Positions 1-39,348 of a stretch of DNA of 39,348 nt are shown piece after piece. The stretch's first letter is position 1; each line of letters starts with the position of its first letter. The translations under genes and the position numbers were made by a program. The notes beneath the pieces were generated by a model. It saw nothing but the letters and a program-made list of their open reading frames with translations. It ran no database searches and had not been told where the DNA came from. Source of the DNA: Candidatus Azambacteria bacterium (GTDB taxonomy: Bacteria; Patescibacteriota; Minisyncoccia; GWC2-36-17; WO2-46-25); contig JANLHQ010000091.1 of assembly GCA_024654415.1 (NCBI GenBank), forward strand, positions 1-39,348. Reading direction: 5' to 3'.

Positions 1-616
1 ACTCTTTTAAAAGTGTTTCTAGGTCGGCAAATTTCGCACCGTATTCTTTTTCAAAATCAGCATTTGGCTTCGGATCATGGTATATAACCTTCATACCAAA
101 TCCCTTTACCGCGTGGTGCGCAACAAGCGAGCCAATTCGTCCAAGCCCAACAATACCAAGTGTTTTATTTGTAAGATCAGTACCCAGGAGAAGCATTGGC
201 GCCCAACCCGTATATTTCCCTGCCTTGGTGAAAGAATCACTCTCAGGAATACGGTGCGCAAGTGCCAGCATAAGTGCAAAAGCATGCTCTGCAACGGTCT
301 CTGTAAGTACTCCTGGGGTATTTGTGACGATCATCGCGTGGCGCTTTGCCGCCTCAAGATCGATATTATCAAAACCGACCGCATAATTAGCAAAAATCTT
401 GCACTGCGAGCCAGCTGATGCAAGTACATCTTCATCGATTTTATCGGTAAGCAAACACAGCACGGCATCGTACGTTCCTTGAGTAAGGCGCGCTACAAGC
501 TCGTCCTTTGTGAGGACGCCATCTTTTTCGCTTACTTCGACCGTATATCCTTTGCCTTTTAACAATTCAATCCCTCGTTCAGGGATTCTCCTCGTGACAA
601 AAATTTTATGTTCCAT
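1..616 (-). CDS. D-isomer-specific 2-hydroxyacid dehydrogenase (glyoxylate/hydroxypyruvate reductase-like), N-terminal ~205 aa; 3' end runs off the window
   Basis: Absent from ORF track because it is open at the window edge. Manual reverse translation from ATG (complement of 614-616): MEHKIFVTRRIPERGIELLKGKGYTVEV...NKTLGIVGLGRIGSLVAHHAVKGFGMKVIYHDP. NAD-binding GxGxxG (GLGRIG) sits in the family-typical context. Confidence 0.8.
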   Translation of the reverse strand, partial: MEHKIFVTRRIPERGIELLKGKGYTVEVSEKDGVLTKDELVARLTQGTYDAVLCLLTDKIDEDVLASAGSQCKIFANYAVGFDNIDLEAAKRHAMIVTNTPGVLTETVAEHAFALMLALAHRIPESDSFTKAGKYTGWAPMLLLGTDLTNKTLGIVGLGRIGSLVAHHAVKGFGMKVIYHDPKPNADFEKEYGAKFADLETLLKE

Positions 617-698
617 GGTCTTGAGTATAGCATGCTCGCCAGGCAGATACAATATTTTATGCTCTTTCGATTCCCCCACTGTATGGTATGATTATACT

Positions 699-2075
699 AT
701 GACATCGTCACATAGGAAGTTTTATTTTTATTTTTTGGTCGCTATTTTCCTTATCGCGTCGCCCGCAGTAATCATATACTCGCAAGGATATTCACTCGAT
801 CTCAAGACATTTTCCCTAGTAAAAACGGGCGGAATCTTTGTTGCGACAACGCCAAAGGGGGTGCTGGTATATATAAATGGAAAACTTACCACCACAACTA
901 GTGCGCTCCCCTTAACACAGGGAAAGCTTATCTCCCGACTGCTTCCCGATGATTACGCTGTAAAAATTGAAAAAGGTGCCTATCTTGGATGGGATAAGAA
1001 GTTGAAAGTGGAGCCACAACTCGTCACCGAGGTGCGCAATGTTTTTCTTATCCCCACAGAACGAACCGTGGAAACCATCGAGACAGGGGTAAGCGATGTA
1101 ATTGTGTCAGATTCGAACGCATCAATCGCATATATTAAAGAAAATGGGATAGCGGTCCTCGATGTTGCGTCACCCAAGATTATTCCCCTTGCAGCTCAGG
1201 AGGATGAGCGAATTGGAAAAGTACGGTTTGGCGCTGATGAAGGGTATCTCGTGGTTGAAAGCCTTCAAAAGAATCAAAGTAGGAAATATCTCTTCCGTAT
1301 AGGATCACAGGAGCGAATGGAGATTATGGAGGATGATATTGAGCGCTACGTTAAAATACGCCAATACAGCAAGGGAGAACCTAGAATAATCGCGCTATCT
1401 ACCACAAATACACTCTACACAGTTGATCTTCGTGTGCCCCACGAAAAGGTTGTCGTTGCAACCAATATCGTAAATTTTGAGATGTTTGGAAATAAGGCGG
1501 TATATGCAACCACCGCTCCCACGATCCTGTACGAAAAGGATCTTATTTCTGGTAAAACTAACCAAATAATCGAAACCCCGCTCGAGTACTTTGATGCGAA
1601 CTCACGGATTATTCGCTCTACCGCAGGGCATATCGCGATCATCGGCTCCGACAACACGCTCTATTTATATGATGGCGATCAACTTGAGTTTAAGCGCATT
1701 GCAGACAACGTTATTGGCGCTGTATTCTCAGACGATAATAAAAAGCTTGCCTGGCACAATAAAAACGAGCTGTATGTCTATTATTTAAAAGATGTACTTA
1801 TTCAGCCAAAAAAGAAAGTCGGCGATATTGAGCTTATTACGCGACTTTCACGCCCCATTACCGGTATCACATGGTTTTCATATGACAACGAACACATATT
1901 TTTCATCGCGGAAAAAAAGATACGGTTTATCGAGCTTGATGGGCGCGATCATCGCAATGTCTATGACATAGCCGAGGCCGCGCAAGCACTTAAAATATCA
2001 TACAATGGGTATGATGATTATCTTTATTTCCTCGACGGGACACTTCTTAAGAAAATATCTTTATTTAAGTTATAG
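699..2075 (+). CDS. Membrane-anchored PEGA-domain protein with a probable beta-propeller-like C-terminal region
   Basis: ORF 510..2075 begins with GTG and overlaps the divergent dehydrogenase, so I trimmed it to the in-frame ATG at 699 (MTSSHRKFYFYFLVAIFLIASPAVIIY = TM anchor). PEGA-like segment: GGIFVATTPKGVLVYINGKL...LLPDDYAVKIEKGAYLGWDKKLKV. Confidence 0.6.
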   Translation: MTSSHRKFYFYFLVAIFLIASPAVIIYSQGYSLDLKTFSLVKTGGIFVATTPKGVLVYINGKLTTTTSALPLTQGKLISRLLPDDYAVKIEKGAYLGWDKKLKVEPQLVTEVRNVFLIPTERTVETIETGVSDVIVSDSNASIAYIKENGIAVLDVASPKIIPLAAQEDERIGKVRFGADEGYLVVESLQKNQSRKYLFRIGSQERMEIMEDDIERYVKIRQYSKGEPRIIALSTTNTLYTVDLRVPHEKVVVATNIVNFEMFGNKAVYATTAPTILYEKDLISGKTNQIIETPLEYFDANSRIIRSTAGHIAIIGSDNTLYLYDGDQLEFKRIADNVIGAVFSDDNKKLAWHNKNELYVYYLKDVLIQPKKKVGDIELITRLSRPITGITWFSYDNEHIFFIAEKKIRFIELDGRDHRNVYDIAEAAQALKISYNGYDDYLYFLDGTLLKKISLFKL

Positions 2076-2103
2076 GACCGCGACGAGCGATATACCTGGA
2101 TTT

Positions 2104-2136
2104 AAAAAACACCGCGTATAAAGCGGTGTTTTTTAA
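2104..2136. terminator. Bidirectional rho-independent terminator between convergent genes
   Basis: aaaaaacaccgc-gtataaa-gcggtgtttttt: perfect GC-containing stem flanked by an A-run and a T-run. Confidence 0.75.
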
Positions 2137-2153
2137 AAAATATAGTAGTAAGA

Positions 2154-2702
2154 CTATCGCTTTGACCATCGTGGCCCCTTGCGCGCCTTTTTGAGTCCAA
2201 ACTTCTTTCGTTCCTTTTGACGTGGGTCTCGTTTAAGATATCCTGATCGTTTTAATCGTTTCTGAAAATCAGCATTGAATGCCACAAGTGCACGAGCAAT
2301 ACCATGGCGCACTGCCTCCGCCTGCGCATGGATGCCGCCTCCCTTTGTTATTGCAGTCACCATAAATCGCTCTGTGATCTTCATTTTGCGCATTGGACCA
2401 TCAACGATTCTCTGTAGATCATCCTGTGGAAAATAGAGCTTATAATCTTTTGTATTTACAAACACACTACCTCCTTTTGTGAATAAGCGTACGCGCGCAG
2501 TTGCAGTCTTCCGACGCCCTACAGCCTCATAGTATCTCCCTGGCTTTGCGTCTTTCTCTTCGATCATTTTTTCAATATCGATGTCCACACCACCTTCCTC
2601 TTCTGATTTCACTGGTACTGGTGTAATTTCAACTTCCTCCTCCTTTTTTTCTTTAGGAGTTCGTTTCACGGCTATTTTTGTTGCGGTTTTGGTTGCGCTC
2701 AT
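2154..2702 (-). CDS. rpsI: 30S ribosomal protein S9 with ~50-aa Lys/Glu-rich N-terminal extension
   Basis: Core RYYEAVGRRKTATARVRLF...GGGIHAQAEAVRHGIARAL...LKRDPRQKERKKFGLKKARKGPRWSKR is canonical S9. ATG start verified. Confidence 0.95.
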   Translation of the reverse strand: MSATKTATKIAVKRTPKEKKEEEVEITPVPVKSEEEGGVDIDIEKMIEEKDAKPGRYYEAVGRRKTATARVRLFTKGGSVFVNTKDYKLYFPQDDLQRIVDGPMRKMKITERFMVTAITKGGGIHAQAEAVRHGIARALVAFNADFQKRLKRSGYLKRDPRQKERKKFGLKKARKGPRWSKR

Positions 2703-2708
2703 ATTCGT

Positions 2709-3071
2709 TTATTTAATTTGTCCGCGATGCATAATAAGCCTCTTTATCATGGGAGCTCGTAGTTTATTTTTTGGAAGCATACCATATACCGCGAGTCGAA
2801 ATACTGATCCGGGATTCTTTTCCATCATATTTCCAAGCACCGAAGTTTTGAATCCACCCGGATGGCCGGTATGATAATAATACTCTTTATTTTCTCTCTT
2901 TGTCCCTGTGATCTTTAGCGCATCGAGGTTACATACTACCACGATATCGCCCGCATCGATATGTCGCTCAAATGTCGCCTTATGCTTACCGCGCAACAAT
3001 ACCGCAACCGCAGATGCGAGTCTGCCGAGCGATTTTCCTGATGCATCAATTGTGTGCGTTTTTCTTTCCAT
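2709..3071 (-). CDS. rplM: 50S ribosomal protein L13 (compact, 120 aa)
   Basis: GKSLGRLASAVAVLLRGKHKATFERHIDAGDIVVV...YYYHTGHPGGFK...AVYGMLPKNKL matches L13. Sits upstream of rpsI as in the conserved L13-S9 pair. Confidence 0.95.
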   Translation of the reverse strand: MERKTHTIDASGKSLGRLASAVAVLLRGKHKATFERHIDAGDIVVVCNLDALKITGTKRENKEYYYHTGHPGGFKTSVLGNMMEKNPGSVFRLAVYGMLPKNKLRAPMIKRLIMHRGQIK

Positions 3072-3080
3072 ATACGTATA

Positions 3081-3428
3081 TTATACAAATTCAATCTGCG
3101 CCATTTTTGAACCATCTGATCTTCGTTGCCCAAGCTTTATCACGCGCGTATATCCTCCATCTCGCTCCGCGTACTTCACCGCAACCTCATCAAACAATTT
3201 CTTTGTCACGCTCTCTGCAAGTGTTCTCCGAATGAGACGTATCGCATTAATATCTTTCACCTTTGCTTTTGTAACCATCTTTTCAATACGTGGGCGCAAT
3301 TCCTTAGCCTTCGCCTCGGTTGTTTTGATCTTTCCATTTATAATAAGCGCGGTAATCAACGCCTTGAGTAATGCCTTGCGTTGTCCTGCTTCCCTATGAA
3401 ATTTTCTGGTTTTTTTTAAATGTTTCAT
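3081..3428 (-). CDS. rplQ: 50S ribosomal protein L17
   Basis: MKHLKKTRKFHREAGQRKALLKALITALIINGKIKTTEAKAKELRP...GGYTRVIKLGQRRSDGSKMAQIEFV. Follows rpoA as in the alpha operon. Confidence 0.95.
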   Translation of the reverse strand: MKHLKKTRKFHREAGQRKALLKALITALIINGKIKTTEAKAKELRPRIEKMVTKAKVKDINAIRLIRRTLAESVTKKLFDEVAVKYAERDGGYTRVIKLGQRRSDGSKMAQIEFV

Positions 3429-3431
3429 ATC

Positions 3432-4367
3432 CTACTCCTCTTTCAAATCCATATTGGACTTCTTAAGTGCTTTTTTAATATCAGTGATCATCTTCGCACC
3501 CATCCCTTCAAGCTCTAGAAGCTCTGCCTCTGTCTTTTGGGTAAGATCATCGATGGAAGTGATGCCCGCCGCTTCAAGCGCGTGCGTAGTGCGTGCAGGA
3601 AGGCCCAACTCGGCAATACCACCCGCAACCGGGACATCCTCTGCCACATGCTCTTTTACTTCTTCCTCGTCTTGCGCCGCCGTTTCATCAAATGATATAA
3701 GCTTCGCAAATTGATCAACTAAAATCCGCGCACCCTTCATGAATGCCTCCTCAGGATCAATAGTGCCATCGGTCTCAATAATAAAACGCAAACGATCATA
3801 GTCCGTGCGCTCACCAACACGCATATTCTCCACCTCATAATTGATCTTTCTGATTGGTGTAAAAATCGCATCAAGCGCCGCAGCACCAATCTCTGTTTTT
3901 TCACGCTTCTTTTCTTCAACAGGCACGTATCCAAATCCTTTTTCAATCGTTAATTCAACTTCAAACTCTGATTTCTTATCGGTGAGTGTCGCAATGTGCG
4001 CGGTAGGATCAACAACTTGGATCTGACTTGATCCTTTAATATCTGCCGCAGTAACCTCACGCTCTCCATGCACGCTTATGGTAACCACCTCTGGCTCGTT
4101 GGTGTGTTTGATGAATCGCAAGCGCTTAATGTTCAGCAATATCTGCACCACATCTTCCATTACACCTGAGATCGTTGAAAATTCATGCGATACCCCTTTA
4201 ATCTTCACCATTGTTGTTGCCGCTCCTTCAAGAGAAGAAAGGAGTACTCGTCGCAACGCGTTACCGAGCGTCATGCCATATCCGGGATAAAGCCCTTCGA
4301 TCTCGATAACAGCTCGAAAGCCATCTTTCGTCACTACATGAGGTTTTTCTGGCAATGTAATTGGCAT
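3432..4367 (-). CDS. rpoA: DNA-directed RNA polymerase alpha subunit
   Basis: N-terminal domain GYGMTLGNALRRVLLSSLEGAA and C-terminal domain LGLPARTTHALEAAGITSIDDL...LLELEGMGAKMITDIKKAL. Position S4-rpoA-L17. Confidence 0.97.
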   Translation of the reverse strand: MPITLPEKPHVVTKDGFRAVIEIEGLYPGYGMTLGNALRRVLLSSLEGAATTMVKIKGVSHEFSTISGVMEDVVQILLNIKRLRFIKHTNEPEVVTISVHGEREVTAADIKGSSQIQVVDPTAHIATLTDKKSEFEVELTIEKGFGYVPVEEKKREKTEIGAAALDAIFTPIRKINYEVENMRVGERTDYDRLRFIIETDGTIDPEEAFMKGARILVDQFAKLISFDETAAQDEEEVKEHVAEDVPVAGGIAELGLPARTTHALEAAGITSIDDLTQKTEAELLELEGMGAKMITDIKKALKKSNMDLKEE

Positions 4368-4421
4368 GTTTTCAAAAAATCAGCTCAGAGTCACACCTCC
4401 TCACCGAAGTTATTAATAGTA

Positions 4422-5042
4422 TTATCGTGAATAAAGCTCCGTAATTAATTGCAAATTGAACGGCACATCAAGCTCGTCCATTGCTGGTACATGCGCCATC
4501 TCTCCCTTCAGGCTTTCCGCATCCATCGCGAGCCATTTTGGCGGCTCATATTTCTTCAGCACCGTCTTAATATCCAAAAAGATTTTTTTTGAAACTGATC
4601 CCGGGCGAATCGTAATAACATCTCCCTTTGTAATCTGATATGAAGGAATATCAACTCTTCGTCCGTTCACCATGAGATGCCCATGACCAACCATTTGCCG
4701 CGCCTGGCTTCGCGATGCGGCAAACCCAAGTCGAAAAGCAATATTATCGAGACGAGTTTCCAGGAGTATTGCAAGCATGTTCAGTGTGTTCCCTGTCTTT
4801 TTTGATGACGCTTCATAGTACTTCCTAAACTGGCGCTCTTGAATGCCATAGCTTCGCTTTACTTTCTGCTTTTCTGCAAGCTGAGTTCCATATTCAGAGC
4901 CTCCCCTCTTTTTTCGCTTTGCACCATGAATTCCAGGAGGACCCGGACGCCGAGTAACCGCGCATTTTGCCGTAGCGCAACGCTCACCTTTTAGAAAAAG
5001 CTTTTCTCCCGCACGTCTACATTTTCTGCATTTTGGTTCCAT
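4422..5042 (-). CDS. rpsD: 30S ribosomal protein S4
   Basis: N-terminal zinc-ribbon-like CRKCRRAGEKLFLKGERC..AKC, YGIQERQFRKYY, and S4 RNA-binding domain RLDNIAFRLGFAASRSQARQMVGHGHLMVNG. Confidence 0.97.
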   Translation of the reverse strand: MEPKCRKCRRAGEKLFLKGERCATAKCAVTRRPGPPGIHGAKRKKRGGSEYGTQLAEKQKVKRSYGIQERQFRKYYEASSKKTGNTLNMLAILLETRLDNIAFRLGFAASRSQARQMVGHGHLMVNGRRVDIPSYQITKGDVITIRPGSVSKKIFLDIKTVLKKYEPPKWLAMDAESLKGEMAHVPAMDELDVPFNLQLITELYSR

Positions 5043-5057
5043 AAATATATCGATGTG

Positions 5058-5510
5058 TTAGACGCGTCTAACTTTTGGCGGCCTACACCCATTGTGAGGA
5101 ATCGGCGTCACATCAGTAATAGAAATAACATTAAAATTCCCCGCGAGCGCACGAACTGCTGATTCTCGTCCTGATCCGATTCCTTTCACGAAGATTGCAA
5201 TATCCTGAAGTCCTGTTTTTTTGATTTTTTCCACAAGTGTTGAAACTATTTGTGTTGCCGCATACGGCGTTGCCTTCTTTGCACCCTTAAAACCTAACGA
5301 GCCCGCTGTTGACCATGCGAGCACATTACCAAAATCATCTGCGATGGTAATGATTGTATTATTATATGTCGCCTGAATATGTGCTTGCCCCGCCTTTATA
5401 ATTCTTTTTGCGGCTGCAACAGTCGGCGCCTTTTTTGCCGAGGATTCTTGTTCCTCGGTCTCTTTCATCAATTGCTCTTCATTTTGTTTTAATACTTTCT
5501 TCTTTCCCAT
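5058..5510 (-). CDS. rpsK: 30S ribosomal protein S11 with ~20-aa acidic/basic N-terminal extension
   Basis: GQAHIQATYNNTIITIADDFGNVLAWSTAGSLGFKGAKKATPYAA...GIGSGRESAVRAL...ITDVTPIPHNGCRPPKVRRV. Confidence 0.97.
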   Translation of the reverse strand: MGKKKVLKQNEEQLMKETEEQESSAKKAPTVAAAKRIIKAGQAHIQATYNNTIITIADDFGNVLAWSTAGSLGFKGAKKATPYAATQIVSTLVEKIKKTGLQDIAIFVKGIGSGRESAVRALAGNFNVISITDVTPIPHNGCRPPKVRRV

Positions 5511-5530
5511 GATAGTAAATACGTTTTCTA

Positions 5531-5917
5531 TTATTTCTTCTCAACTGCTCGTCGTCCCGAACCAGCGGTCTTCCTTACATTGCCACGGCGCGTTCGTGAA
5601 TTTGTCTTTGTACGCTGTCCATGTACTGGAAGTCCCTTTATATGACGGATCCCACGATAACTCTTAATATCCTTCAATCGTTTGATGTGTAACATGATCT
5701 CTCGCTTCAGATCTCCTTCGGTTTTGTAGTTTTTTTCGATCGCATCCTTTAATCGGTTCGTTTCATCAGCGGTAAGCTCGTGGGCGCGCTTTTCTGGATC
5801 GATCTTGGTTTCCGTAAGCATGCGACGTGCCCGCGTAGGGCCGATACCGTAGATGTATGTAAGAGCTACCTCCATCCGTTTTTTATCAGGAATATTGACA
5901 CCGACGATTCTTGGCAT
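5531..5917 (-). CDS. rpsM: 30S ribosomal protein S13
   Basis: ORF 5531..5962 trimmed to MPRIVGVNIPDKKRMEVALTYIYGIGPTRARRML (canonical S13 N-terminus). The upstream 15 codons overlap rpmJ. Confidence 0.95.
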   Translation of the reverse strand: MPRIVGVNIPDKKRMEVALTYIYGIGPTRARRMLTETKIDPEKRAHELTADETNRLKDAIEKNYKTEGDLKREIMLHIKRLKDIKSYRGIRHIKGLPVHGQRTKTNSRTRRGNVRKTAGSGRRAVEKK

Positions 5918-5918
5918 A

Positions 5919-6032
5919 TTATTTTTGACGTTGTTTATGCTTCGGATTAGCGCAAATGACATGCACCCGTCCGTTTCTTCGAACTGACTTACATTTTGCG
6001 CAAATTTTCTTTACCGATGCTCTTACTTTCAT
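5919..6032 (-). CDS. rpmJ: 50S ribosomal protein L36 (37 aa; below the ORF-track size cutoff)
   Basis: Manual translation of the reverse strand: [37 protein letters not shown], stop TAA. Zinc-ribbon CxxC...C..H pattern. Canonical position between infA and rpsM. Confidence 0.9.
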
Positions 6033-6037
6033 AAATA

Positions 6038-6253
6038 TTATTTTGTCCGTAATACTATCCGCCCCTTTGTCTGATCGTATGGGCTTAATTCAACCGTCAC
6101 CCTATCCCCTGGAACAACCTTAATATGGTGAAGCCGCATTTTACCAGATAAATGAGCAAGCACAAGAGCTTCGTCTTGAAGCTCTACCCGAAACAATCCG
6201 TTGGATAAATTCTCTTGGACTATTCCGTCTCGGCGAATTCTCTCTTGTGGCAT
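6038..6253 (-). CDS. infA: Translation initiation factor IF-1
   Basis: S1-like OB fold: [61 protein letters not shown]. Confidence 0.95.
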
Positions 6254-6265
6254 AAATATTAGTTA

Positions 6266-6294
6266 TTTCTAACAAATCGGCGAACATTAGTCAA
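6266..6294 (-). promoter_or_regulatory. Candidate sigma70-type promoter for the infA-rpmJ-rpsM... block
   Basis: Reverse strand reads TTGACT-17 nt-TAGAAA, then 12 nt to the infA ATG. The -10 is imperfect (final A). Confidence 0.35.
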
Positions 6295-6341
6295 CCCCCC
6301 ACGCTTTTACGCGTAGGAATAGCTATTAAAATCCTCGCTCT

Positions 6342-8012
6342 CTACGACCCCACAACGGTAATTGTAATGCGTTTTGGGTTGCTCGGGGCAAGTGATATCC
6401 AAAATGGCCAAAACGTCGCCTCAGCGCTTTCTATCGCATCATTCGCGCTTAATATCTTCTGGATATCAACCTCTCCTTTTCCAGCAAGCATCTCCTTTAT
6501 TTGTTGTCCATCAATTGCTCCCTCTACCAACTCACTTGCTTTCACGGTAAAGCTCAATGTTTCCCGATTAGGACCAAACGCCTCCCGCTCATAGGTAATA
6601 ACACGCGTCCCCGGTAATGCCTTTCGCGCATCCAATAATTTCTTCGAAAGATGATATTCAGCAAGTGCCGCGATATCATTCTCAGAGAATGCAAACACAT
6701 CATACGTAACCTTTATGTGAGCGATAAATTTCCCATCTGCATCAGGTTGGTTTGCGGAAAACTCCGGCGTCCTTTGTGTGGCTGACCCTTCAAGCACAAC
6801 AAACCCTTTTGGTATATTTGCCTCAACATATCCTTTTGTTTCTTCTGTGAGTTTACTCTGAAGCGCCGTTTTTGCCCGCGCGATATCATCCGCCGTCGCG
6901 ACATATCCCTCCCCAGAACCACCGCCCGTCATTGCCGATGATGACTTCGCTGAAAATGAAGCAAACTTTGATGACCCTTCAAACCCAGGGATTACAAACG
7001 AAGAGGAACCAATATTATATGCCGCACCTGCTTCATCTGCGATTACCGTAGTTTCCACAGTTCCTGCGGCGGTTACTGTTCCTCCCTGCACCGTCGCCCC
7101 TGGAACAGTGACCGCACCTTTTAATCGGAATATTTTCCCATCTGGTGATCGAAGTCGCGTATTCTTTACCAGTGGCTGAGCACTTGAACTAAATTCATTA
7201 TACAGCGTCACCATTCCTTCTGCCTTCGTCGCTGTGTCCTGCTTTGCTGATGCAATATACTCCCCATTTACTTCTTTTTCGATTGTGATGATCTGTCCTG
7301 GTACCTTTGACTTATCCACATCGAGCACTGATGTTTTACTGTCTGCTATCGCCTGGAAATCAAACCGTAAAGATTCCTTCATTGGAATAACCGTCACTGA
7401 CAATCGAGGAGACAGTATAAAGAACGCGGCGCCTGCAAGTATCGCTGCAGTCGTAAACGATATGATTACAAATTTTGTGGTGAGCAGTGACTTTCCACGC
7501 ATCACGCGCTCCGGAGAAGAAGGAGTGGTATTATAGGTGACATCCGCACTCCGTTCTTTTTCGGGGTGATTATACCGCACCTCTTCATCATGGTCGCGCG
7601 GTGGACTCATAAGCACCTCGTCGTATGAGGAAGGAATGCGAATATTCTCGTCACGTATGACGCGTACCGGTATTGATTCCTCCTGCTCTTGCTCGCTGTG
7701 CTGCTCGGTCGGCGCAACAATGGGGTTTGAGCTCACCTCATCTTGTCGCTCTAGCTCCGTAGCATTTTCTGCGATGATATCAAATGAAACATTACGTGCC
7801 ATCTCAAGAACTGTAGGGTTCTGAGAAATAATCACAATGCGCTTCTCAAGCACAGTCGCCTCCCTCGCAAGAAGCTTCATGTTTACCGCATCCATAAAAA
7901 GCTCAGGATATTCATCGGCGGCAAGATACAGCGTATCGCCTTCCGTATTCTCAAGTCGGTCAATAAGATACGCGATGTTTTCCTCCGGATGAATATAGAG
8001 TATTTTTTTCAT
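6342..8012 (-). CDS. Single-pass membrane protein of unknown function (556 aa)
   Basis: Long ORF with ATG start. Cytoplasmic N-domain, low-complexity linker and one TM (FVIISFTTAAILAGAAFFILS). The large external domain has a segment (GMVTLYNEFSSSAQPLVKNTRLRSPDGKIFRLKGAVTVPGA...VIADEAGAAYNIGSSSFVIPGF) that resembles baseplate-J/gp47-like regions seen in many CPR hypothetical proteins. This is from memory and unverified. Confidence 0.7.
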   Translation of the reverse strand: MKKILYIHPEENIAYLIDRLENTEGDTLYLAADEYPELFMDAVNMKLLAREATVLEKRIVIISQNPTVLEMARNVSFDIIAENATELERQDEVSSNPIVAPTEQHSEQEQEESIPVRVIRDENIRIPSSYDEVLMSPPRDHDEEVRYNHPEKERSADVTYNTTPSSPERVMRGKSLLTTKFVIISFTTAAILAGAAFFILSPRLSVTVIPMKESLRFDFQAIADSKTSVLDVDKSKVPGQIITIEKEVNGEYIASAKQDTATKAEGMVTLYNEFSSSAQPLVKNTRLRSPDGKIFRLKGAVTVPGATVQGGTVTAAGTVETTVIADEAGAAYNIGSSSFVIPGFEGSSKFASFSAKSSSAMTGGGSGEGYVATADDIARAKTALQSKLTEETKGYVEANIPKGFVVLEGSATQRTPEFSANQPDADGKFIAHIKVTYDVFAFSENDIAALAEYHLSKKLLDARKALPGTRVITYEREAFGPNRETLSFTVKASELVEGAIDGQQIKEMLAGKGEVDIQKILSANDAIESAEATFWPFWISLAPSNPKRITITVVGS

Positions 8013-8023
8013 GGGTATAACTA

Positions 8024-9121
8024 TTATAACGTCTCTGCAATTATTAAATCGAATGCGCTCTTAAAAATATCATGTTCGGGTGCGTGCCATACATGTATCG
8101 TGGCATTGCGCTCTATGGGGAGTGGTGTAAGCCACTCTGTAGCGCGAAACGCCTCATCTACTTGTGGCAAATCCTCTGACGAAACCACCCAAATATTCCC
8201 TGGCAATAAACTCGTACGGTCAAGCATAGGAACGACTGCTGAGACCTCTGTAATTAATGCTTTTCCCGCTGTGCTACAAACATCCTCTACCTGCTTGTTC
8301 ACATGTGCCTCAAGCGTCTTATTTGCGAATGCGCGCATGATCTCTTTTGCCTCTTCGTGTCCGACAGAAAAAGTTTTTTTGATTGCTTCGACTATTGTAC
8401 CATATCCACTACTCGTGACACCACTACCCACTACCGCACCATTCCTCACCAGTACTATGCTTATCTCACACTCAAACACACATACCACTATTGCGTTCTT
8501 GTCTGTATTTCCTAAAAATTTCACATACTTTGCCGCCGCATAGCGCATATCAAAAAACCCGCTCACTGATAATCCAGCTTCTGCGGCAACGTGAGATAGG
8601 CTCTGCGCAAGCGTATCGGCACATGCGACGCGCACGACATCTATAAGAACCTCTTCTCCATTTAGCCCCACTGGATCAGTAACGGCAAATCCGTCAATAT
8701 GAAACCGCTCTGCAATCCTTCGGGATGTCTCCCCTTCTTTCTCTTTTGCATGAATGCCAATAAGGGTGGCGAGCTCTTCTGTGGATATCTTTTTTTCCTT
8801 TGTCGCGCGGATCTCCTTCCCATGAAAAGATGAAAACAGCCCCACCCCTCCGCCGAGTGCAAATACCACATTGCGCGCCGCGCCCCCTTCCACAGTGGGT
8901 AAAGCCACGAGTGCCTTTCTACAACTAAGCGCTATCCGCTCTACATCAAGTATGCCCCCTGAAATTGCCTCCCCTTCCTGTGGTTCTGTCGCGGTTGCAG
9001 TAACAACTACATTTCCTTTTTCACGCCTTACAGAGGAAACAGTAATTTTATCGGTATACACACCAACAATAATTACAGCTGAACCTTCCTTTAAAACGGA
9101 TCCGGGTGACAAGAATTCCAT
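8024..9121 (-). CDS. Actin-like ATPase, FtsA/PilM family (cell-division FtsA-like)
   Basis: ORF 8024..9343 trimmed to the in-frame ATG at 9121 (MEFLSPGSVLKEGSAVIIVGVY), 4 nt after the alaS stop. Sugar-kinase/actin-fold phosphate motifs (VFALGGGVGLF; NAIVVCVFECEISIVLVRNGAVVGSG) and an inserted SHS2-like segment. Confidence 0.55.
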   Translation of the reverse strand: MEFLSPGSVLKEGSAVIIVGVYTDKITVSSVRREKGNVVVTATATEPQEGEAISGGILDVERIALSCRKALVALPTVEGGAARNVVFALGGGVGLFSSFHGKEIRATKEKKISTEELATLIGIHAKEKEGETSRRIAERFHIDGFAVTDPVGLNGEEVLIDVVRVACADTLAQSLSHVAAEAGLSVSGFFDMRYAAAKYVKFLGNTDKNAIVVCVFECEISIVLVRNGAVVGSGVTSSGYGTIVEAIKKTFSVGHEEAKEIMRAFANKTLEAHVNKQVEDVCSTAGKALITEVSAVVPMLDRTSLLPGNIWVVSSEDLPQVDEAFRATEWLTPLPIERNATIHVWHAPEHDIFKSAFDLIIAETL

Positions 9122-9125
9122 ATAG

Positions 9126-10979
9126 TTATTTAATAGTGGCACGAATGCGCCGCACGCCAGCAGATGATGCCTCCTCCTTAATAATTCTGAATTTGCCAAT
9201 CTCTTTCGTATTAACAACATGAGGTCCCCCACACAACTCATGTGAAACAGTGTTTTCCTTATTCCCGATAGAATACACCTGAACTGTGTTTCCGTATTTT
9301 TCCTTATTAAACATAAGTGCTCCTGATTTTTCCGCATCATCAATTGCCATTTCCTTATTCGTAACCGGTAGTGCTTCCGTGATGTGGTGATTTACAATAT
9401 CTTCCACTCTTTTTTTCTCTTCATCTGTCATTTTCTGGGTGTGGATAAAGTCAAAACGCAGCCGTTCGGCGGTGATGTCGGATCCACGCTGACGAACATG
9501 ATCGCCGAGCACCTCTCGAAGTGCCGCCTGCAGTAAGTGCGTTGCGGTATGCAGGCGAGTTACTGTAGCAAGCTCTATATCATCAGCTGCTTTCAATTCG
9601 CCGGTCTGTAGCGTCATACCATGTCCGCCAAATTTTTTCTCTGCTCCTGCGCGAGATACTTCTTGATGCTTTTTATATTCTTCCCAGAACCCCTTTTCAT
9701 CAATCGTAATACCTGCGTCTGTAGCGAGGTCCATCATGAGCTCAAGACGAAACCCGTCCGTCTGCTGAAGATTAAATGCATCACTGCCTTGTATTATTTT
9801 TGTCGTTTTTAGCGCGCTCTCAACTAATGTATAGAATTTTTTCATCCCCCGCTCAAACGCCTTGTCGAATAAGCTATACTCAGCTGCAAATGCCGTAATA
9901 ATATATTCTATCGGTACGTGTAGATATTGCTCCTTATAATATCTATAGATTATTTCGATTGGCGCACAATAAAAATCATCGGGTAATTTTAATATTTTTG
10001 CATGCGTTATAGCCCGCCGCACCAGATTGCGCAAAATATATCCTCGCTCAGCGTTTGACGGAAGAATACCCTCAGAGATCAAAAAAACCGCGGCTCGAAG
10101 ATGATCGGCAATGATACGATACCGCCGCGCTTCCTGTGTGTATGGAGTGTCCTTGTTTTCAAATGAGGCAATAATGGCGGAAAAGATATCTATCTCAAAT
10201 ACCGTTTCTTTTCCTTGGAGCACCATCGCAATTCGCTCAAGCCCCATACCAGTATCAACGTTTTTATGTGCAAGCGGTGCGTATGCATACCCGCCACTTC
10301 CATCCTCTTTCTTTTCGTATTCCATGAATACGTTATTCCAAATTTCTACATACCTACCACAGTCACAATTAACATGGCATGTATCACCAAACACAGTATC
10401 ATGCGCTTTCCCGGTATCATAAAATATCTCCGTATCCGGACCGCACGGCCCCTCTCCCGGTAATTCCCACCAATTTTTCTTTTTCGGGTACATTGCAATG
10501 CGCCCATTTTCTACGCTTGCATCCATGCCGGCAGTTGCAAATGCTTCTTTCCAACACTGTATGGACTCGTCGTCTTGGGGAGCTCCAAGTGTAGCATCGC
10601 CCTCAAATACCGTTACATATATCTTTTGTGGATCAATACCAAACCATTCTTTGGAAGTAAGGAGCTCAAAGCTCCATGCAATAGACTCTTTTTTAAAATA
10701 GTCGCCAAGGGACCAATTCCCGATCATTTCAAAAAAAGTAAGGTGACGATTATCCCCCACTTCTAGAATATCATCGGTACGGAGACATTTTTGTGCATCA
10801 ACAAGACGCGCACCCTGAGGATGCTTTTTACCCATAAGATAGGGTACTAACGGCTGCATTCCTGCAGTGATGAATAAAACCGTCTTATCTTCAGGGATAA
10901 GTGAAGCAGACGGAATGATCGTATGCCCCTGCTTTTTGAAAAACTCAAGAAATTTTTGTCGGGTTTCAAGTGCTGTCAT
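9126..10979 (-). CDS. alaS: Alanine--tRNA ligase, short form (617 aa) lacking the C-Ala domain
   Basis: Track start at 11009 is a TTG; ATG at 10979 gives MTALETRQKFLEFFKKQGHTIIPSASLIP (canonical AlaRS N-terminus). Class II core FFEMIGNWSLGDYFK. Editing-domain metal ligands HTATHLL and CGGPHV. Ends at GVRRIRATIK. Confidence 0.95.
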   Translation of the reverse strand: MTALETRQKFLEFFKKQGHTIIPSASLIPEDKTVLFITAGMQPLVPYLMGKKHPQGARLVDAQKCLRTDDILEVGDNRHLTFFEMIGNWSLGDYFKKESIAWSFELLTSKEWFGIDPQKIYVTVFEGDATLGAPQDDESIQCWKEAFATAGMDASVENGRIAMYPKKKNWWELPGEGPCGPDTEIFYDTGKAHDTVFGDTCHVNCDCGRYVEIWNNVFMEYEKKEDGSGGYAYAPLAHKNVDTGMGLERIAMVLQGKETVFEIDIFSAIIASFENKDTPYTQEARRYRIIADHLRAAVFLISEGILPSNAERGYILRNLVRRAITHAKILKLPDDFYCAPIEIIYRYYKEQYLHVPIEYIITAFAAEYSLFDKAFERGMKKFYTLVESALKTTKIIQGSDAFNLQQTDGFRLELMMDLATDAGITIDEKGFWEEYKKHQEVSRAGAEKKFGGHGMTLQTGELKAADDIELATVTRLHTATHLLQAALREVLGDHVRQRGSDITAERLRFDFIHTQKMTDEEKKRVEDIVNHHITEALPVTNKEMAIDDAEKSGALMFNKEKYGNTVQVYSIGNKENTVSHELCGGPHVVNTKEIGKFRIIKEEASSAGVRRIRATIK

Positions 10980-11007
10980 ATTCGCGCATTCTAGCAGAAA
11001 CGCAGGC

Positions 11008-11046
11008 AAAAAAAAAGATGGCCCCCTGATTATTCAGAAAGCCATC
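11008..11046 (-). terminator. Rho-independent terminator (minus strand) after the 175-aa ORF
   Basis: Reverse strand: gatggctttctga-ataa-tcagggggccatc followed by a 9-T run. The 13-bp stem includes three G-U pairs that form only in the minus-strand RNA. Confidence 0.65.
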
Positions 11047-11059
11047 TATGCGACATATT

Positions 11060-11587
11060 CTATATAGTTACTATGGTCGCCTTTTTGGGCGCCCTCTCCT
11101 TGTCCTCCACGCCGACGGAAAGAAAGTTAAGGACAAGATTACGCATTGCATCGTTAAAGGTATCCCCCTTACCAGTACTATACACCACCTCACCATCTGA
11201 GATATGTATGAATACGCGCGGCATGAAAGTAAACTCGACTACCTCAATCCATGACGTCTGAGGCACTCTTCCGTCGTCATTAGAAATCACGACCATCGCG
11301 ACGAAGCTCGCATCAAGCTCAACTCTCTCATCAGAGAAACTCCCAATCTCCGAGCCGGCATGCATACACACCTTTTTATGCAGTTGCGTAAAATCAAAAC
11401 ACTGGATCGCGGAGCGTTCCACGCTCAACGGATACGGAGAGTCATCTTCGTTTGCATGCTCCATAGGATCCATGGAAGTCCCATTTGTAATATATGGCAC
11501 AAAGAAAAGAACGGTGACCAAGGCAAAACAGAACAGTGACGTCCTGAACTCTGGAGTTAGAAAACTCCACCATCTATTTTCTTTCAT
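11060..11587 (-). CDS. Membrane-anchored hypothetical protein (175 aa)
   Basis: ATG preceded by strong SD (AAAGGAGGAGACGT-ATG). N-terminal TM SLFCFALVTVLFFVPYI. No recognisable family. Confidence 0.6.
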   Translation of the reverse strand: MKENRWWSFLTPEFRTSLFCFALVTVLFFVPYITNGTSMDPMEHANEDDSPYPLSVERSAIQCFDFTQLHKKVCMHAGSEIGSFSDERVELDASFVAMVVISNDDGRVPQTSWIEVVEFTFMPRVFIHISDGEVVYSTGKGDTFNDAMRNLVLNFLSVGVEDKERAPKKATIVTI

Positions 11588-11674
11588 ACGTCTCCTCCTT
11601 TTGTGTAAGGGTTATATGCTTATATTGTAAAGAGCTTGTTTTTATATTGTCATATTCACTATAAGAGTCAAGTT

Positions 11675-11713
11675 AAAACGCCGAGGATATTATTATATCC
11701 TCGGCGTTTTTTT
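11675..11713. terminator. Rho-independent terminator downstream of purC
   Basis: aaaacgccgaggatat-tatt-atatcctcggcgtttt: perfect 16-bp stem with flanking A/T runs. Confidence 0.8.
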
Positions 11714-11728
11714 GGTATCTTTCTTTTA

Positions 11729-12571
11729 CTACTCAAGGAACAGTGATGTTAGGTGCGCAACCACTGCGTAATCTGACAAGATTTTCGCAAGCTCTGCGGG
11801 TGTGAACGGGCGCTTGAGTTTTGCGATCTTGCGGAAATAATCTTTATCAATCGCGCAGTTCTCATCACCTCCTATCCAGAGTCTGGATGACTCACTGTCA
11901 ATCACGTCGCCGATACGAATGACGCCATCCTTGTCATATCCGAACTCCTTCTTCATATCAACAAGTCTGACGCCAAGAGCTGCAAAAGCATCTCTGAAAA
12001 TGATGAAGCTCTCTATCGCGAGCTCCTCGATCTTGTCCAGGTCGCCGATATGTTTCGGCAACAATGGATTCTCTTTCCAGGACACCGCCCCCATCTTCGC
12101 ATTTTCATGTTCCGCCGGAATGCCCGCATTATACAGGGAGAACCGCTCTCTCTCATGATCCCATATCATCAGTGGATCATGATTTGTGTCGTCTTTGTAA
12201 AAAAACTCAACAATGGGACGAGCATACGGCTTCCCTTTGGTCTCATGTGGATACCTCTTGTTACGCGATCCATAGGAACAGTCTCGGATAACGACCTCAA
12301 TCGGCATCATCCTGAGCCGCACGGCGCGAAACGTGTTTGCATCGACCTGCTCTAAAAAATGCGTGGGTATATGCTTTGCATTGAGCAGACGGAAGCAATT
12401 CACAGCGATGGTTGTAGCAAGGACATCCTTGCCTTCCATGTCGATTCTTGAGTCGCCATCTCCTGCAGTGATGGCTTTTTTGCTTCTCACAAGCGCTTCT
12501 GTTGCGTTATCGAGCTCAGCAAGGATGTCCTTGGTTTTTCCTGAAGCGATCACCTCTTTAATGCTTTCCAT
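11729..12571 (-). CDS. purC: Phosphoribosylaminoimidazole-succinocarboxamide (SAICAR) synthase
   Basis: GKTKDIL...ITAGDG...GKDVLATTIAVNCFRLL...MPIEVVIRDCSYGS...VEFFYKDDTNHDPLM...LVDMKKEFGYDKDGVIRIGDVIDSESSRLW aligns by eye with PurC. SD GAGGAGGG upstream. Confidence 0.85.
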   Translation of the reverse strand: MESIKEVIASGKTKDILAELDNATEALVRSKKAITAGDGDSRIDMEGKDVLATTIAVNCFRLLNAKHIPTHFLEQVDANTFRAVRLRMMPIEVVIRDCSYGSRNKRYPHETKGKPYARPIVEFFYKDDTNHDPLMIWDHERERFSLYNAGIPAEHENAKMGAVSWKENPLLPKHIGDLDKIEELAIESFIIFRDAFAALGVRLVDMKKEFGYDKDGVIRIGDVIDSESSRLWIGGDENCAIDKDYFRKIAKLKRPFTPAELAKILSDYAVVAHLTSLFLE

Positions 12572-12586
12572 TTTCGCGTACCCTCC

Positions 12587-14017
12587 TCAGCTAAGAGTTA
12601 TGTTTAGTTTCGATGCCCAAGCCTCCGCAACCCTCACCGCCTTTTGTGCTGCGATGCCAGTATATAAACGCTCTGGCATCGTAAAGACCCTCCTTTGATC
12701 TTTTGTCATCTCCGCGAAATACGGCTTGAGCTCCTCATCTTGCTGTGCGAGCTCCTCCAGCGGCCTTCCTTGCTCGCGTGCGCGCATGGAAAGCTCTCTC
12801 ACTTTTTCGTGTGCGTCGGGATGCCCAAGCGCCGCGAGCGTAAGATACAGCGGCTCTGCCACGATAAGCCCTCGCTGAAATTCGAGATTGCGTGAAATGC
12901 TTTCGCGACACACAACCAATTTTTTCATTGCTCGATTCAATCGCCGCGCCATATACACGACGTAGTTGATAATCTCCGGATACGTGCGCGCTGATGCAGA
13001 CCCGGTAAGATCACGCTGATGCTCGCTTACCTGATCAAGTACAACAGTGACCATATGTCCTTGCACAATCTTGTACATACTTTCGATGTTCTCGAACGTT
13101 ATGGGGTTTTGCTTGTGCGCCATTGTTGATGACCCCACCTGTCCGTCGCTCATTCCTTCAGCTACTTCAGCAATCTCGGTACGCTGAAGATTGCGCATAT
13201 CGCGCGCGACGTTCGCCATCACACCAGCTGCCATTGCAGCCTCCTGCATGAGCCGTATTATGGGCTCTGGGGGTGCAATCTGCGTCGAACACAGCGCAGG
13301 AGAGATGCCGAGCTCTTTAAGAATATCCTCCTCAAAAAGCTCGGGGTTTTCGAAAAAGAGTGTTGAGGCGTTATACGCCCCTACCGCACCGGAAAACTTA
13401 CCTCGAAGCTCTGTGGCGCGCTCACGCAACTGCACAATGCACCCGCCGAGACGATTCACATAGCTTGCTATAGAGAATCCAAACGTAATCGGTACCGCGT
13501 GCTGACCATGCGTTCTCCCAATCTGCGTTGTGTCCGCCTCTCTGAGCGCAAGTTTGATGAGCGTCTCTTCAAGTGCAAGGAGCTCTGGAATAACAACATC
13601 CTGCATAGTGTCGCGATAGCTCAGTGCTCTCGCGGTATCTATGATGTCGTACGATGTAGCGGTGCAATGGACGAATCGCTTTGCTTCGTCGCTCAACCTC
13701 TTTTGAATACAATTCACGACCGCACGGACATCGTGTTTGGTGCGAACTTCTTCTGCGGCTACCTCATCCATGCCAACCTGCTCACACGCTTGCACAACTT
13801 CTTCTACGATGTTCTGCGCACACAGGCCCCGGTTATGGAGCACCTTCACTAAGGCAATCTCAACCATGCATAAATATCCGAGAAACGCCTCAGATGAAAG
13901 CCTATCTGCAACTTCCTGCACATAATAACGGTGATCCGCTGGAGAGATGCTCTCGTGTACTCCCCTCACCTGCCCTCTTTGCTCTCGCGCGCTCCTCTTC
14001 TTGGCAAATTCCTGCAT
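12587..14017 (-). CDS. purB: Adenylosuccinate lyase
   Basis: Fumarate-lyase superfamily signature GSSTMAHKQNP. PurB-like N-terminus SPADHRYY, IGRTHGQHAVPITFG. SD AAGGAGGG 5 nt upstream of the ATG. Confidence 0.93.
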   Translation of the reverse strand: MQEFAKKRSAREQRGQVRGVHESISPADHRYYVQEVADRLSSEAFLGYLCMVEIALVKVLHNRGLCAQNIVEEVVQACEQVGMDEVAAEEVRTKHDVRAVVNCIQKRLSDEAKRFVHCTATSYDIIDTARALSYRDTMQDVVIPELLALEETLIKLALREADTTQIGRTHGQHAVPITFGFSIASYVNRLGGCIVQLRERATELRGKFSGAVGAYNASTLFFENPELFEEDILKELGISPALCSTQIAPPEPIIRLMQEAAMAAGVMANVARDMRNLQRTEIAEVAEGMSDGQVGSSTMAHKQNPITFENIESMYKIVQGHMVTVVLDQVSEHQRDLTGSASARTYPEIINYVVYMARRLNRAMKKLVVCRESISRNLEFQRGLIVAEPLYLTLAALGHPDAHEKVRELSMRAREQGRPLEELAQQDEELKPYFAEMTKDQRRVFTMPERLYTGIAAQKAVRVAEAWASKLNITLS

Positions 14018-14077
14018 ATACCCTCCTTTTGTAGTTGTTGACTATGTAATTTTTAAATAACAACGCCACGAGTTTGT

Positions 14078-14100
14078 GGAATTCACCGATTGTGAATTCC
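14078..14100. promoter_or_regulatory. Perfect 9-bp inverted repeat between the purB promoter and SD (operator or 5'-UTR hairpin)
   Basis: ggaattcac-cgatt-gtgaattcc, immediately downstream of the candidate -10 on the minus strand. Confidence 0.45.
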
Positions 14101-14107
14101 TGTCGCA

Positions 14108-14135
14108 ATACTATGAGAATTACGCAAAAAGTCAA
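14108..14135 (-). promoter_or_regulatory. Candidate sigma70-type promoter of purB-purC
   Basis: Reverse strand TTGACT-16 nt-TAGTAT, about 90 nt upstream of the purB ATG. Confidence 0.55.
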
Positions 14136-14164
14136 CCCCTTTGCTATATAATGGCACTAAAAAA

Positions 14165-15292
14165 TTACACTATCACTCCTCCACCGATAACTACATTTCT
14201 TTTATAAAACACAATAGACTGCCCGGGTGCTACTGCGCGCTGGGGCCTGTGAGATACAACGTGAGTGTTTCTTCCTTTCTTCACGATCTTACACGCCTCA
14301 AGCGGTTGGCGATATCGAATCCGCGCTTTACACGCGACAGGGAATTTCGGCGCCTTACCAGACACCCAGTTACATCCTATGACATCCATTTCTTTCTTAT
14401 ATAACTCCGCGTCACCCACGCCTTCGCTAACATATAAAATGTTTTTTTTCATGTCCTTTCCCGCTACATAATACGGCGTGCCGCCGCCGGGCGAACCGAT
14501 ACCGTGTCGCTGACCGATAGTATAAAACATCGCTCCTTCGTGCTCGCCAACTGTCTTTCCACTTGTTGTGATGATTTTTCCTTTTTTAGGCTTGATCATG
14601 CTTTTGAGAAAATCATGTACATTCACTTCACCGACAAAACACAACCCTTGGCTATCCTTTTTTTCAGCTGTCGGCAACCCGAACGTACGCGCCATCTCCC
14701 GTACCTTGCCTTTCGTATACTCGCCAACTGGCATAAGGGTATGCATAAGTTGTTTTTGCGTAAGTGTCCACAAAAAATAGCTTTGATCTTTCTGTGCGTC
14801 TTTCCCCGTGCACAGCCGTGCAATACCTGCGCGGCGCGTCACACGCGCATGATGTCCTGTTGCTACAAAATCGGCGCCGAGCTTTCTTGCTTTGTCAAAA
14901 AATACGCCAAACTTTATTTCTTTATTACACATCACATCGGGGTTCGGTGTAATGCCCGCACGATATGCCTTTACCATATATTCAACCACTTTTGTGCGAT
15001 ATTCTTTTTCAAAATCAAATGTATAAAAAGGAATGTCCAGGGCCGCCGCGACGCGTCGTGCATCTTCTTGGTCTGTTATCCATGGGCACATCGTTTTATC
15101 TTTAAAAAAACGGTTATCTGACCATCCTTTAATAAATACACCAACTACGTCATATCCTTGTTTTTTAAGCAATGCCGCAGCCACAGACGAGTCCACGCCT
15201 CCAGACATGCCGACGAAGACCCTTCGACCGCGTTCAAGGCCTATTTTTTTCTTCTTTTTTTGTCTGATCTTCTTCATATACGATATAGTCAT
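14165..15292 (-). CDS. mnmA: tRNA-specific 2-thiouridylase (tRNA 5-methylaminomethyl-2-thiouridine synthesis)
   Basis: PP-loop VFVGMSGGVDSSVAAALL, catalytic Cys context DVMCNKEIKFG, ATGHHAR, DQSYFL. An alternative ATG at 15277 is possible. Confidence 0.93.
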   Translation of the reverse strand: MTISYMKKIRQKKKKKIGLERGRRVFVGMSGGVDSSVAAALLKKQGYDVVGVFIKGWSDNRFFKDKTMCPWITDQEDARRVAAALDIPFYTFDFEKEYRTKVVEYMVKAYRAGITPNPDVMCNKEIKFGVFFDKARKLGADFVATGHHARVTRRAGIARLCTGKDAQKDQSYFLWTLTQKQLMHTLMPVGEYTKGKVREMARTFGLPTAEKKDSQGLCFVGEVNVHDFLKSMIKPKKGKIITTSGKTVGEHEGAMFYTIGQRHGIGSPGGGTPYYVAGKDMKKNILYVSEGVGDAELYKKEMDVIGCNWVSGKAPKFPVACKARIRYRQPLEACKIVKKGRNTHVVSHRPQRAVAPGQSIVFYKRNVVIGGGVIV

Positions 15293-15459
15293 ACCATAAA
15301 ATGTTGACTAAAGGAATATAGTGTGCTAATTTCACAACTTCACAGGGAGTCGTTCTTCGAAAATAAAATAAATATAAAGGAGGTATCCGGCACTATTTCT
15401 TCGTTTTTTTTACATGCAGGGCGCAATAATGCGCAAACCATACTAGGAGAAAAGAAAAG

Positions 15460-16293
15460 ATGAGAAAGATACCGTCGTACCCGTTGTTTTTATTACTGTT
15501 TTTATTCATACTCGCTCCGATGGGTGCGTTCGCCGCATCCGTAGGAAGCCCCGAGACGCTCGGCGGATTCGGAAAGGTCGCTGTTGGCCTCGAATACGAC
15601 AGCTTGAGTCAGCCGCTCAAACTCACGAGCGGTAGTATCACGCGCGACGTGTTCAGGGAGGACTTCACTGCCAGCAACATGGACATGAAAACACGGACCA
15701 CCTACCTGGTCGGCACAGTCGGGATATTACCCACCATGGACGCGTTCTTTGCGCTTGGTATCAATAGGGCTAAGATCGGGCTTAGTGCAGACTACATAGG
15801 CGGGGCATCGGACGACATCTCCGTCACGGACAACTCTAACCTTGCCTATAAGCTTGGAGTGAAGGGAAGGATCATGGAAGTTTCCGGTATTAATCTCAAC
15901 GGTATGCTCCAGTACGCTGCCTTTAAGATGAACGGCCGCTTTTCCGTGAACGGCATGGATCTCGACGCATTCTATGACCGCGATGCGACATACAGTACCA
16001 AGACACATGTCCGCGAGTGGCAGGCGGCACTGACTGCCAGCAAGCAGATGGGACGCTTCAGCCCTTACCTCGGCGCAACATGGCGTAGGACATCGGTGAG
16101 TAATACCACCGCTATCCAGGTCACAGATGTGGAGGGTTCATATGAGGTCTTCTTCAACGCAAAGGCGAAAGAGGACCACGCGCTTGACGCCGTCATCGGC
16201 ACGGGCGTTATGATCACAGAGCATCTTGGGGCCGGTGTGGAATATCAGCCCCAAAACAAAGAAGGCGCCATCTCCGCAAGCTACGCATTCTAA
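15460..16293 (+). CDS. Secreted beta-barrel protein with outer-membrane-protein-like features
   Basis: Signal peptide MRKIPSYPLFLLLFLFILAPMGAFA-AS. Repeated amphipathic beta-strand-like segments (KVAVGLEYD, TYLVGTVGI, LAYKLGVKGRIMEV, LGAGVEYQP). C-terminus ...ISASYAF ends in an aromatic residue, like the OMP C-terminal signature. Confidence 0.6.
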   Translation: MRKIPSYPLFLLLFLFILAPMGAFAASVGSPETLGGFGKVAVGLEYDSLSQPLKLTSGSITRDVFREDFTASNMDMKTRTTYLVGTVGILPTMDAFFALGINRAKIGLSADYIGGASDDISVTDNSNLAYKLGVKGRIMEVSGINLNGMLQYAAFKMNGRFSVNGMDLDAFYDRDATYSTKTHVREWQAALTASKQMGRFSPYLGATWRRTSVSNTTAIQVTDVEGSYEVFFNAKAKEDHALDAVIGTGVMITEHLGAGVEYQPQNKEGAISASYAF

Positions 16294-16316
16294 GCGGAGC
16301 ACACAATTTAAAATTA

Positions 16317-16352
16317 AAGCCCCCATCATTCGATGGGGGCTTTCTTCTTTTT
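16317..16352. terminator. Rho-independent terminator after the beta-barrel gene
   Basis: aaagcccccatc-attc-gatgggggcttt followed by a T-rich tract. Confidence 0.8.
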
Positions 16353-16363
16353 CTGCGGGAAAT

Positions 16364-16519
16364 CTATATCACGCCGTAATACTTTAAGACCAAGACAGTG
16401 ATAATTGTCACTGCAAAAACCACTGTCCAGGGGTAGAGGACCTTTCTCGCGCCCACCTCTTCTCCTTGTATGATCTTTTCTGTTTCTTTAAAGTGCTTCT
16501 CAAATTTTTTTGTACTCAT
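16364..16519 (-). CDS. Small tail-anchored membrane peptide (51 aa), not in ORF track
   Basis: Manual translation: MSTKKFEKHFKETEKIIQGEEVGARKVLYPWTVVFAVTIITVLVLKYYGVI. SD GGGAGG 5 nt upstream of the ATG. Confidence 0.45.
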   Translation of the reverse strand: MSTKKFEKHFKETEKIIQGEEVGARKVLYPWTVVFAVTIITVLVLKYYGVI

Positions 16520-16587
16520 CTTTTCCTCCCTCTTGAACTATTTTTTTTGAAGTTTTTATAGTACGCCATGTTGTGCAATTGTCAATA

Positions 16588-16621
16588 TAAAAAGAAGCGG
16601 GTGGTCTTGTGACCACCCGCT
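16588..16621 (-). terminator. Rho-independent terminator (minus strand) after the 42-aa ORF
   Basis: agcgggtggtc-ttgt-gaccacccgct: 11-bp perfect stem. The minus-strand RNA continues cuucuuuuu. Confidence 0.7.
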
Positions 16622-16633
16622 GTTTTCCCCGGA

Positions 16634-16762
16634 TTACCCAGGGAGGATCATGAGCGACAGGGTGAACCCCATCGCTCCTACCAGAAAAAAGAACTGCAGA
16701 GCCCAGTGGGGCTCTTTTGCCACTTTGACTGGGGTGTTCCCCAGCCTCTTCATGTTGGCCAT
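16634..16762 (-). CDS. Small membrane peptide (42 aa), not in ORF track
   Basis: Manual translation: MANMKRLGNTPVKVAKEPHWALQFFFLVGAMGFTLSLMILPG. AAGGAGG immediately upstream and a dedicated terminator 13 nt downstream. Confidence 0.45.
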   Translation of the reverse strand: MANMKRLGNTPVKVAKEPHWALQFFFLVGAMGFTLSLMILPG

Positions 16763-16867
16763 TTGCCTCCTTTTTTTCAACTTTTAGTAACACAGATATT
16801 ATACACCTTTCTACCATTCTGTCAAGTACTTACATCGGGCGGAAAATAAGGGTAGAATAGCCATATT

Positions 16868-17179
16868 ATGGCCATGGAATCACTATCGTTTGAAAAATTT
16901 GAGCTTAGCGAAAAAGGGTGGGAATTTAAAAAAAAATATCGTGCTATTCTTGAAAAAGACCCTGCTGGCGTATCAGACAGGATTGCTGAATTTGTAAGAG
17001 GCACATTATGGAATGGTCATTCCCCTGCTGAATTACACAACTATGAGGCATATTGTATTATCGTTAGCAGTACTCCTATTGCGCAACCGGAACATTTTGA
17101 TCTTGAAGATGAGAGCTCAATAGATGGCAAAGGATTGATTGAGCAATTTATTGAATCATTGGAAGAAGAAACAAAATAG
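16868..17179 (+). CDS. Acidic cytoplasmic hypothetical protein (103 aa)
   Basis: ATG start. TTACAT-17 nt-TAGAAT ends 9 nt upstream of the ATG and there is no SD. No family recognised. Confidence 0.55.
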   Translation: MAMESLSFEKFELSEKGWEFKKKYRAILEKDPAGVSDRIAEFVRGTLWNGHSPAELHNYEAYCIIVSSTPIAQPEHFDLEDESSIDGKGLIEQFIESLEEETK

Positions 17180-17196
17180 CATATACTACTACTATC

Positions 17197-17610
17197 ATGC
17201 ATATAAAAACCGTGTTCATACTATTAATCCTTGGATGCTTCGTGGGGATCACGATGCTTAGCTCATTTGCGATGGGCCATGGAGCAGACCATATGCACGT
17301 TGGATGCCTCGCTTCAACGGTTGCTGGAGGTGCGCCGTGCCCGAATAGCGACATACTTGCTATCGCGGAATTTTATGTAGGCGCAGTAAAAAGCTTTTCA
17401 TTAGCTACGCTGTCGAGCTCACTCATTGCCTCTCTCGCGCTATTATTCTTTTTCCTTCTTTCCCTCCATATCGCGTGGAAAGTGCGGGTGGGATCTTTCT
17501 CGTCCTACCAGCGCTCTCTTTCATCATTTTTAGTCGAAAAAATATCTCTTTCTGCAACGCCATTCTTACGCTGGCTTGCGCTGCATGAAAATAGCCCCTC
17601 ATTTACCTAA
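17197..17610 (+). CDS. Membrane protein with N-terminal His/Cys cluster (possible metal site)
   Basis: Signal/anchor MHIKTVFILLILGCFVGITMLSSFA, then MGHGADHMHVGCLASTVAGGAPCP, then a further TM LIASLALLFFFLLSL. Confidence 0.6.
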   Translation: MHIKTVFILLILGCFVGITMLSSFAMGHGADHMHVGCLASTVAGGAPCPNSDILAIAEFYVGAVKSFSLATLSSSLIASLALLFFFLLSLHIAWKVRVGSFSSYQRSLSSFLVEKISLSATPFLRWLALHENSPSFT

Positions 17611-17706
17611 CGCACTCGAACTGTTGCGCCCTTTCCGTGGCACATAGTCGAGCGCGCCCCCCGTCCCTTTCATAAGGGATTTTTATTCGTTATCATTAAC
17701 AAATAT

Positions 17707-18219
17707 ATGAAAAATAAAGCGCAAGGTATTATTTTTGGAGTCGTCGCGACAGTGGCTGTTGCTGGCATCATCTTCTTTATATGGAGCACATCTCAAAGAA
17801 GTGAAACGGTAGCACCGAACGAGTGGAGCGGAAGCGCGCTTACCGCCCAAGAGCAATTTGTTGATTTTGGTACTATTTCAATGACAGCAGGCAAGGTGCG
17901 TAATTCTTTTGCAGTACGAAACGATGGTACGGAGCCCGTTGCAATCACAAAAATCGTTACATCTTGTATGTGTACAGAGGCAACTCTTACAGCAGGTGGC
18001 AAGAGCTTTGGCCCATTTGGAATGGCGGGGCATGGAGCATTGCGGAGTATACGCCAAGAAGTTATGCCGGGAGAGACAGTTGAGCTGGAGGCGGAGTTCG
18101 ATCCTGCCGCACATGGCCCCTCGGGTACGGGGAAAATACGACGCGTCGTATATGTAGAAACGAATTCTCAGACAAACCCAAAACTGGAGTTCTCATTTGA
18201 AGCAAACGTTACAAAATAA
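17707..18219 (+). CDS. DUF1573-family membrane-anchored protein (CxC motif)
   Basis: TM anchor, then VDFGTISMTAGKVRNSFAVRNDGTEPVAITKIVTSCMCTEA, matching the DUF1573 pattern (FDFG...F.N.G..PL.I..V..SCGCT). Confidence 0.75.
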   Translation: MKNKAQGIIFGVVATVAVAGIIFFIWSTSQRSETVAPNEWSGSALTAQEQFVDFGTISMTAGKVRNSFAVRNDGTEPVAITKIVTSCMCTEATLTAGGKSFGPFGMAGHGALRSIRQEVMPGETVELEAEFDPAAHGPSGTGKIRRVVYVETNSQTNPKLEFSFEANVTK

Positions 18220-18223
18220 TCAT

Positions 18224-18772
18224 ATGGATAAAAATACAAAACTTACCATTATTATTGTTGCCGCAATTCTTCTTGCGCTTGCCGTGTTCGGTGTTATCGC
18301 AACAGACATGAAAGACCGACTTGGAAGAATTGAACGGCAACTTGAGCATCTCGATGAAGAGGTAGATGAGGTGGGGGTAAACGTGAAACGCCTCACCGGG
18401 AAGATCACTGCACCGCAAGACGTATCTATAGAAAAACAAGGGCAGTTGCCTCGCGCAGAGCTCGATGTGCGGGAATATGACTTCGGGAAGATTACAAAAA
18501 TCGCCGGCATCGTGAACACAAAATTCACCATACGCAACACGGGTGAAAGTGCGCTCACAATCGGGGAAATGCTGACGTCATGCAGTTGCACCTCAGCAAC
18601 AACGGACAAAATAAGCGTGCCTGCGGGCGAAAGCGCCAGCATCACCGTTGCCTTTGATCCAAACTTCCACGAAGAGCCGCAGGGACGTTTTTTTCGCTCG
18701 GTGTTCATCCCTACGAACGATCCTGCAAATCAAGAGATCGAGCTAAAGATTTATGTTGAAATAATTAACTAA
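18224..18772 (+). CDS. DUF1573-family membrane-anchored protein (second copy, CxC motif)
   Basis: Track start 18197 is TTG inside the previous gene; ATG at 18224 (MDKNTKLTIIIVAAILLALAVFGVI). YDFGKITKIAGIVNTKFTIRNTGESALTIGEMLTSCSCTSA. Confidence 0.75.
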   Translation: MDKNTKLTIIIVAAILLALAVFGVIATDMKDRLGRIERQLEHLDEEVDEVGVNVKRLTGKITAPQDVSIEKQGQLPRAELDVREYDFGKITKIAGIVNTKFTIRNTGESALTIGEMLTSCSCTSATTDKISVPAGESASITVAFDPNFHEEPQGRFFRSVFIPTNDPANQEIELKIYVEIIN

Positions 18773-18785
18773 ACACTAAAACACC

Positions 18786-19805
18786 ATGGAAATCCAGAAC
18801 GAACACAATACACCAGAGGAAATAACAATACCTCCTACAGACCATATTCTTTCAAGCACTGAATCACACCAAGAGCTCTTACTGGAGGGTAAAAAGACCA
18901 CATTCTGGAAATGGGTCGCTATTGGATTTATTTTCGTCTTTGCAATGAATCTGTTGTTTGAGATCTCTATCACGATACGACCACGTTTTTATTCCTCCAC
19001 GCCACGAGTTACCACTGACTATGAGACACCTGCCGAACAGCAAACCGAGGCGACACTTACTGCATCAGTACTCCCGGCTGCGGGTGTTACGCTTCCGGTG
19101 CGCTGGGGCGACCTTGGCAAACAAATGGTGGATGCAGGCGTAATTGATGGCGCAAAATTTGAAGCAACCTATGCACAACGTGGGGGGCTCGATGAAAATG
19201 CAAAACAACTACTCTACGGAGCACAAAATGGCGCGCTCGTGATCACCGAACAAAATTCCGGGATCTTACTCAACCTTCTGTGGGCACTCGGGCTTGGTAA
19301 TAAAAATGAAATTCTGGAAAAAGGACCTATGACAGATAAGCAGTATGGTGGCGCGGATAAGTTTGCATCAACTGGCGGATGGACGCTCGCAAAAGGCAAC
19401 GTGATGAACCACTACAGCATGCATGCATTTATGACTCTTACGTCAGACCAACAAGCACTCGTAGCGCGCGTATCTCAGAACATCTATCGTCCGTGTTGCG
19501 GGAACTCTGTCTATTTCCCCGACTGCAATCACGGCATGGCGATGCTTGGCCTCCTTGAGTTGATGGCATCCCAAGGCGCTTCAGAGCAGCAAATGTATAA
19601 AACTGCGCTTGCGGTAAACGCATACTGGTTCCCTGACACCTACACTGCTATTGCAAAATATTTCGCAAAACGCGGCGTCGCGTGGGCAAACATTGACCCT
19701 AAAGAAGCGCTTGGCGCGGCATATTCAAGCGCGCAGGGCTATCGCCAGATCCTTACTGAAGTTGAACCATCCACGCCAAAAGGTGGTGGCGGATGCGGAG
19801 TATAA
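18786..19805 (+). CDS. Membrane-anchored extracytoplasmic protein with CC-x8-C-x-H motif, unknown family
   Basis: TM WKWVAIGFIFVFAMNLLFEISI. Motif YRPCCGNSVYFPDCNHGMAMLG. C-terminus PKGGGGCGV. Confidence 0.7.
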   Translation: MEIQNEHNTPEEITIPPTDHILSSTESHQELLLEGKKTTFWKWVAIGFIFVFAMNLLFEISITIRPRFYSSTPRVTTDYETPAEQQTEATLTASVLPAAGVTLPVRWGDLGKQMVDAGVIDGAKFEATYAQRGGLDENAKQLLYGAQNGALVITEQNSGILLNLLWALGLGNKNEILEKGPMTDKQYGGADKFASTGGWTLAKGNVMNHYSMHAFMTLTSDQQALVARVSQNIYRPCCGNSVYFPDCNHGMAMLGLLELMASQGASEQQMYKTALAVNAYWFPDTYTAIAKYFAKRGVAWANIDPKEALGAAYSSAQGYRQILTEVEPSTPKGGGGCGV

Positions 19806-19825
19806 TAGATCAAATACTCATCCCC

Positions 19826-19861
19826 TCCTTCGCGTCGCACAACATACAGTGTCGCGAAGGA
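19826..19861 (+). other. Stem-loop in the gap between the 339-aa gene and the DsbA gene
   Basis: tccttcgcg-(18 nt)-cgcgaagga: 9-bp perfect inverted repeat with no T-run after it. Confidence 0.4.
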
Positions 19862-19904
19862 TAGGGTTTGAATAAATTTTAACCACCGTATCAAATGTAC
19901 ACCA

Positions 19905-20648
19905 ATGGAACATGAACCGTTCGAGAAAAATATATCGCTCACACAACAAAGAAGTGGGCGCATACTTGTAATCGCCATTCTTATTGCTGGGGTGATGATC
20001 AGTGGGGCAATTTATTTCGCAGGAAAATCAGAAAAGCCAAATGCCGCACAACAAACGACGCCTTCATTCGGAGGAGAGTCGCTAGAAAATATAAAACCCG
20101 TAGGGAGTGCTGATCATATTCGGGGCAACCCAAATGCGCCAATCAAAATAGTGGAATTTTCTGATCCCGAGTGTCCATTCTGCAAACGCTTCCATATAAC
20201 TATGCAGCAAATAATGCGTGAATACGGCGCGAGCGGGCAAGTTGCCTGGATATATCGACAATTCCCTATAGATCAAATTCATTCGCTGGCTCGCAAGGAA
20301 ACAGAGGCAACCGAGTGCGCAGGAGGGATTGGCGGTAATGATACGTTCTGGGAGTACTTAGATCGCTTACTTGAAATAACCCCATCAAACAATAATCTTG
20401 ACCCTCAAGAACTACTGCGGATCGCAGACTATGTGCGTATAGATCGTGGTCAGTTTGAAGAATGCCTTCAGCGCGGAAACTATGCCCAACACATACAAGA
20501 TGATGTGGATGATGCAATACGCTCAGGAGGAACCGGCACCCCTTATAGCATCGTCATAGCAAAAAATGGCAAAAAATTCGTGATCAATGGAGCTCAGCCA
20601 TACTCGGTAGTAAAAGCCATACTTGACGTAGCGCTTCAAGAAAAATAA
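19905..20648 (+). CDS. Membrane-anchored DsbA-family thiol:disulfide oxidoreductase (CPFC)
   Basis: TM anchor ILVIAILIAGVMISGAIYFA. Thioredoxin-fold active site IVEFSDPECPFCKRFH. cis-Pro loop GGTGTPYSIV. Confidence 0.85.
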   Translation: MEHEPFEKNISLTQQRSGRILVIAILIAGVMISGAIYFAGKSEKPNAAQQTTPSFGGESLENIKPVGSADHIRGNPNAPIKIVEFSDPECPFCKRFHITMQQIMREYGASGQVAWIYRQFPIDQIHSLARKETEATECAGGIGGNDTFWEYLDRLLEITPSNNNLDPQELLRIADYVRIDRGQFEECLQRGNYAQHIQDDVDDAIRSGGTGTPYSIVIAKNGKKFVINGAQPYSVVKAILDVALQEK

Positions 20649-20650
20649 AC

Positions 20651-21238
20651 ATGCACGACACGCGCAAACAAAGCAAGATAGAAGTTATGATAACCGCAAT
20701 GAAAGAGGTGTTTCACCATAACGCCCACATTCTTCTTGCCGCGGGAGCGAGTAGCGCAATACTTCTTCTTGTGTTGTGGCTGCCCCACAGCACGCTCATA
20801 GCTCAAATAGCCCGTGATACGCACATCCCTACAATCACAAAGGTAAAAATTCCACTACTTCTCCTTGGGGGTATCCGTACAAACTTTAGTTATTTTTCTG
20901 CGTCTTATACCATAGCAATTTCTATTCTCTTTGGTATGAATCTCGCGATGATCACATATCTTTTCAGAAAAAGAAAACCGGTGATCCAGCAGGGTGGCAT
21001 AGCTGTAGGATTTGGAGGCATGGTAAGTGGCGTATTAGGCGTTGGCTGTGCCGCGTGTGGATCGCTCGTGCTTACCAGTATTCTTTCGGTAGCGGGTGCT
21101 TCAAGCGTACTGGTATTTCTCCCCCTTCAAGGATCAGAGTTAGGAATTATAAGTATCGTGCTCCTTATAGTCTCGCTTTTTTTCGTATCTCGAGAAATAA
21201 TCACCCCATTACAATGTAAAATAGACGCACCCTTATGA
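20651..21238 (+). CDS. Polytopic membrane protein with intramembrane CxxC (GVGCAACGS), unknown family
   Basis: About 5 hydrophobic segments. CAAC inside a Gly-rich helix, and a third Cys near the C-terminus (PLQCKID). Starts 2 nt after the DsbA stop and overlaps the rhodanese start (ATGA). Confidence 0.65.
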   Translation: MHDTRKQSKIEVMITAMKEVFHHNAHILLAAGASSAILLLVLWLPHSTLIAQIARDTHIPTITKVKIPLLLLGGIRTNFSYFSASYTIAISILFGMNLAMITYLFRKRKPVIQQGGIAVGFGGMVSGVLGVGCAACGSLVLTSILSVAGASSVLVFLPLQGSELGIISIVLLIVSLFFVSREIITPLQCKIDAPL

Positions 21239-21672
21239 AAAACAAAATAATTATTCTTATAGGCGCTACAATTGTTCTTCTTATTGGCTTTGTGATACTC
21301 CGTGCCCCATTACGAAACACACCGTCACCAGCACAAAACACAGGGATGGAAAAACCTGGGTTTAGCGCCCTCTCGAGTACAGAACTTGCATCAATGCTCG
21401 AAAAGAAAGATTTCTTTTTGGTAAACGTCCACATTCCGCAAAATGAAGAGATTCGTGGTACCGATGCTTTTATCGCGTTCGACGAAATAAAAGAAAATCT
21501 TGCACTGTTACCACAAGATAAAAGCGAAAAAATCGTGCTCTATTGCAGAAGTGGTAGTATGAGCGACATAGCAGCGCAAGAACTGGCTGGATTGGGTTAC
21601 ACCAACGTATTTTCCTTATCCGGCGGAATGAATGCTTGGAAAGAAAGTGGGCGTGCAGTGTATCCACGGTAA
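21235..21672 (+). CDS. Membrane-anchored single-domain rhodanese (sulfurtransferase)
   Basis: TM anchor IIILIGATIVLLIGFVIL. Rhodanese core FFLVNVHIPQNEEIRGTDAFI...KIVLYCRSGSMSDIAAQELAGLGYTNVFSLSGGMNAWKESG with active-site loop CRSGSMS. Confidence 0.85.
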   Translation: MKNKIIILIGATIVLLIGFVILRAPLRNTPSPAQNTGMEKPGFSALSSTELASMLEKKDFFLVNVHIPQNEEIRGTDAFIAFDEIKENLALLPQDKSEKIVLYCRSGSMSDIAAQELAGLGYTNVFSLSGGMNAWKESGRAVYPR

Positions 21673-21682
21673 TCGCATATAT

Positions 21683-21883
21683 ATGGACAACCATACACGT
21701 CATAACGATACAACGGCATACGCATGCCTGATGCATCCGGAGATCCGGCGGCCACCACCGCGAAGGAGTCCTATCATTCGCTTCGATATCCCCTTTTCCG
21801 CAATTGATCACGCTAAAGATTCGCGCGATCGGCGGCATTACCGAACAGATCTTCACGTGGGAAATAAAATAGATCGCACATAA
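21683..21883 (+). pseudogene. Degenerate copy of the CopB N-terminal heavy-metal-binding module (remnant or divergent 66-aa ORF)
   Basis: MDNHTRHNDTTAYACLMHPEIRRPPPRRSPIIRFDIP... versus CopB IVYTCPMHPEIRRTAPGMCPECGMNLVP. 20 nt are identical (21731-21750 = 22271-22290). The CPxCGM cysteines are replaced by SPIIRF. No SD. Confidence 0.35.
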
Positions 21884-21934
21884 AAATCAAAAAAGGTCGA
21901 AAGAATAAATGTAACTAATTATCAATAAATTACT

Positions 21935-22207
21935 ATGAAACTTAACGCACAAAAATTCGCGCTTGCCGCGACCATTACAATGGGTATCGCGTACGCACTC
22001 TGCGCAGCATTTACCGCACTAAGCCCCGACCTTGCCATGAAGTTCTTGGGTTGGATCATCCATCTCACCAATGTTGATAAATTCACCTCAATTGAAGTGA
22101 CGCTGGGAAGCTTTATCGCCAGTCTTGTACCCATCCTTGTGTATACATACGCAGGGACATATCTATTCGCATCGTTATATAATAGATTCACGCAACAAAA
22201 CGCATAG
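21935..22207 (+). CDS. Small membrane protein (90 aa) immediately upstream of copB
   Basis: MKLNAQKFALAATITMGIAYALCAAF...SFIASLVPILVYTYAGTYLFASLY: 2-3 hydrophobic helices. Stop lies 3 nt before the copB ATG. May correspond to a DUF family often adjacent to P1B ATPases (DUF5676, from memory and unverified). Confidence 0.6.
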   Translation: MKLNAQKFALAATITMGIAYALCAAFTALSPDLAMKFLGWIIHLTNVDKFTSIEVTLGSFIASLVPILVYTYAGTYLFASLYNRFTQQNA

Positions 22208-22210
22208 TAT

Positions 22211-24370
22211 ATGGAACACAAGCACGAAAATGCCGCTCAAAACGAAGCGGGAATAGTTTATACCTGCCCAATGCATCCGGAGATCCGGCGTACTGCACCG
22301 GGAATGTGTCCTGAATGCGGTATGAATCTTGTTCCCGTCAAAGAGAAAAAAACGGACGCGGATCACAGCACACACGACCACGCGGAGAAAAAAACCTCTA
22401 TGGGAGCAGGCAAACACGCCGGCCATAGCACCGCGATGTTTTTTAGGAAATTCTGGATAAGCTTGGTCCTCACGATCCCGGTCGTGCTGTATGCCGATGT
22501 CATCGAGAAAATTTTTAAATGGTCTCCACCCGAATTTCCCGGATCACACTACATGCCCTTAGTGCTTGGCTCTATCGTATTCTTCTATGGCGGATGGATC
22601 TTTCTTGCCGGAGCACAAAGAGAACTCAAAGCCCGCTTGCCGGGCATGATGACGCTTATCGGTATTGCCATCTCGGCGGCATACCTCTGGAGCATATATG
22701 CGGTGTTTGCCGGCGTGGAAGCGTTGTTTTGGGAGCTCACTACGCTGATCACCGTTATGCTTCTCGGTCATTGGCTCGAGATGCGCGCAGTGTCGGGAGC
22801 GCAAGGCGCGCTGAAGGAATTATCAAAACTGCTTCCAGACACTGCCGAGGTGATCCGCAATGACAAAACAGAAACAATCCCTCTCTCCGAGCTTCGGGAG
22901 AACGACACGGTTCTCGTAAAACCGGGGACCAAGATCCCCGCCGACGGCGCAATTATAGACGGCGTATCGGACGTGAACGAATCAATGGTCACTGGAGAAT
23001 CAAAGCCGGTTTCCAAAAAAGAAGGCGACCAAGTCATTGCCGGAACGATCAACGGCGATGGCGCGTTGAAGATACGCGTTTCGAACATCGGCGAAAAAAC
23101 ATTTCTTGCAGGAATCATGCGCTTGGTTGCCGAGGCGCAAGCGTCGAAATCACGGCTTCAAATGCTTTCAGACAAAGCCGCGCTTTATTTGACGATAATC
23201 GCGGTTGCGGGTGGGCTTATCACCATGACTGCGTGGCTTGTTGCCGGCGCAGATATCGCTTTTGCTGTTGCGCGGCTTGTGGCGGTGCTTGTCATCGCCT
23301 GCCCTCATGCACTAGGGCTTGCCGTACCGCTTGTCGCCTCGATCTCAACAACCAAAGCGGCGCATAACGGCGTTCTGGTGAAGCAACGGATCGCGCTGGA
23401 AGCGGCGCGTACCATCGATACGGTGCTCTTTGATAAGACTGGAACGCTCACCAAAGGCGATTTCGGGGTTGTGGCAATATGGAATGCGAACGGTCACAGC
23501 ACGAATGAGGTTTTGGAGCTGGCCGCTTCACTTGACGCGCTATCGGAACATCCGATCTCAAAAGCCATTGTTGCCAAAGCAAAAGAACAGAAACTCCCGC
23601 TCAAAGAACCAAGAAAATTTGAAGCATTAAAGGGCAGAGGGGTCAAAGCGTTCATTGAAGAGAAGGAAATAATGGTGGGGGGACCGGCACTGCTTGAAAG
23701 CATCGGCATTATTATTCCCGAAGAACTTTCAGGGCCGGTCAAGGACGCCGGCATGAAGGGGCACACCGTCGTCTTTGCGATACAAGACCGAATACTTCTT
23801 GGAGCGATTGCGCTTGCCGATATCATCCGCGAAGAATCACGGGAAGCGATCAAAGCGCTTAAAGAAATGAATGTGGCGACGGCGATGATCACGGGCGATT
23901 CCGATGATGTAGCCAAATGGGTCAGTAAAGAACTTGGCATCGACGAGTATTTTGCACGCGTACTCCCCCATCAAAAATCAGAAAAAGTGAAGGAACTTCA
24001 AAAGCGGGGGCTCAAGGTCGCTATGGTCGGCGACGGCATCAACGATGCGCCGGCACTCACACAGGCCGATCTTGGCATCGCGATCGGCGCGGGCACGAAC
24101 GTGGCCATTGAGTCGGCTGGCATCATTTTGGTTCGCAATGATCCGCGGGATATTGTAAAAATAATCACGCTGTCCAAATTGACCTACGCAAAAATGATCC
24201 AGAATCTTTTTTGGGCAACCGGGTACAATGTCGTCGCGCTCCCGCTCGCGGCCGGGGTCCTCGCTTTCAAAGGCATTCTCCTTCAGCCGGCGCTTGCCGC
24301 CGTACTCATGTCGGCAAGCACGGTTATCGTTGCGATCAACGCGCTCCTTCTTCGGCGGAAACAGTTATAA
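22211..24370 (+). CDS. copB: Heavy-metal (copper) P1B-type ATPase, CopB-like (CPH motif)
   Basis: N-terminal YTCPMHPEIRRTAPGMCPECGMNLVP plus a His-rich stretch DADHSTHDHAEKK...HAGHS. TGES, transmembrane ACPHALGLAVP, phosphorylation site FDKTGTLT, hinge GDGINDAPAL, late TMs GYNVVALP and LMSASTVIVAINA. Confidence 0.93.
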   Translation: MEHKHENAAQNEAGIVYTCPMHPEIRRTAPGMCPECGMNLVPVKEKKTDADHSTHDHAEKKTSMGAGKHAGHSTAMFFRKFWISLVLTIPVVLYADVIEKIFKWSPPEFPGSHYMPLVLGSIVFFYGGWIFLAGAQRELKARLPGMMTLIGIAISAAYLWSIYAVFAGVEALFWELTTLITVMLLGHWLEMRAVSGAQGALKELSKLLPDTAEVIRNDKTETIPLSELRENDTVLVKPGTKIPADGAIIDGVSDVNESMVTGESKPVSKKEGDQVIAGTINGDGALKIRVSNIGEKTFLAGIMRLVAEAQASKSRLQMLSDKAALYLTIIAVAGGLITMTAWLVAGADIAFAVARLVAVLVIACPHALGLAVPLVASISTTKAAHNGVLVKQRIALEAARTIDTVLFDKTGTLTKGDFGVVAIWNANGHSTNEVLELAASLDALSEHPISKAIVAKAKEQKLPLKEPRKFEALKGRGVKAFIEEKEIMVGGPALLESIGIIIPEELSGPVKDAGMKGHTVVFAIQDRILLGAIALADIIREESREAIKALKEMNVATAMITGDSDDVAKWVSKELGIDEYFARVLPHQKSEKVKELQKRGLKVAMVGDGINDAPALTQADLGIAIGAGTNVAIESAGIILVRNDPRDIVKIITLSKLTYAKMIQNLFWATGYNVVALPLAAGVLAFKGILLQPALAAVLMSASTVIVAINALLLRRKQL

Positions 24371-24398
24371 TAAAAAAGCCACAATCTTCCCCTTCTTG

Positions 24399-24430
24399 TC
24401 ACAAAATCCCGCATATGCGGGATTTTGTGA
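24399..24430 (+). terminator. Terminator hairpin after copB
   Basis: tcacaaaatcccgc-atat-gcgggattttgtga. The inner cccgc/gcggg stem is followed by atttt. Confidence 0.6.
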
Positions 24431-24452
24431 CTCCTTACCCATTACCCTTGGC

Positions 24453-24481
24453 TTGACAGAGATGTGTTTTTACTATATGAT
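24453..24481 (+). promoter_or_regulatory. Near-consensus sigma70-type promoter of the heptad-repeat gene
   Basis: TTGACA-17 nt-TATGAT, about 70 nt upstream of the ATG at 24555. Confidence 0.6.
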
Positions 24482-24554
24482 ATGCAACAAGAAAAAATAA
24501 GTGCTGTTCTTTAAAACAATCATTCAAACGCTCATGTGAGCGAAAGGAGGACAA

Positions 24555-24965
24555 ATGGAAAAAGAGAGGATTTTAAAGCAGTTGTCTATATGCACCCAGA
24601 GGCGCGGGAACTGGGACAAAGTAAAAGGAATACACGAGGGGGTATTTGGGGATGCTTCCAATATCAGGGGTGATGTCTCCGGTATCAGGGGTGATGTCTC
24701 CCATATCAGTGGTTGCGTCTCCGATATCAGTGGTGATGTCTCCGGTATCAGGGGTGATGTCTCCCATATCAGTGGTTGCGTCTCCGATATCAGTGGTGAT
24801 GTCTCCCATATCAGTGGTAGCGTCTCCAGTATCAGTGGTGATGTCTCCCATATCAGTGGTAACGTCTTCTGTATCCATGGTGATGTCTCCGGTATCATAG
24901 GTGATGTCACCGGTATCAGTGGTAACGTCTCGGAGATCGTTAAGATACTAACCTCAAAAGCATGA
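24555..24965 (+). CDS. Heptad-repeat protein (14 x G-[DCSN]-V-S-x-I-x), unknown family
   Basis: SD AAAGGAGG 5 nt upstream, with its own promoter and terminator. 31-aa non-repetitive head, 14 heptads and a 7-aa tail. No signal peptide or TM. Confidence 0.7.
   Translation: MEKERILKQLSICTQRRGNWDKVKGIHEGVFGDASNIRGDVSGIRGDVSHISGCVSDISGDVSGIRGDVSHISGCVSDISGDVSHISGSVSSISGDVSHISGNVFCIHGDVSGIIGDVTGISGNVSEIVKILTSKA
24648..24941 (+). repeat. Tandem array of fourteen 21-bp units, including a perfect 63-bp (3-unit) duplication
   Basis: Consensus unit ggtgatgtctcc(c/g)(a/g)tatcag(t/g). 24669-24731 is identical to 24732-24794. Units at 24690, 24753, 24795 and 24837 are identical. Confidence 0.97.
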
Positions 24966-24980
24966 TAGTTTACACGCCGA

Positions 24981-25013
24981 GCCGGTGTCTGAATAATCAG
25001 ACCCGGCTTTTTG
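24981..25013 (+). terminator. Rho-independent terminator after the repeat gene
   Basis: gccggtgtctga-ataa-tcagacccggc (one bulged base) followed by tttttgtttt. Confidence 0.65.
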
Positions 25014-25069
25014 TTTTGTATAAAAATATAACGTATACTTGGGGGTGAGAATTATTAACACCTTGCGCT

Positions 25070-25339
25070 ATGCCAAAAATAAAAAAGATCGTTGTGGATA
25101 GGAATTTATGCATCGGCGCGGCGAGCTGTGTGCTTTCAGCCGACACCGTGTTTGAACTCGACGCGGAGAACAAAGCGATCATGAAGCTCAAAGGCGGCGT
25201 GAAAAGCGCCGACCCCGCAGAAAAAACAACGCTCGAAGACGACGCGGTCGCAGACGATACGCTCCTTACCGCGGCGCAATCATGCCCCACGCGCGCGATA
25301 TTTCTTTATGACGAAGACGGCACACAGGTGTACCCGTAA
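25070..25339 (+). CDS. Small single-cluster ferredoxin, 3-Cys type (CxxAxxC...CP), likely [3Fe-4S]
   Basis: VDRNLCIGAASCVLSADTVFELD...LLTAAQSCPTRAIFLYDEDG. Only three Cys, in the classic spacing with Ala at the second ligand position. Confidence 0.8.
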   Translation: MPKIKKIVVDRNLCIGAASCVLSADTVFELDAENKAIMKLKGGVKSADPAEKTTLEDDAVADDTLLTAAQSCPTRAIFLYDEDGTQVYP

Positions 25340-26586
25340 TGGAAAAGATTAAGTATCTCATCATCGGCGGCGGCGTGGCGGGCACCACAGCCGCAGAAAC
25401 CATTCGCCAGCTTGATCCTCTTGGCTCATGCACCATTGTATCCGATGAACCATATCGGATGTATTCGCGTATCATGCTTTCAAAACCGAATTTTTTTCTT
25501 GAAAAAATCCCTTTTGATCAGATCTGGCTCAAACAAGATGACTGGTATCAGAAAAATACTATTTCGCTTATCACCGGCAAAAAAGCAACCGCGCTCGACA
25601 CTACAAAAAAAACAGTAACGCTCAATGATGGTACGACTATTACCTATGAAAAATTACTCCTTGCGCCTGGCTCGCGCGTGCGTATGTGGGACATTCCCGG
25701 AGCAGAGAAGGAAGGTATTTATTATCTCCGAACGCTCGATGATGCAAAAGGAATTATCGCGAAAGTAAAATCCGCAAAACGAGCGATCGTGGTTGGCGGC
25801 GGATTTGTCGGGTTTGAAATGTGTGAAATGCTTCACCTCGCCGGCATTGAAGTAACGCTCATCATCCGTGAGCCGTATTTTTGGGATCCTATACTTGATC
25901 AGCGCTCCGGTGCACGCATTGAGACTATACTCGAACTCGGCGGTATTAAAATCCTGCGCAACTCTCAAGTAAAAGAAGTTGTGGGCAATGCCACCGCGCA
26001 AGGGGTTACACTCCATAATAATATTATACTTCCCACCGATATGATTGTTGTCGGTATTGGCACTTATTGCCCATTTGCGTGGATACAAACTGCAGGCATA
26101 CAGGTAAACCAGGGTATCCTCACAAATGAATATCTTATGACAAACGCGCCTGATGTGTGGGCAGCTGGCGATGGCGCGGAATTTAAAGATGTTATTTTGG
26201 ACGAGCACATCCAGCTCGGCAATTGGGCGAACGCGCAAATGCAAGGCAGGGTTGCCGCGCGCAACATGTGCGGTGACGAAACAGAATTTCGCCTCGTATC
26301 GTTTTATGTGACAAGCGGGTTTGGCATTACCATTGCATTTGCGGGAGACATACGCCCGAGCGAAGGACGAGAAATCATTGCCCGCGACACGGCAGACGGC
26401 ATTTCCCTTTCACGACTTATTTTAAAAGCCGACAAAATTATCGGCGCGACAATGATCAACAACACCAAAGAGCTTGCTACGATAACAAAATTGGTTGAGA
26501 AAGGCACAAGTATGAAACATAGTAAGGAAAAGCTCGCAGATGCTTCATTCGACCTTAAAGCGCTCTTAGAAACACCCACACAATAA
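25339..26586 (+). CDS. FAD-dependent pyridine nucleotide-disulfide oxidoreductase (ferredoxin/rubredoxin reductase-like)
   Basis: FAD Rossmann YLIIGGGVAGTTAAE, NAD(P) Rossmann AIVVGGGFVGFEMCE, and VWAAGDGAEF. Start overlaps the ferredoxin stop (TAATG). Confidence 0.85.
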   Translation: MEKIKYLIIGGGVAGTTAAETIRQLDPLGSCTIVSDEPYRMYSRIMLSKPNFFLEKIPFDQIWLKQDDWYQKNTISLITGKKATALDTTKKTVTLNDGTTITYEKLLLAPGSRVRMWDIPGAEKEGIYYLRTLDDAKGIIAKVKSAKRAIVVGGGFVGFEMCEMLHLAGIEVTLIIREPYFWDPILDQRSGARIETILELGGIKILRNSQVKEVVGNATAQGVTLHNNIILPTDMIVVGIGTYCPFAWIQTAGIQVNQGILTNEYLMTNAPDVWAAGDGAEFKDVILDEHIQLGNWANAQMQGRVAARNMCGDETEFRLVSFYVTSGFGITIAFAGDIRPSEGREIIARDTADGISLSRLILKADKIIGATMINNTKELATITKLVEKGTSMKHSKEKLADASFDLKALLETPTQ

Positions 26587-26625
26587 GAGCAAATCCTAAA
26601 TCAAATAATATCTAGTGAAAAAATA

Positions 26626-26656
26626 AAAACCCTCGCGACGCTGCGCAAGGGTTTTA
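26626..26656. terminator. Probable bidirectional terminator between convergent genes
   Basis: aaaaccctcgcg-acgctg-cgcaagggtttt: imperfect stem (one mismatch) flanked by A- and T-runs. Confidence 0.5.
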
Positions 26657-26662
26657 TTATAC

Positions 26663-27094
26663 TTATACTGCGATACCAAGAAGCATTATACCACCGAAAA
26701 TAAGTGTGGTGACAAAAAAAACACAGCTTGGATACACAAGAAAGCGATGAATCTTTGGCGTGCGCTTTCCAGTAAATAAAAAAAGCGCAGAGAGAAATGA
26801 AAGAGCGAATAACGACGCAACTACCAGGTGAAGAGAGTGAACAATACTGCTTCGTATGGATTCTTCAACCCCACCACCCTGTTTAAGGATCTCAACTAAA
26901 ACAACTACAACAAGTACGCCGATGAGCGATATAGCCGCACATACCCTGTGCGATGCAAGGAAGTTATCGTCTCGGTCCTCCCTTGTTTTACCACTTTTTA
27001 CATATTTCCTTCCACATACCACGGTAAGGAAGATGAACATGGTGGTAAGAATGAAAGACATATAAATACCATACCTCGCTAACAGCATAAACAT
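26663..27094 (-). CDS. Polytopic membrane protein (143 aa), unknown family
   Basis: Four hydrophobic helices. Very strong SD (AAGGAGGAGGG) upstream of the ATG. Confidence 0.6.
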   Translation of the reverse strand: MFMLLARYGIYMSFILTTMFIFLTVVCGRKYVKSGKTREDRDDNFLASHRVCAAISLIGVLVVVVLVEILKQGGGVEESIRSSIVHSLHLVVASLFALSFLSALFLFTGKRTPKIHRFLVYPSCVFFVTTLIFGGIMLLGIAV

Positions 27095-27246
27095 AACCCT
27101 CCTCCTTTTTTATGAAATTGTCTCCCTACTATTCCTTATGCATGTAAAAATGTCAATTACTCAAAACTCATCCCCTATTTTTTCTTTTGATATCGTGAAT
27201 AAATCAAAATTATAAGAATAATTTTCTCTATTACCACCACTAGTGC

Positions 27247-27275
27247 TTGACAAACCAGCAAAGAACATGTTCAAT
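27247..27275 (+). promoter_or_regulatory. Candidate promoter of the 160-aa orphan gene
   Basis: TTGACA-17 nt-TTCAAT, about 50 nt upstream of the ATG at 27326. Confidence 0.4.
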
Positions 27276-27325
27276 AGTAGCTTATCGTACATTACAAAAA
27301 CACTCAATAAAGGGAGGGGTAGAAA

Positions 27326-27808
27326 ATGGCAGAGTTAAATAGTGGCCGGATGCCAAGAACGGATTTCAGATACGAAGAATTTGAAGGGCTGCTCGCAAGC
27401 TACTACCTCACCTTTTTGCCTCTTAGAAAAGGAGGGGTTCAAGACGCGAAGGATTTTATAAAGCTCGTAAGAATCCTCAATGGGTTCGCCACGCGGTACT
27501 GCGTACAAAAACCGATTGATGCCATCGCTCATCCGCGAAAAACAGAAATATGGGCAGTGCCGCAGAACATAGGGAGCTGTTTCTCCATCATCGACCTGCT
27601 TAGCTCATTCTGGAGAGACTTTGATGGTGACTGTGGCAACCCGCACACAAAAAACGGGAAGGAACAGCGCAAGCTTGGCCGTTTAGTCATCAGCATCCTT
27701 CACCGCCATCACGTGCTGACCGCGGAATTTCAAAAAGTCGGTCGCAATAGACTTGTAGTAGGAATCATCAAGTGGAACAATAGAGAAAGAATTTTGTTCC
27801 ATCGCTGA
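27326..27808 (+). CDS. Orphan cytoplasmic hypothetical protein (160 aa)
   Basis: SD AGGGAGGGG 8 nt upstream of the ATG. Own promoter-like element and terminator. No TM and no recognisable motif. Confidence 0.5.
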   Translation: MAELNSGRMPRTDFRYEEFEGLLASYYLTFLPLRKGGVQDAKDFIKLVRILNGFATRYCVQKPIDAIAHPRKTEIWAVPQNIGSCFSIIDLLSSFWRDFDGDCGNPHTKNGKEQRKLGRLVISILHRHHVLTAEFQKVGRNRLVVGIIKWNNRERILFHR

Positions 27809-27836
27809 CGTAACGCAATAAACCCCATCAAAAAAC

Positions 27837-27871
27837 AAAAAGCCACCCGAACAAATCCGGGTGGCTTTTTC
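27837..27871. terminator. Rho-independent terminator after the orphan gene
   Basis: aaaaagccacccg-aacaaatc-cgggtggcttttt. Confidence 0.75.
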
Positions 27872-27905
27872 CTTTTCTATATAAATATGCATATAATGCA
27901 GTGAT

Positions 27906-28409
27906 ATGCTTGTACTACTCCATAACATACGAAGCGCGCATAATGTCGGCTCTATTTTTAGAACTGCCGATGCGGCGGGCATTGAAAAAATATACTTATG
28001 CGGTATCACCCCTGCCCCGATAGACCGCTTCGGAAAACCGCGGCAAGAAATCGCAAAAGTTGCGCTTGGCGCGGAAAGCACCGTGCCATGGGAAATATCC
28101 CATTCAACCGTTTCCCTGCTTAAAAAACTCAAAAAACAGGGGTTTATGATATATGCCATAGAACAAAGCGTTCGCTCAATGCCCTACAATACAATGCGCC
28201 TACATAAAAAAGAGCTCGCGCGTACTGTGCTGGTGGTTGGCAATGAGGTTGAGGGGCTTTCTTCTTCTATACTCACTCACGCAGATACTATTCTTGAAAT
28301 TCCTATGAGCGGGGGGAAAGAATCGCTCAACGTCGCCGTCGCGTTCGGCATCGTCGCATTTCACCTGCTTCACCCAGTGGGTTCACGGATAGCCAAGAAG
28401 ATGCTATAG
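27906..28409 (+). CDS. SpoU/TrmH-family RNA 2'-O-methyltransferase
   Basis: LLHNIRSAHNVGSIFRTADAAG...VLVVGNEVEGLS...ILEIPMSGGKESLNVAVAFGIVAFHL = SPOUT motifs 1-3. Confidence 0.88.
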   Translation: MLVLLHNIRSAHNVGSIFRTADAAGIEKIYLCGITPAPIDRFGKPRQEIAKVALGAESTVPWEISHSTVSLLKKLKKQGFMIYAIEQSVRSMPYNTMRLHKKELARTVLVVGNEVEGLSSSILTHADTILEIPMSGGKESLNVAVAFGIVAFHLLHPVGSRIAKKML

Positions 28410-28436
28410 TAATCGCATAATTAAAGATACTTATCT

Positions 28437-29087
28437 ATGAAAAATCTTATCGTTTTCGGGGTTGTAGTAGTAGTTGCCGTGGGAGTTGGTTATTATTTTT
28501 TCTTCGCGCCAGGACAGCCAAAATCATTAGAAAATGAGCCGTCTTCATTTCCCATTGATACTCCTATTGAAAGCGACTCCGTGAAAGGGGCGCGCGACGC
28601 ACAAACGGTTCTTGTCGAATACAGTGACTTTCAATGTCCTGCATGCGCGGCATACCAACCAATCGTAAAACAAATCGCAGAAGAGTTTGATGGAAAGCTA
28701 GCAATCGTGTATCGCCACCTCCCACTACTTCAGCACAAACATGCAAAGATCGCAGCATATTCAGCTGAAGCCGCTGGCAAACAAGGAAAATTTTGGGAAA
28801 TGCATGACATGATCTTTGAAACGCAAAGAGATTGGTCATCAGAAAAAGATGCGCGCGATATCTTTATTGGCTATGCAGAGGCGCTTGGGCTTGACCGCGC
28901 GCAGTTCATTACTGACATTGACTCAAATGAGATTGCGGATAAAGTAAGCGCGCACTATAAAAGCGGGATGCAGGCGGGCGTGACAGGGACGCCTACATTT
29001 TTCCTTAACGGTGAAAAACTCGACACACCGCGCACCTACGAAGACTTCAAAAACGCAGTTGGAGAGGCCATCTTTAACACACAATGA
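28437..29087 (+). CDS. Membrane-anchored DsbA-family thiol:disulfide oxidoreductase (CPAC)
   Basis: TM anchor LIVFGVVVVVAVGVGYYFFFA. LVEYSDFQCPACAAYQP. cis-Pro loop GVTGTPTFFLNG. Confidence 0.85.
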   Translation: MKNLIVFGVVVVVAVGVGYYFFFAPGQPKSLENEPSSFPIDTPIESDSVKGARDAQTVLVEYSDFQCPACAAYQPIVKQIAEEFDGKLAIVYRHLPLLQHKHAKIAAYSAEAAGKQGKFWEMHDMIFETQRDWSSEKDARDIFIGYAEALGLDRAQFITDIDSNEIADKVSAHYKSGMQAGVTGTPTFFLNGEKLDTPRTYEDFKNAVGEAIFNTQ

Positions 29088-29701
29088 ACCAAACACTAAA
29101 AACAATTTTTATTTCGGCAATCATTGCTGGTATCGCAGGGAGCGCAGTGACGCTTATATTCATACGCCAACCAAACCCAGTAACAACGCCAACCGCAAAA
29201 GAGTTAATAAAAGAATTTTATCTTGCTGAGAATGCGGTACATGTAAGCCCGCACGGATTACGAGGAAAAATGGACGCTGGGGACCAATCATATATCCTTG
29301 TTGATCTCCGGAGTCCAGAGGAATATACAAAGGAGCATATTATCGGAGCGATAAATATCTACGCATATAAGGACCCGTACACGCCCGTATACGAAGACAA
29401 AGAGCGTATCGTGGAAGGATTCCGTACTCTACCTAAAGATAAGGACATCATCGTCTATTGTTATAGCACTGCGTGTATGACGGGGCGTAAGATCGGAAAG
29501 CTACTCGCTGAAAATGATATTTTTGTGAAGCAACTTGGTATCGGGTGGAATGAGTGGCGGCATTTTTGGACGCTCTGGAATCACGAGCATGAGTGGCGTA
29601 CTACGCGCGCGGAAGATTATATTACAAAGGGTACTGACCCCGGTGTACCAACGGTACGTACCTTACCCACTCCGTGTGGGATTGGTGAACTCGGGTGTTA
29701 G
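29084..29701 (+). CDS. Membrane-anchored rhodanese-domain protein with two-Cys active-site loop and C-terminal Cys pair
   Basis: TM anchor IFISAIIAGIAGSAVTLIFI. ILVDLRSPEEYTKEHIIGAINI...IIVYCYSTACMTGRKIGKLL...LGIGWNEW. Tail PTPCGIGELGC. Start overlaps the DsbA stop (ATGA). Confidence 0.8.
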   Translation: MNQTLKTIFISAIIAGIAGSAVTLIFIRQPNPVTTPTAKELIKEFYLAENAVHVSPHGLRGKMDAGDQSYILVDLRSPEEYTKEHIIGAINIYAYKDPYTPVYEDKERIVEGFRTLPKDKDIIVYCYSTACMTGRKIGKLLAENDIFVKQLGIGWNEWRHFWTLWNHEHEWRTTRAEDYITKGTDPGVPTVRTLPTPCGIGELGC

Positions 29702-29752
29702 TGGATTATATTATTGCAATTGGCTTACCCACTACAGTATACTAGAAGCATT

Positions 29753-30265
29753 ATGAGTTGGAATATTTTTCTCACAATCGCGCATATCGTTGGCACTGTC
29801 CTTGGTGTTGGTGGTGCGACGTTTGCTGAAATATTTTACATGAAGGCAATGAAAGATGGTCATGTCGACCCAACTGAAAGTGATTTTTTGAAAACAAGCT
29901 ACCGCGTTCTGCGCATCGGCATGATTCTTCTTATCCTCTCTGGGTTCGGTTATTTTCTTTTGTTCCGCATCGAAGGGAAGGAATTTCTCCTATATAACGA
30001 TCGCTTTCTTGCAAAGGTTTGGCTTACCATCATCATTTTTTTCAACGCGCTCCTCATTCAAACACGAAAGATTCCTTTGTGGCTTGGGGGCGCCCTTTCG
30101 ATTACTTCATGGTATGCGGCGCTTGTGCTTGGTATATGGAGAGGTATCCCGGCTTCGCTTTTTGCAATTACACTGTGGTATATTGCCGCAGTTCTTGTAG
30201 TAGCCTTGATTCTTCATGTTATTAGAAAGGCATATCTTAAAGCCCCACCTCAAATCCAACAATGA
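29753..30265 (+). CDS. Five-helix membrane protein with conserved His in TM1 (CopD/HemJ-like pattern?)
   Basis: Track start trimmed to ATG 29753 (MSWNIFLTIAHIVGTVLGVGGATFAE). TTGCAA-18 nt-TATACT ends 9 nt upstream of the ATG. A second His lies near the C-terminus (LILHVIRK). Confidence 0.6.
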   Translation: MSWNIFLTIAHIVGTVLGVGGATFAEIFYMKAMKDGHVDPTESDFLKTSYRVLRIGMILLILSGFGYFLLFRIEGKEFLLYNDRFLAKVWLTIIIFFNALLIQTRKIPLWLGGALSITSWYAALVLGIWRGIPASLFAITLWYIAAVLVVALILHVIRKAYLKAPPQIQQ

Positions 30266-30717
30266 CACCTTTTCTTAAAACACTTCTCTCACTTCATGTA
30301 ATTCTCGGTGTTATTGGTGTTATTGCGTTTGCGGGAGTGTGGATGAATATGCTTAAGCGCGCACTTCCATTGAAGTTTTTAAAGTGGTCTAGCGCAATTG
30401 GATTTATTTCATTTATTGCGTCGTGGTTTGCTGGTGGCTACTACTACACTGTGTATTACGGTAAAGCTGCAAAGCCCCTCATCGTTAAGGGGCAATATCC
30501 GTGGGCACATGCACTTTTTATGGAGGCAAAGGAACACATCTTTCTATTTCTCCCTTTTCTCGCGGCCTCATTATTCATCGCCCTTCTTCTTCTTGATAAG
30601 AATGCTGAAACAGAAGTACCTCTGAAGCGCGCGCTCACATGGCTCGCTGGTGTTATCGTGGTGCTTGGCATTATCATGACGCTTTCTGGAATTATTATTT
30701 CTGGTGCGGTAAGATAA
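30262..30717 (+). CDS. Four-helix membrane protein with His in TM1 and a KEH motif
   Basis: LLSLHVILGVIGVIAFAGVW; YPWAHALFMEAKEHIFLFLPF. Start overlaps the previous stop (ATGA). Confidence 0.6.
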   Translation: MTPFLKTLLSLHVILGVIGVIAFAGVWMNMLKRALPLKFLKWSSAIGFISFIASWFAGGYYYTVYYGKAAKPLIVKGQYPWAHALFMEAKEHIFLFLPFLAASLFIALLLLDKNAETEVPLKRALTWLAGVIVVLGIIMTLSGIIISGAVR

Positions 30718-31064
30718 TGTATATGGAACTCTCAAATATTCGACTTAAGATTATCCGCGCAACAATGTACGCCGCAGGGCTTACTATAGTATTTATTACC
30801 GGCGTCACTATTACTGCTGACCTATATCCACCGCTTAAAAATTGGTTAAAAATAACATTTTCTCACCACTGGATCGGAAAAGGAATCCTTGCCGCCGTCA
30901 TATTTATTATGGTGTCGCTAATACTTTCACTCCTCCCAGCTCACATAGATGAAGGAAAAATAAAAACACTCGTGCGAAGCGCATGGGTGCTCGTGATTAT
31001 TACTCTCATAGGGACTCTCGTTATCACCTCGTTCTTTATTTATGAGGCATTTCTTAAGCATTGA
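30717..31064 (+). CDS. Three-helix membrane protein (115 aa) with HH pair
   Basis: Track start trimmed to ATG 30717 (TAATG overlap): MYMELSNIRLKIIRATMYAAGLTIVFITGV...ITFSHHWIGKGILAAVIFIMV. Confidence 0.55.
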   Translation: MYMELSNIRLKIIRATMYAAGLTIVFITGVTITADLYPPLKNWLKITFSHHWIGKGILAAVIFIMVSLILSLLPAHIDEGKIKTLVRSAWVLVIITLIGTLVITSFFIYEAFLKH

Positions 31065-31066
31065 GC

Positions 31067-31744
31067 ATGGAAGCAAAGAAAATTAAAATCCTTGTTTTAT
31101 TTTACACGACTGGCGGATGCACCGCTGATTTTGCGAGAGAGATAGGCAGGGGCGCAGCATCGGTTGCGGGCGCAGAAGTTACGCTGAGACGTATTCCAGA
31201 AATTTTACCGCGAGAAGCCCTTGGAAGCAGTCCAGAGCGTGTTGCGCGCATGGAGGCACTCGAAAAAGAATTCCCTGAAGCAACCATTGAGGATCTTATC
31301 GAGGCGGACGGTGTTGCATTCGGTACACCCGTGCATTTCGGCTCATTTGCATCACAGGTAAAGCATTTTCTCGACCAACTCACCCTAGCATGGCACCAGC
31401 AAAAACTAGTCAACAAGCCAGCGGCGGTATTTTGCGTCGGCCATGGTATGCATAGTGGTGAAGAAGCGGCATTACTATCACTCATCATCCCACTCCTTAA
31501 TCTCGGTATGATTCCTGTTGGTATTCCCTATCCTATTCAAAGCGCCGCGCATGATTTCGATGCGGGAAGCCCCTATGGTGCCATTTTTATCTCTGCCGGC
31601 GGGAAACGCCAAATGACCGACATGGATAAAAAGGTTGCCCAAATTCTTGGCCGTCGACTTGCTTCCATGGCAACTCTGTTGAGTTGCGGTTGCGAGTCAT
31701 GTGGTGCATGCCACGAGCTCACGAAATCACTACCGCATCCATAA
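31067..31744 (+). CDS. wrbA: WrbA-like flavodoxin-fold NAD(P)H:quinone oxidoreductase with Cys-rich C-terminal tail
   Basis: Track start 31061 is TTG; ATG at 31067. KILVLFYTTGGCTADFAREIGRGA...ADGVAFGTPVHFGSFASQVKHFLDQL...AAVFCVGHG...GSPYGAIFISAGG aligns by eye with E. coli WrbA. Extra tail LLSCGCESCGACHELT. Confidence 0.8.
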   Translation: MEAKKIKILVLFYTTGGCTADFAREIGRGAASVAGAEVTLRRIPEILPREALGSSPERVARMEALEKEFPEATIEDLIEADGVAFGTPVHFGSFASQVKHFLDQLTLAWHQQKLVNKPAAVFCVGHGMHSGEEAALLSLIIPLLNLGMIPVGIPYPIQSAAHDFDAGSPYGAIFISAGGKRQMTDMDKKVAQILGRRLASMATLLSCGCESCGACHELTKSLPHP

Positions 31745-31767
31745 AACCTTTTGTATATTTTATCCTC

Positions 31768-31794
31768 GCGTCGTACATAGTACGACGCTTTTTT
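31768..31794 (+). terminator. Rho-independent terminator after the WrbA-like gene
   Basis: gcgtcgtac-ata-gtacgacgc followed by tttttt. Confidence 0.8.
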
Positions 31795-31810
31795 AAAAAA
31801 ATAACAGCAA

Positions 31811-31839
31811 TTGACAACACTGCTATTACTTGGTATTCT
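31811..31839 (+). promoter_or_regulatory. Candidate promoter of the Rrf2-suf operon
   Basis: TTGACA-17 nt-TATTCT, 35 nt upstream of the Rrf2 ATG. Confidence 0.5.
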
Positions 31840-31874
31840 CGCAATAGCCAATCTCGGAGTATTTTGGTCGGAAT

Positions 31875-32273
31875 ATGATATCGCGCAAAACGGATTATAG
31901 CTTAATACTTATGCAAGCGCTCAAACCCACCTTCACGTCGGGTGATTTTATGACGCTTGAAGGCATCGCAAAACAATATCGCCTCCCGCACGCATATTGT
32001 GAAAAGCTCGCCCACAAACTCAAAGAGGCAGGCATCCTTGCATCACGCGTCGGGAAAAACGGCGGATATCGCCTTGCAAAAGATCCAAAAAAGATCAGCG
32101 TGCAATCACTTGTCGATGTATTTCAAAAACAACAGCCGATACGATGCCTCCTTGCGCCAAATGCAGAAAAATCATGCGCACTTGCTCTTACCTGCCCTAC
32201 GAAGAAAGGATGGCTCCGCATTGACACAGAGATCAGAAAAACGCTTACGCGTCTTACCATTGCAAACATATAA
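31875..32273 (+). CDS. Rrf2-family transcriptional regulator (IscR/SufR-like, 3-Cys cluster)
   Basis: MISRKTDYSLILMQAL...LEGIAKQYRLPHAYCEKLAHKLKEAGILASRVGKNGGYRLAK (wHTH). C-terminal Cys triad C-x12-C-x5-C (IRCLLAPNAEKSCALALTCP). Confidence 0.85.
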   Translation: MISRKTDYSLILMQALKPTFTSGDFMTLEGIAKQYRLPHAYCEKLAHKLKEAGILASRVGKNGGYRLAKDPKKISVQSLVDVFQKQQPIRCLLAPNAEKSCALALTCPTKKGWLRIDTEIRKTLTRLTIANI

Positions 32274-32276
32274 ACC

Positions 32277-32999
32277 ATGTCGCTTATCATCAAAAACCTT
32301 ACGGTGGTCGCAGATGGCAAAGAGGTCGTCAAGAACTTTTCCCTGACAATAAAGAAGGGAGAGATCCACGCGCTTATGGGGCCGAATGGCTCTGGTAAAA
32401 CATCGCTCTGCTCCGCCATACTCGGACACCCTTCATATCGCATTACGAAAGGAGATATTTTATTTAAGGGCGCAAGCATTCTTGGCCTACGCACCGAAGA
32501 GCGCGCGCAACTCGGTATCTTTCTTTCATTTCAGGAACCACCCGAGATCCGCGGCGTCCCTATGTCGTCATTTCTCCGTACCGTCGCAAAAACACACACG
32601 AAGGAAAAGGCGCCCGACACAATGAAACAGGTCACCATGCACAGTGAAAAAATTGGACTCGGACCTCATTTTCTTGATCGATCACTAAACGAAGGGTTCT
32701 CTGGGGGAGAAAAGAAAAAGAGTGAAATACTGCAGTTTATTGCCGCGCATCCTCGCATTGCTCTTTTGGATGAGATAGATGCGGGAGTAGATATAGATTC
32801 GCTTGATGCAATAGCGCGCATACTCAAAAAGGCGGCATCGCAGGGAACAGGAATACTTATTATTTCACATAGCGCGCGCATATTCAAAAGGTGTGCGCCC
32901 GATTTTGTACATATTATTGAACATGGCGTACGCATTGCATCTGGCGGGCGATCTCTCCTTAAAAAAATTGAGGCGAAAGGATATCGAAAAAAGTCATGA
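32277..32999 (+). CDS. sufC: Fe-S cluster assembly ATPase SufC
   Basis: Walker A GPNGSGKTSL, YRITKGDILFKG, ABC signature FSGGEKKK, Walker B ALLDEIDAGVDID. Confidence 0.95.
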   Translation: MSLIIKNLTVVADGKEVVKNFSLTIKKGEIHALMGPNGSGKTSLCSAILGHPSYRITKGDILFKGASILGLRTEERAQLGIFLSFQEPPEIRGVPMSSFLRTVAKTHTKEKAPDTMKQVTMHSEKIGLGPHFLDRSLNEGFSGGEKKKSEILQFIAAHPRIALLDEIDAGVDIDSLDAIARILKKAASQGTGILIISHSARIFKRCAPDFVHIIEHGVRIASGGRSLLKKIEAKGYRKKS

Positions 33000-34381
33000 G
33001 ACAAAAATACAAATATGGATTCCATGACACTATCACTCCCCTCTATCACACGAAACAGGGACTTTCTGAGGCGGTAGTGCGAGAGATATCGGCAATAAAA
33101 CAAGAACCCCAGTGGATGCGGGACGCTCGTCTTCGCGCGCTTGCTGTTTTTAATAAAAAACCGATGCCCACATGGGGCGCCGACCTTTCAAACATAGACT
33201 TTAAAAAAATCACGTACTACGCTCGGTCATCTGACAAACCGGCACACACATGGGGAAAGGTACCTAAAAAAATAAAAACCGCATTTGAACGGCTTGGCGT
33301 TCCGGAGGCGGAGCGAAAATTTTTTGCAGGCGTAGGAGCGCAGTACGACTCCGAGACTGTGTACCATCATATTCAAAAGGATCTTGAGGCTAAAGGGATT
33401 ATTTTTACTGATACCGATACCGCTCTTCGCACGTACCCAGATCTTTTTAAACAATACTTTGGTACCGTAGTGCCCGTCGGTGATAATAAGTTTTCTGCGC
33501 TCAATGCGGCGTGTTGGTCTGGTGGAAGCTTTATATACATCCCGAAAGGGGTAACAGTTGATCTACCGCTTCAAGCATATTTTCGTATCAATAAGAAAAA
33601 TATGGGCCAGTTTGAGCGCACGCTTATCATCGCAGATGAAGACAGCGATGTGCATTACATTGAAGGATGTACTGCGCCAGTCTACACCACAGACTCGCTC
33701 CATGCGGCGGTCGTGGAAATTATCGTGCGTCCACGAGCGCGCGTCCGATATACCACCATTCAAAACTGGTCATCAAATGTATACAACCTTGTTACAAAAC
33801 GCGCCCGCGCTGAACAAGGCGCGCTTGTAGAATGGATCGACGGAAATCTCGGATCAAAAACAACAATGAAGTACCCTTCTGTATTTCTCGCGGGCGCGGG
33901 CGCTCGTGCTGACATCCTCTCCGTATCACTTGCAGGAAAAGGTCAGCACCAAGACGCAGGCGCAAAAGTTGTACATCTTGCACCAGATACATCCTCATCC
34001 ATCGTTGCAAAATCGGTTTCGTTCGGTGGTGGAAGAACAAGCTATCGTGGGCTCGCGCAAGTGGTAAAGGGAGCGCACAATGCACGCATCAAAGTACGGT
34101 GCGATGCACTCGTACTTGATAAGAAGTCGCGCTCAGACACCTACCCCACTATTAAGGCCGCAGAAAACAACGCGACAATTGAGCATGAAGCAACGGTATC
34201 AAAAATAAGCGAGCAAGAGCTTTTCTACCTTCGTGCACGGGGATTTTCAGAAACAGAGGCCGCCTCGCTTGTGGTTTCTGGGTTCTTTGAGCCACTCGCA
34301 AAAACACTGCCAATCGATTATGCGATAGAGCTCAACCGCCTTATCCAAATGGAAATGGAATCTAGTATAAAAACCGCATGA
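32996..34381 (+). CDS. sufB: Fe-S cluster assembly scaffold SufB
   Basis: Typical SufB regions: EPQWMRDARLRAL, GVGAQYDSETVYH, HYIEGCTAP, TIQNWSSNVYNLVTKRA, HEATVSKISEQELFYLRARG. Confidence 0.95.
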   Translation: MRQKYKYGFHDTITPLYHTKQGLSEAVVREISAIKQEPQWMRDARLRALAVFNKKPMPTWGADLSNIDFKKITYYARSSDKPAHTWGKVPKKIKTAFERLGVPEAERKFFAGVGAQYDSETVYHHIQKDLEAKGIIFTDTDTALRTYPDLFKQYFGTVVPVGDNKFSALNAACWSGGSFIYIPKGVTVDLPLQAYFRINKKNMGQFERTLIIADEDSDVHYIEGCTAPVYTTDSLHAAVVEIIVRPRARVRYTTIQNWSSNVYNLVTKRARAEQGALVEWIDGNLGSKTTMKYPSVFLAGAGARADILSVSLAGKGQHQDAGAKVVHLAPDTSSSIVAKSVSFGGGRTSYRGLAQVVKGAHNARIKVRCDALVLDKKSRSDTYPTIKAAENNATIEHEATVSKISEQELFYLRARGFSETEAASLVVSGFFEPLAKTLPIDYAIELNRLIQMEMESSIKTA

Positions 34382-35034
34382 AATCTATACATAGAAAACT
34401 CATGAAGATCCCAAAAGTGCGCATCAATACAGAGAAATCACGCACTATCGCCACTTTTTCAAGCGAATGCGGAAGCGCGCTTAAAAAACGTATTATTCTC
34501 AAAGAAAAAAACGAGCACATGCGCTGGCTTTTGGTCTTCGAAAAAACTGCTCCAAAAACAATAGATATTGCGGTCACGCTTGCCGCAAAGGGTGCCTGCG
34601 TGGACATAGGGTTTGCGTGGCACGGCACAAAAAACATGGCGAGCGATATCATGCTTACCGTTTCCCATGAAGCACCAAAAACCGAATCACGCGTGGCATT
34701 TGGGGCGGCGCTTGAGGGAATGTCGAAAGTATATTTTCGCGGACTCGCACGCGTCGCTAAAAAAGCGGTCGGTTCGCGCGCGCACCTCTCTGCAAAAGCA
34801 CTCATGCTCTCCCCTCGCGCGATCGCATTCCTCAAACCTGATCTTGAAGTTGCTACGAGTGAAGCTATCGCGGGGCATGGCTCTAGCGTTGGGCGCCCAA
34901 GTGATAAAGAGTTGTTCTATCTCTCCTCGCGCGGGATGACAGAAATACGGGCGAAAAAAATGCTGTGCGACGCTTTTCTAAAAGATATAACGAAGTCACA
35001 AATCGCGATCCCATCGTCCCATGGTATAGTATAA
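34378..35034 (+). CDS. sufD: Minimal SufD-like protein (218 aa, beta-helix core only)
   Basis: SufBD core ...HEAPKTESRVAFGAALEGMSKVYFRGLARVAKKAVGSRAHLSAKALMLSPRAIAFLKPDLEV..SEAIAGHGSSVGRPSDKELFYLSSRGM. ATGA overlap with sufB. Confidence 0.75.
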   Translation: MKSIHRKLMKIPKVRINTEKSRTIATFSSECGSALKKRIILKEKNEHMRWLLVFEKTAPKTIDIAVTLAAKGACVDIGFAWHGTKNMASDIMLTVSHEAPKTESRVAFGAALEGMSKVYFRGLARVAKKAVGSRAHLSAKALMLSPRAIAFLKPDLEVATSEAIAGHGSSVGRPSDKELFYLSSRGMTEIRAKKMLCDAFLKDITKSQIAIPSSHGIV

Positions 35035-35060
35035 TAAATGACGAAACCACAATAAACACC

Positions 35061-36281
35061 ATGCCACTTAATTTTCACACAATCAAAAAAGATTTTCCTA
35101 TTTTCACAACACATAAAAAGCTTGTGTATTTAGACAATGCCGCTACTACACAAAAACCGAGCGCGGTGATCAATGCGCTCGCGCACCACTACCGTACCGC
35201 AAACGCAAACATCAAGCGTGGTATCTATGGTTTGAGTGAAGACGCGACAGAGGCATATGAAGAAGCGCGCTGGAAAGTTGCGCAATTTTGTGGCACTCCA
35301 TGCGCACGGCAAATCATTTTCACTAAGAATACCACTGAAGCGATTAACCTTGTCGCGCATAGTTTTACGCGCGCGCACTGCAAACGGGGAGATGAAATTC
35401 TGCTTACCGTGATGGAGCACCACTCCAACATTGTGCCATGGCAAATGATTGCAAAGGAAAGAGGGTTGAAACTGCGGTTCGTGAATATCACAAAAACTGG
35501 CGAACTCGATATGCGCGACCTCAAAAGTAAAATTACCTCCCGTACAAAGCTATGTGCGGTAACGCACGTTTCTAACGTGCTGGGCACTATTAACCCTATT
35601 GCTGAGCTTGTTACACTCCTCCATGCGCGTGGTATCCCCGTTTTGGTTGATGGTGCACAAGCAATCGGACACATACCGGTGCATGTCGAAAAACTTGGGT
35701 GTGATTTTTATGTATTTTCTGGTCATAAGATGTTCGCGCCAACAGGCATCGGGGCATTGTACATCCATCAAAAATATCTCGAGACGCTTCCGCCCTTCCA
35801 AAGTGGTGGAGATATGGTGTTATCGGTAACCGAACGCGGCGCGACATTCCAAGATGCACCTGAACGGTTTGAGGCAGGAACCCCACCGATAGAAGCAGCA
35901 GTTGCCCTTGGCGTAGCAGCTGATTATATTTCAAAACTTGGCGTGATGAATATTCGTCAGCATGAAATAACGCTTACCGCATACGCACTACGCAAACTTG
36001 CGCGTATTCCTGGCATTACTCTCTTCGGGCCGAAAAAGGCACAGCAAAAAACAGGGGTCATTTCTTTCGCGTTCAACACTATTCATCCTCATGATCTTGC
36101 GTCATTACTCGATGAAAAAAATATTGCCATTCGCGCGGGGCATCACTGCGCAATGCCGCTTCACCGCTCTCTTGGTGTTACCGCAAGCGCGCGAGCAAGT
36201 TTTTCAATTTATAACACAAAGAAAGACGTTGACGCATTATGCGCGGCGCTCGTTACAATCACTGACGCATTACACATATAA
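35061..36281 (+). CDS. sufS: Cysteine desulfurase SufS (class V aminotransferase, group II)
   Basis: Trimmed to ATG 35061 (MPLNFHTIKKDFPIF...VYLDNAATTQKP). PLP lysine context FSGHKMFAPTGIG. Catalytic loop RAGHHCAMPL. Confidence 0.93.
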   Translation: MPLNFHTIKKDFPIFTTHKKLVYLDNAATTQKPSAVINALAHHYRTANANIKRGIYGLSEDATEAYEEARWKVAQFCGTPCARQIIFTKNTTEAINLVAHSFTRAHCKRGDEILLTVMEHHSNIVPWQMIAKERGLKLRFVNITKTGELDMRDLKSKITSRTKLCAVTHVSNVLGTINPIAELVTLLHARGIPVLVDGAQAIGHIPVHVEKLGCDFYVFSGHKMFAPTGIGALYIHQKYLETLPPFQSGGDMVLSVTERGATFQDAPERFEAGTPPIEAAVALGVAADYISKLGVMNIRQHEITLTAYALRKLARIPGITLFGPKKAQQKTGVISFAFNTIHPHDLASLLDEKNIAIRAGHHCAMPLHRSLGVTASARASFSIYNTKKDVDALCAALVTITDALHI

Positions 36282-36643
36282 TGGATATTGCTCACTTTAA
36301 AAAAATATGGGAACATGCACAACTCTCGCCCTATGCGGGAGTGATCAAGCGACCTGATATGAGCGGCACAGGAGAAAACCCATTATGTGGGGATACGCTC
36401 CGCATTGATCTCGTCGTAAAAAACGGTATTATTCGTGATGCAAAATTCACTCATCATGGGTGCGCACTGTCTGCAACAGCCACATCTCTTCTTCTTGAGA
36501 GCCTTATTGGTAAGCGTGTTGCCACAATACAAAAACTTAATGAATATGACCTCTTGAAGCTTATCGGTGCCCCCGTAAGCCCTGCGCGGCTTTCCTGTGC
36601 CCTCCTGCCGCTTCGTGTTGCAAAGGCAGTTCAACAAAAGTAA
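36281..36643 (+). CDS. sufU: SufU/IscU-type Fe-S/sulfur-transfer scaffold
   Basis: GENPLCGDTLRIDL...FTHHGCALSATATSLL...ARLSCALLP: the three conserved Cys of the NifU-N/SufU fold. TAATG overlap with sufS. Confidence 0.85.
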   Translation: MDIAHFKKIWEHAQLSPYAGVIKRPDMSGTGENPLCGDTLRIDLVVKNGIIRDAKFTHHGCALSATATSLLLESLIGKRVATIQKLNEYDLLKLIGAPVSPARLSCALLPLRVAKAVQQK

Positions 36644-36684
36644 CATTTCCCCATATCTTTCGTCTTTAATTATACTGTGAGTCC

Positions 36685-37209
36685 ATGGCTATGCACGACA
36701 AACAAAGCAAGGAATTCATGGCACTCTATGACCAGTACAGTGACGCGATATTCCGCTTTACGCTCTTTAAAGTGAGCAACAAAGAAACAGCATGGGACCT
36801 TACCCAGGAATGCTTTTTTAAGACGTGGCAACACCTCTCGAAGGATAAAAAGGCAATTACAAACACAAAGGCATTCCTCTATACGGTCGCGCGAAACCTA
36901 GTGATCGATTACTGGCGATCAAAAGAGAAGCATGCCACTGTAGATATTGAGGCAGCATCCTACGTTATTGACGACGGTAACGATGTACACCATGAAGCCG
37001 TCTTGCAAGATGAGGCACGATATCTTCTCCGTCTCCTAAAAAATATCCCGGAAGAAAGTCGTGAAATCCTCACATTACGATATACTGACGGCCTCTCTTT
37101 TGAGGAAATTGCCGTAATTACCGGAAAAAGTAACGTCGCAATACGTGTACACACCCATCGTGCGCTCAAGAAATTGAGATCATATATGAAGGATGCTGAT
37201 ACAAAATAA
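36685..37209 (+). CDS. ECF-type RNA polymerase sigma factor (sigma-70 family, regions 2 and 4)
   Basis: Region 2 DLTQECFFKTWQHL...FLYTVARNLVIDYWR. Region 4 ILTLRYTDGLSFEEIAVITGKSNVAIRVHTHRALKKLR. TATACT ends 8 nt upstream of the ATG. Confidence 0.88.
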   Translation: MAMHDKQSKEFMALYDQYSDAIFRFTLFKVSNKETAWDLTQECFFKTWQHLSKDKKAITNTKAFLYTVARNLVIDYWRSKEKHATVDIEAASYVIDDGNDVHHEAVLQDEARYLLRLLKNIPEESREILTLRYTDGLSFEEIAVITGKSNVAIRVHTHRALKKLRSYMKDADTK

Positions 37210-37210
37210 T

Positions 37211-38245
37211 ATGAGTAACTTCAAAAAACAATTTAAACTCCTAAGGGCAATTACCCCTGATGCGTCGCGGAAAGAGAGTTTTCGACATATCCTACAAAGT
37301 AAGGTGGTGTTCGAAGCGACAACCATGCCCGCACAAAGCATATTTACATATATGCGCCGAACTATACGTACCGTGCCTGCACTGGTGTTTGCACTAATTA
37401 TTACGCTCATCGGCTCAGGAAGTGGTATTTCATACGCAGCGCAAAATGCAATTCCCGGCGAATCCTTGTACGGCATAAAGCTTGCCACTGAGCAGGCGCG
37501 CATTGTTATCACTCCCAATAAACAAACCAAAGCCGAACTTCATCTTAGTTTTGCCTCGCGGCGTTTAGATGAACTAGAGCAACTTATCGAACAAAATGGT
37601 AGCCCGCACGTTGCGGTTAGCGAGACCCTTACACGCTATGAACATGAGCTCAATGAGAGCGAGGCGCTCGCCATAAATGACCCACTTCTCGCACAGGCAA
37701 TTTCCCTCATTATTGGTGAAACGACGGAATCTCACAAACAAACCTTGCGAAGAGTTTCTGAAAAAGCCCATGCGCGGTTGATTGATGGTGATTTCGACGA
37801 TGAATTCAATGATGCATATGAACATGCTGAATCCAAAGACGATGCAGTTCTCTATGCGGCGCTTACAGCAACATCAACCCCATCAGCAACGATCCCTCTT
37901 GTAATCAGAGAGAAATCACGCAAAAAATGGGAATCGATTGAGGACGATATGAAAAAAATTGAAGGAGCTCACAGTGCCCCTGGTACAGCAGAAAATAACA
38001 CCACAACAATAGCAACCGGAACGACTGCCGCGCTCACTACCGCTCACGCAAGTATTAATGAAGCAAAAACGAACTGGGAAAACGGCGAGTATGCTGAAGC
38101 GCTCAAGTATTCCATTGAAGCGCGTGAGCACGTAAAAAAAGCAGGGAAGATTGAAAAAGAAAGGAAGAAAGAAGAGGATCGAGAGAAAAGCAAACAGAGG
38201 GATGAGCGCACCCAAAAAGAGGACGAGGATGAAAAAGATGACTAA
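37211..38245 (+). CDS. Putative anti-sigma/partner membrane protein (DUF5667-like) with highly charged C-terminal tail
   Basis: Trimmed to ATG 37211, 1 nt after the sigma stop. TM VPALVFALIITLIGSGSGISYA. PGESLYGIKLATEQARIVITPNKQTKAELHLSFASRRLDELEQL resembles DUF5667 (from memory). Tail KIEKERKKEEDREKSKQRDERTQKEDEDEKDD. Confidence 0.55.
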   Translation: MSNFKKQFKLLRAITPDASRKESFRHILQSKVVFEATTMPAQSIFTYMRRTIRTVPALVFALIITLIGSGSGISYAAQNAIPGESLYGIKLATEQARIVITPNKQTKAELHLSFASRRLDELEQLIEQNGSPHVAVSETLTRYEHELNESEALAINDPLLAQAISLIIGETTESHKQTLRRVSEKAHARLIDGDFDDEFNDAYEHAESKDDAVLYAALTATSTPSATIPLVIREKSRKKWESIEDDMKKIEGAHSAPGTAENNTTTIATGTTAALTTAHASINEAKTNWENGEYAEALKYSIEAREHVKKAGKIEKERKKEEDREKSKQRDERTQKEDEDEKDD

Positions 38246-38248
38246 CCG

Positions 38249-39271
38249 CTAACGGCCTATAAAGTCAAAAACGAGGAGAATTGACCACCCGATCAATAGC
38301 ACAAACCATCCGAGGAGTAAGATAATATCCATTCGTTTATTGAATGAAAGCGAGAAGTTCTCCGCAGCCATTGTATACACATCTCCAAGCGTATCAAATT
38401 TCTCTTTGATGTTCCGCCTCCATTCGTCAAGGTGGAATTTTTTTTCTATCAAACTAAATACTTTCGCTGAATACCAGTCACCGATGAGTTTAATGTTCCG
38501 TTCGGTTGATTCGAATTCAATAATCGAGCGAGACCGCGCATGAATAATCTTACGCACCACATCCTTGATGCCGCTTTTACGGAATAATGTGAATACTTTC
38601 TTATCTTGCGCATGCAGTAAGCGTACAAGTTTGTTTAGCCGTCGATCAAGCTCAAAGTCCAAAATACGATATCGCAGTAACTGCAGATTACCAAGTTCAA
38701 GCAAGCTAATTGTCTCTTCAAATTGACCTGCTTGATTAAAGATAAATGCACCGTCCCAATCTACAACCAATAGATCGTCCTTGCCGTATTTAATACTAGC
38801 TTCAAGGGTTTGAGCGATCGCCTGCTCATCAAGCGTCTCTCGCTCGCTTTTTAAAAATGCGGCGGCATGTGGCATGCGTTCAAAAAATTCCTCTGGTCGC
38901 CCACTATAGTGTGACACGCAAAAAACACTATACTCTTCTTCAAAATTTTTATATGTATCATACTTGCCCACAATATCTTTTGATGCGGCAAGCATTGTGC
39001 GCTTCAACGCAGGAACCGTTGTATCAAAAATATCTTTTACGTCAGCAATCCCCTCAACCACAATGAGATTTGGAGAATATCGTTTCACACGGAAACGAAT
39101 GTCTTCCCCGTCTATTTTCTTCACCACAACCTCTGCTAAGGACGGTAAAGGCGTTGTTCGTGTGTAGTTCGGCGCGCTTCGCGCTTCGCGAATCCCCTCA
39201 ACCGGCACACCGCTCCAATTCTTTTTTGCTTCGCCGACAAACAGAGTAACTAATTTTCCTGGGGTAATCAT
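38249..39271 (-). CDS. DUF155/RMD1-like protein with C-terminal TM helix
   Basis: DDLLVVDWDGAFIFN, LLELGNLQLLRYRILDFELD, IGDWYSAKVF...FHLDEWRRNIKEKFDTLGDVY...NKRMDIILLLGWFVLLIGWSILLV matches my recollection of the DUF155 layout. Extended -10 TGgTATAAT ends 6 nt upstream of the ATG. Confidence 0.5.
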   Translation of the reverse strand: MITPGKLVTLFVGEAKKNWSGVPVEGIREARSAPNYTRTTPLPSLAEVVVKKIDGEDIRFRVKRYSPNLIVVEGIADVKDIFDTTVPALKRTMLAASKDIVGKYDTYKNFEEEYSVFCVSHYSGRPEEFFERMPHAAAFLKSERETLDEQAIAQTLEASIKYGKDDLLVVDWDGAFIFNQAGQFEETISLLELGNLQLLRYRILDFELDRRLNKLVRLLHAQDKKVFTLFRKSGIKDVVRKIIHARSRSIIEFESTERNIKLIGDWYSAKVFSLIEKKFHLDEWRRNIKEKFDTLGDVYTMAAENFSLSFNKRMDIILLLGWFVLLIGWSILLVFDFIGR

Positions 39272-39348
39272 GATAAAATTATACCACGATGAACAGGAAA
39301 ATTACACCGTTTGACATGCACATGGATGCGGTATAAAAACGGATACGC

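Follow-up and report, generated by a model that had tools for sequence, protein, structure and literature searches.

Do the six genes g1 to g6, found at 28437-31744 on the forward strand of a Candidatus Azambacteria (CPR) contig, encode a single redox system, and what could be the role of the three membrane proteins (g3-g4-g5, the trio) encoded in their midst? A preliminary description of the window (the whole stretch analysed, 39,348 nucleotides) proposed a novel operon. This would encode a relay from a cytoplasmic flavoprotein, through quinone or heme membrane subunits, to an extracytoplasmic DsbA-rhodanese couple, possibly for DsbA recycling.

Layout of the operon and its gene products

The coordinates and junction letters confirm six co-directional genes with junctions of -4, +51, -4, -1 and +2 nt. 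The g1/g2 and g3/g4 overlaps are ATGA, g4/g5 is TAATG and g5/g6 is TGA-GC-ATG. The strong terminator reported after g6 is also found (9-bp stem with 6 G-C pairs, 3-nt loop, T6 tail). For g3, the start taken is the ATG at which its homologues begin with a conserved MDW/MSW. The promoter-like site, which is weak evidence from a consensus scan, falls within the last part of the SpoU methylase gene that precedes g1 (27906-28409); cotranscription of g1-g6 with this gene is not excluded.

Features of the six-gene operon and of the second cluster in the window
Feature	Position	Strand	Description
Promoter-like site	28382..28410	+	TTCACG-17-TATAGT with TG; 27 nt 5′ of g1
g1	28437..29087	+	membrane-anchored DsbA-like thioredoxin-fold protein, 216 aa, CPAC
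g2	29084..29701	+	membrane-anchored rhodanese, 205 aa, four invariant Cys
g3	29753..30265	+	5-TM subunit, 170 aa, no Cys
g4	30262..30717	+	4-TM subunit, 151 aa, no Cys
g5	30717..31064	+	3-TM subunit, 115 aa, no Cys
g6	31067..31744	+	WrbA-type NAD(P)H:quinone oxidoreductase with extra C-terminal Cys tail
Intrinsic terminator	31768..31794	+	GCGTCGTAC-ATA-GTACGACGC then TTTTTT; closes the operon
Second cluster	19905..24370	+	outside the operon; DsbA2, CAAC protein, rhodanese2, copper ATPase
DsbA2	19905-20648	+	Thioredoxin_4 9e-21
5-TM protein	20651-21238	+	intramembrane CAAC
Rhodanese2	21235-21672	+	Rhodanese 3e-12
Copper-translocating P-type ATPase	22211-24370	+	TIGR01511 581 bits (cut-off 397), HMBD domain

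The soluble and anchored proteins are what they had been taken for by eye. g1 matches Thioredoxin_4 (1.4e-29) and DSBA (1.1e-20) in Pfam, and has one N-terminal TM segment and its CxxC at residue 67. g2 has an N-terminal TM segment and a rhodanese domain (PF00581, 6.8e-14). The two-Cys loop and terminal Cys pair reported for it are real features of the family: C126 and C131 (in YCYSxxCMTG[RK]K), C198, C205 and a WNHEHEW stretch are invariant in 30 sequences. PspE models reach about 21 bits on g2, for cut-offs of 102-126 (NCBIfam). g6 exceeds both NCBIfam cut-offs for WrbA (NF002999, 148.2 bits, cut-off 141; TIGR01755, 136, cut-off 132.5). Its additional tail, CGCxxCxxCHEL (around 31676-31741), is conserved in all WrbA proteins encoded next to the trio and in the WrbA (164 bits) encoded next to a Ferric_reduct (FRD) protein in locus L131. 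No Pfam or NCBIfam family was matched by g3, g4 or g5.

Two modules with separate distributions

The six genes had been presented as one unit. The synteny survey finds the complete layout only in relatives at 70-88% identity (loci L004-L006, L088-L091). The operon consists of two separate conserved modules, DsbA-rhodanese and g3-g4-g5, joined in one small lineage.

The DsbA-rhodanese module is widespread in CPR and DPANN. The four-Cys rhodanese family, with 1296 matches at about 60% identity, is far broader than the trio (141-166 matches). Orthologues of g1 directly adjoin the rhodanese gene in 38 of 84 rhodanese loci. The majority of pairs have no membrane partner in cis. VKOR (PF07884, 94 bits) is encoded between the DsbA and rhodanese genes in 7 orthologous loci, and a Ferric_reduct heme protein 3′ of the pair in 5; the two never co-occur. 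The order in L131 is DsbA-Rhd-[Ferric_reduct]-WrbA (PF01794, 33.6 bits, cut-off 28), and that of the window DsbA-Rhd-[trio]-WrbA. Layouts related to that of L131 are found in L084, L105, L132 and L134.

g3-g4-g5 is a conserved genetic unit. This membrane unit of three proteins had not been described before and occurs largely in CPR bacteria. The order g3-g4-g5, on the same strand and with short or overlapping junctions, is kept in about 73 of the 83 loci, which span many CPR groups. The g4 family has 335 representatives in 1.84 billion proteins. One protein (P0392) is a natural g4-g5 fusion. Outside CPR, at least five representatives have g4 fused to a DUF4079/Cytochrom_B561-like domain carrying four invariant His on four helices. 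This domain fills the g3 position, the g3 gene is absent, and a g5-like GHHW gene lies 3′ of each such fusion examined. g3 has a single invariant His and no detectable homology with the b561-like domain.

A flavodoxin-fold NAD(P)H reductase from either of two families is encoded beside the trio in 37 of 84 loci; dereplicated at 70% g3 identity, this is 17 of 49 lineages. These neighbour counts are raw, from loci that are phylogenetically not fully independent. Flavodoxin_2 proteins (PF02525, 2e-29) are found in 28 trio loci, at several different positions, and WrbA-type proteins in 9, either upstream or downstream. L171 has a flavoprotein of a third type, YHS-TrxR-like, whose gene overlaps that of the g5-like protein. 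Over half of the trio loci lack any flavoprotein gene within four genes. Peroxiredoxin genes lie 3′ of the trio in L001 and L057.

DsbA-rhodanese, trio and WrbA could be independent envelope or oxidative-stress genes that a streamlined genome has packed onto one transcript. In the compact genomes of CPR bacteria, unrelated genes often overlap at their junctions. The full layout of six genes occurs in one clade only, each module occurs far more often alone than combined, most trios have no DsbA or rhodanese gene nearby (DsbA in 6 of 84 loci), and unrelated housekeeping genes flank many of them. Such co-location without coupling is nevertheless judged improbable. Repeated and independently arranged adjacency to two flavoprotein families, the g4 fusions, and the occurrence of one WrbA subtype next to the trio as well as next to Ferric_reduct, in both cases after the same DsbA-rhodanese pair, are hard to obtain by chance. 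Of the relay first proposed, a conserved membrane unit tied to a cytoplasmic flavoprotein is supported; the six-gene unit and DsbA recycling as primary role are not.

Putative function of the membrane unit

Reading of the sequences finds no cysteine whatever in g3-g5. Six His are invariant over the trio: H11 in g3; H12, H83 and H92 in g4; H50 and H51 in g5. In g3 (46 sequences aligned), G14, G18, G20 and G21 are also invariant, within a Gly-rich TM1 (HxxGTxLGVGGATFAE). In g4 (43 sequences), the invariant set also includes G16, W55, Y61, Y62, Y66, E88, K90, E91 and P98. In g5, LKxWLxxxFxHHWxGK, which includes the HH pair pointed out previously, is invariant in 73 locus sequences. All residues flagged in g2-g5 by the preliminary description are conserved; g4 H83, H92, Y61, Y62 and Y66, absent from its list, are conserved as well. 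The H-x3-G pattern shared by g3 and g4 is conserved in both, but g3 and g4 are not detectably homologous and the likeness is one of motif alone.

The AF2 models of g3 (pLDDT 88, five long helices) and g4 (pLDDT 91) give no significant Foldseek hit (best E-values 0.67 and 0.17), and neither protein has a PDB sequence match; these fold and sequence searches link neither to known heme or copper proteins. Invariant His beside Gly-rich helix faces (g3 HxxGxxxGxGG, g4 HxxxG) would be the pattern expected for heme packing. According to the positive-inside rule, a weak topology estimate, all six invariant His seem to lie in the outer membrane half, which leaves no obvious inner-leaflet redox site.

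The reading retained, tentatively and at slightly less than an even chance, is that the trio is a new analogue, though no homologue, of membrane electron conduits of FRD/b561 type. It would receive its electrons from a flavoprotein in the cytosol and support thiol, sulfur or copper chemistry at the cell surface. g3-g4-g5 would be a three-subunit Cys-free membrane oxidoreductase binding candidate heme b and/or copper. In a putative complex with the cytosolic NAD(P)H flavoprotein encoded next to it (here g6), it would pass reducing equivalents between NAD(P)H in the cytoplasm and the outer side of the membrane. The flow would most likely be outward: NAD(P)H would reduce FMN, and the electrons would go on, possibly by way of a quinone, to the trio and from there to a surface acceptor. 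In the Azambacteria clade, the trio module would have come to lie 3′ of DsbA and the four-Cys rhodanese, a surface pair that is conserved in its own right; this placement suggests a role in the redox chemistry of thiols, sulfur or copper at the surface. The tie between trio and flavoprotein and the FRD/VKOR swaps at DsbA-rhodanese loci make a membrane redox link from flavoprotein to surface DsbA/rhodanese a reasonable idea. Several points count against this reading: the searches that link g3 and g4 to no known heme or copper protein, the single invariant His of g3, the outer position estimated for all six His, and the many trio loci with no flavoprotein gene nearby. In addition, CPR bacteria are in general not known to possess pathways for making heme and quinones, and it is not obvious how heme, a one-electron carrier, would reduce or oxidise the disulfide of DsbA.

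The trio and WrbA could, as first suggested, be an alternative DsbA re-oxidation route, in place of VKOR/DsbB. Electrons from DsbA, possibly relayed by rhodanese Cys or a copper centre, would cross the membrane, reach the flavin of WrbA and end on quinone or O2. The mutually exclusive VKOR and Ferric_reduct genes at DsbA-rhodanese loci agree with it, since the trio fills the same neighbourhood in the window clade, and the scanned proteins of the window include neither VKOR nor DsbB. The role is rather unlikely. Having no cysteine, g3-g5 cannot re-oxidise DsbA in the manner of DsbB or VKOR, and such thiol exchange is excluded; the Ferric_reduct protein has no Cys either. DsbA is rare near trios, a membrane partner in cis is missing from most DsbA-rhodanese pairs, and all three flavoprotein types are NAD(P)H oxidisers. 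Every known NOX, STEAP, MsrQ or b561 system exports electrons taken from NAD(P)H or ascorbate, which argues against DsbA recycling as primary role. In addition, the second DsbA of the window has its own Cys-bearing membrane neighbour, in the place occupied by VKOR in other CPR loci. The earlier statement that the window has no DsbB or VKOR holds by Pfam for the membrane proteins scanned; it overlooked this second DsbA cluster and its CAAC membrane protein. The strong copper link, described below, was missed together with the second DsbA/rhodanese cluster.

If the trio is the conduit proposed, its likeliest chemistry is that of Cu(II)/Cu(I) or of copper-damaged surface thiols, because copper-export genes are its most consistent non-flavoprotein companions across lineages. 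They lie beside the trio in 8 loci and nearby in 6 of 49 CPR lineages. The order cupredoxin-CopA-CopZ-trio is found in L013, L026, L050, L053 and L069, and CsoR-x-WrbA-trio-CopA in L003 and L036. In L017, the only locus with DoxX, multicopper oxidase and DoxX genes precede the trio. The g4 fusion lies just downstream of a CopA-like ATPase in 4 of 4 contexts examined (three distinct representatives, L169 and L170 carrying the same protein). These ATPases are 55-69% identical to that of the window, which is encoded 4 kb upstream of the operon.

The same companions would suit a copper-handling module without transmembrane electron transfer, a reading considered unlikely. A distantly CopD/DUF2214-like g3, with g4 and g5, would bind or move copper as a cop accessory; the flavoprotein would act apart, as a soluble cupric or quinone reductase or a stress enzyme. 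Besides the copper ATPase of the window, the trios that close cupredoxin-CopA-CopZ operons and the fusion contexts, this is consistent with invariant His, Glu, Tyr and Met close to the predicted outer face (g4, g5) and with weak matches of g3 to DUF2214 (4 of 46 members) and DUF2269 (3 of 46) and of g4 to DUF2933 (9 of 43). None of these matches attains any family threshold. Lineages with copper genes near the trio are fewer than those with a flavoprotein (6 versus 17 of 49), and the b561-like fusion of g4 and the replacement of the trio by Ferric_reduct point to redox activity, not transport.

A small ion or cation transporter, with the flavodoxin-fold protein as a regulatory subunit comparable to KefF in the KefF-KefC potassium efflux system, is very improbable. 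It is suggested by weak matches of g4 to MnhB (E 0.0026) and g5 to Mrp subunit F (E 0.021), of the Flavodoxin_2 partner to KefF, and by an Ion_trans fragment near the trio in 5 loci. Scores are far under the NCBIfam cut-offs for MnhB (18 versus 139.75) and Mrp subunit F (15 versus 81) and under that for KefF (26.7 bits versus 210). The invariant residues form His/Tyr clusters and no charged conduction path, and neither the b561-like fusion nor displacement by Ferric_reduct fits.

Comparison with known systems

In DsbA-VKOR and DsbA-DsbB pairs, an anchored CPAC DsbA is likewise encoded beside membrane proteins, and orthologous CPR loci are DsbA-VKOR-rhodanese. The thiol-quinone relay that defines these pairs is absent from the Cys-free g3-g5, and no VKOR or DsbB match was found in Pfam or NCBIfam. 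In disulfide formation with PspE and in DoxX-SseA-SodA of M. tuberculosis, a rhodanese that is exported or sits at the membrane cooperates with thiol-redox and integral membrane proteins. g2 belongs to a distinct anchored four-Cys family, and the membrane proteins of the trio are not DoxX.

As in cop operons (CopY/CsoR-CupA-CopA-CopZ), the trio can be co-operonic with anchored cupredoxin, CopA, CopZ and CsoR. In ScsABCD, a DsbA-like thioredoxin-fold protein is linked to copper tolerance; the operon has no ScsB/DsbD-type partner. g3 weakly resembles the CopD-related DUF2214 and DUF2269 (compare CopCD), with no member at family threshold. Rhodanese and flavoprotein are foreign to the cop, ScsABCD and CopCD systems.

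Eukaryotic Fe(III)/Cu(II) reductases include Ferric_reduct proteins of STEAP/Fre type and b561 proteins of Dcytb type. The cytochrome b561/DUF4079 di-heme carriers, to which Dcytb-type ferric and cupric reductases belong, are related to the trio by the natural fusion of a four-His b561-like domain to g4; in the window this domain is absent, and g3, with no detectable homology, stands in its place. MsrQ, of the NOX/STEAP superfamily, receives electrons from an NADH oxidoreductase in the cytosol and, with FMN and heme as carriers, delivers them to its partner in the periplasm (PMC12525009). The arrangement proposed for the trio, from a cytosolic NAD(P)H flavoprotein through a membrane protein to an extracytoplasmic partner, is that of MsrPQ of E. 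coli and of the Ferric_reduct superfamily (NOX, STEAP, Fre1). The trio differs from these in sequence and fold, in having three small subunits for one 6-TM protein, in lacking the two-His-pair pattern and the molybdoenzyme partner of MsrPQ, and in its flavoprotein (WrbA or Flavodoxin_2, versus Fre or a fused FNR-like domain). At CPR loci, the exact place of the trio, between the same DsbA-rhodanese pair and the same Cys-tailed WrbA, can be taken by a Ferric_reduct protein.

Gene content and family assignment

The window comes from a MAG of Candidatus Azambacteria (CPR/Patescibacteria) and is one contig of 39.3 kb. Reading of the sequence and profile scoring found the six co-directional genes g1 to g6, their junctions, the terminator and the DsbA, rhodanese and WrbA calls as in the preliminary description. 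Coordinates, junctions and family scores all agree, and this observation is therefore confirmed. The g1/g2 and g3/g4 junctions are ATGA overlaps and g4/g5 is TAATG; gaps of 51 nt and 2 nt separate g2 from g3 and g5 from g6. A SpoU methylase gene ends 27 nt 5′ of g1. An Rrf2 regulator gene, then a SUF operon, are found 3′ of g6.

The g1 protein matches PF13462 (103.9 bits, cut-off 23.2) and PF01323 (74.6 bits, cut-off 25.6), has its CPAC at residues 67-70 and shows one N-terminal hydrophobic segment by a simple hydropathy scan. g2 contains a rhodanese domain (PF00581, 52.6 bits, cut-off 22.2) whose catalytic Cys is in a six-residue loop, the invariant C131-M-T-G-R/K-K; this loop presumably equals those of PspE and GlpE in length and in its G and R positions. 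The protein is below the PspE and GlpE equivalog cut-offs (21.2 vs 102 bits and 21 vs 126.3 bits, respectively) and belongs to a separate family of anchored four-Cys rhodaneses. g6 is classified by family score as WrbA, NAD(P)H:quinone oxidoreductase type IV (NF002999: 148.2 bits, cut-off 141, profile positions 2-198 of 200; TIGR01755: 136 bits, cut-off 132.5). With E values up to 0.1, g3, g4 and g5 match no Pfam or NCBIfam family; NCBI protein NUV61_04045 has the same sequence as the g3 product. Neither DsbB nor VKOR was found among the window proteins scanned.

Features of the window discussed in the text (TM, transmembrane segment; positions are those of the window)
Feature	Position	Strand	Characteristics
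137-aa 2-TM protein, two DUF1573 proteins, 339-aa protein	17197-19805	+	directly upstream of the DsbA2 cluster; 137-aa protein with His-rich stretch GHGADHMH; 137-aa and 339-aa proteins without family
The two DUF1573 proteins of the row above	17707-18772	+	
DsbA2	19905-20648	+	CPFC
195-aa 5-TM protein	20651-21238	+	GVGCAACG inside a helix; without family
Rhodanese2	21235-21672	+	anchored; single Cys; CRSGSMS loop
83-aa ORF	21632-21883	+	just before the copper ATPase; YACLMHPEIRR
Copper-translocating P-type ATPase	22211-24370	+	HMBD domain; TIGR01511 581 bits (cut-off 397)
Pyridine-nucleotide disulfide oxidoreductase	25339-26586		between the second cluster and g1-g6
143-aa 4-TM protein	26663-27094	-	His in three helices (SHR, VHSLH, IHR)
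g1	28437-29087	+	DsbA-like Thioredoxin_4; CPAC; predicted N-terminal hydrophobic anchor
g2	29084-29701	+	rhodanese; N-terminal anchor
g3	29753-30265	+	membrane protein; no Pfam/NCBIfam family; no Cys
g4	30262-30717	+	membrane protein; no Pfam/NCBIfam family; no Cys
g5	30717-31064	+	membrane protein; no Pfam/NCBIfam family; no Cys
g6	31067-31744	+	WrbA by two NCBIfam equivalog cut-offs
g6 tail	~31676-31741	+	20 residues, Cys-rich, outside the WrbA model
Terminator hairpin	31768-31794	+	9-bp G+C-rich stem; T6 tail

A second DsbA cluster, missed by the preliminary description, is found upstream of g1, with junctions of +2 (DsbA2/5-TM protein) and -4 (5-TM protein/rhodanese2). Its CAAC-bearing 5-TM protein is in the slot held by VKOR in other CPR DsbA-VKOR-rhodanese loci. 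It was considered as a divergent VKOR or DsbD_TM and rejected: no Pfam or NCBIfam family is matched, and no BLAST similarity was detected to CPR VKOR or to the DsbD_TM-like protein of one trio-bearing locus (L003). In L003, a DUF1573 gene is beside the DsbD_TM-like gene, near the trio. The 83-aa ORF has a motif nearly identical to the N-terminal HMBD motif of the ATPase (YTCPMHPEIRR) and may be either a remnant or a short HMBD protein in its own right. The 143-aa 4-TM protein looks b561/DUF4079-like by eye; this candidate was rejected (hhalign probability 0.5% against the profile of the b561-like domain of the g4 fusions, no Pfam match).

Two modules: the membrane trio and the DsbA-rhodanese pair

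The three membrane proteins g3-g4-g5 (the trio) form one conserved unit. The g3 homology search gave 141 matches, all of them unannotated proteins of CPR metagenomes; the scan of one genome per species gave 80 loci, all in Patescibacteria MAGs. Gene order and strand are kept in about 73 of the 83 loci examined by tblastn with the window proteins, most of the others being cut by contig ends or having diverged partners (e.g. L053). The lineages include Azambacteria, Kerfeldbacteria, Kaiserbacteria, Doudnabacteria, Lloydbacteria, Campbellbacteria, Yonathbacteria, Nomurabacteria, Berkelbacteria and one Microgenomates genome. The g4 family is small, since an exhaustive profile search found 335 representatives in 1.84 billion clusters. 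In one of them, P0392, g4 and g5 are naturally fused, with one additional TM segment as the link. Other genes on the contig of P0392 (L168, 5001-5828) include BcrAD/HGD-D (benzoyl-CoA-reductase-like), thiolase and enoyl-CoA hydratase; this context is non-CPR-looking and has no flavoprotein or copper gene nearby.

The invariant residues are H11, G14, L17, G18, G20, G21, T23, R54, G56, S63, G64, G112, W120 and Y121 in g3 (46 sequences), H12, G16, W55, Y61, Y62, Y66, G67, H83, E88, K90, E91, H92, F94, P98, G143 and S147 in g4 (43 sequences), and K41, L44, H50, H51, W52 and K55 in g5 (73 sequences; F48 and G54 nearly invariant). These columns give the trio six invariant His, several Tyr and Glu, and a Gly-rich TM1 in g3; the His pattern of the preliminary description thus extends to all homologues aligned. 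All invariant His seem to be in the outer half of the membrane (our own estimate, by the positive-inside rule). Paralogy among g3, g4 and g5 was rejected, BLASTP and hhalign comparisons being not significant.

Resemblance to known families was sought by sequence and by fold. The AF2 models of g3 (pLDDT 88, five helices) and g4 (pLDDT 91, four long helices) have no significant match in the PDB by Foldseek. A fold assignment was rejected: all matches are generic helical bundles with E > 0.1 (cytochrome bd, bo3 subunit III, b561, NOX, STEAP), and their redox flavour is treated as non-evidence. The g3 and g4 alignment profiles matched no PDB sequence. Window g3 matches none of CopD, DUF2214 and DUF2269. 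Weak matches to DUF2214 (4 of 46 g3 homologues, best E 6.1e-5) and DUF2269 (3 of 46), none at threshold, concern what we take to be CopD-related families and are a lead only for a possible distant relationship. DUF2933 is weakly matched, below threshold, by 9 of 43 g4 members. DsbB/VKOR membership of g3-g5 is contradicted: those proteins have two redox-active Cys pairs (one in a loop, one CXXC) beside a quinone site, and g3-g5 have no Cys; no Pfam match was obtained either. For Ferric_reduct and cytochrome b561, no Pfam match was obtained with g3-g5, and g3 has one invariant His, compared with a four-His (two-heme) pattern on separate helices in those families. g4 and g5 score far below the Mrp antiporter small subunits (18.3 vs 139.75 bits and 15.2 vs 81 bits).

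The DsbA-rhodanese pair forms a module of its own. With 1296 hits (~60% identity), the g2 family is large and extends over Parcubacteria, Microgenomates, Peribacteria and DPANN archaea. The Cys pattern reported for the window rhodanese is kept in the 30 sequences aligned, C126, C131, C198 and C205 being invariant together with a WNHEHEW stretch. The ~59% identity of DPANN members (Aenigmarchaeota, Woesearchaeota; P0330, P0343) suggests that this rhodanese may have been exchanged between CPR and DPANN. g1-type DsbA adjoins the rhodanese in 38 of 84 rhodanese loci, usually directly upstream. By neighbour clustering, the arrangements include DsbA-VKOR-rhodanese (7 loci; VKOR PF07884, 94 bits), DsbA-rhodanese-Ferric_reduct with or without WrbA (5 loci) and thioredoxin-like-rhodanese (8 loci). 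VKOR as such is present in 7-8 of the 84 loci. VKOR and Ferric_reduct never occur in one locus among these 84. Recurrent neighbours of the rhodanese further include copper ATPases (4 loci), ArsR regulators, DsrE and a SHOCT protein rich in Met and His (7 loci). In L086, the rhodanese follows DsbD_TM and OsmC genes.

DsbA-rhodanese-trio-WrbA is found only in close relatives of the window (L088, L089, L091, L004-L006); near the trio, DsbA is found in 6 loci and rhodanese in 5. The six genes are thus a clade-specific assembly of two modules and no conserved system as a whole. The clearest case is locus L131, which has the order DsbA (CPAC), rhodanese, a 219-aa Ferric_reduct protein without Cys (PF01794, 33.6 bits, cut-off 28) and WrbA (164 bits, C-terminal end LLNCGCERCNVCHDL). 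The same genes therefore flank a Ferric_reduct heme protein in one arrangement and the trio in the other.

Flavoprotein, copper and fusion partners of the trio

ORFs were called in all trio loci, four genes per side were clustered and cluster representatives were annotated. The commonest neighbour is a ~192-aa Flavodoxin_2 protein (PF02525, 2e-29), co-directional in 28 loci: directly downstream of the trio in 15, directly upstream in 5 and a few genes off in the rest. A WrbA-type protein adjoins the trio in 9 loci, following it in the window clade and preceding it in Doudnabacteria-like loci. Counted as raw neighbours within four genes, flavodoxin-fold NAD(P)H reductases are found in 37 of 84 loci and in 17 of 49 lineages after collapse at 70% g3 identity, so that under half of the trios show a flavoprotein at this distance. 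The occurrence of two flavoprotein families, on either side of the trio, is an argument for functional coupling as opposed to inherited synteny.

Every trio-adjacent WrbA has an extra C-terminal tail, [SN]CGCxxCxxC[HQ][ED]L. This tail, with four Cys and one His, is common to trio-adjacent and Ferric_reduct-adjacent WrbA (L131, 6317-6988) and may bind a metal or an Fe-S cluster, or serve for docking. The WrbA-like protein of L084 has a partial tail only (C-x5-C).

A ~73-aa Met-rich, all-helical soluble protein without Pfam family (cluster C1, MLKNFLMKKMLKSQLKDVPE...GKDQMTAMMEVMQNHQEEL; e.g. L024, 6932-7153) immediately precedes the trio in 16 loci, most of which have Flavodoxin_2 downstream; it may be a fourth component. 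Peroxiredoxins are found near the trio in 2 loci. In L055, L061, L068, L070, L072 and L076, genes for the flavin transferase ApbE and for an anchored protein of 149 aa lie divergently beside the trio, upstream on the opposite strand. These loci are a single Kaiserbacteria lineage, and ApbE with the small exported protein was not counted as an extracytosolic flavinylation link.

Copper genes, likewise counted raw within four genes, are near the trio in 8 of 84 loci (6 of 49 lineages): anchored cupredoxin-CopA-CopZ-trio (5 loci), CsoR-x-WrbA-trio-CopA (2 loci) and a multicopper-oxidase/NirK-like pair with DoxX in front of the trio (1 locus). The anchored cupredoxin upstream of CopA (L026, L013, L053, L069) has a CuA-like C-x3-C-G-x2-H motif and weak matches to the NosZ and CoxB CuA domains, which suggests a putative electron-transfer copper centre, not a chaperone only.

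Outside CPR, some g4 representatives are long (~300-330 aa). The N-terminal half of these proteins scores up to 36.4 bits for DUF4079 (cut-off 31.4) and comes just under threshold for Cytochrom_B561 (22.2 vs 23). Four invariant His, one in each of four helices, give this domain the classical two-heme pattern. A g5-like gene with a GHHW motif follows the fusion in every context retrieved (four contexts, three distinct representatives). Close upstream of each fusion is a gene for a P-type ATPase with 55-69% identity to the copper ATPase of the window. The two genes are direct neighbours in three contexts; in L171, two small genes intervene, and a YHS-domain thioredoxin-reductase-like flavoprotein gene overlaps the g5-like gene. 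No g3 gene is present in the four contexts; with the b561-like domain, a known type of transmembrane electron carrier thus takes the place of g3 in another lineage. Homology of g3 to this domain was rejected (hhalign probability 1.6%), and the functional analogy of the trio to Ferric_reduct/b561 proteins rests on the fusion and displacement evidence.

Proposed function and known systems

The best-supported reading is that the trio is a cofactor-binding membrane oxidoreductase through which a cytosolic flavoprotein is connected to the outer side of the membrane; we infer the cofactor and the flavoprotein contact. This reading is drawn from the conserved unit, the three kinds of associated flavoprotein, the fusion of g4 to a b561-like di-heme domain, the replacement by Ferric_reduct and the invariant His beside Gly-rich helix faces. 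Eukaryotic Fe(III)/Cu(II) reductases fall into two classical families, Ferric_reduct and b561, and this fits the association with copper ATPases. Weak points are that sequence and fold comparison showed no homology of the trio to any cofactor-binding protein, that the invariant His seem to be in the outer half of the membrane, that CPR bacteria are usually unable to make heme or quinone, and that most trios show no flavoprotein within four genes. Electrons would pass from NAD(P)H to the cytosolic flavoprotein, to the trio and to an acceptor at the outer face. Outward flow is favoured, since each of the three kinds of flavoprotein beside the trio would oxidise NAD(P)H and electron export is the direction in all analogous systems. 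Candidate acceptors would be Cu(II), the anchored CuA-like cupredoxin and the sulfur/disulfide chemistry of the rhodanese-DsbA pair.

In its general form, the relay of the preliminary description (flavoprotein, membrane subunits, surface rhodanese/DsbA) is backed by the Ferric_reduct and VKOR architectures. Its DsbA recycling route is weakened, because the trio has no Cys, most trios have no DsbA and the likely flow is opposite.

A more specific reading, tentative and rather improbable, makes the trio a previously unrecognised heme and/or copper oxidoreductase which, with a soluble NAD(P)H flavoprotein, would be a minimal electron-export route of fermentative CPR. Its acceptor might be Cu(II), O2, the surface sulfur/disulfides of DsbA-rhodanese, or an anchored CuA-like cupredoxin that passes electrons to NirK or to a multicopper oxidase. 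If this reading is true, the trio would give a self-contained respiratory-like or detoxifying chain to organisms thought to have none.

The genomic evidence for the trio is consistent and multi-pronged; the mechanism is what we infer from it. The literature search found no paper on the trio, on the Cys-tailed WrbA or on DsbA-rhodanese pairing in CPR. What is defined here is a compact, unannotated three-gene membrane module, tied to NAD(P)H flavoproteins and copper ATPases in many CPR lineages and interchangeable with, or fused to, known transmembrane electron carriers. Two further families are defined: the four-Cys anchored rhodanese of CPR and DPANN, habitually with DsbA, and the WrbA subfamily with a CGCxxCxxCH tail. 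CPR/Patescibacteria are generally described as without electron-transport chains. The trio touches on how they maintain surface thiols, handle copper and supply orphan copper enzymes.

With its soluble flavoprotein donor, the trio would be a membrane electron conduit built from unrelated, unannotated proteins. If so, it would represent a new kind of protein for the task that NOX, STEAP, MsrQ and b561 perform, and an entry point into CPR envelope redox biology. MsrQ belongs to the NOX/STEAP superfamily; a cytosolic NADH oxidoreductase delivers electrons through FMN and heme, and a periplasmic partner is reduced (PMC12525009). As a membrane conduit fed by a cytosolic NADH oxidoreductase and serving a periplasmic partner, it is the closest described system to the trio.
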